A stretch of 57,527 nt of DNA from an uncultured Mycoplasmatota bacterium (GTDB lineage Bacteria > Bacillota_I > Bacilli_A > RF39 > UBA660). Numbering within the stretch: the stretch's first letter is position 1; every line of letters starts with the position of its first letter. This document shows positions 1-57,527 of the stretch, piece by piece. The notes under the pieces were generated by a model. The model had not been told where the DNA came from. It worked only from the letters and a program-made list of their open reading frames with translations, and did not search any database. The translations under genes were made by a program, and so were the position numbers. The stretch is taken from assembly GCA_946497955.1 (NCBI GenBank), contig CAMMMH010000006.1, positions 1 through 57,527 on the forward strand. The letters are read 5' to 3'.

Positions 1-124
1 GAGTTTTGGTCATAAAAGTATTTCTATTGAACTGTACTAATTCTTCTGGCTCATAGTTTTTTAAATAAGTTAGTAAGTCCATTTGTTTTACTTTTTGAAT
101 AATCTCTGGTGGGTAGTAAGCCAT
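1..124 (-). CDS. DUF3991/Toprim-domain ICE protein, N-terminal fragment (truncated by window edge)
   Basis: Not in the ORF track. My translation from ATG at 124 is MAYYPPEIIQKVKQMDLLTYLKNYEPEELVQFNRNTFMTKT, matching the typical MDLLTYLxNYEP start of this family. GAAAGG RBS upstream. Confidence 0.75.
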   Translation of the reverse strand, partial: MAYYPPEIIQKVKQMDLLTYLKNYEPEELVQFNRNTFMTKT

Positions 125-132
125 ATATATCA

Positions 133-468
133 CTACCTTTCCATAGATTTATTCTTTTCTTTTTGTTCTCTTTTTAAAGTTTCTATTGTATCATCTATAC
201 TATATTCTAATGACTCGTGTATTCCTCCATCAAAATCCATCCATCCTTGATAAAGTTCTTCAAGTGGCTTTTCACATTTATTTAATGCTTTAATATCACT
301 AATATCATACTTCTCATATTCTGGATAAAACATTGAAACAAGTTCCTCTTTCATAACTTTTTCATAGGCACTATCTATAATTTTTTCCGGAGATAATTGT
401 TTTAAATTCTCAATAAAAAGATCATACTCTTTTTCCATTTTACTATATAATTCTTCTCTAATATTCAT
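133..468 (-). CDS. DUF3848-family ICE protein
   Basis: LYSKMEKEY...PEKIIDSAYEKVMKEEL...PLEELYQGW pattern; likely start ATG at 468 after GAAAGGTGG. Confidence 0.75.
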   Translation of the reverse strand: MNIREELYSKMEKEYDLFIENLKQLSPEKIIDSAYEKVMKEELVSMFYPEYEKYDISDIKALNKCEKPLEELYQGWMDFDGGIHESLEYSIDDTIETLKREQKEKNKSMER

Positions 469-503
469 AATATTTTCCACCTTTCTTTGTTTTTAATTGC
501 AAT

Positions 504-535
504 AAAAAAAGCAACTAGATTTCTCTAATCGCTTT
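504..535 (-). terminator. Intrinsic terminator after the XRE pair
   Basis: Minus strand AAAGCGATTAG-agaaat-CTAGTTGCTTT running into a T-run. Confidence 0.6.
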
Positions 536-764
536 CCCTTTCAGTAAAGAATTTTACTATTGGAACATTTAGAATAATTGATATATTCTCTACTAAAACA
601 AGTGTTGGCTCTTTCTTATATTTTTCTTGTTCCAAATTTTCTATAAACTTTTTTGTCTTACCAAGTCTTACTGATAATTCCTCTCGACTTAAATTATTTT
701 GCTCTCGATAATATTTAATATTGTTTGTAACTATTGTTTTCAACCTACAATTATTATCACTCAT
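525..764 (-). CDS. XRE/Cro-family HTH transcriptional regulator
   Basis: NIKYYREQNNLSREELSVRLGKTKKFIENLE...PTLVLVENISIILNVP; ATG at 764 after GGAGGG. Confidence 0.85.
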   Translation of the reverse strand: MSDNNCRLKTIVTNNIKYYREQNNLSREELSVRLGKTKKFIENLEQEKYKKEPTLVLVENISIILNVPIVKFFTERESD

Positions 765-765
765 T

Positions 766-1026
766 TTAAATTCCCTCCATAACAATTTTTTGAAAATAAT
801 TTTCTCCTATTAAAGATTCCAAACTGGTATTTAATGTTTTACATATATCTATTACAACAGCCACAGGAGGAATCTTTTTCAATTTAAGGCTTTCTAATCT
901 TTCAATATAATCTTTGGGTTTGCCTATAATTATTGATAATTCTTCTTGACTCAAGTTGGCTTTTATTCTATAAATCATAATGTTTATAGACAATTTATTC
1001 ATCAATTCAAAATCTTCACTTGACAT
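766..1026 (-). CDS. XRE/Cro-family HTH transcriptional regulator
   Basis: NIMIYRIKANLSQEELSIIIGKPKDYIERLE...ICKTLNTSLESL; ATG at 1026 after GAAAGGAAG. Confidence 0.85.
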   Translation of the reverse strand: MSSEDFELMNKLSINIMIYRIKANLSQEELSIIIGKPKDYIERLESLKLKKIPPVAVVIDICKTLNTSLESLIGENYFQKIVMEGI

Positions 1027-1049
1027 ATAATTCTTCCTTTCCTGCAACC

Positions 1050-1078
1050 ATTATAAATAATCAAAAGAAGATAAACAA
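1050..1078 (-). promoter_or_regulatory. SigA-type promoter for the XRE pair
   Basis: TTGTTT (1078-1073), 17-nt spacer, TATAAT (1055-1050). Confidence 0.55.
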
Positions 1079-1087
1079 ATGTGCAAA

Positions 1088-4000
1088 TTATCTTGCATAA
1101 GCCTTTTCGTAGGTTTGACACTCTACTTCTTCATTATCAGAGAAATCTATTACTTCTTTTTCCTTATCATTCATATTTAATTTTATATTTAATTCATCTA
1201 ATCTTTTAGATTTTTCTTTTAATTCTTGCTCTTGTTTGAAAGGTCTTTTTGCTTCTTCTTTTGCATTTTCAAATTGTAATTTGGTATCTTCTAGTGATGT
1301 TATAGTATCTTTTAATATTTCGTTTATATCTTTTAATTTATTATCAATACGTGTAATATTTCCACTAGGATCAGTTCCTAAACTAACTTCATAAGACAAT
1401 TTATTTTTTAAAATCAAGTTAAAAGTTCTTCCTATTTTATCGAACTCAATACTTGTTTTAAATCCTTTATATTCTCCCAATTCTATTGGCTCTGGATTAG
1501 TCATACCTTTACAAATTTCTAATATTTTATTTCCTGCTTCCATTCTATCTGTATAGGTTTTATCTTTAATAACCATACTATCAAACTTGATTTCTTCAGT
1601 CTGCAAATGACTATTTAATAGTCCTATATCTTCTTTTAAATCTAATATTTTTGTTTCTAATCTTTTAATTTCATTAGGATAATATTTAATTATTTTATCT
1701 TCTATTGCATATATCTGACTTAAATGACTTTGCTTTAATAATTTTAATTTAGCAACCTCTGTATCAAGTTCTGTCTTTTCAATTATTAGAGGATTACCAG
1801 AAGCAAGAGATTTAATTTCAGCATAAGATAAAGCTGTTTCATCAATATCTTCTGCACTTCTTACTGGGGTTTTAGATGTCATTATTTGTGAAATAAATCT
1901 TTGTTTATTTTCTACCAACTGATAAAGATATGCGTCAAATGTTCCCTCAGTTACATAGCGATAGATAAACACCTCTGGATTATTATTTCCTTGTCTGACA
2001 ATTCTTCCAGAGCGTTGTATTAAATCGCTAGGTCGCCACGGACAGTCAAGATCGTGTAATGCTATAAGTTTATCTTGGCAGTTAGTTCCAGCACCCATCT
2101 TCTGGGTACTGCCCATTAAAACTCTGGTAATTCCTTTCCTAACTTTTGCAAATAATTCTTTCTTTCTAATATCAGTATTTGCATAATGAATAAATTGTAC
2201 TTCATCTTCTGGTACACCCATTTCTTCTAGTTTTTTCTTTAAGTCATCATATACATTAAACTTACCGTCATTGTGTGGAGTGGACAAGTCACAGAATACA
2301 AGTTGAGTAAGTTTTTGGTCTTTATTTTCTTCCCATATACGATAAATATTTTTAGCACAGGTAGCCACTTTACTGTTTGGATCATCTGGTAATATTTCAT
2401 TCATAAGTCTTTGGTCTAGTGCTAATTTTCTACCATCATTCGTAATTTTAAGCATATTATCAATAGATGAGTCCACCATTTTATTCCTTACTCTTTCAGC
2501 ACGCTCTGCAAGTTCTGCAACCATTTCTTTTTGTAATTCAGTAGGCTTTACCACAACATTTTCATAGTTTGCTTTTGGTACTGGTAGATTAAGCATATCT
2601 GATGTTTGAATATCAGCAACTTCTTTAAACATTGCAAGTAATTCTGGTAGATTATAGAATTTTGCAAATCTTGTTTTAGCACGATAACCTGTACCCTCTG
2701 GTGCAAGTTCTATGGCAGTTACTGTTTCTCCAAAGGTCGAAGCCCAAGCGTCAAAGTTTTGGAGATTTCTTTTTTCAAGTTCTGCATACTGCAAATATCT
2801 TTGCATTGTATATAATTCTACCATACTATTACTTACTGGTGTTCCTGTGGCAAACGTAACACCTTTTCCATCAGTTAATTCATCAAGATAGCGACATTTC
2901 ATATATAAATCACTAGATTTTTGTGCTTCTGTTTGGGCAATACCACCCACATTTCTCATCTTTGTATAAAGAAAGAGATTTTTATAATAATGTGCTTCAT
3001 CAACAAATATTCTATCGACACCTAACTCCTCGAATGTGACAACATCATCTTTTCTTGATGTGTCATTTAATTTCTTTAATTTTGTTTCCAAAGTCTTTTG
3101 TGTTTTCATTAACTGTTTGATAGTAAATCTTTCTCCGTGATTTTCTTTTAAATCTGCTATGCTTCGCATAATGTCATCTATTTGCTTTTGTAGTATTTGT
3201 GTTTGTCTTTCAACAGACATTGGTATTTTTTCAAATTGACTGTGTGAGATAATAACTGCGTCATAATCTCCTGTTGCGATTCGTGAACAAAACTTCTTTC
3301 TATTACCAGTTTCAAAGTCTTTCTTTGTCGTTACGAGAATGTTCGCAGATGGATATAATTGCAGAAATTCTGAACTAAACTGTTCCACAATATGATTAGG
3401 TACTACAAACATACTTTTATTACATAGTCCTAATCTTTTTGCTTCCATAGCTGCAGCAACCATTGTAAACGTTTTCCCTGCTCCAACTTCGTGTGCTAAT
3501 AAGGTATTACCTCCATAAAGTATTCTTGCTACTCCATTTATTTGATGTTTTCGTAGTTTTATTTCTGGATTCATTCCATTAAATCTAATATGTGAGCCAT
3601 CAAATTCTCTTGGTCGAATTGAATTAAATTTTTCATTATATATTTTACATAGTCTTTGTCTACGTTCTGGATCAGTCCATATCCATTCTTCAAAAGCACT
3701 CTTTATTTGTTCTTGCTTTGCTTGTGCAATAGCCGTTTCTTTTTTATTTAATTCTGGTACTCGCCTACCCTCATCATCTATTGTATAATCATAAACTCTT
3801 ACATCTTTTAAATTAAGTGTTTCTTCTATAATTTTATAAGCATTTACTCTATGAGTACCAAAAGTAGAATTGGCTTTTACATTTCCTCTATCATAGTTTT
3901 TATTTTCAATACTCCATTGGGCTGTACTTTCCATATAATGAACTTTCACACTATCTTTTACATACCAAGATGGAGTTAGTAAATACCACATAAATTCTTC

Positions 4001-7000
4001 TATATCTTCTGGTGGCAACCACGTTGCACCTAATCTTACGGCAATTTCACTTGCTTCTAAATCTTTGGGTTGTACTTCTTTTAAATGTTTTACATTTGTT
4101 TCAAACCTTGAATCTGTTTTAGAAAATTCTTCGGCTATTTTTAATTTTTCTCTAACATTACCACTCAAATATTCATCAGCAGTTACCCATATATTTGGAT
4201 CACCGTAAGTTGGAACATTGAATATCTGTCCCTCTAAATCTTTTATCATTTTATCCATATCCATACCAGTTAATTTTTGCATATAATCAAGGTCAACTCT
4301 TGCCTTTTCAGATATAGATACAACTAATGCTTCTTGGGCAGTATCAACTTTTGTTATTTCAATATTTGGCTTAATAGTTCTTTTTGTGAACATATCAGCC
4401 TTGCATTTTAATTCTTTATTTTCATCTAATATTTCTAACGAACATAATAAATAAAAACTATTATCGTTAGAAAAAGCAGAGGTATTTGCTCTGCTATTGA
4501 TAAGACCATATTTTTTTGTAAAATTATCATATAAAACATTTAACTTTCTTTGTTCTTGCTTTATATCTTCGTCTGGATAATCTTCTGTTTGTAGTTCAAT
4601 TAAAGTTCTAACACAATCTCTAATTTCAATTAAGCCTTTTATTCTATTTTGAGTAGTAAGTGGTAATTCTTGTGGATACATTCTACTGTTTTCACGATAA
4701 TATATTTTATTATCTACTAATGTGTATGAGAAGTTTCTAACACTTACATCAGCAGGAATTGATAAATCTTCCTCATTTTCTTCTATGTCATCAAATTCAT
4801 ATTCTTTTATTTCAGCGTGTATATTTTGAATTGCTTTATTTAATTGTTCTTCAAGTGTAGTATCTTCATTTGCTTTACAAGCAGAGTCCATACCAAATTG
4901 TGTAGATTCCATTACCATATTTCCACAAATCATCTCTGGATGATCTATGAAATATTTATTCATTTTGATACCATCTTCATTTGTATCTAAATGCACCCAC
5001 TCTGGCTCTAAATCTGTGATAGAATCTCTTTTTTGTAGGAATATAATATCTGAAGTTACTTTTGTTCCTGCGTTTGCTTTGAAAGTATTATCCGGCAAAC
5101 GAATAGCACCTAAAAGGTCTGCTCTTTGAGCAATATATTTTCGTACAGTAGGACTTTCCTTATCAAGTGTACCTTTACTCGTGATAAAAGCAATAACTCC
5201 TCCCGGTCTTACTTTATCTATGGCTTTCGCAAAGAAATAATCGTGAATCAAAAAATTGTGTTTATCATACTTTTTATCTAGTAATTTAAAATCTCCAAAT
5301 GGGACATTTCCAATACAACCATCAAAAAAAGAGTCTGGAAGTGCAGTATTTTCAAATCCTTGTACTGCAATAGAACTCTTTTGATATAATTGTTGGGCTA
5401 TTTTACCAGATATTTTATCAAGCTCTACTCCGTATAATTTACATTCATTAAGAGTTTCTGGCAACATTCCTATAAAATTACCCGTACCACACGCAGGCTC
5501 TAGGATATTTGCCGTTTTCATACCCATTTGTTCTAGTGCTTTATACATTGTTCTAATAACTACTGGTGGTGTATAAAAAGCAGTTAAAGTTGATTCCATT
5601 GCTGATTTATATTCATCTTCATCTAGCAAATTCTTTAATTCTAAATACTCACTCGCCCAAGAACTATTTTTCTCATCAAAGGCTTGTGGTAATCCACCCC
5701 ATCCAACATATTGAGATAACACTTTTTGTTCTTCTGGTGTAGCAAAACGATTTTCTTTTTCACACAATTTCAAAACTTTAATTGCTTCAACATTTCGATT
5801 AAACTTTTCTCTATCTGTTCCAATACCTAACATATCATCAGTAATATGAAAATTGTGCCTATCTTCATTTTTAATTTCTGGGTGTAAATCAAAAGTAGTA
5901 ACTTTCGATTTTTTCTTTTTTTCAAAAGCAGGTACAAATTCTGTCTTTTCTTTTTCAGTCAGTAATTCTTTTACATAGTCTATATTTTCTTCTCTAAATA
6001 TAGGAAAGCCAGTTGCACCTTGAAAAGTAACATCTCTTAAAGATACTCTATCATTATGGATAGTATCAACAATAAACTCTCTATTATCTATTGTTAGATG
6101 TTCTCCCACAAGATCATCAACTTGTGGTGTTTGCTCCTGTATTTCTTCTTTTGTTTCTTCTTTTGGAGTTATTTCTTCTACTGTCTTACTTTTCTTTACC
6201 TTTAAATGGTCATTAGCAGGATTTTCTTGAACTTTCCTATCAAATTCTTCTCGTGTCATTTCCTTATTAAACAAAGGATATTGATAATCATATAATCTAA
6301 CTGTGTTTTCATCAAATGAAAGAATTTCGTATTCTTCTGCACCAATATATACTTTATCTCCTAAATGATACTCATATTCTTCAATAAAATCTTCTTGTTG
6401 TTCTACTATTTCAATATCATTTTGTTCTTCTTGTTCTAAAACATTTTCATCTTTATATTCTTCTCTTTGACTATTTTCATATTTTTCTAACCACGTTGGA
6501 TAATATTCTTTTTCTTTTGGGTTTAGATAACGATCCAAACTTATTAGTTCTTTTAATCGTTTTTCAATAGTATTCCATTTCAATAATACTTCTATCTCAT
6601 CTGCTTCATATCCTCGATATAAAGTAATTCCTTTACCATTGCTATTAAACCCAACACCAGAGCCTTTTACCGTATGACTACTTCCACTTATTCCATAAAG
6701 ATTTTTTAAAAATGTTATATTATCACTTGTAGATAAACTGCTTTGTAATTGTCTATAAATATAATACTTTCTTTCAGAGTTTTGCTCTTGAAAAAAAGTA
6801 TCTATGAATTCTTGTGAAAATTCTAACTCTGGTCTTTCTTGTTCTTCAGTAAGGTCTAGTAATGATAATTGTTCTTTTTCAGTAGGTAACTTCTGTTTTC
6901 TATCATATAACTGTTTCAACAATATCATTGAATTATAATGTTCAGTTAAATCTTCCCAACTTATAAAACTTTCGGTATCTCTTGATAAGAAGTTTCCTTT

Positions 7001-8461
7001 CCAAATTAAAAGTCCATTGTCAAATGCTTTATACCCATATAATTCAGTACCGACATAAATACCAACATAGACATTATCAAAAGCATTTTTTAAATATTCT
7101 GCTCTTTTAGTTTTATCTTTTTCGGTTTCAAAATAATTTCTAATTTCTTCATTAGTAACTTTTAAATTAGCAGAACTTAATATTTGATTTACTTTTGCGT
7201 CTATAACGACATAAGGACAGTGATGACTGTCCTTATCAAATACTCCTAATTGTAAATTAGTTCTTTCATTGTTATCTCCTCTGCTATCATCTTCAAGTTG
7301 TTCATTAAGCCTACCCACTTCATCTGGTCTTGTTGTTTCAATTCCTCGTTGATATTCTCTTTTATCATCATCTGTGATACTAATTGTTCCACTCTCATTT
7401 CTGATTGTTCCTGTATCTCTGATAGATGTTCCATCAACTGGTCTTTCATTAGGAGTGTTGTGTATAATGCTTTCTTGTGTTCTTTTAGGTAGTTTAGCCT
7501 CATCAATGCGTATTTCCCATTGACTTCTTTCCTCTCTTTCGGTGGCAACATTAGGTCTGGTATTTTGTAATCTCCCTGCATTGTGTAAGTTACTTTTTGC
7601 ATATTCCTCGCTCCTTTCACTTTCAATATTTCTGTTTTCACTTATATCATAATCTATTTGTTTTTCTTTATCAAATGTGCGAATTTTATCTATTTCATTT
7701 TTTCGTACATTTTTAATAGTAGCATATATTTCACGCAAACCCATTTCAGATATATCACTTGTAGCAATACCTAATCTAGTTATTGTGTCATAAGTATTGA
7801 ACTCTTGTATATCTTTAAAATCATCTGCTTTGAAATATTCAGTAGGATCAATACCACATCTTTTCATCATCATAAAAGCAACACTATTTGATAATAAAGT
7901 CTGATATGTTGCTTTAATATGGTTATCATCTTGCGAGCCTAACATACTATTATCAGAAAATTGTTTCAAATCTTCTAAATAATCGGGCAAGTTATCCTCT
8001 ACCATATTATATGCAGATGAAATAATTGCAGTAGCAAGAGAGGTTTTATTCTCTAATTCTCCATATCTGTTTTCTAATGCTTCTATAACATTTTCTTCAT
8101 AAGCCTTTGTTACTGTCCAAAGAAGAAAGTTTTTACCTAATCTACTATTAGTATCTGATACATCAAACACATATCTTAAAAACGGATACCCATTTTTTTC
8201 GGTAAGTAGAGCAATACCAGTTGCTCCTTTATTTACCCATCTTTTAAAACTTCGATTCCAAGTTTCAATTTCAGCACAAGCAACAGTTTCTGGCTTTTGG
8301 GCATATATAAGTGCTTGATCGGAGAAAGAATATTTATAATTCATTGCAGCACATTCCATAAATGAAAGCCACTCATCTGGGCTTTTGCTTATTTCTTTTA
8401 ATGTTTCTCCATATAATTCTGTAATATCTCTAATTCTTCTAGCCAATATAGTCACCTCCAT
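1088..8461 (-). CDS. Giant ICE protein: ArdC-like N-terminal domain + N6-adenine DNA methyltransferase + SNF2/DEAH helicase (DarB-like)
   Basis: N-terminal YKYSFSDQALIYAQKP...YVFDVSDT; MTase motifs ILEPACGTGNF and GNVPFG; helicase motifs HEVGAGKT, DEAH, ATGTP, QRSGRIVRQGN. Likely start TTG at 8446 after GGAGGTG. Confidence 0.92.
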   Translation of the reverse strand: MEVTILARRIRDITELYGETLKEISKSPDEWLSFMECAAMNYKYSFSDQALIYAQKPETVACAEIETWNRSFKRWVNKGATGIALLTEKNGYPFLRYVFDVSDTNSRLGKNFLLWTVTKAYEENVIEALENRYGELENKTSLATAIISSAYNMVEDNLPDYLEDLKQFSDNSMLGSQDDNHIKATYQTLLSNSVAFMMMKRCGIDPTEYFKADDFKDIQEFNTYDTITRLGIATSDISEMGLREIYATIKNVRKNEIDKIRTFDKEKQIDYDISENRNIESERSEEYAKSNLHNAGRLQNTRPNVATEREERSQWEIRIDEAKLPKRTQESIIHNTPNERPVDGTSIRDTGTIRNESGTISITDDDKREYQRGIETTRPDEVGRLNEQLEDDSRGDNNERTNLQLGVFDKDSHHCPYVVIDAKVNQILSSANLKVTNEEIRNYFETEKDKTKRAEYLKNAFDNVYVGIYVGTELYGYKAFDNGLLIWKGNFLSRDTESFISWEDLTEHYNSMILLKQLYDRKQKLPTEKEQLSLLDLTEEQERPELEFSQEFIDTFFQEQNSERKYYIYRQLQSSLSTSDNITFLKNLYGISGSSHTVKGSGVGFNSNGKGITLYRGYEADEIEVLLKWNTIEKRLKELISLDRYLNPKEKEYYPTWLEKYENSQREEYKDENVLEQEEQNDIEIVEQQEDFIEEYEYHLGDKVYIGAEEYEILSFDENTVRLYDYQYPLFNKEMTREEFDRKVQENPANDHLKVKKSKTVEEITPKEETKEEIQEQTPQVDDLVGEHLTIDNREFIVDTIHNDRVSLRDVTFQGATGFPIFREENIDYVKELLTEKEKTEFVPAFEKKKKSKVTTFDLHPEIKNEDRHNFHITDDMLGIGTDREKFNRNVEAIKVLKLCEKENRFATPEEQKVLSQYVGWGGLPQAFDEKNSSWASEYLELKNLLDEDEYKSAMESTLTAFYTPPVVIRTMYKALEQMGMKTANILEPACGTGNFIGMLPETLNECKLYGVELDKISGKIAQQLYQKSSIAVQGFENTALPDSFFDGCIGNVPFGDFKLLDKKYDKHNFLIHDYFFAKAIDKVRPGGVIAFITSKGTLDKESPTVRKYIAQRADLLGAIRLPDNTFKANAGTKVTSDIIFLQKRDSITDLEPEWVHLDTNEDGIKMNKYFIDHPEMICGNMVMESTQFGMDSACKANEDTTLEEQLNKAIQNIHAEIKEYEFDDIEENEEDLSIPADVSVRNFSYTLVDNKIYYRENSRMYPQELPLTTQNRIKGLIEIRDCVRTLIELQTEDYPDEDIKQEQRKLNVLYDNFTKKYGLINSRANTSAFSNDNSFYLLCSLEILDENKELKCKADMFTKRTIKPNIEITKVDTAQEALVVSISEKARVDLDYMQKLTGMDMDKMIKDLEGQIFNVPTYGDPNIWVTADEYLSGNVREKLKIAEEFSKTDSRFETNVKHLKEVQPKDLEASEIAVRLGATWLPPEDIEEFMWYLLTPSWYVKDSVKVHYMESTAQWSIENKNYDRGNVKANSTFGTHRVNAYKIIEETLNLKDVRVYDYTIDDEGRRVPELNKKETAIAQAKQEQIKSAFEEWIWTDPERRQRLCKIYNEKFNSIRPREFDGSHIRFNGMNPEIKLRKHQINGVARILYGGNTLLAHEVGAGKTFTMVAAAMEAKRLGLCNKSMFVVPNHIVEQFSSEFLQLYPSANILVTTKKDFETGNRKKFCSRIATGDYDAVIISHSQFEKIPMSVERQTQILQKQIDDIMRSIADLKENHGERFTIKQLMKTQKTLETKLKKLNDTSRKDDVVTFEELGVDRIFVDEAHYYKNLFLYTKMRNVGGIAQTEAQKSSDLYMKCRYLDELTDGKGVTFATGTPVSNSMVELYTMQRYLQYAELEKRNLQNFDAWASTFGETVTAIELAPEGTGYRAKTRFAKFYNLPELLAMFKEVADIQTSDMLNLPVPKANYENVVVKPTELQKEMVAELAERAERVRNKMVDSSIDNMLKITNDGRKLALDQRLMNEILPDDPNSKVATCAKNIYRIWEENKDQKLTQLVFCDLSTPHNDGKFNVYDDLKKKLEEMGVPEDEVQFIHYANTDIRKKELFAKVRKGITRVLMGSTQKMGAGTNCQDKLIALHDLDCPWRPSDLIQRSGRIVRQGNNNPEVFIYRYVTEGTFDAYLYQLVENKQRFISQIMTSKTPVRSAEDIDETALSYAEIKSLASGNPLIIEKTELDTEVAKLKLLKQSHLSQIYAIEDKIIKYYPNEIKRLETKILDLKEDIGLLNSHLQTEEIKFDSMVIKDKTYTDRMEAGNKILEICKGMTNPEPIELGEYKGFKTSIEFDKIGRTFNLILKNKLSYEVSLGTDPSGNITRIDNKLKDINEILKDTITSLEDTKLQFENAKEEAKRPFKQEQELKEKSKRLDELNIKLNMNDKEKEVIDFSDNEEVECQTYEKAYAR
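6114..6150. repeat. 37-bp exact direct repeat, copy 1 (inside the helicase gene)
   Basis: tcatcaacttgtggtgtttgctcctgtatttcttctt, identical to 12922-12958. Confidence 0.9.
7246..7602 (-). CDS. tnpV: TnpV-family protein, fully nested (+1 frame) in the helicase gene
   Basis: TYTMQGDYKIPDL...GKYALMRLNYLKEHKKALYTTLL...HLSEI...EELKQQDQMKWVGLMNN...AEEITMKELIY follows the TnpV consensus end to end. Own RBS GAAAGGAGCGAGGAAT directly before ATG at 7602. Confidence 0.85.
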   Translation of the reverse strand: MQKVTYTMQGDYKIPDLMLPPKERKEVNGKYALMRLNYLKEHKKALYTTLLMKDQLMEHLSEIQEQSEMRVEQLVSQMMIKENINEELKQQDQMKWVGLMNNLKMIAEEITMKELIYN

Positions 8462-8481
8462 TCTGTTTTATATTTTGCTTC

Positions 8482-8817
8482 TTATTCATTATTCATTTCT
8501 TGTTTTTTTGCTTCTCTTACCTTTTGTAGGACTTCAAAATAATTGGTACTAATATCTAGGTCATCTACATTGTAAATTAGCATATATATAATTTCTGACG
8601 CTTCATTAGGATAAAATCTAATATCAACTTTTGTATCTTGTTCTTCCTCTGTTCTTGGAATACTATATCTTAATAGTTTATCTTTCATTTTGGTTGCAAG
8701 TTGTGCAACTCTTTCATCACTCATTTGTGTATATCTTGTAAGCATTTCCACTAATAAATTAAATTTTTCTATACTTAATTCCACTTTTACAGGTGGTATT
8801 CTTTTTTGATATGGCAT
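8482..8817 (-). CDS. Hypothetical ICE protein (111 aa)
   Basis: ORF with AAAGGAG RBS, in operon context. Confidence 0.7.
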   Translation of the reverse strand: MPYQKRIPPVKVELSIEKFNLLVEMLTRYTQMSDERVAQLATKMKDKLLRYSIPRTEEEQDTKVDIRFYPNEASEIIYMLIYNVDDLDISTNYFEVLQKVREAKKQEMNNE

Positions 8818-8832
8818 TTTATAATCTCCTTT

Positions 8833-9027
8833 CTATCTTTCTAAATCTCTATTTTCTTTTACTTTGCTGACTAAAGAAATATTATTTTGATATTTTTCTA
8901 ATGCTTCTTTCAAAGCAGTATTTGCTAGTAATTCATCTACTTTTGATTGTGCTTCTTTTTTATTATGAGCTTGAACTTCAAAAGTAATTTTTCCATTTAT
9001 ATTTACATCTACTTCAAATGTTTTCAT
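8833..9027 (-). CDS. Small hypothetical ICE protein (64 aa)
   Basis: ATGA overlap with the upstream ORF; ends in RDLER. Confidence 0.65.
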   Translation of the reverse strand: MKTFEVDVNINGKITFEVQAHNKKEAQSKVDELLANTALKEALEKYQNNISLVSKVKENRDLER

Positions 9028-9257
9028 TTGCTCTCATTTCCTTTCTCATAATTTCCACTTAAAAAAGCAATTATCTTTTTATTTTTAATTGCTTCTTTGA
9101 ACTCAATAATAGTCATTATTTCGGCAGAAGATAATGTTGGTATTTTTTTTAAATCTGCCATTTGCATTGCAAGTATTTTTTTATCTGTATTAAAACCTGC
9201 TTTAAATAATTTTTCTAATGTTTTTGTAATTAGATTTAAACTATACTTTACCTCCAT
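9024..9257 (-). CDS. Small hypothetical ICE protein (77 aa)
   Basis: GAGGAGGG RBS, operon context. Confidence 0.65.
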   Translation of the reverse strand: MEVKYSLNLITKTLEKLFKAGFNTDKKILAMQMADLKKIPTLSSAEIMTIIEFKEAIKNKKIIAFLSGNYEKGNESK

Positions 9258-9269
9258 TTTATCCCTCCT

Positions 9270-9920
9270 CTATATCTTTTCTACTAATTCACATATAATT
9301 ACTATTTGTTTATTAGTATTATGTCTGCACGTTATTAGTGTTAAAGTACTTTTTTGGGCATTTCTTGTTATCTCAACACTTCCAGTTTTTTCTACATCAT
9401 AAGTATTTATCATTCTGTACTTATACTCATATCCATTGTAGAAAATACTAACCGTGTCATCTATTTGTAATTTATCAAGATTTTTAAAAAATGCTGTTCT
9501 TCCATTTCCACTATGTGCAGCTAAAATAACATTTCCATTTTCTTGATCAGGCATATCTGATTCATCTAGTATTTTAATGTTTCGATTTACATTATTATAG
9601 TAACTATCTTTAGCAACTAATCCTTTTTCTAGTCCTATACTAGGTATTTTTAAAACTGCAATATAATCTAGGGAATTTGTACTTTTTGCTTGTTCAGTTG
9701 TATTATCTGTTTCTTCTGTTTCAGTTGGTATTTCATTATCAATTTTTTCTTGTTCTTCATAAAATTCTACCAAAGCAATATCTTCTAAATTATCTGCTCT
9801 TACATCAAGGAATATTTTAATTCCAATTACACTAATACCAATTAAGATAAGCAAAGAGCCAACTATTAAAAGTTGACTCTTTTTGCCTTTCTTATTGTTG
9901 TTTTTTTCTTTTTTTAACAT
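9270..9920 (-). CDS. Sortase (class C/D-like)
   Basis: N-terminal TM, LKIPSI, GNVILAAHSG (catalytic His), TLTLITC (catalytic Cys); ATG at 9920 after AGGAG, overlapping the adhesin 3' end. Confidence 0.9.
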   Translation of the reverse strand: MLKKEKNNNKKGKKSQLLIVGSLLILIGISVIGIKIFLDVRADNLEDIALVEFYEEQEKIDNEIPTETEETDNTTEQAKSTNSLDYIAVLKIPSIGLEKGLVAKDSYYNNVNRNIKILDESDMPDQENGNVILAAHSGNGRTAFFKNLDKLQIDDTVSIFYNGYEYKYRMINTYDVEKTGSVEITRNAQKSTLTLITCRHNTNKQIVIICELVEKI

Positions 9921-12663
9921 AAACAACAACTCCTATTCCACTTATAATTAGTAATCCACCAACAATTTCAAGAATATGATAATCGTTAATTCCTGTATTT
10001 GGAACTTCAACAACAACTTTTTCATTTTCCATTGTGGCTTTTACAATTTCTCCATCCTCAAGAATTTCAAAATACATTCTTTCTTCATTAAGGATATAGC
10101 CCTCTGGTGCCTCTTTTTCTAAAATATAATAGCGACCATATCTCATTTCTTCAATAACAATTTTTCCATTTTCATCAGTTCTACCACTAAATACTAATTC
10201 ATCTTTGTCATTATAAATTTCTATTAGTGTATTTGGTAATGGTGTTCCTGTTGATAAATCTACTTTTGTAAATTCAAGAGTACCTGTAATAGGTTTATTT
10301 TTCATTTCTGCTTTAATTACCTCGCCATCTTCTGTGATTTCAAAAGTAACTTTTTCATCTGTTATTACATAGCCAGTTGCACTTTCCTTTTCTAAAATAT
10401 AGTATTTTTTTCCTGCAACTAGGTCAGTAATTTTAATTTGACCATTCTCATCAGTTACTCCTGTGAAAATTAGTTCATCTGTATCTTCTACATAGATTTC
10501 AATAACTGTATTTGGAATAGGCTCTCCATTTACTAAATCAGTTTTTGTAAATTCAAGTTCTCCCTTTTTCAATTCATTTTTTAATTTTAATGTTTCAGAT
10601 ACAATAGCAGTTTTATTATCAATTTCAGTTAATTCAATTTTGTGTTCAGTTGTATCAATAACGTGATTATCTACTGTCTTGGTTTCCTTAATTAGATATT
10701 TTCCTAAATAAAGGTCAGTAAATGTGGCAGTTCCCTCTGATCCTGTTTCAATGGATTTTATGAACTCGCCCTTTTTATAATGAGTAACACCATCTGGTGT
10801 AATAATGTCCTCATCTGCATAAATTGAAAACTCTACTCCACTTAATTTGATTTCTTCATAAGAGTATTTTCCATCTTCAATAGTAAATGCTTCTCCTGTT
10901 TTTTCGATTACAACTTCGCCCATTATTTTATCATTAGCAAATTCAACTTCAATATATTTGCCATAATCATCATCTTCGATAATTGTACTATTCTCATCTA
11001 ATCTAAATACAATACCTTCTTCATTTAAAAGATAGCCAGACGGACTTGTTAGTTCCTCGATTTGATAAGTGGCACTTGTTAAAGGGTATGGAGTAATAAA
11101 TACACCGTTCTTATCAGTTTTAAACTCACAGATTTCTTCTTTATCTGGATAAGTTACTTTTTGACATACATATTCTCCAGTATCAAGATTTTTAATTTTA
11201 AAGGTTACATTTTCATAAGGTATAACTTTTCCAGATTCAGAATCTGTCTTTACAAGTTTTAATTTTGCTGTAATTGGAGCATTTGATAATGAATATCTTA
11301 TTGTTTCTGGTGAATTTCCATTAACAACTATTTTAAAGTCTTTTACTTTTTCGTGTCCATCTGTTGCATTAAGTTGTTTTACTGTATAAGTGCCATAAAC
11401 GAGATTAACTTTTGAGTAACCTTGTTCATCTGTCTTAACAGTTGTAACGTGATTTCCCTTACTATCATAAATACCAAATTCGATATTGACTTCTGGCTTT
11501 AAAATTCCTGTTTCTGCACTTGCATAATACTTATTGATTTCAACATCTCTTTTAATGATTTGCTCATACACACTAATTGCAGGGTGTAAATCTTCGGTAG
11601 TAATTTCAAAATAGTATTTATTTGTGTCTAATTCATAACCTGTACTTGGACTAATTTCTTGTAAATAGAATGTTCCAATGTCTGGTAAAATTGGACTTGT
11701 TACTGTACCATCTGCTTTTGTTGTAACTTTTTCTACTAATTCATCATTAAGATTATAAATACCATAAACTGCTCCCTCTAGTGTTGCTTCAACACCTTGT
11801 GGCTCGTTTGTTTGAGTATCATTATCTTTCTTTTCTACTGTTACATCTCCACCTTTGGTATCGACTTTAACAGAAGCAACTACTGGATCAGAAAATCTAA
11901 AATAACCCATTTTTTGAGAATTTACTCCATTTCCTAAATACACAATAGTTGTAAAATTATCGTAATGTTTTCTTACGACATTTAATGTTTGCTCACCAAC
12001 TTCAAGTGGTGTGACATATATATCATTTCCATCTATTCTAACAGAAAGTCCATCAGAACTATAAACTTCATATTCACTTAATACACCATTTGTATCAGTT
12101 AGTTTAAATTCTTGACCTATTACTGCTTCTTGTGTTGTTCCATTGAAGCTAGGTTTATTATAATGAGAATTTACTAATCTCATTATTTCATTTTTCTCTG
12201 CGTCTATGTTGATATAATCCCCATATCCAGAGGCTTGAGTCCAAAATTCTACAATTTGACCACCTGTTGTTTCCCATATAAGGGCTTGTGCAGCCATTCT
12301 ATATCTTAATGTTTGATGTCCGGGATAGTCATATCCATAGTGACCAATAAGTTCTATTTTTTTATTGATCTCATCACTATATGGAGATGACTGTAATCCA
12401 TCATAGCCTAAATAACTTGTTGTAGCAATATCAATTCCCGGCTCTATGCAATAGACAACCTTTCCGTTCATCGTATAAGTTTCATATTGTGCTGACATAT
12501 ATGGCTTTCCACCACCACGTCTTGTGTACCATACATCTGGTACTTTTGGATGTGATAATGTTTCATTTGTCGCTGCACTTACTATTGCTGGTATAGAAAA
12601 AGCAAATACTTCAAACAAAGTAAGTGCTATTAACAATACTGATAATAATTTTTTCTTTTTCAT
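9892..12663 (-). CDS. Cell-wall-anchored adhesin: Cys-Gln thioester domain + SpaA/CnaB isopeptide repeats
   Basis: Signal peptide; VYCIEPG and AAQALIW TED motifs; repeated K.D...G..FxIY...T...G...Y...E..AP.GY modules; VPNTG + TM + basic tail. Confidence 0.9.
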   Translation of the reverse strand: MKKKKLLSVLLIALTLFEVFAFSIPAIVSAATNETLSHPKVPDVWYTRRGGGKPYMSAQYETYTMNGKVVYCIEPGIDIATTSYLGYDGLQSSPYSDEINKKIELIGHYGYDYPGHQTLRYRMAAQALIWETTGGQIVEFWTQASGYGDYINIDAEKNEIMRLVNSHYNKPSFNGTTQEAVIGQEFKLTDTNGVLSEYEVYSSDGLSVRIDGNDIYVTPLEVGEQTLNVVRKHYDNFTTIVYLGNGVNSQKMGYFRFSDPVVASVKVDTKGGDVTVEKKDNDTQTNEPQGVEATLEGAVYGIYNLNDELVEKVTTKADGTVTSPILPDIGTFYLQEISPSTGYELDTNKYYFEITTEDLHPAISVYEQIIKRDVEINKYYASAETGILKPEVNIEFGIYDSKGNHVTTVKTDEQGYSKVNLVYGTYTVKQLNATDGHEKVKDFKIVVNGNSPETIRYSLSNAPITAKLKLVKTDSESGKVIPYENVTFKIKNLDTGEYVCQKVTYPDKEEICEFKTDKNGVFITPYPLTSATYQIEELTSPSGYLLNEEGIVFRLDENSTIIEDDDYGKYIEVEFANDKIMGEVVIEKTGEAFTIEDGKYSYEEIKLSGVEFSIYADEDIITPDGVTHYKKGEFIKSIETGSEGTATFTDLYLGKYLIKETKTVDNHVIDTTEHKIELTEIDNKTAIVSETLKLKNELKKGELEFTKTDLVNGEPIPNTVIEIYVEDTDELIFTGVTDENGQIKITDLVAGKKYYILEKESATGYVITDEKVTFEITEDGEVIKAEMKNKPITGTLEFTKVDLSTGTPLPNTLIEIYNDKDELVFSGRTDENGKIVIEEMRYGRYYILEKEAPEGYILNEERMYFEILEDGEIVKATMENEKVVVEVPNTGINDYHILEIVGGLLIISGIGVVVYVKKRKKQQ

Positions 12664-12688
12664 ACTCTATCATTTCCTTTCCTAAATT

Positions 12689-12717
12689 AAAAAAAGCAAC
12701 CGTTTTATTGGTCGCTT
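12689..12717 (-). terminator. Intrinsic terminator-like hairpin just before the adhesin RBS
   Basis: Minus strand AAGCGACCA-ataaaa-CGGTTGCTT running into a T-run. Confidence 0.6.
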
Positions 12718-12737
12718 ATAACTAAAATTTTATTTAA

Positions 12738-13343
12738 TTATTCCATTGGATTTGTATAATCAATGTGTAACTTATATCCTAACACTTCGCCTTTATAAAT
12801 TATTTCTTGACAACTAAAACCCAATATATTTACTGTGTCTGCAAAGGCTTTTTCAAAACCTGCTTTCTGGCATTCCTCGTAAGTATCATATTCCACCTGT
12901 TTTTTTAACCTTTCATATTCCTCATCAACTTGTGGTGTTTGCTCCTGTATTTCTTCTTGAACATTGCTAGTAGTTGGTGGATTTTGAGTTGGTAATTGTT
13001 CTTCTTGAATTTGAGATTTGTTTTCGCTTTGCTCCGTTTTAACAGACTGTTTCGTTTCCTCTTTTGGAGTTACAGTAGTTTGTTTTTCGGTATTCCTTTG
13101 AGCCTCTTTATTTTCTTGCTCCTCTTGTTTTTCTTCTGTCGCTCCATTTGAAGTTTCTGCCTTTTCTGTTTCATTAACCGTTTCTATATTTTCTTTCATC
13201 TCATTTGTTTCTTCAATTTCACTTCCCACGTTCACTTTTTCTTCCACCTCTGTTTTCGCATTTTCTCTGTTTAGTGTAAATATTGCAACACCAATAGCAA
13301 TCAAGAGCACAAAAATAATTACAACTACAACTTTTTTTCTCAT
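12738..13343 (-). CDS. Single-pass membrane protein with an E/Q/T-rich linker and a small C-terminal two-Cys domain
   Basis: N-terminal hydrophobic helix, low-complexity stalk, EEC...FSC C-terminus; ATG at 13343. Confidence 0.75.
   Translation of the reverse strand: MRKKVVVVIIFVLLIAIGVAIFTLNRENAKTEVEEKVNVGSEIEETNEMKENIETVNETEKAETSNGATEEKQEEQENKEAQRNTEKQTTVTPKEETKQSVKTEQSENKSQIQEEQLPTQNPPTTSNVQEEIQEQTPQVDEEYERLKKQVEYDTYEECQKAGFEKAFADTVNILGFSCQEIIYKGEVLGYKLHIDYTNPME
12922..12958. repeat. 37-bp exact direct repeat, copy 2 (inside the membrane protein gene)
   Basis: Identical to 6114-6150; both copies encode EEIQEQTPQVD. Confidence 0.9.
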
Positions 13344-13488
13344 ACCAATCACTTCCTTTGGTATTAGTATAATCTAAAATATTTATTCTTGCATTTGTGT
13401 AATTATATATTTTTTTTCAGTTAGTATTACAGTTAGTAATATACTAGGGAGGTTTGTAAGGAGGGATTTACCGTAAAAGATACTCCCA

Positions 13489-14427
13489 CTACCTTGCTTC
13501 CATACTTCGCTTTTTTTCCAAATACCTGTTGTAAAAGTCCAATGCTTTGTAAATGTGATCGGCATATTTCTCCTTTGGCATACCTCTTGGCATTTTTGGA
13601 GTTAGGTTTTTGAAATCAAGTTTTAATTTTTCTACTTGATTTGGCTTTTGTTGGCTCAAAAGTTCTTCGATTTTATCTTCATCTAAATTCCCACTTTGAC
13701 TTAATCGTTTCATTTCTTGTGCCTGTGATAATGATGGTGTAGCAACATTACATTCAATACTATTCATAAGCCATTTTTGTTCTTGCTTTGTTAAGAATGA
13801 AAGTTCTACTGCTGGACTAAATGCAATTTCTTCATTATCGACCATATCAAGCAATGGCTTTATTAGTTCAGTAAGTCTTATATATCTTTGTATTTGTGAT
13901 TTGCTATCTGGACTATTAGCAGATAATTTTTCTACTGATGTCAACTTCTCCCCAACTTGGTCAGAAGTTAAATCATTTCTCTTGCCTTGATGTGTCATTG
14001 CTTCTAATTTCATTTTATAAGCAAATGCTCTTTCACTAAATAGTATTTTTTGTCTTTGTTGCAAGTTACTATCAACCATTATAATTGCAGCCTGCTCATC
14101 AGTTAAATCTCGAACAATACAAGGCATAGTATTTTTATTTGCAATTTCACTTGCTTTCTTTCTTCTATGTCCAGAAATCATTTGATATTTACCATTTCCT
14201 ATTGATCTTACTAACGCAGGCTCTCGTACGCCATCTTTTTCTATACTACTTGCCATTTCTTTTAATTCATCATTTACAATAACTCTAAATGGGTGATTTG
14301 GAAAGTCCTCAATTTCTGTTATTGGTATATCAATAACTTTTTCTAAATTAGCCGTTTGTCTTTCTTCCTCTGTTGTAAATAACTCATCTAACTTTGGTAA
14401 CGGCATTTTTGCTTCGTTCTTTGCCAA
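13489..14427 (-). CDS. parB: ParB/RepB/Spo0J family partition protein
   Basis: FPNHPF, SIEKDGVREPALVR, ISGHRR, MVDSNLQ, QIQRYIRLT; likely start TTG at 14427 after GGAGGTGG. Confidence 0.92.
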   Translation of the reverse strand: MAKNEAKMPLPKLDELFTTEEERQTANLEKVIDIPITEIEDFPNHPFRVIVNDELKEMASSIEKDGVREPALVRSIGNGKYQMISGHRRKKASEIANKNTMPCIVRDLTDEQAAIIMVDSNLQQRQKILFSERAFAYKMKLEAMTHQGKRNDLTSDQVGEKLTSVEKLSANSPDSKSQIQRYIRLTELIKPLLDMVDNEEIAFSPAVELSFLTKQEQKWLMNSIECNVATPSLSQAQEMKRLSQSGNLDEDKIEELLSQQKPNQVEKLKLDFKNLTPKMPRGMPKEKYADHIYKALDFYNRYLEKKRSMEAR

Positions 14428-15214
14428 TATCAACCACCTCCTTTGCAAATGAAGAATATGCTTCTGCCACCTTGCTATTTTTGTCATAGGTAAATATACT
14501 TTTACCTCGTGAAGTAGATTCTGCTGTTTTAATTGCAAGAGGTATTTGAGTATCAAAAAGTTTTAATAAACTTCCGTAATTCTCTTGTAATTGTACTTTC
14601 ATTTCTTTTGATAAATTTGTCCTTTTATCTACCAAAGTTAATAATGCACCATCTACTTTTAAATCTGGGTTAATTTGTCTTTTTACTTTTGAAATTGTTT
14701 TCAATAAATGTGTCATACCTTTTGCAGCAAGATATTGCGACTGTATCGGTATAATTACACTATCAGCACTAGCAAGAGCATTTATTGTTACCATTCCTAA
14801 ACTAGGCATACAATCTAAAATAATATAGTCATAATCTTTTTTGACTTCTGATAAACAATTTCTCATAGTGTACTCCCTACTCATTGCATTTACTAATGAC
14901 ATTTCCATTGCCGATAAATCAAGATTAGATGGAATTAAGTCTACATTCTCTTTATGGTGTAATATCGCTTCCTTTGCCCTTATTGGCTCATCATTCATAG
15001 ACTGTTCCATTAGGTCTGCTAATGTTAATGGCAATTTATCTTGTTCATACCAACCCATATAAGTTGTTAAATCGCCTTGTGGATCAGCGTCCACTAAAAG
15101 AACTTTCTTACCCATTTTTGATAATGCTACTCCTAAACTAAAAGTTGTAGTAGTTTTACCAACGCCACCTTTTTGATTTGCAACAGCAATTACTCTACAT
15201 TGTGACATTTTCAT
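14384..15214 (-). CDS. parA: ParA/Soj family ATPase
   Basis: NQKGGVGKTTT deviant Walker A, VDADPQG, DYIILDCMPSLG. Confidence 0.95.
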   Translation of the reverse strand: MKMSQCRVIAVANQKGGVGKTTTTFSLGVALSKMGKKVLLVDADPQGDLTTYMGWYEQDKLPLTLADLMEQSMNDEPIRAKEAILHHKENVDLIPSNLDLSAMEMSLVNAMSREYTMRNCLSEVKKDYDYIILDCMPSLGMVTINALASADSVIIPIQSQYLAAKGMTHLLKTISKVKRQINPDLKVDGALLTLVDKRTNLSKEMKVQLQENYGSLLKLFDTQIPLAIKTAESTSRGKSIFTYDKNSKVAEAYSSFAKEVVDIGKERSKNAVTKVR

Positions 15215-15283
15215 CTCCTCCTTTCTTTTTATATTTAGCCATCTTAAATAAATAAAATGGCTATGTACTGCCTTTCAAGGCAC

Positions 15284-15314
15284 AAAAAAAGAACTGATAT
15301 TTTATTACCAGTTC
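15284..15314 (-). terminator. Intrinsic terminator-like hairpin upstream of parA
   Basis: GAACTG...CAGTTC stem followed by T7 on the minus strand. Confidence 0.55.
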
Positions 15315-15333
15315 AAAATATGTTATATGTTAT

Positions 15334-15480
15334 TTATTTTTTATCTACTAATCTTAATAATAATTCATCAATAGGAGATGTATCTTCTTTTTCTCTTAAT
15401 AATTTATTTCTTAATTCAACTAATCCGTTCACAAGCATTCCGTATTCTATATTATCCACTTTTAATTTTATTTTTTTCAT
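15334..15480 (-). CDS. Small 48-aa ICE protein (below the ORF-track cutoff)
   Basis: My translation: MKKIKLKVDNIEYGMLVNGLVELRNKLLREKEDTSPIDELLLRLVDKK*, followed by a terminator. Confidence 0.65.
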   Translation of the reverse strand: MKKIKLKVDNIEYGMLVNGLVELRNKLLREKEDTSPIDELLLRLVDKK

Positions 15481-15579
15481 CTTTATCACACTCTCATTTC
15501 ATATAAGTATAATACTATACTTTTTTAGCAAATGAAAATGTGTAACAACTATTTTCTTGTTGCAAGGACAATTTTTTAT

Positions 15580-15763
15580 GGGGTTGCAATGACGTAATCA
15601 CCATTCTAATTCCCATCATAAATATCATTAAATTTGCTATATTTTTATCTATTTTGAATGATTTTAGGCTTTTTTTATCAAAAATGTGCAAGATCAAAAA
15701 TCAAGGAAAGCCTTTATTTATAAGGTTTTTGCTAGGGGTTGCAATAAATCGTAATCAACCATT
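15580..15763. repeat. Imperfect direct repeats at the ICE end (candidate recombinase-binding/att sites)
   Basis: ggggttgcaatgacgtaatcaccatt (15580-15605) and ggggttgcaataaatcgtaatcaaccatt (15735-15763). Confidence 0.6.
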
Positions 15764-15788
15764 GCACTATTTGCTTATTTTCATTCAT
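15759..15788 (-). pseudogene. 5' stub (MNENKQIVQW) of an ICE-interrupted gene, probably rbgA/ylqF
   Basis: Promoter (TGaTATAAT) and GGAAAG RBS, then 10 codons ending QW exactly where the repeat starts. RbgA begins ...QW[FY]PGHM and normally follows rplS-lepB. Confidence 0.5.
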
Positions 15789-15840
15789 TTGAACCACTTT
15801 CCATTTCTAATTTCATTTTTGAAGTTTTATCTAATTATAT

Positions 15841-15864
15841 CATTTTGTTGATTTCAACAAAATG
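15841..15864. promoter_or_regulatory. Perfect 11-bp inverted repeat over the stub gene promoter
   Basis: cattttgttga-tt-tcaacaaaatg. Confidence 0.5.
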
Positions 15865-16001
15865 CTTAAGTACATTAAATTTACTATTTTCACTTTTAAT
15901 TACAGATTGACTTGTTAACCTCAACAATCCAATCATTTCTTAATATTAAATTTATTTTATCAAATTAATTTAATTTAGTCAGCATCGCCGACCAAATTTT
16001 A

Positions 16002-16994
16002 TTAAACTTCATTATTATTTGGTAAAGACTTCATCATTAAATCAAAATCACTTTGTAACTCTCTCATTTCTCTTTCTCGATATAGAGCAAATTCTTTTTC
16101 TGCTTTTTTAATCGCTTCTTCGTGAGATATTTTTCCCTTACCTTCCAAAACTTTCCTTCTATTAAGCAAAATTTGGTTATCTAGCTCTTCTACCCAATCA
16201 CTCATTTTCATTGGTCTTTGTTCCAAAGCTTGTAGTTCTGCATAGTCTAAAAACTGTGATACTAGCAAGTTTAATCTTTGAAGTTCTATCTCAGATAAGT
16301 AATTTTTAGCAATTTTAACATCATCTATTGTAACATAATCTCCTTTAAAATTAGTCATTCCAACATATGGCTTTTCATTATCTACTCTTTCATGAATAAG
16401 CTCTGCCGCAGTATGTTCATGAACAGCATAATGTAATTTATTTTGAACTGTAGCAAAGAACTTTTTTGTTATATTACTTCTTGGGTCATAATCTATAGAA
16501 GTTGCATAGATATCTGTTACTTGTTGATAGAAGTTTCTTTCACTAGAACGAATATCTCTAATTCTCTGTAATAGTTCTCTAAAATATCTATTACCGCCTT
16601 GTTTCAATCTCTCATCATCAAGTGCAAAACCTTTTTGTATATACTCATGTAATCTTTTTGTTGCCCATATTCTAAATCTAACTGCAACATCAGATTGAAC
16701 ACGATAGCCTAAAGCGATTATCATATCTAGATTATAATGGTCTATATTTCTTTTAACATTTCTATTACCTTCTTTTTTAACTAACAAAATTTTTTTGTGA
16801 GTTGAAATATCTTGTAACTCTCCATCTTTATAAATATTTTTAATATGAAAACTAATATCTTGTTGTGAAGTCTTATATATTTCTGCAATTTGATTTTGAG
16901 TTAACCAAATATCTTCATCAATAAATTTAACGCTAACTTTAGTAACACCGTCTTTATCTTCATAAATCATAATATTATTTTGCTTATCACTCAT
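16002..16994 (-). CDS. rhuM: Virulence RhuM family protein
   Basis: WLTQNQIAE, HYNLDMIIALGYRVQS, FRIWAT, RIRDIRSSER, FFATVQNKLH, TAAELI. Confidence 0.93.
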   Translation of the reverse strand: MSDKQNNIMIYEDKDGVTKVSVKFIDEDIWLTQNQIAEIYKTSQQDISFHIKNIYKDGELQDISTHKKILLVKKEGNRNVKRNIDHYNLDMIIALGYRVQSDVAVRFRIWATKRLHEYIQKGFALDDERLKQGGNRYFRELLQRIRDIRSSERNFYQQVTDIYATSIDYDPRSNITKKFFATVQNKLHYAVHEHTAAELIHERVDNEKPYVGMTNFKGDYVTIDDVKIAKNYLSEIELQRLNLLVSQFLDYAELQALEQRPMKMSDWVEELDNQILLNRRKVLEGKGKISHEEAIKKAEKEFALYREREMRELQSDFDLMMKSLPNNNEV

Positions 16995-17003
16995 ATTTTC
17001 ACC

Positions 17004-17426
17004 TCATTTATAAGTTTCTCTAGCTTTAAATATAAAATTTTGCAAGGCATCGAGTACTTTTTGACTTTGTTCTTCTCTTAATCTTAACTCTTCTTTATAT
17101 TCATCTACTGTATATTTCTTTAATCTTTTCAAAACAAAGCTTCTATTTTCTTCTAAAACTTCAATAATATTTTTTATCATTACTAGTTCTTGATAAGTTA
17201 TCTCCTTTTCAGATAAAAACTGTGTATCTAAAACAAATTCATAATGAAAATCTTTATCAGTACAAACTGGTTTTGCAATTATTATTAATTTTGATTCAAT
17301 ATCTACTAAAAATTCAGAACTACTAAAATTGGTTTTATATTGATATCCTGGAATAATAAACTTATCAATTATCTTTTTTATTTCTTTAACACTATTTATT
17401 TTAGTCATTATCATCACATCCTTCAC
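17004..17426 (-). CDS. Hypothetical protein (140 aa)
   Basis: ORF coupled to its neighbours; no motif recognised. Confidence 0.6.
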   Translation of the reverse strand: MKDVMIMTKINSVKEIKKIIDKFIIPGYQYKTNFSSSEFLVDIESKLIIIAKPVCTDKDFHYEFVLDTQFLSEKEITYQELVMIKNIIEVLEENRSFVLKRLKKYTVDEYKEELRLREEQSQKVLDALQNFIFKARETYK

Positions 17427-17713
17427 TTTTCATTAATAATATCTAAATAAAGTTTTTCATAATCATCAGCACTTTTTAAATCAATATCTTTATAATATTC
17501 AAGTAAACTATAATACAATTCTCTTATATTTTCACCATACCAATATACTAAATCTAATATATTATCTAAAGTAAATTCTATCTCTTTTTTATCAGATATT
17601 TTATTACTAATTATATAATCTACTTTATCTTTAAGAATATCTATTTTTTTATCTAATAATACTTTTATTTTTTTTATTTCTGTTACTATTTTCTTCATCG
17701 ATGCCTCAATCAA
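17423..17713 (-). CDS. Hypothetical helical protein (96 aa)
   Basis: ORF overlapping the next gene by GTGA; IEFTLDNILD...LY...YY pattern. Confidence 0.6.
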   Translation of the reverse strand: MIEASMKKIVTEIKKIKVLLDKKIDILKDKVDYIISNKISDKKEIEFTLDNILDLVYWYGENIRELYYSLLEYYKDIDLKSADDYEKLYLDIINEK

Positions 17714-17955
17714 TCTAATAAATAATTAATTAAATTTATCTTATCATTAGAATAATTGTTCGTCAACACTTTTTGAAATATTTTTGATACGAGTTTTCGT
17801 AAATAAAACTAGGTACTTTCATACTTCAGATAATACCTAGTTTAAATTTATTCTATAATTTTAAAACATAATCTTTATATGTCTATTAAAGCTAGTTAAT
17901 TTACAAAAATAATTATATATGTTATTATGTTTTATAATAACAAAGAGGTGGATAT

Positions 17956-18873
17956 ATGTTTAAACAATTATTAACTCAAGTTCAAAATAAGTATAAAGAA
18001 AAGGTAGAAGAAAATGAAAAGTATAAAGAAATATTAAATAAAGTGAACACACTTCCTAAATTTTATAATTATTCCCATACTGGAAATGATAAACCAACTA
18101 TAAGTTATAAATTACTTATGGATATATGTCCTAATTTAAATGAAAATGATGCAATTATTTTAAGAGAAGTTATTCCAATAGATGAACTTATATTATCTTG
18201 TGTTTATGCAAATGAGTGTAAAACTTACGTTAAATTTTACTTTGTAGCAACTACGAAATATCTATGGCTTGTTAATACAGAAGGATATATTAAATATAGC
18301 TACCAAGACCTTACCATAGAAGTTATAAAAAATAGTATATTAAGTAAAACTATATTACTTAGTAATATGCTATTTAATATTAATGGTTCTAATGAAATGC
18401 TTTTAGCATTTATAAAGCTATTTCAAGATTCTAACTACAGAGAAGAGGAAATTAATAAAAAGTTAGAGAGTCTATGTAATACTATACCTAGAATTTTTTA
18501 TCTAAACGACCTAGCCTCTGGTATTAGTATTGGTATAAATAATGAAGTTGTTTTTCATACAAAAACATTCCATTATAAATACAATATTAAAGATATTAAA
18601 AACTATGAATTATTACTAGATAATACTGTTGTAGAAGATAAAAAAAGCAATCATAAAAATAGAATTATTGCCAATAAAAATAGTTGTTATGAAATGACAA
18701 TACGTATCACTACTGATAATAATACATTTCTTATTCCTATTTTAGAAAAGAATGATTTTTCTACTCTATATTCATATACTAGTAAAGAATTTAGAGAAAA
18801 TAAAGAATTTGCATCTAATATAATTGATATATTAGATGACTTAGATAACAAATTACTAAATGGAGAGTTATAA
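17956..18873 (+). CDS. Hypothetical protein (305 aa), possibly bacterial PH-like domains
   Basis: GAGGTGG RBS, long ORF; FVATTKYLWLV is weakly reminiscent of bPH domains. Confidence 0.7.
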   Translation: MFKQLLTQVQNKYKEKVEENEKYKEILNKVNTLPKFYNYSHTGNDKPTISYKLLMDICPNLNENDAIILREVIPIDELILSCVYANECKTYVKFYFVATTKYLWLVNTEGYIKYSYQDLTIEVIKNSILSKTILLSNMLFNINGSNEMLLAFIKLFQDSNYREEEINKKLESLCNTIPRIFYLNDLASGISIGINNEVVFHTKTFHYKYNIKDIKNYELLLDNTVVEDKKSNHKNRIIANKNSCYEMTIRITTDNNTFLIPILEKNDFSTLYSYTSKEFRENKEFASNIIDILDDLDNKLLNGEL

Positions 18874-18875
18874 CT

Positions 18876-19382
18876 TTATTTAGTACTACCTATTCTATTA
18901 AATGGTAAAATGATTAGACTAGTTCTACCTAATAACTGGTCTATTTTCATAAAACCTAACTCTCTACTATCTAGAGAGTTTTCTCTATTATCTCCCATAA
19001 TTAAATAAGAGTCTTCTGGAACTGTATCACTACCTAATTCTTTTATGTTAAAATCTTCTGTCTTACCATGTTTAAAGTTTTCTTTAACTTTCTTACCATC
19101 TACATATAAAGTATTATCCTTATATTCTATATGTTCTCCAGGCAATCCTATAACTCTTTTAATTAAGTATTCATCTGGCATATCTACTACAACTATATCA
19201 AATCTTTTAGGGTTATTAAAGTAATATGCAGTCTTATTTAAAATCATAATGTCTCCTTCTTCAAGGGTAGGATGCATTGATTCTCCATTTACTTTAATAG
19301 GTGTAACTATAAAAGCTTTAATAAATAAGACAACAACTATAATAATTATATATGGTAAAAATGGTTTTATTTTCTCTTTCAT
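18876..19382 (-). CDS. lepB: Signal peptidase I
   Basis: GESMHPTL (Ser), LIKRVIGLPG (Lys), MGDNRENSLDSR. Confidence 0.97.
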   Translation of the reverse strand: MKEKIKPFLPYIIIIVVVLFIKAFIVTPIKVNGESMHPTLEEGDIMILNKTAYYFNNPKRFDIVVVDMPDEYLIKRVIGLPGEHIEYKDNTLYVDGKKVKENFKHGKTEDFNIKELGSDTVPEDSYLIMGDNRENSLDSRELGFMKIDQLLGRTSLIILPFNRIGSTK

Positions 19383-19448
19383 ATCTAATCCTTTCTAACA
19401 CATTAATATTATACATCTAATTTAAGCTTTAGAAAAGAAAAAAGAGAA

Positions 19449-19796
19449 CTATTGTTGTCCTCTTTCTTTAATACGATATTGACCTTTACTATTTCTTAAA
19501 ACATTTCCTAATTTAGCACGTCTTACTTTACCATGTCTTAAGACAGTAATTTTAGCAATCTTAGGTGAGTGAATTGGGAATGTTCTTTCAACTCCTACAC
19601 CACTACTCATTTTACGAACAGTAAATGTTTCACTAACACTACCACCACGACGAGCGATTACAATTCCTTCAAAAGCTTGGATTCTTTCACGTTTACCTTC
19701 GATAATCTTAACGTCAACACGAACAGTATCTCCAACTCTAAATTCAGGAATGTTCTTATTAATTTGTTTGTCATTAATTTTGTCAATTACGTTCAT
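19449..19796 (-). CDS. rplS: 50S ribosomal protein L19
   Basis: [42 protein letters not shown]; ATG at 19796 after AAGGAGG. Confidence 0.98.
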
Positions 19797-19820
19797 ATAA
19801 GATCCTCCTTTACCTATAAC

Positions 19821-19854
19821 CAATGCTCATAACCAAAGAGCCAGCGGAACATTT
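19821..19854 (-). ncRNA. L19 leader cis-regulatory RNA
   Basis: Minus strand ATGTTCCGCTG-GCTCTTTGGTT-ATGAGCAT lies between an extended -10 (TGaTATAAT, 19869-19877) and the rplS RBS, matching the Firmicutes L19 leader pattern. Confidence 0.8.
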
Positions 19855-19882
19855 TTTTGACGTCTCTAATTATATCATAGTA

Positions 19883-21187
19883 TTAATCATTTTGTAAAGG
19901 ATTATTTTCACTTATTACTCTAACAATCGCTCTATTAGTAAAATCTAAGCTATTAATTACTTCTTTCATTGTTGTAATATTCATATTCTTAATAAGTTCT
20001 ACATAGTTAGTAATAACTTTATGATAATTAATCATATCATCTACTACAGTATCTACAATACTATCGGCATAATCACTTTTAATTACTTCACTAGATATCC
20101 AAACTTTTTTAATTCTCTCTAAATCTTCTTCTAATACATCTAAATTATTAAGATAATTCTCTAATTCTTTTAAATATACAGGATAATTCAAAACATCTGC
20201 TTCTACCATAAAAGTAACGATATTACCTATATCTTGAAAATAGTAACCACTTCTACTAACTAGATGTCTTTTTCTTATCATTTCTCTAAACTCTGAACTA
20301 GCACCAAAGCAAAGAGAAATTAACATATTAAGATATAAGTCTAAGGTAACTTTATTTTTTATAGGAAACTTTGATTTATCCATTTTAAAACCAATAGCAA
20401 GTTTTTCTACTTTTACATCTTTTTTTATCTCTTCATAGTCTTTAACTACTTTAACTGGTTCTTTATAATTTTTTATTTTAATATTATCACTTTTCTCTAA
20501 ATTAAATCTTGCTAAGGTATTGGTAGCAATTTTAACAACTTCATCTTGATCAACTGCCCCGCCTACTACTAAGAACATATTACTAGGACGATAGAAAGTA
20601 TTATAACAGTTATATAAGTCATCTTTAGTGATTTCTTTTATACTTTCTATAGTTCCAAGTATTGGTGTATTATAAGGAGATACTTTATAAAGATTTTTAT
20701 TAATAGTTTTATATGCTAAATAATCAGGACTATCATCATTCATCGCTGCTTCTTCACATATTATTCCTTGTTCTTTCTCTACATTTTCATCTGTGAAGTA
20801 AGGACTATTAACAAAAGTTAATAAATACTCTAAATTTTCTTTCATCTTCTTATTACCAGTTACAACATAACAAGTATTTTTATAACTAGTAAAAGCATTA
20901 ACATAACTACCTGTCTTAGCATAAAAATCAAAAGGCTTTATTCCATCTCTACTTTCAAACATCTTATGTTCTAAGAAATGAGCGATACCACTAGGAAAAG
21001 AAGTCATTTTATTTTTCCCAACAGGAACAAATTCATTAATAGCGGCTCCATAGTAAGTAACATAACTAAAGTAATAATTTTTCTTCTTACTAATCTTATC
21101 ATTAGGAATAATAATAATCTCTAAACCATTATCTAAGACTTCTCTATAAATAAATTTATCTACATTCTTTATCTCAATTTTCTCCAT
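19883..21187 (-). CDS. M16 family zinc peptidase (YmfH-like)
   Basis: GIAHFLEHKMF inverzincin motif, NAFTS, VEKEQGII. Confidence 0.92.
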   Translation of the reverse strand: MEKIEIKNVDKFIYREVLDNGLEIIIIPNDKISKKKNYYFSYVTYYGAAINEFVPVGKNKMTSFPSGIAHFLEHKMFESRDGIKPFDFYAKTGSYVNAFTSYKNTCYVVTGNKKMKENLEYLLTFVNSPYFTDENVEKEQGIICEEAAMNDDSPDYLAYKTINKNLYKVSPYNTPILGTIESIKEITKDDLYNCYNTFYRPSNMFLVVGGAVDQDEVVKIATNTLARFNLEKSDNIKIKNYKEPVKVVKDYEEIKKDVKVEKLAIGFKMDKSKFPIKNKVTLDLYLNMLISLCFGASSEFREMIRKRHLVSRSGYYFQDIGNIVTFMVEADVLNYPVYLKELENYLNNLDVLEEDLERIKKVWISSEVIKSDYADSIVDTVVDDMINYHKVITNYVELIKNMNITTMKEVINSLDFTNRAIVRVISENNPLQND

Positions 21188-22445
21188 TATCATCACTTCC
21201 TTCTAGAATATAAATTGTATTAATTTTAACTTTCTTAGCAACAGCGATGATTTCATCTTTTGTTACCTTTAACATCTTCTTACGTTTAGTCTCAATATCA
21301 TCTACTCCAAGTAGTTCTATCATATAATAACTCTCTATTATTTGAAAAGGGCTTTCAATAATATCATCAATGGCACTAGTATAGTATTCTTTCGCTTTCT
21401 CTACTCTATCATCATCTATTTTACCTGCTTCTAAGTCTTTTAATATCTTTTTTATTATATTAACTGCATCCATACTTTTATCTTTAGTAATACCACCTCT
21501 AATAATAATTAAATTATCTAATTTATTAGGAGTACTACTAACATAATAGGCAAGAGAATTCTTTTCTCTAACTTCACTAAATAATAAAGATTCTGAACCT
21601 CCACCAAGTATAGCATTATATAAAGAAAGAGGATAATTTCTTTCATAATCTGTTAAGTTATTAAGAGATAAAGTTATTATTAAGTTATCTTGTTCTGCTT
21701 CTACTTTTTCTTTAACAGTTTTAATTCTAGATACTTTTAAGGGCTCTACTAAAGCTTTTATAGGTTTCTTTTTAAAAGTATTTATCTTAAATTTTTCTCT
21801 TATAATATTGGTAATTTTCTCTTCATCTATATCTCCTAAAACAAAGATATCAACAAAGTTATGACTAATAACATTCTTATAGTAATCATATAAGTTTTCT
21901 TTAGTAATTTTCTCTAAGTCTTCTAAATAACCAATACCTCGATAACTTATAACACTTTTATTATCTGTAGCTTCTAAACCTTTAATTAAAGCGTAAGTCA
22001 TTTTATTTTCTACTAAACTACTAAGGTCTGCTTTATATTCTTCATAAACGGTATTAAAGTCTACCTCATCAAAGGCATTATTAGTAACTTTAGGGTTGAA
22101 GATAAGGGAGTCTAATAAATCTAAACTCTTCTCAAAGTTACCTTCTTCTGTATATTTATCATGTAATACTTTAAGACTAATTCCAGTATCTAAATAGTTA
22201 CCTATTCTTCTGTTAGTACTTGATATATTAACAGCATATAAGTCTTGTTCAGCTTTAGTAAGTTCTACTTTAGTTTTATAGTCATTACTTCCTAACATCA
22301 TCATCCGACTTAAGAAATTACGTTTCGTAATATTTTCTTTTAAGGCTTCTTCTCTAAAAAATATCTTAACAGTAATAGTCTTATAAAGGTTTGTTTTTAT
22401 TATATGAAGATTATAAGCTCCTAAATCTTTCTTTACATAATCCAT
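21174..22445 (-). CDS. M16 family inactive partner subunit (YmfF-like)
   Basis: ILGGGSESLLFSEVREKNSLAYY, no HxxEH; coupled to the active subunit. Confidence 0.88.
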   Translation of the reverse strand: MDYVKKDLGAYNLHIIKTNLYKTITVKIFFREEALKENITKRNFLSRMMMLGSNDYKTKVELTKAEQDLYAVNISSTNRRIGNYLDTGISLKVLHDKYTEEGNFEKSLDLLDSLIFNPKVTNNAFDEVDFNTVYEEYKADLSSLVENKMTYALIKGLEATDNKSVISYRGIGYLEDLEKITKENLYDYYKNVISHNFVDIFVLGDIDEEKITNIIREKFKINTFKKKPIKALVEPLKVSRIKTVKEKVEAEQDNLIITLSLNNLTDYERNYPLSLYNAILGGGSESLLFSEVREKNSLAYYVSSTPNKLDNLIIIRGGITKDKSMDAVNIIKKILKDLEAGKIDDDRVEKAKEYYTSAIDDIIESPFQIIESYYMIELLGVDDIETKRKKMLKVTKDEIIAVAKKVKINTIYILEGSDDNGEN

Positions 22446-22460
22446 ACTGCACCTTCCTTT

Positions 22461-23174
22461 CTATATAATCGCAGCTTCTAAAGCTAGAGTAATCATTTGA
22501 TTTAGTGACTGTTCTCTTTCTTCACTAGTTAGACTCTTCTTATCATAGAAAGAATCAACCACAGTCATTAGGCAAGAAGCTTCTCTATTAAACTTCTTTG
22601 CTATATAAAATAGTCCAAAAGCTTCCATTTCTACTGATAAGAAATCTTCATCTGGAAAATTGGATTTAAATTCATCAAGAGAACTACTATATAAATCAAA
22701 CACATCACTAGTAATAGTCTTACCAATTTTTAAAGGAATATTCGCAAGTTTAGCGGCTGTTTTAATATTTTCATTTAATTCTTCACTTGATGTAATAAAA
22801 TCAACTTCTTTACCATCTAATAGTTTTGGAAAATATGTTTTACAGTAAGCTCCACTAGATAATACTACATCTAGTACTTTAATATCTTTATTGAATGAAC
22901 CACTTGTACCAATTCTAATTATTTTCTTTACATCATAGAATTTATATAATTCATAAGAATATATTCCAATACTAGGAATACCCATACCTGAGGCAAATAC
23001 TGTTACTCTTTTACCTTTATAATAGCCAGTATAGCCAAACATGTTTCTAACTTTATTGACTATTTTATAATCAGTTAAGAAATTTTCAGCGATATACTTA
23101 GCTCGTAATGGGTCTCCTGGCATAAGTACTACCTCGGCAATATCTTCTTTTTTACTTTCAATATGAACTGTCAT
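22461..23174 (-). CDS. deoD: Purine-nucleoside phosphorylase
   Basis: MPGDPLRAKYIAENFL, GMGIPSIGIY, IIRIGT, VEME. Confidence 0.96.
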   Translation of the reverse strand: MTVHIESKKEDIAEVVLMPGDPLRAKYIAENFLTDYKIVNKVRNMFGYTGYYKGKRVTVFASGMGIPSIGIYSYELYKFYDVKKIIRIGTSGSFNKDIKVLDVVLSSGAYCKTYFPKLLDGKEVDFITSSEELNENIKTAAKLANIPLKIGKTITSDVFDLYSSSLDEFKSNFPDEDFLSVEMEAFGLFYIAKKFNREASCLMTVVDSFYDKKSLTSEEREQSLNQMITLALEAAII

Positions 23175-23304
23175 AATAACCTCCTTAAAAAAAGATTATA
23201 AAAATGTTAACTTTTTATAATCTTATTATTAACACTTCCTATTAAAATTATAACTTAATTAATTTAAAAAAGGAAGTTAAAAAATCTTAATATGTTAAAT
23301 AAAA

Positions 23305-24856
23305 GTAACTATTCACAGTCCAAAAAATAAATAACTGGAAAAATCAGCCAATTTATTAATTGTTGGCTGTTTTTAAATTTCTAAGTTCATCAACGGTATA
23401 TGGGCTATTATCAAATAATCTCTTTATCTCTTCATATTTATTAACACCATAGTTACCACAAGTTTCTGTGTAAGTTATAATATTGGCAAAACACTTAGCA
23501 GATTCTAGATTTTGAAATTGATAACTTATCTTCATCTTGGTCTTCAACATTCTAAGTAATCTTTCACATAGATTATTTGAATATGGTAAAGAAAAGTCTC
23601 TAACCCACTCAGTTATTGGTCCTTTGAAGTCTCTAATAAACTCTAATAGATTCTCTTCTTTAGTAAATTCATATTTATGATTGAACTCTATATATTCTTT
23701 AAAACCATCTTTAATAATAGAGTCATACTTACTATCAAAGTCTTTAATTTTCTCTTCACTAAAAGACTTAATTTTCTTTTCACTATATTCTTTTCTTTTT
23801 GTTAAAGTACTTTCCAATAACTCTTTCATTTTGTCTGCCCAATCATGTTTAGTATTTTCTACTATGCTTTGTAATTTCCTTGTTATATATGCATTACATT
23901 CTATGTTTTTATAACTATAATCTTCACAATAGTTATGTAATAAATGATCATGCATAACAGTACAATCACTAGGTAAGTTTTGCAATATACCATCTTCATC
24001 CATACCATCAGTATTTTTTGCAAGATGAGCTTTATACAAAACTTCTTTTCCATTAGTATAACCTCTAATACATCCTTTATCTTTTTCTCCTATTTTTGCA
24101 ACGGTATCATCCCAGTAATTTAATTTAGACTCTAATATCTTTTGTTTTACATCAAAAGTAAAATCTTTAAGCATAGAAGATGCTTTCTTTTGCAGTTTAA
24201 CAAGGTACCCTTCTTAAAGTAGTGTCTTCTTTTTATTATAGTAATTTTAAAATCTAATTCATCTCTTACTTTAACATTTATTACTTTAATATTTTTACTA
24301 TTACAATTAGGGCATTTATCCATAGTATGATTTACTTCTTCTGTTATTTCGTCATCATTAAATTTTTCTAATTTATGTTTTTTATGATCAATCTGTCCTC
24401 CTTTACTTTTATCAGTTTCTTTTCTTGAATTACATATTTTAGTTTTATATATAGTCTTTACTGCTAGGTAAACTTGAATTGTTTGAGTTAATGTTAAGTC
24501 TTTGTTCTAGTTCAAAAATTCTTTGATCTTTTTCTTTTATTATTTTCTCATATTTTTCAGATACTTCTTTAACTGCTTTAGTCAAAGCGGTTTCTAACTT
24601 TTTATCAAAACTTTCTTCTAAATATTTTAGTTTAGATGTTAGTGATTTTTTCTCTTCTATTAATTCAGAGTTTTTATCTTGTAATTCCACTAACTTCCTT
24701 TCTAATTCATTAACTCCAGTTTGTAATTTACCTAATGTATTCCCATATTTAAAACTCCTTTTATTTTCACTATTATCTTATCATATAATTATGGGATTTT
24801 ATCAGAATAATTGTGTAAAAAAGTAACTATTTCACTTTAGGGATGTGAATAGTTAC
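23305..24856 (-). mobile_element. Decayed IS66-family element
   Basis: TIRs gtaactattcaca (23305-23317) and tgtgaatagttac (24844-24856); flanks aaataaaa / aaatatat resemble an eroded 8-bp TSD. Confidence 0.85.
23356..24746 (-). pseudogene. IS66 transposase (TnpC-like) pseudogene with frameshifts and an internal deletion
   Basis: Fragments NSNNSSLPSSKD, KGGQIDH...CPNC, WDDT, ECNAY and YSNNLCERLLRMLKTKMKIS lie in different frames. Frameshifts near 24740 and 24445, and a junction near 24210. Confidence 0.85.
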
Positions 24857-24874
24857 AAATATATTTGTAAAAAC

Positions 24875-25910
24875 TTATTTATTAGGGCTAACTAATATCT
24901 TAACTGCTCCATCATTACCACTAGTTAATCTAAGATAAGCATTTTGTACTTCATCATAACTTACAATATCATCAACAAACTTCATAACTTCTATTTGTTT
25001 ATTGCTAATTAAATCAAGACAAGTTGCAAATTCTTCTTTAGTATAGGCAATAGCACCTTTTACAGTTAATTCATTCATAACAGCAACAACAGTTGGAATA
25101 CTAATAGGTCCAGTTGCTACGCCTACTAATACAACTACTCCACCTGGTCTAACTGTAACAAGTGATGATGTAACTGCACTAGCATTACCACAACACTCTA
25201 TTACTATATCAAAGCCTCCATTAGTATCAGAGATTACTTCATTAAGCATATTTTCATCAGTTGCATTGTAATATTTATCAGCAACACCAAGGCTTACTGC
25301 TTTCTCTCCTCTTTTGAGATTAGTTTCACTGACTGCAACAAAACTAGCTCCTTCTTTTTTAGCAAACATGGCACTTAAAAGTCCAATAATTCCTCCACCA
25401 ATTACTAAGACTTTAGAGCCTACTTTAACATCAGCAAGATGAATTCCATGTAGAGCAACAGCAGTAGGTTCAACCATAGATGCTTCTTCATCACTAACAT
25501 TATCTGGTACTTTTAAAACCATATCACTTCTTACTTTAATCTTTTCTGTCAAAGCTCCAGGATTATCTAAAGAAAGTCCTACAGCATGGGTCCAAGGTAC
25601 TTTTACAGTACTGGGGATTACCACTTAAACAAGCAGGACAATTACCACATGGAGAAATAGGTAAAGCCGTAACTCTATCACCTACTTTTAAATCAGTTCT
25701 GTTACCTGGATTAATTACTTCTCCACAAAACTCATGCCCCATTACTAATCCTACAGGTTCCCCCATCTCAAAATAATGTAAATCAGAGCCACATATACCA
25801 GCTTTTAATATTTTAATAACAACTTTCTCATTATCAATAACTGGTTCTTCTATCTCTTTTAATTCAAATTCTCTTTTACCTTTTAATGCAACAGCACGCA
25901 TCTTAATCAC
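24875..25910 (-). pseudogene. Zn-dependent (MDR) alcohol/polyol dehydrogenase split by a +1 frameshift
   Basis: GICGSDLH, GHEFCG and CGNCPACLSG..C in one frame; EPTAVALH and GGGIIG in the other. Junction ACC-T-TGG near 25595. Confidence 0.85.
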
Positions 25911-25955
25911 CTCTAGTTTAAGTTTAACATAAACAAGAAAGAAAAAGTGTAAAGT

Positions 25956-26411
25956 TTACTTATCTTTACACTTTATATAATCAAATAAAGCTCTACACCC
26001 TTTATCTACCTCTTCATAAGTAATAGTAAAGTTATGAGTATACCAAGGGTCATCTATCTCTTTACTATTCTTAGTAAAGTCTAATAGTTTATACACTTTC
26101 TTATCAGTACCAAATAACTTTTTCATAGATAGAACATTATAATCATCCATGCCAATGAAGTAATCAAACTTTTCATAATCACTTTTTAATAATCTAGTAG
26201 CATAATGCCTAGTATAAGGAATATTATGTTTATCTAGGATACTTTTAGTACCAGGATGAATATCATTACCAATTTCATCATCACAAGTACCACGAGACTC
26301 AACTAAAAACTCATTCTCTAATCCTTCTTTTTTTACCAAATCTTTAAATATAAACTCAGCCATTGGACTTCTACAAATATTACCTAAACACACAAAACAA
26401 ACTCTTATCAT
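25956..26411 (-). CDS. Low molecular weight protein-tyrosine phosphatase
   Basis: VCLGNICRSPMAE P-loop, DPWY. Confidence 0.96.
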   Translation of the reverse strand: MIRVCFVCLGNICRSPMAEFIFKDLVKKEGLENEFLVESRGTCDDEIGNDIHPGTKSILDKHNIPYTRHYATRLLKSDYEKFDYFIGMDDYNVLSMKKLFGTDKKVYKLLDFTKNSKEIDDPWYTHNFTITYEEVDKGCRALFDYIKCKDK

Positions 26412-26422
26412 GCTACACCTCT

Positions 26423-29400
26423 TTATTCATTATTAAATTTTAGTAACTCTCTAATATCATCAACAGATAAGTTTTGAAAACTCTTATACTCATCACCATC
26501 ATTTTCTATTAACTTATCACTAAGTATCTTCTTCTTTGCTTGTAAATCAAGAATCTTCTCTTCAATAGTTCCCTTAGTAATTAGTTTAATAACTTCAACA
26601 GTATTCTTTTGTCCTATTCTATGGGCTCTATCAGTCGCTTGATTCTCTGCTTGGGGATTCCACCATAAGTCTAAGTGAATTACGATATCAGCACTAGTAA
26701 GGTTTAAACCAGTACCACCACTTTTTAACATAATTAAGAAGATATTAGTATCATCTGTATTAAACTTATCTACTAATTCTTGACGTTTCTTACTACTGAC
26801 AGAACCATCTATAACGTAACTAGTAATACCTTCTTTAGTAAGATTATCTTTTACGATATTTAAAGCCGTTCTAAAACTAGTAAATAAAAGTATTTTATGG
26901 CCATTAGACACTGCTTCCTTAACAACATCTGTTAAGTGTTCTATTTTAGAAGATGTTTTATTAAAGTTATCAAAGATAATCTTAGGGTCAATACAAACTT
27001 GTCTAAGTCTTGTTAATAATGTAAGTATCTGCATCTTATTCTTAGAAAAACCTGCACTTAATAACTCTTCCATCTCTTCCTTAGTCTCTTTAACTAAAGC
27101 CGCATATATCTTCTTTTCTTCATCACTTAAATCTATATAAATATTATTCTCTATCTTATCAGGTAAATCTTTTAAAACTTCATTTTTCTTACGTCTTAAG
27201 ATAAAAGGTTTAACTTGACTTCTTAATTTACTTAAAGTCATATTAGTATCATCATCAAAGTTTTCTCCTATCTTATATTTCTCACTAAACTTAGATTTAT
27301 TAGCAAGAAAACCTGGCATAATGTAATCAAAGATACTCCATAACTCTATAATAGAGTTTTCAATAGGTGTTCCTGTTAAAGCTAATTTTATTTCACTATT
27401 AATACTCTTAACCGCTTTAGTTAACATAGCCGTAGGATTCTTAATATTTTGTGCTTCATCTATAACCATAACTTTAAAGTTCATCTCTTTATAGATATCT
27501 AAATCTTCTCTTAATAATCCATAACTAGTAATATAAACATTACCATTATAGATTTTTAATTTATTATGTCTATCTTTCTTTAATCCTACAAAGATACTTC
27601 TTTTAATATCATCACTGAACTTCTTAAATTCATTATCCCAGTTATAGACTAAAGCCGTAGGACATACTATTAATATTTTAGCATTCTTATCTTCTTCTAA
27701 TACTCTTCTAATAAAAATAATAGTCTGTAGGCTCTTACCAAGTCCCATCTCATCAGCAAGTATACCTCCAAGTCCACATTTATAAAGATTATAAAGCCAT
27801 TTAACCCCCTCTTTTTGATAGCCTCTAAGTAGTTTATCTTCACTCTTAGTAAAGTTAACATCTATATCTTTATATTCTTTAAAGTTCTTAACAAATTCAT
27901 CAAATAAATTATTAGTCTTAATAAATCTATTTTTACTTCTTAAACTATCAAGATAAAGGGCTCTAAACTTAGGTATTTCTCCCCTTTCTTCATCAAGGTC
28001 TAAATCTTCTTTTAACTCCTCTAACTCTTTAAGAGAAGGGTCTAATAAGTCTAAGATATCACCACTTTTTAATCTATAGTACTTCTTCTTATTCTTTAGA
28101 TTTAAAAAGATATCATCCAACTCACTAGGACTTACATTATCAAGTTTAAATTCATAATTTAAGATATTATCAGTACCTATACTAAAAGATGTTGAACCTT
28201 TTACTTTCTTAATTAAACTTGTATTCTTTAACTTCTCACTAGTAAATACTTCATAAGTATCAGTTAACTCATCTATCCCATTTTCTAAAAAATAACCTAC
28301 TTCATCTATATCATGAAGTTTAAGTTCACTATCAAAACCATACTTAGTAAGTTCTAAGAAGACACTTCGCTCAAACTCTTTATCTCTAACAACATTACTA
28401 TTATCTTTATCTAAATAATTTACCTCTATATCACCATAAGTAAAGATAATTTTACATTCTATATATAACTCTAAAATATCAAAATATAACTTTACAGAAG
28501 GAGTCTTAACTATAACTAAATCATCTACTGATTCATCAAGTTCTACTTTATCTTTTATACTAGGAATTACATAATCTTTAAAGCCTTTAAAATTCTTATC
28601 AGAGAAAGTTAAACTATCTACCTCTTCTTCCATAATATTACTAGCAAGTATAGTTTCTTTTTCATTTAGTCTATAAATACCATTCTTATCTATTAAGTAA
28701 CTATAATCATTAGTTAACTTCTTTAACTTTGTTAAATCATAGTCTATTTTTAAGATATGATTATCATCTTCTTTAATAATTTTAAAAGTAAATGGCAAAT
28801 GATTAACAACAGGTAATTCTCTATTAATATTAAATCCTTCTACATAAATACTATCAACTATAGAAAATAAGTCATCTAAACTCGTTTTAGTAGGTACTAA
28901 GTATGAATCATATCTATAAAGTCTTGAGTATGCAAGTTCTATAAAGTTTATTAGTCTTTTACTTTCACTATTAAAATAGTATTCTTTATTACTAAATGCA
29001 AACTCTTTACCAAACTTAACTTCTCCTCCATTACGATATCTATCTATAAAAGCATTAACTTTAGTACCTAACATATAAAGTTTATTAGTACCCACTTTAA
29101 ATCTTAATTCAAAAGATTCACTATCATAGTAACTATAATAATTATAGTAACTTTCAAATTTTAAATAAGGAATAACTCTTGCTTCTTTTTTAACAATGTT
29201 TTTATCAAGAGAAGTTCTCTTTAATTCATTTAGTAAAACAGAAGCAAGAATGTTATTATGTTCTTTTTCATCAAATAAAAAGTATTCTCCTTGAAACTTA
29301 GTAAGGACAGCAGCGACATGTTTACATGAGTCTGTCAAAGAAAATTGAGGACAAGTACAGGAAATATCAGATATTTCTTTATCATCACTATCAACTTCTA

Positions 29401-29566
29401 TTGTAACTATATAAGACTTTAAGGTATGTTCAGATGATACAATAAATCTATGAGTGGTATATCCTAAATCTTGATAACTACCTACATATCTTACTTTCCT
29501 ATTATCATAGTTTAAGCCTTTATCTAAATCACTTGGATTAACATATCTTAATAATTCTTCAGTCAT
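26423..29566 (-). CDS. SWIM zinc finger + SNF2 family helicase
   Basis: CTCP...CKH SWIM; LADEMGLGKS, DEAQ, LTGTPIEN, QATDRAHRIGQ. Confidence 0.95.
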   Translation of the reverse strand: MTEELLRYVNPSDLDKGLNYDNRKVRYVGSYQDLGYTTHRFIVSSEHTLKSYIVTIEVDSDDKEISDISCTCPQFSLTDSCKHVAAVLTKFQGEYFLFDEKEHNNILASVLLNELKRTSLDKNIVKKEARVIPYLKFESYYNYYSYYDSESFELRFKVGTNKLYMLGTKVNAFIDRYRNGGEVKFGKEFAFSNKEYYFNSESKRLINFIELAYSRLYRYDSYLVPTKTSLDDLFSIVDSIYVEGFNINRELPVVNHLPFTFKIIKEDDNHILKIDYDLTKLKKLTNDYSYLIDKNGIYRLNEKETILASNIMEEEVDSLTFSDKNFKGFKDYVIPSIKDKVELDESVDDLVIVKTPSVKLYFDILELYIECKIIFTYGDIEVNYLDKDNSNVVRDKEFERSVFLELTKYGFDSELKLHDIDEVGYFLENGIDELTDTYEVFTSEKLKNTSLIKKVKGSTSFSIGTDNILNYEFKLDNVSPSELDDIFLNLKNKKKYYRLKSGDILDLLDPSLKELEELKEDLDLDEERGEIPKFRALYLDSLRSKNRFIKTNNLFDEFVKNFKEYKDIDVNFTKSEDKLLRGYQKEGVKWLYNLYKCGLGGILADEMGLGKSLQTIIFIRRVLEEDKNAKILIVCPTALVYNWDNEFKKFSDDIKRSIFVGLKKDRHNKLKIYNGNVYITSYGLLREDLDIYKEMNFKVMVIDEAQNIKNPTAMLTKAVKSINSEIKLALTGTPIENSIIELWSIFDYIMPGFLANKSKFSEKYKIGENFDDDTNMTLSKLRSQVKPFILRRKKNEVLKDLPDKIENNIYIDLSDEEKKIYAALVKETKEEMEELLSAGFSKNKMQILTLLTRLRQVCIDPKIIFDNFNKTSSKIEHLTDVVKEAVSNGHKILLFTSFRTALNIVKDNLTKEGITSYVIDGSVSSKKRQELVDKFNTDDTNIFLIMLKSGGTGLNLTSADIVIHLDLWWNPQAENQATDRAHRIGQKNTVEVIKLITKGTIEEKILDLQAKKKILSDKLIENDGDEYKSFQNLSVDDIRELLKFNNE

Positions 29567-29636
29567 AAAAACACCACCTTTTCACATCATGTATTAATAT
29601 AACATAAAAGGAAGAAAAAAGCATCTAATAATTAAA

Positions 29637-29747
29637 TTAAATGCCTTTAAACATTACTACAATGAATAATACTATCGTCAAAATAAGAGCGATAATTGTT
29701 AAAGCAAAGATTAAATCTTCTTTCTTCTTTTCAATATCTTTATTCAT
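29637..29747 (-). CDS. Small single-TM protein (36 aa)
   Basis: AAAGGAG RBS, then MNKDIEKKKEDLIFALTIIALILTIVLFIVVMFKGI. Confidence 0.55.
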   Translation of the reverse strand: MNKDIEKKKEDLIFALTIIALILTIVLFIVVMFKGI

Positions 29748-29850
29748 AGATTGTTCTCCTTTCTCTAGAATAATAAATATCGCCCAAAAGAATATTAGAT
29801 GCTTCAATATTATAGTATCAGATTGTAATCTTTTAATCAAGAGAAACTAT

Positions 29851-32232
29851 CTAAATTATTTCTATTTGTCCGTTAGAATATCTTTCTACTACATTATCAT
29901 ACTCGACTATTTCTTTTATAAAACTGGATCTTTCTTTATAAGAGTATGGACATAGTATATATACCTTATTCTTAGTCCTAGTTAATGCTACATAGAATAA
30001 CCTTCTCTCTTCTGGATAAAGAATTGGTTCGCACTTTTCTTTTGATAATAAAGATATTACAGGTTCATCTTTTATCATACTAGGAAAGCCTCTTTTAGCA
30101 TTAATAGTATTAAGAATTATTACTTGATCAAAACCTAAACCTTTAGATTTATGAATAGTTAAATATGTTATATCAATTTTTTTATTATCCTTTAGTATAA
30201 CATGATCTCCATCACCTTTTTTAAATAGTGATACATCATAAAAGTAATCTATATCTTTATTATATCTACCTAACAAAAGAATTTTATCACGAGGATTATC
30301 TTTATATATATCTAAAATTATATCTTTTAAAATCACTTCAATCTTAGCACTATCTAAATTATTATCATAATAGTTTATTACAACAGGATTTTTTAAATGT
30401 TTTTTAGTAATTAATCTCTTATCTATTTGATAATCATTTTTAGAGATGAAAGTGTAGGCAACATCAACAAGTTCTTGACTATTTCTATAAGTATTAATAA
30501 TTTTTAAAATATCAGCATAACCCATAAGTTCATAAAAGTTTGTAAATAAAGACATATCTGCTAGGGAAAATGAGTAGATAGACTGATAATCATCCCCTAC
30601 TGCTACAATCTTTGCATTAAATAAAGTCGAAAGTTCTTTAATAAAATTATATCTTTGATAAGAGATATCTTGATATTCATCTACAAATATATAATCATAT
30701 TCAATTTTTTTAGTTTTAAGTAAAGATAGTTTTTTATAAGCATAATTAATCATATCTTGAAAATCAATTTGGTATTTACTATGAATATAATCATTATAAT
30801 AACAATAAACTTTTCTAATAAATTTTAACTGTTTTACTACTATTTCATCATCAGTATTAGTTATTAATGTATCAAAGTCCTTTAAAGTTAAATTACTAGC
30901 TTTAAATTTATTAATAAACAATCTAATTATCTTCGTAGCTTTAAAAAATATTGTATCAGTAGATGTTTCTAAAATCCTAAAATACACTTCATCTAAACTT
31001 TTCTCTATTAACTTTATATTTCTCTTTTCTAATTCTTCTTTTAATTTATTTATATAGTCAGTACCATCATCATATTCACTATACAATTCAATTAAATCAG
31101 TATTATATTTATGATGGAGTTCACGTTTCTTTTCAACTAGTCTATTATAATAATTAATATCATCAAGTGTATAGTTCCCATCTTCATTATATTTTGTAAG
31201 TCCATAAAACTCTATATATGTTTTTTTACCATTAACATCTATGGTAAAGTCTGGAGAATAACTAGCTTTATTGAAGAGATTATATGGATAAACTTCTTCA
31301 TAATGATATGGAATGTTATTACGATATAGAAAATTAGCAATGCGTGCCTCTCCTAATGATTTAACATATTCCCCATTAATAGTTCTATTATATCTAAGAC
31401 GTCTATCTATTTTGTTTTTAACTACTTCTAATAGATTATCCTTTTCTTTATGATATTTCTCTTGCATATAAAATTTATAATATTCTTTAAATGTAGGATA
31501 AGAAAAAGCTTCATCTTGAAAATTAACTTTTGATTTAAAAGCATCAATAAACTCTTTTAAAAGGCTTTTATTTTCAAAGACTACTTCTTTTATATAACTA
31601 TTAAGTATTGCTATCATTTTATTATCATCTATTATTTGTAAAGGTTTATCTGTTAGTTCTCTTAAAATAGAGATACCAAGTTTATGAAAAGTTAACACTT
31701 CTATATTAAGATTAAAATCATTATTTATTCTAAGAGAAAGTTCATCCTTTGCTTTATTAGTATATGCTAAAACTATTATTTTACGAGGATCTACTTTAAG
31801 CTTATCTACTAAATATTTAACTTTAGCGGCGATCACTGTTGTTTTACCACTTCCTGCTCCTGCAATAACTAGAGAATAATCTTCATCACTAACAATTGCC
31901 TTTCTTTGATAATTATCTAAAAGAATATTAGAATCTATTTCTTTAAACATATTATCAAAATAATCTTTATATGTAATTAAAGCATTATTAATAAAATAAG
32001 TATTATAGTTTTTAATCATATTATAGCCATTATTTATAATTTGTAACATTTTATTTTGATTATCTAAAGATAAAACACTTCTATTACTATTAAACATTTT
32101 AAATACATCTTGGTATCTATCTAAGAATTCATCAAATACTTTTTTAGAGATAAATTTATTCTTAGTAAACAAGCTTTCAAATTCAGACAAACAATTAGAT
32201 ACTGCTACACTATAATAATCATTACTATTCAT
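29851..32232 (-). CDS. UvrD-family (helicase IV-like) helicase with an inserted PD-(D/E)XK-like domain
   Basis: AGAGSGKTT, VDEYQD, VGDDYQSIY, TIHKSKGL, EERRLFYVALTR; insert KSLGE..IAN...YSPDF...IEFYG. Confidence 0.9.
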   Translation of the reverse strand: MNSNDYYSVAVSNCLSEFESLFTKNKFISKKVFDEFLDRYQDVFKMFNSNRSVLSLDNQNKMLQIINNGYNMIKNYNTYFINNALITYKDYFDNMFKEIDSNILLDNYQRKAIVSDEDYSLVIAGAGSGKTTVIAAKVKYLVDKLKVDPRKIIVLAYTNKAKDELSLRINNDFNLNIEVLTFHKLGISILRELTDKPLQIIDDNKMIAILNSYIKEVVFENKSLLKEFIDAFKSKVNFQDEAFSYPTFKEYYKFYMQEKYHKEKDNLLEVVKNKIDRRLRYNRTINGEYVKSLGEARIANFLYRNNIPYHYEEVYPYNLFNKASYSPDFTIDVNGKKTYIEFYGLTKYNEDGNYTLDDINYYNRLVEKKRELHHKYNTDLIELYSEYDDGTDYINKLKEELEKRNIKLIEKSLDEVYFRILETSTDTIFFKATKIIRLFINKFKASNLTLKDFDTLITNTDDEIVVKQLKFIRKVYCYYNDYIHSKYQIDFQDMINYAYKKLSLLKTKKIEYDYIFVDEYQDISYQRYNFIKELSTLFNAKIVAVGDDYQSIYSFSLADMSLFTNFYELMGYADILKIINTYRNSQELVDVAYTFISKNDYQIDKRLITKKHLKNPVVINYYDNNLDSAKIEVILKDIILDIYKDNPRDKILLLGRYNKDIDYFYDVSLFKKGDGDHVILKDNKKIDITYLTIHKSKGLGFDQVIILNTINAKRGFPSMIKDEPVISLLSKEKCEPILYPEERRLFYVALTRTKNKVYILCPYSYKERSSFIKEIVEYDNVVERYSNGQIEII

Positions 32233-32303
32233 AAGACCACCTACTATAATAATAGTAACACAAAATTTGTATAAGTGCATTTAAAAACATCTCATTAGAG
32301 ATG

Positions 32304-33191
32304 TTAGTTGTCAATTTCTATAAGTTCATACTCACGGTTACCTACACCAAGGTCATAAGCTGCTTCTACAGTATGTATACCATGAAGTGATTCAATTCTA
32401 CTAATTAGTTTATCTTTACCAGGATCAGTAGAGTTATATACAAAGTCAAGGCAAGCTTGATCTATTGCTACTGGATCAGTTGATGCAAGTATACCAATAT
32501 CTTGCATACAAGGAGCTGAGGCATTACCATCACAGTCACAATCTATTGAAATATTTTTCATGACATTAATGTAAACAGCATTACCTTTAAAGTAATCTAC
32601 TACAGAACTAGCAGCATCTGCCATTGCCTCTAAGAATCGATCTTGTTCTGGTAAGTTACCAAATAGTTTTGTTTGGTCATTTGTAACACCTGCTGTATGA
32701 ATTAGTGTTTTACCAGCTGATGAAGCACAACCAATAGATAATTGTTTTAAAGCTCCGCCATATCCTCCCATAGCATGTCCTTTAAAATGAGATAGAACAA
32801 GTAATGAGTCATACTTTGCTAAGTCTTTTCCTACATAGTTTTTCTTTAAGACTTTACCATTAGGAATATCTAGTTCCATATCAGGTCCTTCAGCATCTAA
32901 TAAATCAAATGGAAAATATTTATCCCATTCATGTTCTTTAATTAATTCACGATGTTTTTCTGTAGAGTTTCTAGCTCCTTCATAAGCAGTGTTACATTCA
33001 ACAACAGTACCATGAACATAGTTAATTACATCTTTAACAAACTCTGGTCTTAGATAGTTCTTATTACCTTTCTCTCCAGAATGCATTTTAACGGCTACAT
33101 TTCCTTCTAATTTTTTTCCAACAACCCCATAAGCCTTAATAATGTTTTCAGGAGTTATCTCCTTAATAAAATATACTTTTGATTTTTCCAT
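32304..33191 (-). CDS. DUF362-domain putative Fe-S protein
   Basis: VAVKMHSGE, VECNTAY, SHFKGH..GGYGGALKQL, DCDC, STDPVAIDQAC. Confidence 0.88.
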   Translation of the reverse strand: MEKSKVYFIKEITPENIIKAYGVVGKKLEGNVAVKMHSGEKGNKNYLRPEFVKDVINYVHGTVVECNTAYEGARNSTEKHRELIKEHEWDKYFPFDLLDAEGPDMELDIPNGKVLKKNYVGKDLAKYDSLLVLSHFKGHAMGGYGGALKQLSIGCASSAGKTLIHTAGVTNDQTKLFGNLPEQDRFLEAMADAASSVVDYFKGNAVYINVMKNISIDCDCDGNASAPCMQDIGILASTDPVAIDQACLDFVYNSTDPGKDKLISRIESLHGIHTVEAAYDLGVGNREYELIEIDN

Positions 33192-33236
33192 AATTTATAT
33201 TTCCTCCTTTATTTGGTATATATCGTTTTTTATATT

Positions 33237-33653
33237 TTATAATTTATTATACTTTTCATCAGTTACAGGTTCACACCATTCATTTGAAGTTTCTTCGCCT
33301 GGTACTTCAATTGCTAAGTGGCTAAACCAAGAATCTTTCTTTGCTCCATGCCAATGTTTTACATTAGCAGGAATAGTAATAACCATACCAGGTTTTAGAC
33401 TAACTGCCTCTTTTCCTTCTTCTTGGTACCATCCTTCTCCATCAACACAGATAAGAATTTGTCCACCACCATTTTTAGCATGATGAATGTGCCAATTATT
33501 ACGACAAGCTGGTTCAAATGTAACGTTAGCGATGAATAGACTTGTCTTATTAGGATCAGTTAAAGGATTTAAATAACTTTTACCTATAAAGTATTTGGCA
33601 TAAGCCGTATTTTCTTCTCCTAAACCAAAGTCTCCTCCATGTTTCTCATTCAT
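33237..33653 (-). CDS. Cupin domain protein
   Basis: NVTFEPACRNNWHIH, GQIL, KHWHGA. Confidence 0.92.
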   Translation of the reverse strand: MNEKHGGDFGLGEENTAYAKYFIGKSYLNPLTDPNKTSLFIANVTFEPACRNNWHIHHAKNGGGQILICVDGEGWYQEEGKEAVSLKPGMVITIPANVKHWHGAKKDSWFSHLAIEVPGEETSNEWCEPVTDEKYNKL

Positions 33654-34315
33654 TATTTATCACTTCCTTTAATAGTTATATTCTTAATTAAATTAATTGT
33701 ATTTAAACTTATAGGAAAGCCTAAATAAGGAACCAAATTCTTTACTACTTCTATCAATAACTCTTTACTATTGCCTAAAGCTAGATTAGCATTGATGTGA
33801 GATGAAAGCTGTGGGGCAACATCCTCGTAAGATGCTAGAGTTGCAAAAGTAACTAGTTCTCTTTCTTGATAATTTAAATAATCTCTTGTATAAAAGTCGC
33901 CAAAACAATAACTTGCCAAATAATCCCAAATAAATTTAAAATCTTCACTTTCTCCATCTCTTGATTTATCAATATTTTCTTTACCAAAAAGATTGTACTG
34001 TGTTTCTAACCCTTTAGAATATCTATCTTCATTTGTTGTAGTAGAAGCTGAATTTATTTTTCCTAAAACTTCTTCTGCTGTTACAAGAAATGGATAAACC
34101 TTACCATACCCTAGATATGGAACAGTCTGATATACTGCTTCCTTCAATGATTCTTTATCTACATGAGTTACCGCCTCACTTAACTTATCTTTAAATATCT
34201 CTTTACTATTAGTAGATATTAAAGCTGGTAATATAGTAAGATATTTACTTCTTTCATCAAGGTTGCTTTTAATATCATTATTTATAAAATTATTTACAAT
34301 ATTCTCTATTTCCAT
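33653..34315 (-). CDS. Carboxymuconolactone decarboxylase family protein
   Basis: YQTVPYLGY, CFGDFYTR...RELVTF, PYLGFP. Confidence 0.9.
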   Translation of the reverse strand: MEIENIVNNFINNDIKSNLDERSKYLTILPALISTNSKEIFKDKLSEAVTHVDKESLKEAVYQTVPYLGYGKVYPFLVTAEEVLGKINSASTTTNEDRYSKGLETQYNLFGKENIDKSRDGESEDFKFIWDYLASYCFGDFYTRDYLNYQERELVTFATLASYEDVAPQLSSHINANLALGNSKELLIEVVKNLVPYLGFPISLNTINLIKNITIKGSDK

Positions 34316-34343
34316 TACTCTCCTCCTTATTTCTTACAAGATA

Positions 34344-34374
34344 ATTCTATCACTTAGACTTAACTCCAAGTCAA
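34344..34374 (-). promoter_or_regulatory. MerR-type (AdhR/NmlR-like) promoter with a 19-bp spacer and dyad
   Basis: TTGACT-19 nt-TAGAAT, with the dyad ACTTGGAGTTAAGTCTAAGT over the spacer. Confidence 0.75.
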
Positions 34375-34381
34375 GAGAAAA

Positions 34382-34693
34382 TTACTTAGTTTCCTCTTCT
34401 ATCCACTTTAAATAATCATTACTTGGACTAGTTAAAGGAAAAACGGCAAATTCAAATACTTCATAACTATGAATTTCTTTTATTACTTTATAAACTTCAT
34501 TAATTAAAGACTCTTTTGTCTTCATAAAGACTAAATACCCTTTATCGCTTTCAAGCTCTCCATTATAATTCCAAATACTATCACTAGTTAATACTTGTAA
34601 ACTTGCTACTAACTTTTCTTTTAAAAGTTTTTCTTCTGTTAAATTAACTTCTTCCTTATTATTAAAAGCAACTTCTATCATTACGTATTTCAT
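34382..34693 (-). CDS. cutA: Divalent-cation tolerance protein CutA
   Basis: LLKEKLVASLQ, MKT, IKEIHSYEV, YLKWI. Confidence 0.88.
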   Translation of the reverse strand: MKYVMIEVAFNNKEEVNLTEEKLLKEKLVASLQVLTSDSIWNYNGELESDKGYLVFMKTKESLINEVYKVIKEIHSYEVFEFAVFPLTSPSNDYLKWIEEETK

Positions 34694-34788
34694 TTTGTCA
34701 CCTTCAAGTATATTATATAAAATTAAATTCTTATATTCAATTATTTCTATATTTTTCCATATTTTTCCAATTTATAGTAAAAGAAAAA

Positions 34789-35811
34789 CTAGTCTTGGAA
34801 ATGTCCAAATCTAGCTTTTTCTTCATAACATGTATTTAATAAATCTAAGTCCTTTATAATATTTTTAGGAGTACACTCTAAATATAATGACTCTTCTGGT
34901 TCAATATAGCCTTTATCACTATTAATATATATTGATAGAGGTTTATCTATACCAATAGCATAACTAATAACAACTTCACACCAAGATAAATTATATTTAG
35001 ATAAATAATCTTTAGCGACTAATCTTGCTTTATAAGCTGCACTTCTATCTACTTTAGTAGGATCTTTTCCAGAAAAAGCACCTCCACCTACTCTTGCAAA
35101 TGATTGATAAGAATCAACTACTATCTTTCTTCCCGTAAGACCAGAATCTCCTTCAAAACCACCTATTTCAAATCTACCAGTAGGATTAATTAAAAACTCT
35201 TCTATTTCAATATCATAATCTTTACATATATTAATACATACCTCTTTTATTAAATTATCTGTATAGTCACGATGTTCTTCATCATTTTGATAAGAGATAG
35301 TAAAATATTTTATTCTCTTTAATTTCATATTATCATCGTAATAACCTGTTATTTCTGCTTTACCATCACTTCTTAGATAAGAACAATTTAGTCTTTCTTT
35401 ATCATACCATTTACTAAATCTTTGAAGTATTACCATAGCAGTAGGAAGTAGTTCTTTAGTATCATTACAAGCATAACCAAACATCATTCCTTGGTCCCCT
35501 GCACCTCCCACTTCATCATTTGTACCCATTGCAATATCAAAACTTTGCTTACCTAAATTATTAATTATTTCATAGTTAGTATCATAGCCAACATCTTTCA
35601 ATACTCTTTTAACAACACTCTCTACATCAACATCTACTTTACTAGTAACTTCTCCTGTAATAAATATTTTGCCTTTACCACCCATTACTTCTATACCACA
35701 TCTAGAGTGTTTATCTTCTTTTAAATAAGCATCAAGTAAAGCATCACTAATTTGATCACACACTTTATCAGGATGACCACGAAATACTATTTCATTTGTA
35801 TATAATCTCAT
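34789..35811 (-). CDS. metK: S-adenosylmethionine synthetase (short form)
   Basis: GHPDKVCDQISD, GAGDQGMMFGYA, INPTGRF, GLTGRKI, GGGAFSGKDPTKVDRS. Confidence 0.95.
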   Translation of the reverse strand: MRLYTNEIVFRGHPDKVCDQISDALLDAYLKEDKHSRCGIEVMGGKGKIFITGEVTSKVDVDVESVVKRVLKDVGYDTNYEIINNLGKQSFDIAMGTNDEVGGAGDQGMMFGYACNDTKELLPTAMVILQRFSKWYDKERLNCSYLRSDGKAEITGYYDDNMKLKRIKYFTISYQNDEEHRDYTDNLIKEVCINICKDYDIEIEEFLINPTGRFEIGGFEGDSGLTGRKIVVDSYQSFARVGGGAFSGKDPTKVDRSAAYKARLVAKDYLSKYNLSWCEVVISYAIGIDKPLSIYINSDKGYIEPEESLYLECTPKNIIKDLDLLNTCYEEKARFGHFQD

Positions 35812-35865
35812 AACAACATCATCTTCCTTAATCGATTAAATAAAGTTAACAAATTAATGCTAACT

Positions 35866-37839
35866 TTACTTACCACAACATTTTTTATATTTTTTTCCAC
35901 TCCCACATGGACAAGGATCATTTCTACCTACTTTTTTCTCTTTAGGCATAGAATTAACTTCTTTTTTAGTATAACCATTAAAAGCCCATATAGGTATATC
36001 ATTCTTATATTTATTTATAATATTATTTATATTCTTATAGTCTGTATTACTAGCTTTAATCTTATAATCTTCAAAAATAGGAATTAAAATATCAGGTACA
36101 TAACAATTCATATTTATTAAGGTAATAATATACATACCAATCTCTCTTGCATCATCTTCATTTTTACATAGTTTATTTATATAACTACGTAATTCGCTCT
36201 CTAAAGTATTCAAAAAATCAAGTTCATAATAACTATCAAAATCAACCTCTTTATACTTTTTAAAGTTTTTCTTACTAGGCAATAAAAATTTGTCTATTAC
36301 TTCATCAGTTTCATCTAGAACACAATAATAATTGTCTATACTATACATATCTAAAGTTTTAATAACTGTATCTAATTCATCAATCGTATACTCTAAATCA
36401 TGATTTTCTTGAAGTAATCTTTGTAATATCTTTTTTTCAATAATACCATTATAAAGCATATATAGATTTAGTATTTCTCTATCATCCAAACCATTAAAGC
36501 CATAATCATCACTTAAATCAAAATTATTAATTATCTCTTTAATTTCATCAGGAATTATTACCCTAACTTCTTCTTTATCTTTATATATATAAGCATATCC
36601 ATTTATAATAAAGCTTGTTATAGTATCATTTCCATTATAAGGTTCATTATCTAAAGATAAAATATCTTGTATTTCCTCATATTCATCAAAATAATTTATT
36701 CCTTCTTCTTTAAAATCATCAATTATAGCATCTTCTATTTCATATGTATCATCTAAATAATATGAATCTAATAACTGTGCTAATCCCTCATTTGATAATT
36801 TATTTAAACATTCTTTTAAAGTTGTTTTCTTAGGCTTTTCTTGAAGCATTAAATTTTCTATTTTACCTTCATCTATAGTATTTCCACCATTTTCCCAAAA
36901 TCTTATATTATCATATTCTTCATCAATTATTTCTTCTAACTTCTTTTTGTCCTTTTTACTTAAATTAAATTCATCACTAAAGTCTTTTAAAATTTCCAAA
37001 GAATCCCTTTCTTTTAATAATAATTTAGATATTATTACATTCATTGCTTCTTTACGAGGAATATCTATAATATTAACAATAGTTTCTACTAATAGCATAA
37101 TTCTCATCATATATGAAACATAATCTTGAATTTTTCTTTTAATGTATCTTCTATTTTCTAAATTAATAGCATATTCATCTTTATAAGGTATATCTTTAAG
37201 CCATAAATACTTTTTATTATTTATATCTTTAATAAGAATAGCATCTTTTATTTCCTTAAGTAACTCTTCTTTTGTAAATAAATTATCAAAATTACCATAA
37301 TAATCAAAAATAAAATCTTCATCTACAAGACCCATACTAAAAAACATTGAAAATAGTTTTGTAACTACTTCACTTTTTAAAGCAGTAGCTTTATCTTCTT
37401 TAGTAACTTTTTCTAAATATATTTTTTTAATATCATTAGGAAGCACATAAATAACTTCTTCTTTTTTATTTAAATAACCATAAACTATACCAGCATATAC
37501 AAACACTTGAGCGATAGCATCAATTTCCTTATTATTAGCTAAGTTTTCAATATTAACATATTGTTTATATGGCATACCACTCAAAATATCTAAAAAATTT
37601 TCTTTAATTTTTCTATCTAAAAGTTTTATTAACTCATTATCATGCTTATTATTTAATTCATCTCGTTCATAATAAGCCTTTGCTACAATATACAACTGTT
37701 CACTACTTAAAGCCTTTAAAAAATCTTTTAGATTTCCTTCAACTTTATTTTCTAAAAACAAACATTCTACAGGATACATTTCCATTAATTCGTCAATATT
37801 ATCAATTATATTATTACTTAATTCTTTTTCTTTTAACAT
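35866..37839 (-). CDS. SEC-C zinc-binding motif protein with a duplicated acidic domain
   Basis: C-terminal [21 protein letters not shown]; no SecA ATPase motifs. Confidence 0.85.
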
Positions 37840-37842
37840 AAA

Positions 37843-39072
37843 CTACTTCTCCTCTAATTTCATTTTAATAAATTTTTCTATAAATAACAAGTTATTTTCT
37901 TGATAACCACACTTTTTATTTTCAAATAGTAAACTCTTAACTTCTTGTAACTCTTTTGACTTAACAAGTTCTAATTTATGAAGTCTATTATTACCAACAC
38001 TAACACTAGGTTTAGTATTAAAGTAACTTTTCCCATCATAAAGAAATAATTTAATATTACTATATTTATTATTTAGTTTATCTGCTATTAATAATCCTTC
38101 AGGATCATAATCTCCATTATAATAAAGAGTTGTATCACTAGTAATATTTTCTAATAATTTATAGAAAGCAAGATTAGGAATACCAGATGTTATTATAATA
38201 GAAATATCTAAATCCTTATTCTTAAAATAATTTAAAATAGAAGGATTTTCAAAGATAAATATCTTATTACTCTTGCCAGTTATATTATTTAATTTAAAAA
38301 TATTATCAATATTTAAGTTCATAACATCAAAAGGCATTTCTTTATCATAAACTAGGTTATATGTAATAACATAATTACTAAGCGAATCTATATAGACATT
38401 TATCTTTTCTAATAGTTTAGTCTTATCTAAATTAGTATTAGGTATATCACATTCTAAAATATTACTTAATATTCTATAGAAAAGATTACTACTCTTAGCA
38501 TTATAATCTAAATAATGAGGATTAGAGGTTATTGAAGCATAAATTGGTAAATAAGTTATCTTATCTGGAATATTACTTAATAGTTTATCTATCATAAGTA
38601 ATTCTTCTTTTAAAGCTTTTTTATTTTGTTTATATTTACTTTTTATATTACGCATAGTACTAAAGTTTTTATTTATATTTCTTTCAAAAAAATCTTTAAG
38701 TTTCTCACTCGTAAGTTCTAAAAGTAAATCTTCTATAAATGAAACAAACTCTTCATGAAATTTTCTCTTCTTTAAGGTATTAGTAAGATAAGAAAAATCA
38801 TCATAGGTATTATAGAAGTAATCAGTAAACTCAAAGTCTTGAAATTTGCTTTTATCAAGTACTTTATTAAATTCACTTATCTTTATTTTATAAGTCTTAC
38901 CTTCTTCAAATTTTCTAGCAAAGAAATCTGTTAGACTAACTGCTTCTTCATAAGTTATATTATCAAGAGTAATAATCCCTGTTACCCTACCATAACTTTG
39001 ATACTTCTCTTTAGCTTTTACCATAAACCTTTCAAAACCTTTATTATTCTTAAAATAATCTAAATAATCCAT
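37843..39072 (-). CDS. jetD: Wadjet type II JetD (TIGR02679; DUF3323-DUF2399 Toprim nuclease)
   Basis: FIFENPSI and YYNGDYDPEGLLIA Toprim motifs, NPHYLD; last gene of the four-gene SMC operon. Confidence 0.88.
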   Translation of the reverse strand: MDYLDYFKNNKGFERFMVKAKEKYQSYGRVTGIITLDNITYEEAVSLTDFFARKFEEGKTYKIKISEFNKVLDKSKFQDFEFTDYFYNTYDDFSYLTNTLKKRKFHEEFVSFIEDLLLELTSEKLKDFFERNINKNFSTMRNIKSKYKQNKKALKEELLMIDKLLSNIPDKITYLPIYASITSNPHYLDYNAKSSNLFYRILSNILECDIPNTNLDKTKLLEKINVYIDSLSNYVITYNLVYDKEMPFDVMNLNIDNIFKLNNITGKSNKIFIFENPSILNYFKNKDLDISIIITSGIPNLAFYKLLENITSDTTLYYNGDYDPEGLLIADKLNNKYSNIKLFLYDGKSYFNTKPSVSVGNNRLHKLELVKSKELQEVKSLLFENKKCGYQENNLLFIEKFIKMKLEEK

Positions 39073-42000
39073 CTATTCCACACTTTCTCTAACTAATCCA
39101 TTCCAACGATATCTTTTAATACTTACAGTATCTGCTGCCTGAGGCTTAATAAGTTCACATATTGAAATATCTTTTATTTCTTTATAATCACACCATAATG
39201 CTTGACTTGTTAAGATATAATCTAAATCAAAACTTGCAAGGATTGCAAACATTTCTTCAATATTAACTTCATCTACACCTGCAAAGGCTTCATCTAAAGC
39301 GATTAATCTAGGAGATGAAGGTGCTGCACTATCTAATTTAGCATAGATACTTGCAAATAATGGAACATACATAGTCTTAGCTTTCTCTCCTCCACTAAAG
39401 ACAGAAAATATCTTATCAGTTAATTCTCGTTTTTGATTACCATCTTTTTTATAAAAGAGTTTAAAAGTAAACCAATTACGATAATCTAAAATATTAAAAA
39501 TCATTTGGAAGTACGTTATATTATTAGTAAGCATAGACTCTTCTTCTCTTTTTATCTTAGATCTAAAATGCTTAATTAATCTATTAGTATCTTCAGGCTT
39601 TATAAAATTACTTGGCATCATAAATATCTCTACTAAATCTTTAGTATCCATTTCTTCTAGTGTCTCTCCACTTTTAGGTTTCCAATCCAAGTAAAAAGAT
39701 AAATTACTATTTTGTTGTTTTATTTCCATAATATTATTAATCTTTTTAACCCAATCTCTTGCTTCTATTATTTTCTCTTTAATCTTAGTCCCAATAGTTC
39801 TAAGTAAAATATCTTCAAACAAATGTCTATCTTGTTCATTAAGATAAATCTTATCTGCCTCATAACTTTCTAATAAAGCATTAGAAAGTTCATAGATATT
39901 TAACTTCTTACCTTGATAACTAGTTAAAACATCTTGTCTTTTCGCATCGTTATATATGTTAATAACTCTTGTTCTATCAGATACTTTATCACTATAATAA
40001 TTAATTAAATTATCTCTTTCATTAAATAAAACTACATCTTGAATATTATACTCTAATAATTCCTGACGATATTCATTAAAAGAACGGTAATAGTTCATAG
40101 TAACATCTTTCAAATCTTTAGTTTTAGCATCATTATTTCTTAAAAAGTTCTTAATAGTTTTAAAGTCTACTTCTAAATCTTTAACAACATAACCTAAATC
40201 TAGTTCTTCTTTTAAAATATTAGATAGTATTTCTAAAAAAATCTCTTCTTCTTTTTTCTGTTCTTCTAAAGACTTAAGTTGTTCTTCTTCTCCTTTAAAG
40301 CTCTGTTCTAAAACACCTAATCTCTTTGATAAATTAGCACTCTTAAAAGGATAATCTTCAATAGTCTTTACAATTTTCTCTATTTTTTTACTAAGTTCAA
40401 GATACTCTTTAGTATTAAGAATCTTTAAAATAGTATTAAGTTCTATTTCTCGTTTTTTCTTATCATTAACTAAACTAGATATAGTAGCATACACTTCATC
40501 ATGATTAGTAGTTAAATCATCTAATCTTTCTTTATTAGTCATTAATAATTCCTTTTTCTGATTTAATTTATCATAAAGAGCATTTAACTCTTTAGTAGTA
40601 TCTAAAATATCTCTAATTACAACACTAGCTTTCTCATAAGTTACAAGGTTAAGAGGAATATTACTTCGATATTGCTCTAATTCTTTAATAACTTCTTCAA
40701 TTTGTTGTTGATACTTTCTAATTTCCTCTTCAAGTTCCTTTTCTTTATTATTAATAAAATCAAGTTCTAAATCTGTTTCTTTAATCTTAGCTGTAATTTC
40801 TTCTAATATTCTATTACTAGGAAATAATTTACTTTCATTATTTAAAGTATTTATAGAAGTATCTAATGTATCTAATTCAAGTTCTTTTTTTCTAATAACT
40901 TCTTTAATAGCATCAATCTTCTCTTCCTCTTCTTTTATAAGTAATTGATGTTCTTCTTTTCTTTTTAAAACTCCTATATATTTACTATTATAATCACCTT
41001 TAATATTACCTTTAATAAAGTCAAAGTTATAATTATTTTCATTAATACTAATAACATCACTATCACTAGTACTAATAGATTCTAATATTGAAGTAATAAA
41101 CTCATTACTAAAAACTTCATTAGGATATGCTTTTAAATATTTAGTCAAGTTATCTTTCTTTTTACTACTTTTCTTAAAGTAAGAAATATTCATATTTTCT
41201 ATCTTTCTTAAGTCTTCATCTCTAAATATCTTAGTATTTAAAATCCCTGATGAATATAGCACTTCTTCTAATTTATTTTTAGTATCATCATCTATTCCTT
41301 CTTTAAATTCTACTACTTGATAAAGTGCAGCATAAGGAATATTTTCTTTATCTAAATAATCTATTGTCTTTCTAGTTAAATCATCTTCTTCTAGTTTTAT
41401 CTCTTCCATTTCTAATAATTCTTTTAATAATAACTCTTCTTTACTTAACTTATCTTTCTCAGTTAAAAGTTCAGTTTTCTTAAAAGATACTTCTTCTAGT
41501 AATTTACTATACTTAATCTTATATATTTCTTCATACTTCTCTTTAGATTTTAAATAACCTTCACTACTATATTCATCTAAATAACTAGCAATTTCCTTCA
41601 TATCATCACTTAATAAAATAAGAAATTTATTATTAGTTCTAATATTATTTAATGAAATAAAGAATAGTTCAAGTTCATTATCTAGTTCTTGATAAAAACC
41701 ATCTCTTATCTTTTCTTTTTCTAAATAATCTGTTTTTAATTTTTCATATTCATTAGACTTAATATTTTGACTCTCTAAAAGATTTCCTTTTCTTATAAGT
41801 AGTTCTTTAGTCTTTTCTATTTCCTCTTTCTTAAAATTTATCTTTTCAATAATATAACTAACTTGAGTTTTCTCTTTTATAAAAGGAATTAAATCTTTTA
41901 ATTCATCAAAACTAATCTCATCTCCTAAATCACTTAAGTTAGTGATTAAATTAGTTATTTCTTTATCAAGGTTAGTAATATCATCTTCATTATCGTTTAT

Positions 42001-43110
42001 TAAAGAAGTTATCTCACTCATCTTCTGTTTCAAATTATCAATTACTTCTTCTTCTTTAACAAGTCTTTCTTTAAGTATCTCCAACTCATTATCAAGTTCT
42101 ACTTTTCTTTTACTTTTTTCTTCTAAATCAGTATTGTTTAAATGTTCTTTCTCCTCTTTAGCAGTATTAAATTCATCTAATAGTACTACCTCTTCTTCTT
42201 TTAGTCTAGTAATCTCTTCTTCTAAACTAGTAATAGCATTAGTTTTCTCAGTAATTTTAACCTTTATATTTTCAAGAGCTTGGTACTCTTTATAATAATT
42301 AGTCGCTTTAGCAAGTAATACTGCTTCGTTATAATTTTTAAAGACTTTAGTAAAGTTAGAAAGAATATCAATGTTATTTTTTAACTCATTAATCTTTTCT
42401 TTAGTAGCATTTAAATTTTCAATAGTATCAGATAAAGGTCTTAAAGTCTCATCTGATAAAGGTGGTAAAACTTCATTTAATACTTCCATTAATTTAGTAG
42501 GCTTATACTCTTTAGATAATTTTGGACTCCTAATTTGTAAGATAATATTGATAAATTCATCAAAAGTTTCTATATTTCTAAATTTAAATAGATTATCATT
42601 AACTAACTTTTTATATTCTTTAGCAGTTTCTACTAAATTATTAGAAATACCTAAAGCACTTCTTAACTCTAATTTTGTTAAAGGCGTCTTAGTAAAACCA
42701 TCTTTTGTCTTATATAAGAAGAAATCTTTTCCTACTCTTCTACCATCTTTTAAGATAAAACCAAAGAAGTCAGTAGGCTTACCCCTTCTCGCTCTAAGTC
42801 CCATACCAATAGTAATATATCTATCTTCTAAACCATTATAAAACTCCATATATAAATAACCAGTAGAATCATCTTTTTCATTATTTTCTCCAAGTAAATA
42901 ATATTCTATATGTTTGTCAGTAGAACCAAAAGTATCTAATCTTTTAGGAGATTTATTACCATCTAATATTAAGGGAATAAATGATTGCATAGTAACAGAC
43001 TTTCCTGATCCATTTTGTCCTCTAAGTAAAAGTTTACCATCATAAAAATTAAATACTTCATCATCATATAACCAAAAGTTTATAAGTCCCATTCTTGTAG
43101 GTTTAAACAT
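39073..43110 (-). CDS. jetC: Wadjet type II JetC SMC-like ATPase (TIGR02680)
   Basis: RMGLINFWLY, LLLRGQNGSGKS Walker A, long coiled coils, LDYRNWF, FSGGEK signature, LIALDEAFAGVD Walker B. Confidence 0.92.
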   Translation of the reverse strand: MFKPTRMGLINFWLYDDEVFNFYDGKLLLRGQNGSGKSVTMQSFIPLILDGNKSPKRLDTFGSTDKHIEYYLLGENNEKDDSTGYLYMEFYNGLEDRYITIGMGLRARRGKPTDFFGFILKDGRRVGKDFFLYKTKDGFTKTPLTKLELRSALGISNNLVETAKEYKKLVNDNLFKFRNIETFDEFINIILQIRSPKLSKEYKPTKLMEVLNEVLPPLSDETLRPLSDTIENLNATKEKINELKNNIDILSNFTKVFKNYNEAVLLAKATNYYKEYQALENIKVKITEKTNAITSLEEEITRLKEEEVVLLDEFNTAKEEKEHLNNTDLEEKSKRKVELDNELEILKERLVKEEEVIDNLKQKMSEITSLINDNEDDITNLDKEITNLITNLSDLGDEISFDELKDLIPFIKEKTQVSYIIEKINFKKEEIEKTKELLIRKGNLLESQNIKSNEYEKLKTDYLEKEKIRDGFYQELDNELELFFISLNNIRTNNKFLILLSDDMKEIASYLDEYSSEGYLKSKEKYEEIYKIKYSKLLEEVSFKKTELLTEKDKLSKEELLLKELLEMEEIKLEEDDLTRKTIDYLDKENIPYAALYQVVEFKEGIDDDTKNKLEEVLYSSGILNTKIFRDEDLRKIENMNISYFKKSSKKKDNLTKYLKAYPNEVFSNEFITSILESISTSDSDVISINENNYNFDFIKGNIKGDYNSKYIGVLKRKEEHQLLIKEEEEKIDAIKEVIRKKELELDTLDTSINTLNNESKLFPSNRILEEITAKIKETDLELDFINNKEKELEEEIRKYQQQIEEVIKELEQYRSNIPLNLVTYEKASVVIRDILDTTKELNALYDKLNQKKELLMTNKERLDDLTTNHDEVYATISSLVNDKKKREIELNTILKILNTKEYLELSKKIEKIVKTIEDYPFKSANLSKRLGVLEQSFKGEEEQLKSLEEQKKEEEIFLEILSNILKEELDLGYVVKDLEVDFKTIKNFLRNNDAKTKDLKDVTMNYYRSFNEYRQELLEYNIQDVVLFNERDNLINYYSDKVSDRTRVINIYNDAKRQDVLTSYQGKKLNIYELSNALLESYEADKIYLNEQDRHLFEDILLRTIGTKIKEKIIEARDWVKKINNIMEIKQQNSNLSFYLDWKPKSGETLEEMDTKDLVEIFMMPSNFIKPEDTNRLIKHFRSKIKREEESMLTNNITYFQMIFNILDYRNWFTFKLFYKKDGNQKRELTDKIFSVFSGGEKAKTMYVPLFASIYAKLDSAAPSSPRLIALDEAFAGVDEVNIEEMFAILASFDLDYILTSQALWCDYKEIKDISICELIKPQAADTVSIKRYRWNGLVRESVE

Positions 43111-44281
43111 CTTCTTCACCTCCAAATAAATCCATCTGTTTTGTATTATCTTTTATAAGTTTAGCATTAAACCTAGCGATAGTTGGTAATACTAAATAAG
43201 TATTATCCTCTTCTTTTAAGAAAGAATACTCTATCATATAATTTACTACTTCATCAAAGAATTTCTGTAAAGATAAATTAATATACTGTTTACTTAAGTA
43301 TTCTTTATTATTAGTCTTAATGTCTTTAATAATCATCTCTAAACTTTCTTTTTTTATTCGTCCTATCTCTTTATCATCAAGAGATATTTCTTTATTTTTA
43401 ATCATTTCATAAAGTTTAGTATTTATCATTAAAACTATATCTGTAATTTTCTTATTATTAGGAAAATTATCTTTAGAATTACTTGTTTCATATTCATAAA
43501 GAAAAGCCATATTCTTTGTAACTTCAATTTCGAAGTTCAAATTAGAAAACTCATTTTCTAAATAACCACGCATCTTCTTAATATAATCAATTTCTGCTTC
43601 TGTTAAGTTATAAGAAAAAACAGCAGGAGTAAATAAAAGATTACGATAAACTTTATATCTTCTAACATCACCTTTTTCTAAAGTTTGATATTTCCATTCA
43701 TCATTTAAGAAATCATTAGTATCTTCTATTTCAAAAATATCGTTTGTAAATAATCGCATTACATAGTTAGCAAGACCTGTTACTTCATATAAAGCTTCAG
43801 CATTTTGATCATCTTTAAAGCTTATCTTTTCAGCATCTTTAACCTTTATTACTGATATTTCTGTTAAGAAATCTATTACTCTAACTAAACTTTGTCTATC
43901 ACTTCTTAAATTCCAATCTGGTATTGTCTCAAGATTTAAGGTAACCGCGGTATTTTTAACATAATCTATTAGTGATGATAAAACAAAGACTTCACCTCTA
44001 GTTTTATCTTCTAAAAATAATAGAATTATACACAAAATGACATAGTCTTGTTTTGAATTAAAGTTATCTATTCCTAGATTATCAACTCTACTACTAGGAA
44101 TCTTTTCAAGTTTAACAAATCTATCATGAATAATTAATTTACTACCAAGAGTCTTAGTAACAAAGTCTTTAATAATATTTTGTTTTCTTTTAACGTCATA
44201 GTATAAGTCAGGATTATCTTCTTTTAAAATCCAAAAGTTAGTTAAAAGTTCTCTTATTTCATTTTCAATTGATTCCATCAT
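43103..44281 (-). CDS. jetB: Wadjet type II JetB (TIGR02678; DUF2398)
   Basis: LLTNFWI, KLEKIP, DWNLRSDRQSLVRV, YRNLLFTPAV; operon position. Confidence 0.85.
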   Translation of the reverse strand: MMESIENEIRELLTNFWILKEDNPDLYYDVKRKQNIIKDFVTKTLGSKLIIHDRFVKLEKIPSSRVDNLGIDNFNSKQDYVILCIILLFLEDKTRGEVFVLSSLIDYVKNTAVTLNLETIPDWNLRSDRQSLVRVIDFLTEISVIKVKDAEKISFKDDQNAEALYEVTGLANYVMRLFTNDIFEIEDTNDFLNDEWKYQTLEKGDVRRYKVYRNLLFTPAVFSYNLTEAEIDYIKKMRGYLENEFSNLNFEIEVTKNMAFLYEYETSNSKDNFPNNKKITDIVLMINTKLYEMIKNKEISLDDKEIGRIKKESLEMIIKDIKTNNKEYLSKQYINLSLQKFFDEVVNYMIEYSFLKEEDNTYLVLPTIARFNAKLIKDNTKQMDLFGGEEDV

Positions 44282-45749
44282 AACCCCCTTCAAAAATAAT
44301 ACTTAAACTAGGTAAAGTAAATATTCCATCATCACTAATAATTCTACAAGTAGTATTACTATCATTAAAATTAACTTTATAGTTAAGTCCAAATAAAGGT
44401 TCTTTAAAATAATTAGTACTATTTCCTGCTTTACTTATTAGATTTAAAAGATATCCTCTTTCTTCTTTAGTTAATCTAACTTCATCTTTTAACTCTACTA
44501 CTTTAGTTTGAACGAACTTCTTTAACATTTCTTTTTTTCTAGCTTCTTCCTTCTCATATAACTCTAATATTTCTTTTTTCTTACTAGTTTTATCTACTAT
44601 AGTACTATGACGTTTTTCTGCTCTAATTTTTTTATCATTAGGTAATACTGATATTATTGTTGGCTTTACTTCATAAGAATTAACTAAAGAGTCAGTATCT
44701 TTTTTACTAATACCTTTAAAGTGTTTAACTCTATAAATTCCAAAGACAGCATTAGATAAATCTCTTACTTCAGTTAGATTAGTTTTTTTATCAAAAAGTT
44801 TACAAATATACTTATACTCTTCTTTACGTTTTATCATATTACCATGAAGTTCTATGAGACTACTAGCACATTTAGTAATTCTACTGATAAGATTACTAGT
44901 AACTTCTAAAAGTCTATCACCTTCACTCTTTTCTTTAGTATTAACAAACCATTTATAAATACTTCTCCATTTACCCAAATTAACTTGATTAAATTTCTGA
45001 TAATTAAAGTCTAAAGCTATTTTAGGAATACCTCTTTCTGCTTCTTCTAATCTTTTAATAAGATTATCTTGAAAGTTATTATCCATACTCTTTAAAATTT
45101 CTCTTATAACTTCAGCTTGATTTAAGTACCCTGTTATAAAATCTTTTAAGTACTGAATCATTTTATTTTTATATTCTAGAAAGACTGTACTTTGTAAAAG
45201 TTCTTCAGTTTTTGACTCTTGAAACTTCTTTAAAAAGTCTTGATAGTTTCTATTAATATCACTAAATTCATTAGTAATTCTCTCCCAAGTATCAAGTAAT
45301 TCTTCGTTAGATAGAGAATCTAATTTTTTTATCTTTTTTAATAAGTCTCTTAATACTTCAAATCTTTTAGGAGATAAAGATGCAACCTTTACTTCCATTT
45401 CTTCAAGTTCAATAGTCATACGTTCTATAGCGATAGCATAATCTGTTAATTGATATCTATATTTTTTATATTTAAAGTCGGCAAGCGAGTTAATATTATT
45501 AACATCTTGAACAGTAGTTAAACTTAAATTATCTACTAAAAACTCTAAATCTCGTTCTAAATCTTCCATAGTATAGTTATCTATTTTATCCTTTAATTCA
45601 TCATAGATATCTTCTTTAAAAAGCCAATTCTCTGCTTCTTCATATTTATGATAGAAAAAACGCATAATAGGTCTATAACGATAAGTATTTTCTTGTGATA
45701 AATATTTAGTCTCCGTAATAGCTTTTTGTAGTACTTCAAAATTATCCAT
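44265..45749 (-). CDS. jetA: Wadjet type II JetA (TIGR02677; DUF2397)
   Basis: ETKYLSQENTYRYRPIMRFFY, YQLTDY, FLEYKNKMIQYLKDF, W..IYKWF; first gene of the operon. Confidence 0.88.
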   Translation of the reverse strand: MDNFEVLQKAITETKYLSQENTYRYRPIMRFFYHKYEEAENWLFKEDIYDELKDKIDNYTMEDLERDLEFLVDNLSLTTVQDVNNINSLADFKYKKYRYQLTDYAIAIERMTIELEEMEVKVASLSPKRFEVLRDLLKKIKKLDSLSNEELLDTWERITNEFSDINRNYQDFLKKFQESKTEELLQSTVFLEYKNKMIQYLKDFITGYLNQAEVIREILKSMDNNFQDNLIKRLEEAERGIPKIALDFNYQKFNQVNLGKWRSIYKWFVNTKEKSEGDRLLEVTSNLISRITKCASSLIELHGNMIKRKEEYKYICKLFDKKTNLTEVRDLSNAVFGIYRVKHFKGISKKDTDSLVNSYEVKPTIISVLPNDKKIRAEKRHSTIVDKTSKKKEILELYEKEEARKKEMLKKFVQTKVVELKDEVRLTKEERGYLLNLISKAGNSTNYFKEPLFGLNYKVNFNDSNTTCRIISDDGIFTLPSLSIIFEGGYDGIN

Positions 45750-46050
45750 AAACACTCCTTTATGGCTATTATTCTATCATATGTTCTAGTTAATGTATAG
45801 TTATTTTTTTGCATTTTCCAAATGTTACCAAAAAAAAGAAAACTATTAGTATAGACTTCTCAAAGTAATTATTATAATACTTGTAATAATTCATATCTCG
45901 TAGCATGTTTATTACATAATTGAACACTTAAGTCTAAAATCAGCTCTTTATAAGATTACTGACTATTATTCATATCTTCCTTTTTTATAGCATTAAAAAT
46001 ATTATTATACATTTTTTCTATTCTTTATTATTATATTTACTGATATTGTC

Positions 46051-46080
46051 AAAAAAATTACTCTAGAAAGTAATTTTTTT
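46051..46080. terminator. Intrinsic terminator downstream of the DUF262 gene
   Basis: aaaaaaattact-ctagaa-agtaattttttt. Confidence 0.65.
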
Positions 46081-46199
46081 GGTTTTTTCTTAATTTATTA
46101 CTGTAGTACCTTCTTATATATTTTAAAGTTTATTATTTTTAATTAAAACAGTTTCTATTAAGACGTCTAAAGTATTACTCGCATCGTTATTATTAATTA

Positions 46200-48038
46200 T
46201 TATAATTCAAACTCTTTCATAAAAAAATCTACTAATCTATTTGTTCTTTCCTTTATGTCTTCGATATGCCAAGCATCTTTACTAACTACATCGTCATTCA
46301 ATTTTAATCCATTTTTATAACCAATATAATTACCATCTTTATTAACTCTATTCTTTTTCTTTTCGAAAGACAAATTACTTAAGTTTTGGTTATATCCAGT
46401 TATAGTTAAATTTCCTAAAATATGTACATAATTATTTAAATATTCAATTGCTAAATTTTTATCACCATTTGCAATCATATTAACCCACTCTACTGGAATA
46501 TTTTCTCCTTCAGGAAAAATATGCTCTATAGTCCAAATATATTTATTACTACTATCTCTACTCCACAAATTAGTATATATTTCATTTGTTTTAAATTTAT
46601 CTTCATAATAACATAGTAAAAATCTTGTAGCATCTGGATTATCTAAATATATTGATCCTTTTAATTTTGCTTCAAATATTTCATCAGATGATGAATTATC
46701 TTTTAAGTTATTGATAATCAAATCATATATTTCAGTACCTTGTTTATCCTTAATTAGTGCTACTAAATCCATAAATATCTTTGTTAGATTTCTTGTATTT
46801 GGATAATCTGTAATATTCCTTCTAACAAAAAACTTTGTTAAATAGTTAATAATATTTGCAATAATTTCATTATTTAAATTTAATTCTTCTTTTTTTGACA
46901 TCAAATATAAAAGTAAAATATATGCAGGTGCTCCTTGAATTTTATCTAAATTAAATAATGGCTGTGCTAATTCTTCAATAACATAATCTTCACTTGCGTT
47001 GTTAATTAGAATTGAATAATTTCTAGCTTCTTTTTCAACTCTATTTAAAAATTTTTCATAATCTGTCTTAATTAATTTTTCATAGATATCTAGTATTGTA
47101 CTTTTTGTAGCTAGATAACCTAATGCATATTTTACTTTTCCTTCTGCTTTATATGGTGCGTTTAATTCATCTCTATAAGCATTATAAAATTGTCTAAAGA
47201 ATCTTTCTTGTACGCTATAATCATCGCTTAAATAAGAAAGTATCTTTTTCCATTTAGAATAAGCATCATCTGATTTACCATCAGCATCTGATACACTAAT
47301 TAATAAATTTTTGATTAAATCAATAGCAGATAAAGGAACTCCTCTATTATTCAAGGATTCAAATAGCATATACGCATCTTTATGTGTTTCTACCTGAATA
47401 GATACTAAAATAGCAGAATTAAATTTGTTTACTAACTCAAATAAAATATCTATTTCATTTAAATTTGAATCTTCTTTTTGAATTTCTTCTATATATTTAT
47501 CAATTAAATTAGAAAAGTAATAATAGGCTCTATATATTCTTCTATTACCAGCATTATTCTTCTTTTCATAGTCCAAAAGTAAATCATTTTCACATAATAA
47601 ACTAAAATAGTCATCTCTATTATTATTTTGAACTTGTGGCTTTAATCTTGAAATGTTTTTACCATTTCTTTTAACAACTAATTCTCTTTTAATATTATTT
47701 AAATCTGTAAATCCATCTTCATCTAATTGACTTTTCTTTTTATTCAATTTATTGTATAAAGCTATTAATAGAATAGAAATAGATGTTAATCTTTGTTGTC
47801 CATCAATAACTTCTAATATAGCATCACTCCAAGCACTGACACTATCATCTACACAAATAATAGAACCTAAAAAATATCCTTTATCATTTTCAATTACATC
47901 ATTAAATAATAATCCCCATTCTTTTTGTCCCCATGTATATTCTCTTTGATATTTTGGTATGTTATATAGAATACTTTTTTCATTAGAAAATATTTGAGCT
48001 ATATTATTTGGCTCTGTATATTTAATCATTACACTCAC
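46200..48038 (-). CDS. DUF262-DUF1524(HNH) protein, GmrSD-like type IV restriction enzyme
   Basis: IPKYQREYTW, IDGQQRLT, FESLNNRGVPL; HNH-like TIEHIFP...LGNLT...NQNLSN. Confidence 0.9.
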   Translation of the reverse strand: MSVMIKYTEPNNIAQIFSNEKSILYNIPKYQREYTWGQKEWGLLFNDVIENDKGYFLGSIICVDDSVSAWSDAILEVIDGQQRLTSISILLIALYNKLNKKKSQLDEDGFTDLNNIKRELVVKRNGKNISRLKPQVQNNNRDDYFSLLCENDLLLDYEKKNNAGNRRIYRAYYYFSNLIDKYIEEIQKEDSNLNEIDILFELVNKFNSAILVSIQVETHKDAYMLFESLNNRGVPLSAIDLIKNLLISVSDADGKSDDAYSKWKKILSYLSDDYSVQERFFRQFYNAYRDELNAPYKAEGKVKYALGYLATKSTILDIYEKLIKTDYEKFLNRVEKEARNYSILINNASEDYVIEELAQPLFNLDKIQGAPAYILLLYLMSKKEELNLNNEIIANIINYLTKFFVRRNITDYPNTRNLTKIFMDLVALIKDKQGTEIYDLIINNLKDNSSSDEIFEAKLKGSIYLDNPDATRFLLCYYEDKFKTNEIYTNLWSRDSSNKYIWTIEHIFPEGENIPVEWVNMIANGDKNLAIEYLNNYVHILGNLTITGYNQNLSNLSFEKKKNRVNKDGNYIGYKNGLKLNDDVVSKDAWHIEDIKERTNRLVDFFMKEFEL

Positions 48039-48194
48039 ACTCCTAAAGCTATTTTAGCATATATTTATAATAAAAAGAAATTATTATAATTTCATTTCTT
48101 TGGTTAAAAATAATTATTTTCAATTTTTAATATGTGAAACTATAAAGAATATCTGTTATTTATAAAAATCACAATTTACACAATGTATCATTAA

Positions 48195-51011
48195 TTATTC
48201 CTCACTCTTTTTGTTTTCAAGATTATATTTAGTTTCTTTGATTATTTTATCTTTATCTTTTTTATTTTTTTCATCTTGATATAGTATTTTAAATCTCACA
48301 ATTTCCTTATTAACAAATTCTTTAACTTTTTTATCTTTTGGTTTTAATTTTTTAAAAAAAGCGTATTTATCATGAAAAGAATTTGCAATACCATATTCTC
48401 CCTTAACAACTCCAGTATTAAATACTAGACATTCAATCTTGTTTAATAATTCATCATTAGAGGCAATCTTAGATATTATATATTCATATATTTCCCAACA
48501 AGATATTGATACGTCATATAATCTACATAAATCAATTACTTTTACGTAATTATCATAATTGTCATTTTCTTTTAAATACTTAAGTATATCGCTACATAAT
48601 TCATTGTTATATTCGCCAAGTAAATAATATATATAGTTAGATATTTTATAATAATTATTTTCAGTCAATAATTCTATACACAATTTTAAATTATTATATC
48701 TTTCTTCTTTATAATTATTACAAGTTGTTAGATTAACATATCTAAAAAAATTATATAAATTACTATTTGGATTATCTGTTATTTTTTCTTTAAGCAATAG
48801 CCTTAAATCTTCTGGATATTTTTCAAACAAATCATTTAAGAAAAACTCATCTAACCTATTAAATTCACTATACCTAAAATTTTCTAATAATATACAAACA
48901 TCAGCATAGTTATATTCTTCTATAATCATTTTCTCAGTATTAGGATTATATAATACTTCTCCAATAATTCCTTTAGTAATACTATTATACTTTTTTATTT
49001 TATTTAGTAAATAATTTTTATATTCTTTATTATTTACTAAATCAACATTATTAGAAATAAGCTTTAATATCTTAATTTCTAAATTCTCATTTTTATTATT
49101 TTCAACAAATTCTATTAAATTATTTATAATATTCAAATCTATATTACCTGTTTGTAGCATAGCTTGAATAATTTTATCAGCTTTTATGTCATTATCAATT
49201 ATATATTCATAATTTTTATCTTGTCTAATTACCCCAAGTAAGATAAATTCATTCCATTTAGTCTTTATTATTAATTTTCCATAATTTTCTAGTGTTCCAA
49301 TGCCAATTAAAAATCTTCCTGCATTAAAAAAATTCGAATTACTAATTTTTTCATTATCCAATATATCCAATATAGCTATAATCTCTTTAACATTACTCTT
49401 TTTAAAATTTTTGGTATATTCATTTAAATAATTAGTTCTAAATTCTTCATTTTCAGAATCATCAGCACATGGTATTTCATTAATAAAAAAATTGAATAAC
49501 ATTGCATATAAATTCTGAATTTTATCATTTTTTAGTTTTTTATAAAATTTGCTATCTTTTAATTTTGTATTTTTCCAAGCACATACAGATTTATATAGTT
49601 CGTTTTTACTATACACATCAATTTCATCATAATTATTATTGAAAAAATCATATATTGGATTATAGTCAAATATGTTTGTGTTTCTCTCCAACTCACAATT
49701 TATGTTAATTAAAGCATTTAAAGCTTCCTTCGAATGTTGATTAAAAAATATATCTAATATCACTTCTATTGCCTTATATATTTTATTTTTATAATTTTCA
49801 CTAGGGCTTACTTTATTATTTACAAAAGATATCTTATCCATGCCGACTTCTTCACAATAATTATAATTTATATTACAAAAATATTCAGCCAACTTTATTC
49901 TTACATATACATCTAAATCTTTTTCAAAAATTAATAAATAAGCAATTTCGTGAATATTATAATCAGCATAGCCTCTGTTAGAATCAGCTTTATCAGAAAC
50001 TATTAGATTCTCTATAAATTTATCAAACTTTTCTAACATATTATTATTAGTTGATATTTTATATAAAGTAGAAATTATTCTTTTAAAATCACTAAGCCAT
50101 AAATATTTATAGCTTTGTAAAAATTCTAACATTTTACTAAATTTATATTCATATGTATCATAATTCAAGAATTTAGCTGTTTCAATAGGTAATTCACTAA
50201 ATTTTTTTACTATTGAATAAATTATACCTGAATCATAAATTTCTTTGTACTTTTCTTCGTATTCATTAATTAAGGGAATAACTTCTATCATTTTATTAAT
50301 TATTTCTTCCAGCTCATTTAAAGATTTAACATTCTGCAACTTTTTACCGAAATCATCTCCTAATAATATCGCTATATTTTCTGCCCCCTTTTTAATGCTA
50401 GATACACGTTTATTAATAAACTCTAGGCTTGCCATTATCTTCAAAGTTTCTTTTCTTACATCTTCAAAAGTAGACTTAATTCTATTATATTCTTTGCTAT
50501 CCTTTGATTGTAATTCATCTACATCCTTATAAATTATATTATGCCCAAATTCATTCATGGCATGAGCCAACAATGTTGTTAATTGTATTTCACATAATAA
50601 ACCTTTAAACTTATTAAAATCATTTTTTAACGAAATTGTTATGTTAATTCCATCATATTCCATAATATCTTTTGATGGTCTATATGATTCAACATTAAAT
50701 TCATCGTAGATAATATTGTTAAATTTTTTTAATTCATCTTCATCATAAAAAATAATTCTTACGCCACTAAGGTCGTTTAGTTTTTTTATATTTTTGCAAA
50801 TGCCATTTATAATTTTCTCTGTTAACTTGTTTTCCAACGAATCATAAGATTTAACTCGACTATTTAAGGACTGATATTTTATACCATTTTCAATAAGAAT
50901 ATTTTTTACCTTATTCTCAATATAAGATGTAAATTCAACATAGATTAACTGAGATGATAAATATTCTTTTAACATTTGTTCTTTTACTTGTTTAAGTTTT
51001 TCAGATGTCAT
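48195..51011 (-). CDS. RelA/SpoT synthetase-like domain protein with a ~750-aa helical C-terminal extension
   Basis: RVKSYDSLENK, NDLSGVRII and CEIQLTTLLAHAMNEFGHNIIYK in aa ~50-165; no HD, TGS or ACT domain recognisable; AAGGAGG RBS. Confidence 0.85.
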   Translation of the reverse strand: MTSEKLKQVKEQMLKEYLSSQLIYVEFTSYIENKVKNILIENGIKYQSLNSRVKSYDSLENKLTEKIINGICKNIKKLNDLSGVRIIFYDEDELKKFNNIIYDEFNVESYRPSKDIMEYDGINITISLKNDFNKFKGLLCEIQLTTLLAHAMNEFGHNIIYKDVDELQSKDSKEYNRIKSTFEDVRKETLKIMASLEFINKRVSSIKKGAENIAILLGDDFGKKLQNVKSLNELEEIINKMIEVIPLINEYEEKYKEIYDSGIIYSIVKKFSELPIETAKFLNYDTYEYKFSKMLEFLQSYKYLWLSDFKRIISTLYKISTNNNMLEKFDKFIENLIVSDKADSNRGYADYNIHEIAYLLIFEKDLDVYVRIKLAEYFCNINYNYCEEVGMDKISFVNNKVSPSENYKNKIYKAIEVILDIFFNQHSKEALNALININCELERNTNIFDYNPIYDFFNNNYDEIDVYSKNELYKSVCAWKNTKLKDSKFYKKLKNDKIQNLYAMLFNFFINEIPCADDSENEEFRTNYLNEYTKNFKKSNVKEIIAILDILDNEKISNSNFFNAGRFLIGIGTLENYGKLIIKTKWNEFILLGVIRQDKNYEYIIDNDIKADKIIQAMLQTGNIDLNIINNLIEFVENNKNENLEIKILKLISNNVDLVNNKEYKNYLLNKIKKYNSITKGIIGEVLYNPNTEKMIIEEYNYADVCILLENFRYSEFNRLDEFFLNDLFEKYPEDLRLLLKEKITDNPNSNLYNFFRYVNLTTCNNYKEERYNNLKLCIELLTENNYYKISNYIYYLLGEYNNELCSDILKYLKENDNYDNYVKVIDLCRLYDVSISCWEIYEYIISKIASNDELLNKIECLVFNTGVVKGEYGIANSFHDKYAFFKKLKPKDKKVKEFVNKEIVRFKILYQDEKNKKDKDKIIKETKYNLENKKSEE

Positions 51012-51242
51012 TTAGAATCCTCCTTATAAAAGAAAAATTTAATATACCTAATGAAAAAGTTGTTTATTACTATGACTGCAAATATAGGAAATTATAACAC
51101 TTTAGAAATATATAGACAAGCAAGTATCATAGTGATTTAATATCAAAAAGTATTAAAACTTATGTAATATTCAAACTGAAGTAATAAGGTAATTACAACT
51201 TGACTAAAAAAATCTAATATAAAAATAAAGTGAATATTTAAT

Positions 51243-52331
51243 TTACTTCTTTCTTTGTGCATAAAATCTTACACTCGGATATTCTTTTTTCATTTTTACA
51301 ATATCATAGTATGTATACACATAAAATTTTGGAAATTTTTCTTTTACTTCAGTAACCATGTACAATACATATGAGTCTTTATATTTTTCCATAAACTTTA
51401 TCTCTCCACTAGACATATTAAAGATTGGCTTAGTTTCAGATGTTGACTTTACTTCTACATATTTCTTTTCTCCATCTACAATATATTCCATATCATATGG
51501 AGATTGTGGAAAGTCTAAGCTAGTATGATATAACTCATTATCATCATCTAACTTTTCCCTTAATAATTTATATATAAACTCTTCTCCTAGCCTTCCATTT
51601 TCTAATCTAGATTTATTGATTAATTCATAAGTTATAGTTGTAGATTCTTGAATATCTGGATTTTGTCCAACCACTACAACATAGTCATTATCTACCACTT
51701 TATTAGGATCTATAATTAATTTTTTTCCTACACCTTTTTTCCTTCTAAAGACAGTTGATAGAGGTATTCCATTTGGTCCTATTAAAGAGGTTATAAAGTT
51801 TAAAGTCTTAGTATCTTGGTAATACTCAAACCCTCTAACTACAAATGCAAATCCTCCATTTTGTTCCATAATTGAATTTAAAACAGCCTTATTGTCAATA
51901 TTATAACCATCTGCTTTAAAACTAAAAGTTATTGGATAATGAAGTTTTATTCTTCCTAAATGTGTATTATTAACTTTACTTCCATTTAACTTAGTTATAA
52001 CATGATCTGTTTCTCTTTTAAAATACATAGCAAATTGAAATTTAGTATTTAATTTTATTCCATCCAATAAGAAATTACTAAATATAAACACATTATCAAT
52101 ACTATTTCCAGAATGTGAAGAACTTTGACATTTATGAATTAGCATGGCCGGTGGATTAATAACATTACAATTATATTTTTTTAATTCTAATATATCTTTT
52201 CTCCATTTATTTTCATCTTTGCTTTGATTTAGTGGTGTTGAGACTGTCGCAGTTTGACCTTTTGCATAATCATTATATGTTCCTAAAAATAAAGATTTTT
52301 CATCAATTTTAAATCTAATTTTATTTTTCAT
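51243..52331 (-). CDS. DUF3883/NO VEIN-like PD-(D/E)XK endonuclease, probable cognate restriction enzyme
   Basis: GRLGEEFIY...PYDM...YVEVKST...FNMSSGE; overlaps the methyltransferase stop. Confidence 0.82.
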   Translation of the reverse strand: MKNKIRFKIDEKSLFLGTYNDYAKGQTATVSTPLNQSKDENKWRKDILELKKYNCNVINPPAMLIHKCQSSSHSGNSIDNVFIFSNFLLDGIKLNTKFQFAMYFKRETDHVITKLNGSKVNNTHLGRIKLHYPITFSFKADGYNIDNKAVLNSIMEQNGGFAFVVRGFEYYQDTKTLNFITSLIGPNGIPLSTVFRRKKGVGKKLIIDPNKVVDNDYVVVVGQNPDIQESTTITYELINKSRLENGRLGEEFIYKLLREKLDDDNELYHTSLDFPQSPYDMEYIVDGEKKYVEVKSTSETKPIFNMSSGEIKFMEKYKDSYVLYMVTEVKEKFPKFYVYTYYDIVKMKKEYPSVRFYAQRKK

Positions 52332-53427
52332 TACTACCTCCTGTATTTAAATTCAACCAATCTTCGTCAAAATCCTTAAGTTGCTTAAATATAAATTCTA
52401 ATAATATTGTAACTAAATTAACATCCCAACCATTACCAGCTCTTTTAGATAATTGCGTATATGATTGATTTCCAAATACAATATCAACTTTTCTCCCTTT
52501 GATATTTAAGCCTTCAAGCCCCATCAATCTAAATTGCTCAGTAACTGACATTTTTCTTACAACCTCTTTATTTCTATTAGGTTCTATAACTCTTAAGCTA
52601 TTATGTTCAGGCATAGTTATTGTAATAGAATATCCGTCTGTTTTGATTTTTTTATTATATACATCAAAACACAAAGCTTTTTTTACTTTAAAACTATCAA
52701 TTTTATGTTTTTCTTTTAAGTGCTCTATTTGCTTATCCGACAAATACATCTCTTTTGGAACGTATTCTTTAGGATCTAAAAAATCTGCCATTAATAATCC
52801 TGTTATATTTTTAGGGGGTTCCATCGAAAAGTTTTTTGGTAAACCTCCAAGCTTTGCAAACATCCAAACCCTTTCGCGATTTTGAGGAATACCATAATCT
52901 TTACTATTTAATAAAGCAACCCTTAATGGAGATTCATCTTTATCATTTTTATCTGCAACATACCCCATCTCTCTTAGCATATCTTCCATTTGTTTTCTAG
53001 TTGTCTGAAACTTTTTTGAAAAAAATCCTTTAACATTTTCAAGCAATATATATCTTGGCTTTTTTGCATCACATATTCTCATAATATGTTGAAATAAAGT
53101 TCCTCTTCCATAAGGATCATCTATGCCTTTTTGCATTCCTGCAGTTGAAAAAGGCTGACATGGAAAACCACCCATAAAAATATCAAAATCAGGAACATCA
53201 TCAGGATTTAGTTTAGTAATATCTCCAAAATTTTTAATATTTTTCCCATTTTTATCTTTATGATTTAAATTGTATAGCTCACACGCATATTTATCAATTT
53301 CAGAATATCCAATTACTTCAAATAAAAAATCAGGATATTTTTCTTTTAATCTGTCTAAAGCAAAATGTCCACCGCCATATCCTGCAAAGCCTTCAAAAAC
53401 CCTTAATACTTTTTTGTTTTTGTTCAC
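52321..53427 (-). CDS. DNA (cytosine-5)-methyltransferase
   Basis: FAGYGG (I), GFPCQPFS (IV), LENV (VI), QNRERVW (VIII), AGNGW (X); likely GTG start at 53427 after AGGAGG. Confidence 0.96.
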   Translation of the reverse strand: MNKNKKVLRVFEGFAGYGGGHFALDRLKEKYPDFLFEVIGYSEIDKYACELYNLNHKDKNGKNIKNFGDITKLNPDDVPDFDIFMGGFPCQPFSTAGMQKGIDDPYGRGTLFQHIMRICDAKKPRYILLENVKGFFSKKFQTTRKQMEDMLREMGYVADKNDKDESPLRVALLNSKDYGIPQNRERVWMFAKLGGLPKNFSMEPPKNITGLLMADFLDPKEYVPKEMYLSDKQIEHLKEKHKIDSFKVKKALCFDVYNKKIKTDGYSITITMPEHNSLRVIEPNRNKEVVRKMSVTEQFRLMGLEGLNIKGRKVDIVFGNQSYTQLSKRAGNGWDVNLVTILLEFIFKQLKDFDEDWLNLNTGGSNEK

Positions 53428-53632
53428 AATGTTGCCTCCTAACTTTGGTAACTTAATAATCATATTTTTTATTATATGTTTATTAGAATACCTCTTACAT
53501 TTATATTATAGCATGTATATTTTAAGATGTAAATCAATGAAAAAACATAGTTTTCATTTTATACCAAAATTTACATGGCTAAAACTTAATTATATCAAAC
53601 TCATTATATAATTAGTAAAAAATTATTTAGTA

Positions 53633-54013
53633 TTATTCAAAATGACTATTTCTGCACAATTTATCTACATCACTGACATCTGGAATAGGGGGTAATTTTT
53701 CAATGCCATATGGATAAAGTTTTCTAATCTCTTTAACATTTTGCAAAAATTTATTACTAGACCATAAATTAATAAAATCTTTATCACTCAACATTGAAAC
53801 TGCTGTTTTGCCATCATATATAATGCCATTATATATATTCATCTTTAGTTTACTATTTTTACAATGCAAATGAGGAAAAGATGGATTAATATCAGAATCG
53901 CCTTTTTTAAAGTACCAGTTCCTTTTGCTTAATTTAAATGGTATTGGGCCAAAGAAAAGTGGCTCACTAAAAAACGAGAGCAATTGCCAAAGTATTAGTT
54001 TTAAAATGTACAT
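53633..54013 (-). CDS. Hypothetical protein (126 aa) with a PSFPHLH motif
   Basis: ORF inside the defence island; start uncertain. Confidence 0.5.
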   Translation of the reverse strand: MYILKLILWQLLSFFSEPLFFGPIPFKLSKRNWYFKKGDSDINPSFPHLHCKNSKLKMNIYNGIIYDGKTAVSMLSDKDFINLWSSNKFLQNVKEIRKLYPYGIEKLPPIPDVSDVDKLCRNSHFE

Positions 54014-54087
54014 ATATTCAAATCACTACTTTCAAAATTATATTATTATATTTTTTATGAACATATTTTCAGAATCAAAAAACACTA

Positions 54088-54924
54088 CTAAAATAACTCT
54101 TTCACAATTAAATCTTCAGAATGTAAATTATTATTTTTTCCTAATAATAAATTCTCATAAAACTTAATTAAATAACCTTTATCTTCTTTAATGCCTAAAT
54201 CATTATTAAAATAATTACTTCTAACTAATGCATTTCTAAAATATACTGATTTATCTTTAAATAAAGTATTATCTACGTTATAACCTAAATTAATTAAATA
54301 CTTTTCTATAAATAAAGCTGTAGTTCTAGTATTACCTTCTCTAAAAGGATGTACTTGCCATATACTAGAAGAAAAATCAGTAATATTTTTAATCACGTCT
54401 ACAATAGACATATCTTTATAGTTTTTATCTTTTTCTAAACTTATGTCATATTCTAAAGATTCTTTTAAAGTCTTATAATCTCCATAAGCTACAGAATCAT
54501 TATTTAATATTTTTTCATGTTTAGAAAAATTAATATCTCTAAACTCTCCTGCAAATTCATAAACATCTTGAAATAAATATTTATGAATATACTTTAAATA
54601 ATCTACTGATAACTCAAAATTATCTTTTTCTAATAACTCAACTATTCTCATAGATACAAAGTCACATTCTAATTCATTATGATTAATATTATTTTGTTTT
54701 GATTTTTCTACATAATACTCTTTTAGACTTTTCTCTACTTCTTCTATTGATAATTCTCCTAAAACATTCTTTTCTTTAATCTGTTCTAGATATTTAGATG
54801 GTTTTAAATTATCTACCTCTTGTAAACCAATAGCCATATCCCACTCTAATTGTTTAACATAGCCTTTAGGATTATCTATCTCATTATATTGATTTATACT
54901 AGAATCAAAATCTCTTTCACTCAC
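54088..54924 (-). CDS. Fic domain protein
   Basis: HPFREGNTRT Fic motif; N-terminal AIGLQEVDNL inhibitory-helix-like segment. Confidence 0.93.
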   Translation of the reverse strand: MSERDFDSSINQYNEIDNPKGYVKQLEWDMAIGLQEVDNLKPSKYLEQIKEKNVLGELSIEEVEKSLKEYYVEKSKQNNINHNELECDFVSMRIVELLEKDNFELSVDYLKYIHKYLFQDVYEFAGEFRDINFSKHEKILNNDSVAYGDYKTLKESLEYDISLEKDKNYKDMSIVDVIKNITDFSSSIWQVHPFREGNTRTTALFIEKYLINLGYNVDNTLFKDKSVYFRNALVRSNYFNNDLGIKEDKGYLIKFYENLLLGKNNNLHSEDLIVKELF

Positions 54925-55107
54925 AACATCACCTTCATCTAATACAATTATAGCATATAAATTTAATATTATAGTAAAATAACTTAAATTAATTGATATA
55001 AAGAAATAATTTAATTACCAAACATTACCAATTACTTTCTAACAAACAAAAAATCGACTCATAAGAATCGACTATATCATTAAGTCTTTACGACTAACTT
55101 TCCATTA

Positions 55108-55184
55108 TGGGGCGGTATAAGGGAATCGAACCCTTGCATACTGGTGCCACAAACCAGCGTGTTAACCACTTCACCAATACCGCC
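55108..55184 (-). tRNA. tRNA-His (GTG)
   Basis: GGCGGTATTGGTGAAGTGGTTAACACGCTGGTTTGTGGCACCAGTATGCAAGGGTTCGATTCCCTTATACCGCCCCA: G-1, anticodon GTG (55148-55150), T-loop TTCGATT, encoded CCA. Confidence 0.97.
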
Positions 55185-55247
55185 ATCTGAAATACATACC
55201 TATTATAACCATAAAACTATTAAATAAGCAAGTTTTTTTTGCAATAT

Positions 55248-56949
55248 CAGCAAAAAAGAGTAAATTTCTTCGCAAAGAAAATCTGATATAATTATTACTA
55301 CAGAATAAGAAAGGATGTAGTAATGAAAAAAAGAAGTAAAAAGGAAGAGGAAAAATTACAGGAAGAAATAAAGAAATATGCAAATGAACCAAGAAGTGTA
55401 AGAAGAAAAAAAGAAAGAGAATTAAAGAAAGAATATAAAGATAAATCTATTACAATTAAATCAGGTAAGAAATTCAAGAAAACTAAAGAACCTCTTACTA
55501 GAAAACAAAGAAGAGAACTTTTAAAAGATAAAAATCTATTAAAGGAAGTTTTAAAGATAATTAGAAAATATTTCCCACAGTTAGAAAACTTATTTAGTAA
55601 ATTAACTGATAAAAGACATAAAAGTTATATTACTTATAAGATGAGAACTATTATAATGACTAGATTATTATCTTTAATTTGCGGTATTACTACCATGAAA
55701 GGTATTAATCAAAAATTTAATACTGATGAAGCTATTAAAAATTTATCTTCTATTTGTAACCAAGAACTTAAAGAAGTTCCTGATTGGCAAACTATTCAAG
55801 ATGTTATTGAAACTCTTTCTATAGAAGAAATAGAAGATATTAGGAAATATATGGTAAAGGCTTTAATTAGAAGTAAAATGTTTGATAGATTTAGATATAA
55901 AGGTGCTATTCAAGTATTAGTAGATGCTACTGGTCTATCTAGTCATGATTATAACTTAAATGGTAATTGTATTTCTAGAACTAAAAGTGGCATTATTAAA
56001 TACTATAAATATGTCTTAGAAGCTAAAATTGTTTTTGGTAACATTGTTATTAGTATTGATTCTGAATGGATAGAAAATAAGGAATTAAATAATGAAAACG
56101 AGAAACAAGACTGTGAAGTTAATGCTTTTAAAAGAATGGCTCCAAGACTTAAGAAAAATTATCCTAAAATGAAATTTATTATTACAGGGGATGCTTTATA
56201 TGCTACTACTCCTATGATTGATATTTGTAAAGATAATAAGTGGTATTATATCTTTAATCTTAAGAAAGATAGACTTAAAAATGTCTATGAACAATTTACG
56301 GATAATGTTAACTACTTTAATGAAACTAATAAAGAAAACTATTATTTATCTAAAAATGTAGAGTTTAATGATAATGTTTTTGATGTGTTTAAATATATAG
56401 AAGTTACTAATAATAAAACTACTACTTTTCACTATGTTAGCAATCTTAATGTTAAAGATAGTAATATAGAAGAAATTGTTAATATGGGTAGACGTAGATG
56501 GAAGATAGAAAATGAAGGCTTTAATCAACAAAAAAATGGGACTTTTTGTATTTCCCATATGAGTAGTAGACATATTGTTGGTTTAAAGGTCCAATATTAT
56601 TTAATACAGATCGCCCATATTATAAGACAACTATTAGAATATGGTTCTATTATAATAAAAGAGATTCGTGATATAACAAAAAAGGAAATAAGCGACAAAA
56701 TTTCCACCATGCTTACTTCCAACAAAATCTCAAATTTTAATTGTTTGGATTTGAATTTTCAATTAAGATTTGATGGTTAAAGTGTAACATATTTCAGGGG
56801 AGTTGAAAACTAGTGGTGGAAATTTTTACAGTGTATTTGACACTTCTTTTTTGCATGGTTTATTTATGCGAAGAAAAAGATTTATGTTATTTTTCAATCT
56901 TTTGCACATAAATCTTTTCTTTTTTAATTAAATTTGCTCTTTTTTACTG
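55248..56949 (+). mobile_element. Intact insertion sequence (DDE; IS4-superfamily/ISAs1- or ISNCY-like), 1702 bp
   Basis: TIRs cagcaaaaaagagtaaattt (55248-55267) and aaatttgctcttttttactg (56930-56949), 18/20 match; perfect TSD TGCAATAT at 55240-55247 and 56950-56957. Confidence 0.92.
55323..56780 (+). CDS. DDE transposase
   Basis: LVDATG, QDCEVNAFKR, TGDALY, GRRRWKIENEGFNQQKN. Confidence 0.92.
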   Translation: MKKRSKKEEEKLQEEIKKYANEPRSVRRKKERELKKEYKDKSITIKSGKKFKKTKEPLTRKQRRELLKDKNLLKEVLKIIRKYFPQLENLFSKLTDKRHKSYITYKMRTIIMTRLLSLICGITTMKGINQKFNTDEAIKNLSSICNQELKEVPDWQTIQDVIETLSIEEIEDIRKYMVKALIRSKMFDRFRYKGAIQVLVDATGLSSHDYNLNGNCISRTKSGIIKYYKYVLEAKIVFGNIVISIDSEWIENKELNNENEKQDCEVNAFKRMAPRLKKNYPKMKFIITGDALYATTPMIDICKDNKWYYIFNLKKDRLKNVYEQFTDNVNYFNETNKENYYLSKNVEFNDNVFDVFKYIEVTNNKTTTFHYVSNLNVKDSNIEEIVNMGRRRWKIENEGFNQQKNGTFCISHMSSRHIVGLKVQYYLIQIAHIIRQLLEYGSIIIKEIRDITKKEISDKISTMLTSNKISNFNCLDLNFQLRFDG

Positions 56950-56994
56950 TGCAATATTGTATAAAAAATAGAAATATGTAAATAATAAAAATAA

Positions 56995-57036
56995 TTAGCA
57001 CTTTAACTTGACAAGTGCTAAAAACAGTGGTATAAC
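56995..57036 (+). promoter_or_regulatory. CIRCE (HrcA operator) overlapping the sigA promoter of hsp20
   Basis: TTAGCACTT-N9-AAGTGCTAA (56995-57021); TTGACA (57008-57013), 17 nt, TATAAC (57031-57036) with a TG extension. Confidence 0.9.
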
Positions 57037-57068
57037 ATAATTGTAATGAGAAAGGAAAGTGATAATAT

Positions 57069-57458
57069 ATGTTACCAACAAGATTTTATTTTGATAATGC
57101 ATTTGATCAATTATTTGGAAATGAAGGAAGTAAGATGATGAATTGTGATATCTATGAAAAGGATAACACATATCATGTAGAGATGGATTTACCAGGATTT
57201 AAGAAAGATGAAATTAAAGTAGAATGTAACAAAGGAAACTTAGTTATAACTGCTGAAAAATCATCTAATGAAGAAGATAAAGATGAAGATAAAAAATATC
57301 TACGTCGTGAAAGAAGTTATGGTAAATATTCTAGAAGTTTCTATCTAGGTGATATTAAAGAAGATGCTATTGAAGCTAAATTCGATAATGGTACATTAAG
57401 TATTTCTATTCCAAAAATTGATGAAAATGAAAATAAAAAACTTATTGATATAAAATAA
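57069..57458 (+). CDS. Hsp20/alpha-crystallin small heat shock protein
   Basis: DIYE, DLPGFKKDEI, RRERSYGKYSRSF, AKFDNGTLSISIPK. Confidence 0.96.
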   Translation: MLPTRFYFDNAFDQLFGNEGSKMMNCDIYEKDNTYHVEMDLPGFKKDEIKVECNKGNLVITAEKSSNEEDKDEDKKYLRRERSYGKYSRSFYLGDIKEDAIEAKFDNGTLSISIPKIDENENKKLIDIK

Positions 57459-57527
57459 AAGAAGGCAGCTAGCAATGTTATTAACTTAAGAAAAATTAAG
57501 ATAAAGGATTTAATCTTTTGTCTTTTT

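Follow-up and report, generated by a model that had tools for sequence, protein, structure and literature searches.

Several described systems resemble, in one respect or another, the gene analyzed here. CapRel(SJ46) is a fused toxSAS toxin-antitoxin that senses a phage capsid protein and pyrophosphorylates tRNA (PMC9712102, PMC11782079); as described there, it has ~370 aa, a small pseudo-Zn-finger antitoxin domain and a YXXY plug. DSR2 joins a SIR2 NADase to a HEAT-repeat C-terminal domain that binds a phage tail tube protein (PMC11263360, PMC11087589), and Olokun is a 2:2 complex of the adaptin-like protein OloA and the PD-(D/E)xK nuclease OloB (bioRxiv 10.1101/2025.07.10.664194). In the two-gene type I PANGU, a separate nucleoid-associated protein (NAP) acts as sensor for the GRel toxSAS Pag1B, an effector of ~340 aa with a DNA-mimic domain; pppGpp is made on activation, and alarmone synthesis can itself serve as the abortive output, according to the description of that system (bioRxiv 10.64898/2026.04.06.716658). 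RelQ and RelP (SAS1/SAS2) are ~210-aa homotetrameric housekeeping enzymes carrying the motifs EIQIRT and GYxSxH.

The gene studied here lies in a window of 57,527 nucleotides (the whole stretch of DNA that was analyzed) and encodes a 938-aa fusion of a RelA/SpoT domain to an alpha-solenoid. We consider the product, with a probability of roughly 0.55, to be a single-gene, self-contained immune or conflict protein of the abortive-infection type, acting by the mechanism proposed below. This reading builds on observations made in the analysis: the fold, the intact donor and catalytic residues, the reuse of the scaffold in other proteins, the association with defence and mobile genes, and a patchy occurrence. 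The features of the gene are as follows.

48195..51011, minus strand: whole gene (P0001), RelA/SpoT-domain/alpha-solenoid fusion, 938 aa, stop codon included; intact ORF
51091..51119, minus strand: promoter-like site TTGTCT-17-TATAAT with a TG extension, upstream of the gene; consensus match only
51019..51025, minus strand: Shine-Dalgarno sequence AAGGAGG, 7 nt ahead of the ATG
50364..51011, minus strand: N-terminal effector domain, residues 1-216, with a small-alarmone-synthetase-like fold in the AF2 model
50523..50861, minus strand: RelA_SpoT (PF04607) match, residues 51-163 (Pfam)
50826..50858, minus strand: R52-V-K54-S-Y-D-S58-L-E-N-K62 (RxKxxxSxxxK), adenine-stacking Arg and triphosphate ligands for ATP, by alignment with YwaC
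50757..50774, minus strand: D80-L-S-G83-V-R85, Mg2+-binding catalytic Asp and second adenine-stacking Arg, by the same alignment
50643..50657, minus strand: G-loop Y119-D-G-I-N123, acceptor-stacking Tyr present and His of YxxxH replaced by Asn, by the same alignment
50526..50591, minus strand: E141-I-Q143-L-T145-T ... H157-x3-Y161-K162, catalytic Glu, adenine-contacting Gln and ribose-contacting His, lacking the Arg of EIQIRT, by the same alignment
48333..50363, minus strand: alpha-solenoid (HEAT/ARM-like) scaffold, residues 217-893, putative sensor/regulatory module (predicted models, pLDDT 86 and 90.6)
48390..48416, minus strand: T866-G-V-V-K-G-E-Y-G874, the scaffold motif of highest conservation, also found in nuclease-fused and effector-less forms
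48198..48332, minus strand: long helix at the C-terminus (residues 894-938), expected from prediction to lie back against the N-terminal enzyme domain (VIA alignments, two-chain prediction)

Like CapRel as described, the protein is one polypeptide with an N-terminal RelA/SpoT-type pyrophosphokinase domain and a C-terminal part proposed as both restraint and phage sensor; the catalytic fold is held in common, and the donor-site residues and G-loop Tyr are conserved. Its C-terminal solenoid of ~720 aa, however, has no sequence or fold match to the CapRel antitoxin domain, and CapRel aligns only to the enzyme core and one C-terminal helix. In plan and size (~1000 aa), with an N-terminal toxic enzyme and a long helical-repeat sensor in a single gene, it recalls published accounts of DSR2, but the effector is of the RelA/SpoT rather than the SIR2 type, and Pfam finds no SIR2 domain; no DSR2 chain appears among the structural matches listed for either model, though the repeat regions may still be related. 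The pairing of a helical-repeat scaffold with a nuclease effector, as Olokun is described, has its counterpart in the PIN-plus-scaffold operons and DUF4365-scaffold fusions of the wider family. The PADLOC OloA model matches 3 of 67 family members tested (P0168, 5e-9; P0097, 2e-8; P0185, 4e-6), a likeness that may be generic to repeat proteins because the same model matches 5 of 14 unrelated control genomes; the protein itself does not match OloA at E≤0.01 (PADLOC models) or E≤1 (search of its own genome), and, unlike in Olokun, no OloB-like partner adjoins it. Nor, unlike in PANGU, is there an adjoining NAP gene, the flanking genes being GmrSD and NOV_C genes. Relatives of the N-domain of ~350 aa, considered as PANGU, were rejected; they adjoin lgt.

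The ORF starts with ATG, has zero internal stops (table 11) and is conserved over its full length in 52 clusters at 38 to 96% identity, so it is not a chance ORF. Just before its Shine-Dalgarno sequence stands TTTTTCTTTTATA, which is common to related loci. The region has 79 promoter-like sites of the type found upstream, where 87 would be expected. An RNA-library run contains contigs that fall on the gene (309 and 408 nt), a weak hint of transcription, since such libraries can include DNA.

Pfam returned RelA_SpoT as its sole match, over residues 51-163 (44.1 bits, cut-off 27, E 2.9e-11; 49.9 bits in the whole-genome search), and HD, TGS and ACT/RRM domains are absent by this search. In the AF2 model, the effector domain terminates in a long connecting helix (172-216). 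VIA-align placed the modeled N-domain closest to RelQ (5dec_A; Z 17.9, rmsd 2.7, 181 aa), YwaC (6fgk_A; Z 17.5) and RelP (6ewz_A; Z 17.3), with which it shares the ATP site, and farther from CapRel (7ztb_A; Z 13.3, rmsd 3.6, 179 aa); Foldseek matches to the enzyme domain had TMt values of 0.71 to 0.79. The PDB sequence search matched 6fgk (E 1.8e-4) and 2be3 (E 0.015) alone, both of the RelQ/RelP type, and did not match CapRel. Judged by score, fold and donor and catalytic residues, the domain is a member of the RelA/SpoT synthetase-domain superfamily. It was rejected as a canonical (p)ppGpp synthetase (Rel, RelA, RelQ or RelP), with EIQLTT and YDGIN in place of EIQIRT and GYxSxH; as a long RSH (Rel/RelA/SpoT), the HD, TGS and ACT/RRM domains being absent and a true Rel encoded elsewhere in the genome; and as a two-gene toxSAS (FaRel, FaRel2, PhRel or PhRel2), its neighbors being GmrSD and a NOV_C protein with no conserved small ORF. 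Compared with RelQ and RelP, it is without that Arg and His, is longer by a 720-aa extension and belongs to the accessory genes of an island.

By HMMER, the motifs align one-to-one with SRVKSFESIVNKL, DIAGVRII, GYRSLH and EIQIRT...EHKIYYK of Bacillus subtilis YwaC; H150-A-M-N-E-F-G-H157 is the equivalent of HAWAExEH. The roles of the ATP-site residues are taken from FaRel2 (R64/K66/S70/K74; PMC11782079) and SaRelP (R78/K80/S84/K88; PMC5794853), as reported there. When residue conservation was scored over 58 wide-family RelA-type representatives (plus 10 other rows), R52, K54, D80, R85, E141, Q143, H157 and Y161 proved invariant (58/58) and Y119 nearly so (56/58). The donor and catalytic residues being invariant, the domain is probably active as an ATP-dependent enzyme. 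Position 123 of YxxxH is His in 45, Asn in 11 and Lys in 2 of the 58, so aligned, and Asn at this position is a subclade trait; at position 145, all 58 have T, Q, H, V or S and none has Arg. The preliminary description had listed RxKxxxSxxxK, DLxGxR, ExQ, YDGIN, EIQLTT and HAMNEFGH, and every one of these motifs is present; its "altered motifs" are likewise real as substitutions, but they are not peculiar to a lone protein, given that EIQ-x-x-T lacks the Arg throughout the family and YxxxH is retained in 45/58. The family-wide loss of the EIQIRT Arg hints at a noncanonical acceptor. The net charge of the N-domain is only +1 and its fold is nearer to RelQ/RelP than to the tRNA-modifying toxSAS enzymes, which together make a weak argument against a tRNA acceptor.

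In the AF2 prediction (mean pLDDT 86.2), nearly all of the C-terminal ~720 aa is helical, with a single beta-hairpin at residues 382-400. The long helical C-terminal part, the intact stand-alone 938-aa ORF with its N-terminal RelA/SpoT domain and the lack of HD, TGS and ACT domains had all been put forward from the sequence, and each was borne out by structure prediction, ORF analysis or Pfam. Pairwise identity is lower in the scaffold (45%) than in the N-domain (62%), and residues 561-720 are the most variable stretch (37%). Structure searches with the solenoid gave only generic repeat-protein matches (C-terminal half, best Z 8.5 with rmsd 14.5; zero Foldseek matches at E≤0.001), and the term "sensor" is used by analogy, since no solved structure specifically resembles the scaffold. 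The scaffold may also auto-inhibit the enzyme domain. By VIA, CapRel and 8vx3 align with the full model as far as residues 917-920, and a two-chain prediction of residues 1-216 with 856-938 was graded "weak support" (median ipSAE 0.55 against 0.01 for the best control), three runs concurring on the contacts with a partner pLDDT of at least 70. In the calibration of the tool, 58 of 80 solved complexes and 2 of 110 mismatched pairs attained this mark; at ipSAE ≤0.60, only 7 of the 80 solved complexes and both mismatches pass. G871 is present in 57/58 rows of the RelA type and in all 10 other rows; because the TGVVxGEYG motif and the C-terminal helix are also conserved in nuclease-fused and effector-less forms, they cannot be a RelA-domain-specific inhibitor.

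A profile search found 603 family representatives (clustered at 50% identity) at E≤1e-30, so the protein is not the lone case it had been taken for. Most members have 940 to 1030 aa and matches cover positions ~5-935; hhalign aligned A1 with a Peribacillus protein at 99.8% over 857 columns. By this end-to-end profile match, including TGVVxGEYG and the C-terminal helix, the protein belongs to a family that combines an effector with a shared ~720-aa solenoid. Members come from several phyla and groups (Bacillota, including culturable Bacillaceae, Alphaproteobacteria, Thermodesulfobacteriota, Nitrospirae and CPR bacteria) and bear public names no more specific than "RelA/SpoT domain-containing protein," ppGpp synthetase or RelA/SpoT-type nucleotidyltransferase. 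Viral collections are nearly devoid of the family, with one fragment in IMG/VR and zero full-length members in GenBank phages. No PADLOC (E≤0.01) or NCBIfam model covers the protein, and no description of its family was found in the published literature; on the question of whether the system had already been described, the check thus came back negative. The PADLOC candidate PDC-S33 (PDLC04999, 349 positions) matches the N-domain of 44 of 56 RelA-type members tested (38/50 plus 6/6, our protein excluded), with partial coverage confined to the enzyme domain (model positions ~30-175, in some to ~280). The protein itself does not match this model at E≤0.01, and no mention of PDC-S33 was found in the published literature.

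The best 150 profile matches include the scaffold under other N-termini. Four of 10 variant forms tested (P0155, P0168, P0174 and P0200) carry a DUF4365 nuclease-like domain, and the remaining six start with Met without an effector domain. In two annotated records, a PIN-domain gene is followed, after a 2-nt gap, by a scaffold gene of ~800 aa; that of Pseudanabaena was matched by hhalign (99.7% over 612 columns) and that of Legionella by tblastn alone (E 2e-46). One locus (L026) has both kinds, the DUF4365-scaffold gene being 130 nt upstream of the RelA-scaffold one. As judged from these sequences, the scaffold is a separable module reused with other effectors, in support of the sensor-effector design proposed earlier. 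Such exchange of effectors is characteristic of sensor-effector proteins in immunity.

The neighborhood also fits a role in defence. The island in the window comprises a type II Wadjet system (JetABCD), GmrSD, a pair formed by a NOV_C-domain protein and a C-5 methylase, and Fic/PDC-S72; the nearest genes are the following.

46200..48038: gene with GmrSD_N and GmrSD_C domains (Pfam), 156 nt from the gene studied
51243..52331: gene for a 362-aa NOV_C-domain protein, 231 nt from the gene studied and overlapping the C-5 methylase gene
52321..53463: C-5 cytosine methylase gene

The gene had been placed between a type II R-M pair and a GmrSD-like nuclease: GmrSD and the methylase pair are indeed there, the NOV_C protein being a plausible cognate restriction enzyme of the methylase. 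The claimed lack of an adjacent small antitoxin agrees with our examination of 98 small ORFs flanking the gene in the window and at 10 related loci, among which there was no conserved small ORF and no antitoxin-sized partner; the only ones recurring between loci are both strands of a conserved noncoding block or integrase fragments. Homologue neighborhoods likewise favored the suggested defence link. In the close family, R-M or Abi-type genes lie within 10 kb at 7 of 11 loci. Among 25 nonredundant metagenome loci of the distant family, 13 have R-M, TIR, pAgo, GmrSD, AAA_13 or similar genes at most three ORFs away, 3 have DNA methylases only, 4 have recombinase, relaxase or partition genes only, and 5 have no defence or mobile gene nearby. 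Defence genes generally make up a few percent of genes; the enrichment is judged against such general knowledge alone.

PrrC and RloC are known guards of restriction-modification systems, and the gene could act likewise, its scaffold monitoring the adjoining R-M or helicase-methylase complex, or anti-restriction proteins, and its enzyme firing once the first line is disabled, as part of a multigene rather than autonomous system. The window gene does sit between GmrSD and the methylase pair, and same-strand R-M-type genes lie directly upstream elsewhere: AlwI with methylases (L082, 8 nt), NgoPII/C5 methylase/Vsr (L083, 0 nt), GmrSD_N-HNH (L050, 12 nt) and an Eco57I-like methylase (L088, 4-nt overlap); at L048, a YgjP-like metallopeptidase gene lies 78 nt upstream with type I HsdR just past it. 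A module of SNF2-PLD helicase and Eco57I-like methylase flanks the gene in 4 of 25 loci, and the methylase alone in 5; the slot between module and gene holds an AAA_13 ATPase (L035, L055) or a Schlafen/AlbA_2-domain gene (L088). However, the type of adjoining system varies by locus, no partner gene occurs in more than five loci (260 flank ORFs, 36 loci), and several loci lack an adjoining R-M system, with housekeeping genes (L062) or only an integrase (L003, L101) in its place; in the window, the gene is set apart by spacers of 231 and 156 nt and is preceded by a promoter-like site and a ribosome-binding site of its own. R-M systems are the commonest defence genes, so their adjacency inside islands is expected by chance, and we regard this explanation as unlikely.

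Equally unlikely in our judgment is a selfish module, a self-restrained fused toxin that serves the stabilization of an integrative mobile element or competition between elements, and for which phage defence would be no more than incidental. At 5 of the 11 close loci, the gene abuts a convergent tyrosine integrase gene, which overlaps its 3' end by 4 nt in four of the five (L002, L003, L004 and L008), and an integrase remnant lies beside the gene at L011; 8 of 11 loci have an upstream block of ~230 nt, containing a promoter and direct GGGAAC repeats, that is better conserved than the gene itself. Distant members adjoin serine recombinases, a relaxase, ParAB or another integrase, and others reside on Sphingobium (conjugative) and Rhizobium plasmids. 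The window copy, however, has neither an adjoining integrase nor the upstream block, and the faster divergence of the solenoid together with effector swapping suits an arms race against an external target that varies more than it does plain addiction. Defence genes are commonly cargo of integrative mobile elements, so the selfish and defence readings overlap.

Less probable still is a physiological stress sensor, an unusually long SAS that would tune (p)ppGpp in response to a metabolic or envelope signal sensed by its helical domain, with no tie to phage or mobile DNA. Such a role would suit the housekeeping RelQ and RelP as closest solved structures and sole PDB sequence matches, the modest N-domain charge and the annotation of members as ppGpp synthetase or RelA/SpoT-type nucleotidyltransferase. 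Against it, the gene is accessory and patchy in occurrence, with no copy found in 60 other related genomes, 36 of them from its own genus, and a single full-length one in the phylum sample of 400 genomes, and the host already encodes a 721-aa Rel (contig C3), a 217-aa SAS and a third ORF with HD_4 and RelA_SpoT. The same scaffold bears nuclease-type effectors in other proteins, the island and integrase contexts point away from housekeeping, and the EIQIRT Arg is lost throughout the family.

Also improbable, to a like degree, is that the domain keeps ATP binding for chemistry other than 3'-pyrophosphorylation (a new signaling nucleotide, or protein or nucleic acid modification) or acts mainly as an ATP-sensing switch for the scaffold. 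In favor of this are the replaced EIQIRT Arg, the His lost in the subclade and the low Pfam score (49.9 against 86 to 141 bits for the host's other RelA_SpoT domains); against it is the conservation of both metal-binding carboxylates, the adenine-stacking Args, triphosphate Lys, ribose His and G-loop Tyr, the full pyrophosphate-transfer set as reported for FaRel2 (PMC11782079) and RelP (PMC5794853).

For the preferred reading, a self-contained immune or conflict protein, we infer the off-state, trigger, acceptor, toxicity and protection as follows. The N-terminal domain, with its RelA/SpoT (small alarmone synthetase) fold, would be catalytically active as an ATP-dependent pyrophosphokinase; the solenoid would wrap round it, and the C-terminal helix would rest on the enzyme domain and keep it off. 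An infection cue, most likely a phage protein that binds to the solenoid's variable middle part, would free the enzyme, which would then move pyrophosphate from ATP onto an acceptor. If the enzyme is active, there is about an even chance that the acceptor is a purine nucleotide, from which a toxic alarmone such as (pp)pApp or (p)ppGpp would be made, and slightly more than one chance in three that it is tRNA's 3'-CCA end, the remainder falling to something else. Growth would be arrested before phage maturation. We put forward more tentatively, and think doubtful, the extension that the solenoid is a hitherto unrecognized, NTPase-free bacterial module for recognizing phage proteins, unrelated to the DSR2 and Avs sensors, here joined to a RelA-type effector with an acceptor new to RSH enzymes; binding of a conserved phage protein would switch on whichever effector is attached, be it the pyrophosphokinase, a PD-(D/E)xK-like nuclease or, in trans, a PIN RNase.

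If confirmed, a widespread multiphylum family would join the short list of anti-phage systems based on RelA/SpoT chemistry, and it would bring with it a new modular sensor scaffold that has been coupled in evolution to at least three unrelated effectors. This bears on how large repeat domains without an NTPase switch recognize infection and on the acceptor range of toxic RelA/SpoT enzymes; the members in Priestia, Peribacillus and Sutcliffiella offer an easy entry to genetics in Bacillus subtilis.

Our results suggest that P0001, a protein that joins an N-terminal RelA/SpoT synthetase domain (residues 1 to 216) to an alpha-solenoid scaffold of about 720 residues, acts in immunity as a sensor-effector, as CapRel and DSR2 do, a reading to which, its mechanism included, we assign a probability of roughly 0.55; some role in conflict or defence, whatever its form, is likely. 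The combination of an intact enzyme with a faster-evolving scaffold that is common to nuclease and RNase effectors points to this reading jointly with the island and mobile-element contexts across phyla and the patchy occurrence of the family.

The gene carries the following expression signals:
48195..51011, minus strand: uninterrupted open reading frame of P0001, 938 aa
7 nt ahead of the P0001 ATG: Shine-Dalgarno sequence AAGGAGG
51119..51091: promoter-like site upstream of the gene, from a scan whose total was not above chance (79 sites versus 87 expected)

One RNA-library run held contigs of 309 and 408 nt on the gene, a weak hint, from contigs that give neither levels nor ends, that it is transcribed. 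The single Pfam domain is RelA_SpoT (residues 51 to 163; 44.1 bits, cut-off 27), and scans with PADLOC v2 and NCBIfam models returned no match. The synthetase motifs listed in the preliminary description were all found in P0001 and can be aligned with Bacillus subtilis YwaC/RelP (6fgk; E 1.8e-4), with RVKSYDSLENK corresponding to RVKSFESIVNK, DLSGVR to DIAGVR, YDGIN to YRSLH, and EIQLTT...GHNIIYK to EIQIRT...EHKIYYK. The profile of A1, an alignment of the family, gave no match to PDB sequences at E<=1.

The scaffold appears in several architectures. Among the profile matches listed, several strong ones (E 1e-83 to 1e-99) cover just positions 218 to 933 or so. At least four scaffold proteins (1028 to 1068 aa) have an N-terminal DUF4365, and two of these four also match the PADLOC model of a pAgo-associated REase; at least six (743 to 871 aa, with a Met start) have no effector domain, three of them sharing an N-terminus. 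In a two-gene form, found in two annotated records, a PIN-domain gene (about 333 to 347 aa) is followed after 2 nt by a scaffold-only gene of about 800 aa, and one distant locus, L026, has a tandem pair of scaffold paralogues, encoded in the same direction and 130 nt apart:
L102:5793-9214 and L103:5655-9106: PIN and scaffold pairs, on a Legionella adelaidensis replicon and a Pseudanabaena plasmid
L026:4789-7932: DUF4365-scaffold gene (1047 aa)
L026:8063-11008: RelA_SpoT-scaffold gene

The Legionella pair adjoins a site-specific integrase. With hhalign, the family alignment A2 matched the Pseudanabaena scaffold protein at 99.7% over 612 columns, TGVVTGEYG included, and the comparison with the L026 DUF4365-scaffold protein gave 95.4% over 401 columns. 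TGVVxGEYG (residues 866 to 874) is common to all three architectures and is the most conserved scaffold element, equal in conservation to the catalytic motif. Within the close family, pairwise identity is 62% in the N-domain and 45% in the scaffold, with a minimum of 37% at residues 561 to 720. As a separate observation, genes for an Eco57I-like methylase and for a UvrD helicase precede the L026 scaffold pair.

The family is large and widely but thinly spread. A word-indexed search returned 55 proteins, of which 52 form a close family (38 to 96% identity), nearly all full length at about 930 to 945 aa; its 11 genomic loci come from uncultured gut Bacilli, Mollicutes-like MAGs and 'Clostridium sp. 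CAG:628'. The three remote matches (965 to 980 aa) are homologous to the P0001 family from end to end, and hhalign aligned A1 with a Peribacillus protein at 99.8% over 857 columns. A profile built from both groups and searched against 1.84 billion representatives gave 8087 matches at E<=1e-3, of which 603 reached E<=1e-30; the best 150, which were listed, are nearly all of 940 to 1030 aa and cover profile positions of about 5 to 935. Named members belong to Bacillus cereus, B. mycoides, Priestia, Sutcliffiella, Peribacillus and Halobacillus, and MAG members to Thermodesulfobacteriota, Nitrospirae, Candidatus Nomurabacteria and Alphaproteobacteria; the annotation of both sets stops at RelA/SpoT domain-containing or hypothetical. 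A search of 60 other related genomes, of which 36 share the genus, did not find the gene, and a 400-genome sample of the phylum held it at full length solely in the window's own genome. Near-identical DNA, covering at least half of the sampled words, occurred in 17 runs (chicken-gut, dust and unlabelled metagenomes); the full set of 19 runs with matches belongs to 10 studies, one run possibly being the window's own source.

In the window, metK (34789-35811) is followed by a SEC-C protein, Wadjet, GmrSD, P0001, the NOV_C/C5 methylase pair, a 126-aa ORF, a Fic protein, tRNA-His and a DDE transposase:
35866-37839, minus strand: SEC-C-motif protein, 657 aa, beside the island
37843-45755, minus strand: complete type II Wadjet operon JetD-C-B-A (JetA2, JetB2, JetC2, JetD2), identified by PADLOC
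51243-53463, minus strand: NOV_C gene (362 aa, sole domain) and C-5 cytosine methylase gene, overlapping by 11 nt
53633-54924, minus strand: Fic gene and 126-aa ORF
55108-56780: tRNA-His and DDE transposase

The Wadjet scores are very strong (JetC2, 1115 bits). The NOV_C protein has a further match, to the C-terminal part of the PADLOC TmtA models; judging from sequence, it and the methylase probably form a type II R-M pair whose nuclease is unusual. The Fic-domain protein matches PADLOC PDC-S72 (8e-82) and is encoded upstream of the 126-aa ORF, for which no family match was found. The tRNA-His and transposase are probably the edge of the island. The SEC-C protein has a Pfam match limited to its C-terminal SEC-C metal-binding motif, as do the SEC-C proteins of about 806 aa that adjoin distant family members (L041:1398-3818 and L055:12675-15098); the PADLOC PDC-S12 and E2-type models match these proteins at the motif only.

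Elsewhere in the window we noted the following, of which the stretch 1088-16994 looks like another mobile or accessory region at the window start:
1088-8461, minus strand: 2457-aa ORF with an SNF2-type helicase core in its C-terminal third only
9270-12663, minus strand: SpaA-repeat surface protein and its sortase
13489-15214, minus strand: ParA/ParB pair
16002-16994, minus strand: RhuM-family gene
23356-24174, minus strand: IS66-family transposase fragment
24875-25910, minus strand: zinc-type alcohol dehydrogenase beside the IS66 fragment, apparently a split gene, its ADH_N and ADH_zinc_N domains lying on separate ORFs that overlap

Relatives lie in comparable settings. R-M or Abi-type genes occur within 10 kb in 7 of the 11 close-family loci (L002, L005, L006, L007, L009, L010 and L011). 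For the distant family, 216 loci were confirmed in a scan of metagenomes and 80 of them kept (60 non-redundant). From the 25 whose flanks reached 8 kb or more we took up to three ORFs per side and scanned 133 of 137, the other four exceeding the size limit. The 25 loci fell into four classes:
13/25, R-M or dedicated defence domains: L024, L026, L028, L035, L041, L048, L050, L055, L057, L081, L082, L083, L088
3/25, DNA methylases only: L047, L056, L064
4/25, recombinase, relaxase, integrase or ParAB only: L058, L085, L101, L080
5/25, nothing telling nearby: L036, L062, L069, L079, L092

The first class comprises Eco57I-type methylases, HsdR, type ISP, AlwI, NgoPII, GmrSD_N-HNH, ThsB-TIR, Piwi, AAA_13, MrcB_N-NucS, Schlafen/AlbA_2 and PLD-SNF2 helicases. 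As raw counts, homologues lie near R-M or defence genes in 13 of 25 distant and 7 of 11 close loci. P0001 might instead guard the adjacent R-M systems, a much less probable reading. Such genes recur beside the family; among 260 flank ORFs at 36 loci no conserved partner gene was found in more than five loci. As a side observation, an SNF2-PLD helicase and Eco57I/MmeI-like methylase module recurs at L024, L035, L055 and L088 (and L026), with variable genes within or after it at very short gaps (AAA_13 ATPase, Schlafen/AlbA_2, PLD, RelA-scaffold, PD-(D/E)xK).

Stabilisation of mobile elements is a further rival, and one we also rate below the immune sensor-effector. A convergent tyrosine integrase is present at five of the 11 close-family loci, overlapping the 3' end of the gene by 4 nt at L002, L003, L004 and L008 and not at L007; L011 has an integrase remnant, L001 stops 93 nt past the gene, and full-length copies are plasmid-borne in Sphingobium (conjugative) and Rhizobium. 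Phages carry little of the family, with one N-terminal fragment in IMG/VR and one match of 17% coverage among GenBank phages, and no att-like direct repeats were found in the flanks of five loci. Eight close-family loci (L001, L002, L003, L004, L007, L008, L010 and L011) share an upstream non-coding block of about 230 nt (alignment A6), missing from the window copy and L005, that is far better conserved than the gene and mostly common to loci whose proteins are about 40% identical. Its left end has the edge CCCCCTGAA, a hairpin and a T-run, then two direct GGGAAC repeats 11 nt apart; its right part has a CTGACA-17-TATAAT promoter, a short 5'-UTR hairpin with compensatory changes (CTACAC/GTGTAG versus CTATAC/GTATAG), a T-run and an RBS. 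The block may comprise integrase arm sites and/or an attenuator; a tRNA attachment site was rejected, since a tRNA adjoins the gene at none of 11 loci.

The enzyme domain appears to be maintained. R52, K54, D80, R85, E141, Q143, H157 and Y161 are invariant in 58 of 58 RelA-type representatives, and the G-loop Tyr is kept in 56. In the FaRel2 (PMC11782079) and SaRelP (PMC5794853) studies, the equivalent residues are two adenine-stacking arginines, triphosphate ligands, two Mg2+ carboxylates, an adenine-contacting Gln, a ribose His and an acceptor-stacking Tyr; this invariance indicates that the donor half of the reaction is under strong purifying selection. The host genome (1.72 Mb, 92% complete) encodes three further RelA_SpoT proteins, a 721-aa Rel, a 217-aa SAS and a third ORF with HD_4 and RelA_SpoT, and the domain of P0001 is the most divergent of the four (49.9 bits versus 86 to 141). 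A physiological alarmone synthetase would fit the likeness to RelQ and RelP; the other synthetases of the host and the patchy distribution make this role rather improbable. Altered chemistry is an equally improbable rival. In its favour, the EIQIRT Arg is missing in all 58 representatives (T, Q, H, V or S stands there) and the YxxxH His remains in 45, with Asn in 11 (the P0001 subclade among them) and Lys in 2; the invariant donor and catalytic residues speak against it. Because the N-domain has a net charge of +1 and is closer to RelQ/RelP than to the tRNA-modifying toxSAS, the acceptor tilts slightly, on sequence and model, towards a nucleotide. According to the PANGU preprint (bioRxiv 10.64898/2026.04.06.716658), making pppGpp can itself serve as an abortive output.

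The AlphaFold2 model of P0001 (22 homologues in the input) has a mean pLDDT of 86.2. Residues 6 to 206 or so superpose on solved SAS-type chains, and Foldseek concurs:
5dec_A, RelQ: Z 17.9, rmsd 2.7 over 181 aa
6fgk_A, YwaC: Z 17.5
6ewz_A, RelP: Z 17.3
7ztb_A, CapRel: Z 13.3
6ox6_A, Tas1: Z 11.8
8pu1_B, FaRel: Z 8.1

The remainder is an alpha-solenoid with one beta-hairpin at 382 to 400, so the helical character ascribed to it earlier holds, and comparison yielded no specific structural relative. Residues 206 to 600 gave generic TOG/HEAT/ARM/PUF matches (Z 8 to 10, rated uninformative for helical repeats). Residues 560 to 938, modelled separately from 32 diverse sequences (pLDDT 90.6), had a best Z of 8.5 at rmsd 14.5 against solved structures and no Foldseek match at E<=0.001, and residues 211 to 938 reached a best look-alike score of 0.79 in the ESM Atlas, within noise. 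A DSR2-like or other specific fold was not supported, the matches listed being those of generic repeat proteins. Alignments of CapRel and 8vx3 to the full model reach residues 917 to 920, which places the last helix against the enzyme domain in the model. A two-chain prediction of residues 1 to 216 with 856 to 938 obtained 'weak support' (median ipSAE 0.55; best of three controls 0.01), with three runs agreeing on all contacts and a partner pLDDT of at least 70; in calibration, 58 out of 80 solved complexes passed the support mark, as did 2 out of 110 mismatched pairs, and just 7 of those 80, together with both mismatches, did so at <=0.60. This gives a hint, nothing firmer, of a closed, ring-like architecture.

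Comparison with named systems placed P0001 in none of them. PADLOC v2 has no model for the full-length protein; its PDC-S33 model matches the enzyme domain only, in 44 of 56 RelA-type relatives and not in P0001. Homology of the scaffold to OloA was not supported (no match for P0001, 3 of 67 relatives, an unspecific model). N-domain relatives of about 350 aa, found in 7 of the 400 genomes, were rejected as PANGU type I: lgt lies upstream in 4 of 7, an AbiH-like gene in one, and EIQIRT is kept. These proteins (L014-L020, in genomes G115, G177, G179, G186, G306, G385 and G433) have a C-terminal extension of about 140 aa; within one family, 6 of 13 genomes encode them. In the article texts and abstracts covered, no defence protein joining RelA/SpoT to a helical-repeat region of about 700 aa is described; a supplementary table, of predicted systems for instance, may list one. 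The fusion of a toxic enzyme to a sensor is a principle already known; the scaffold family, and its particular combination with the effector of P0001, seem not to have been described before.
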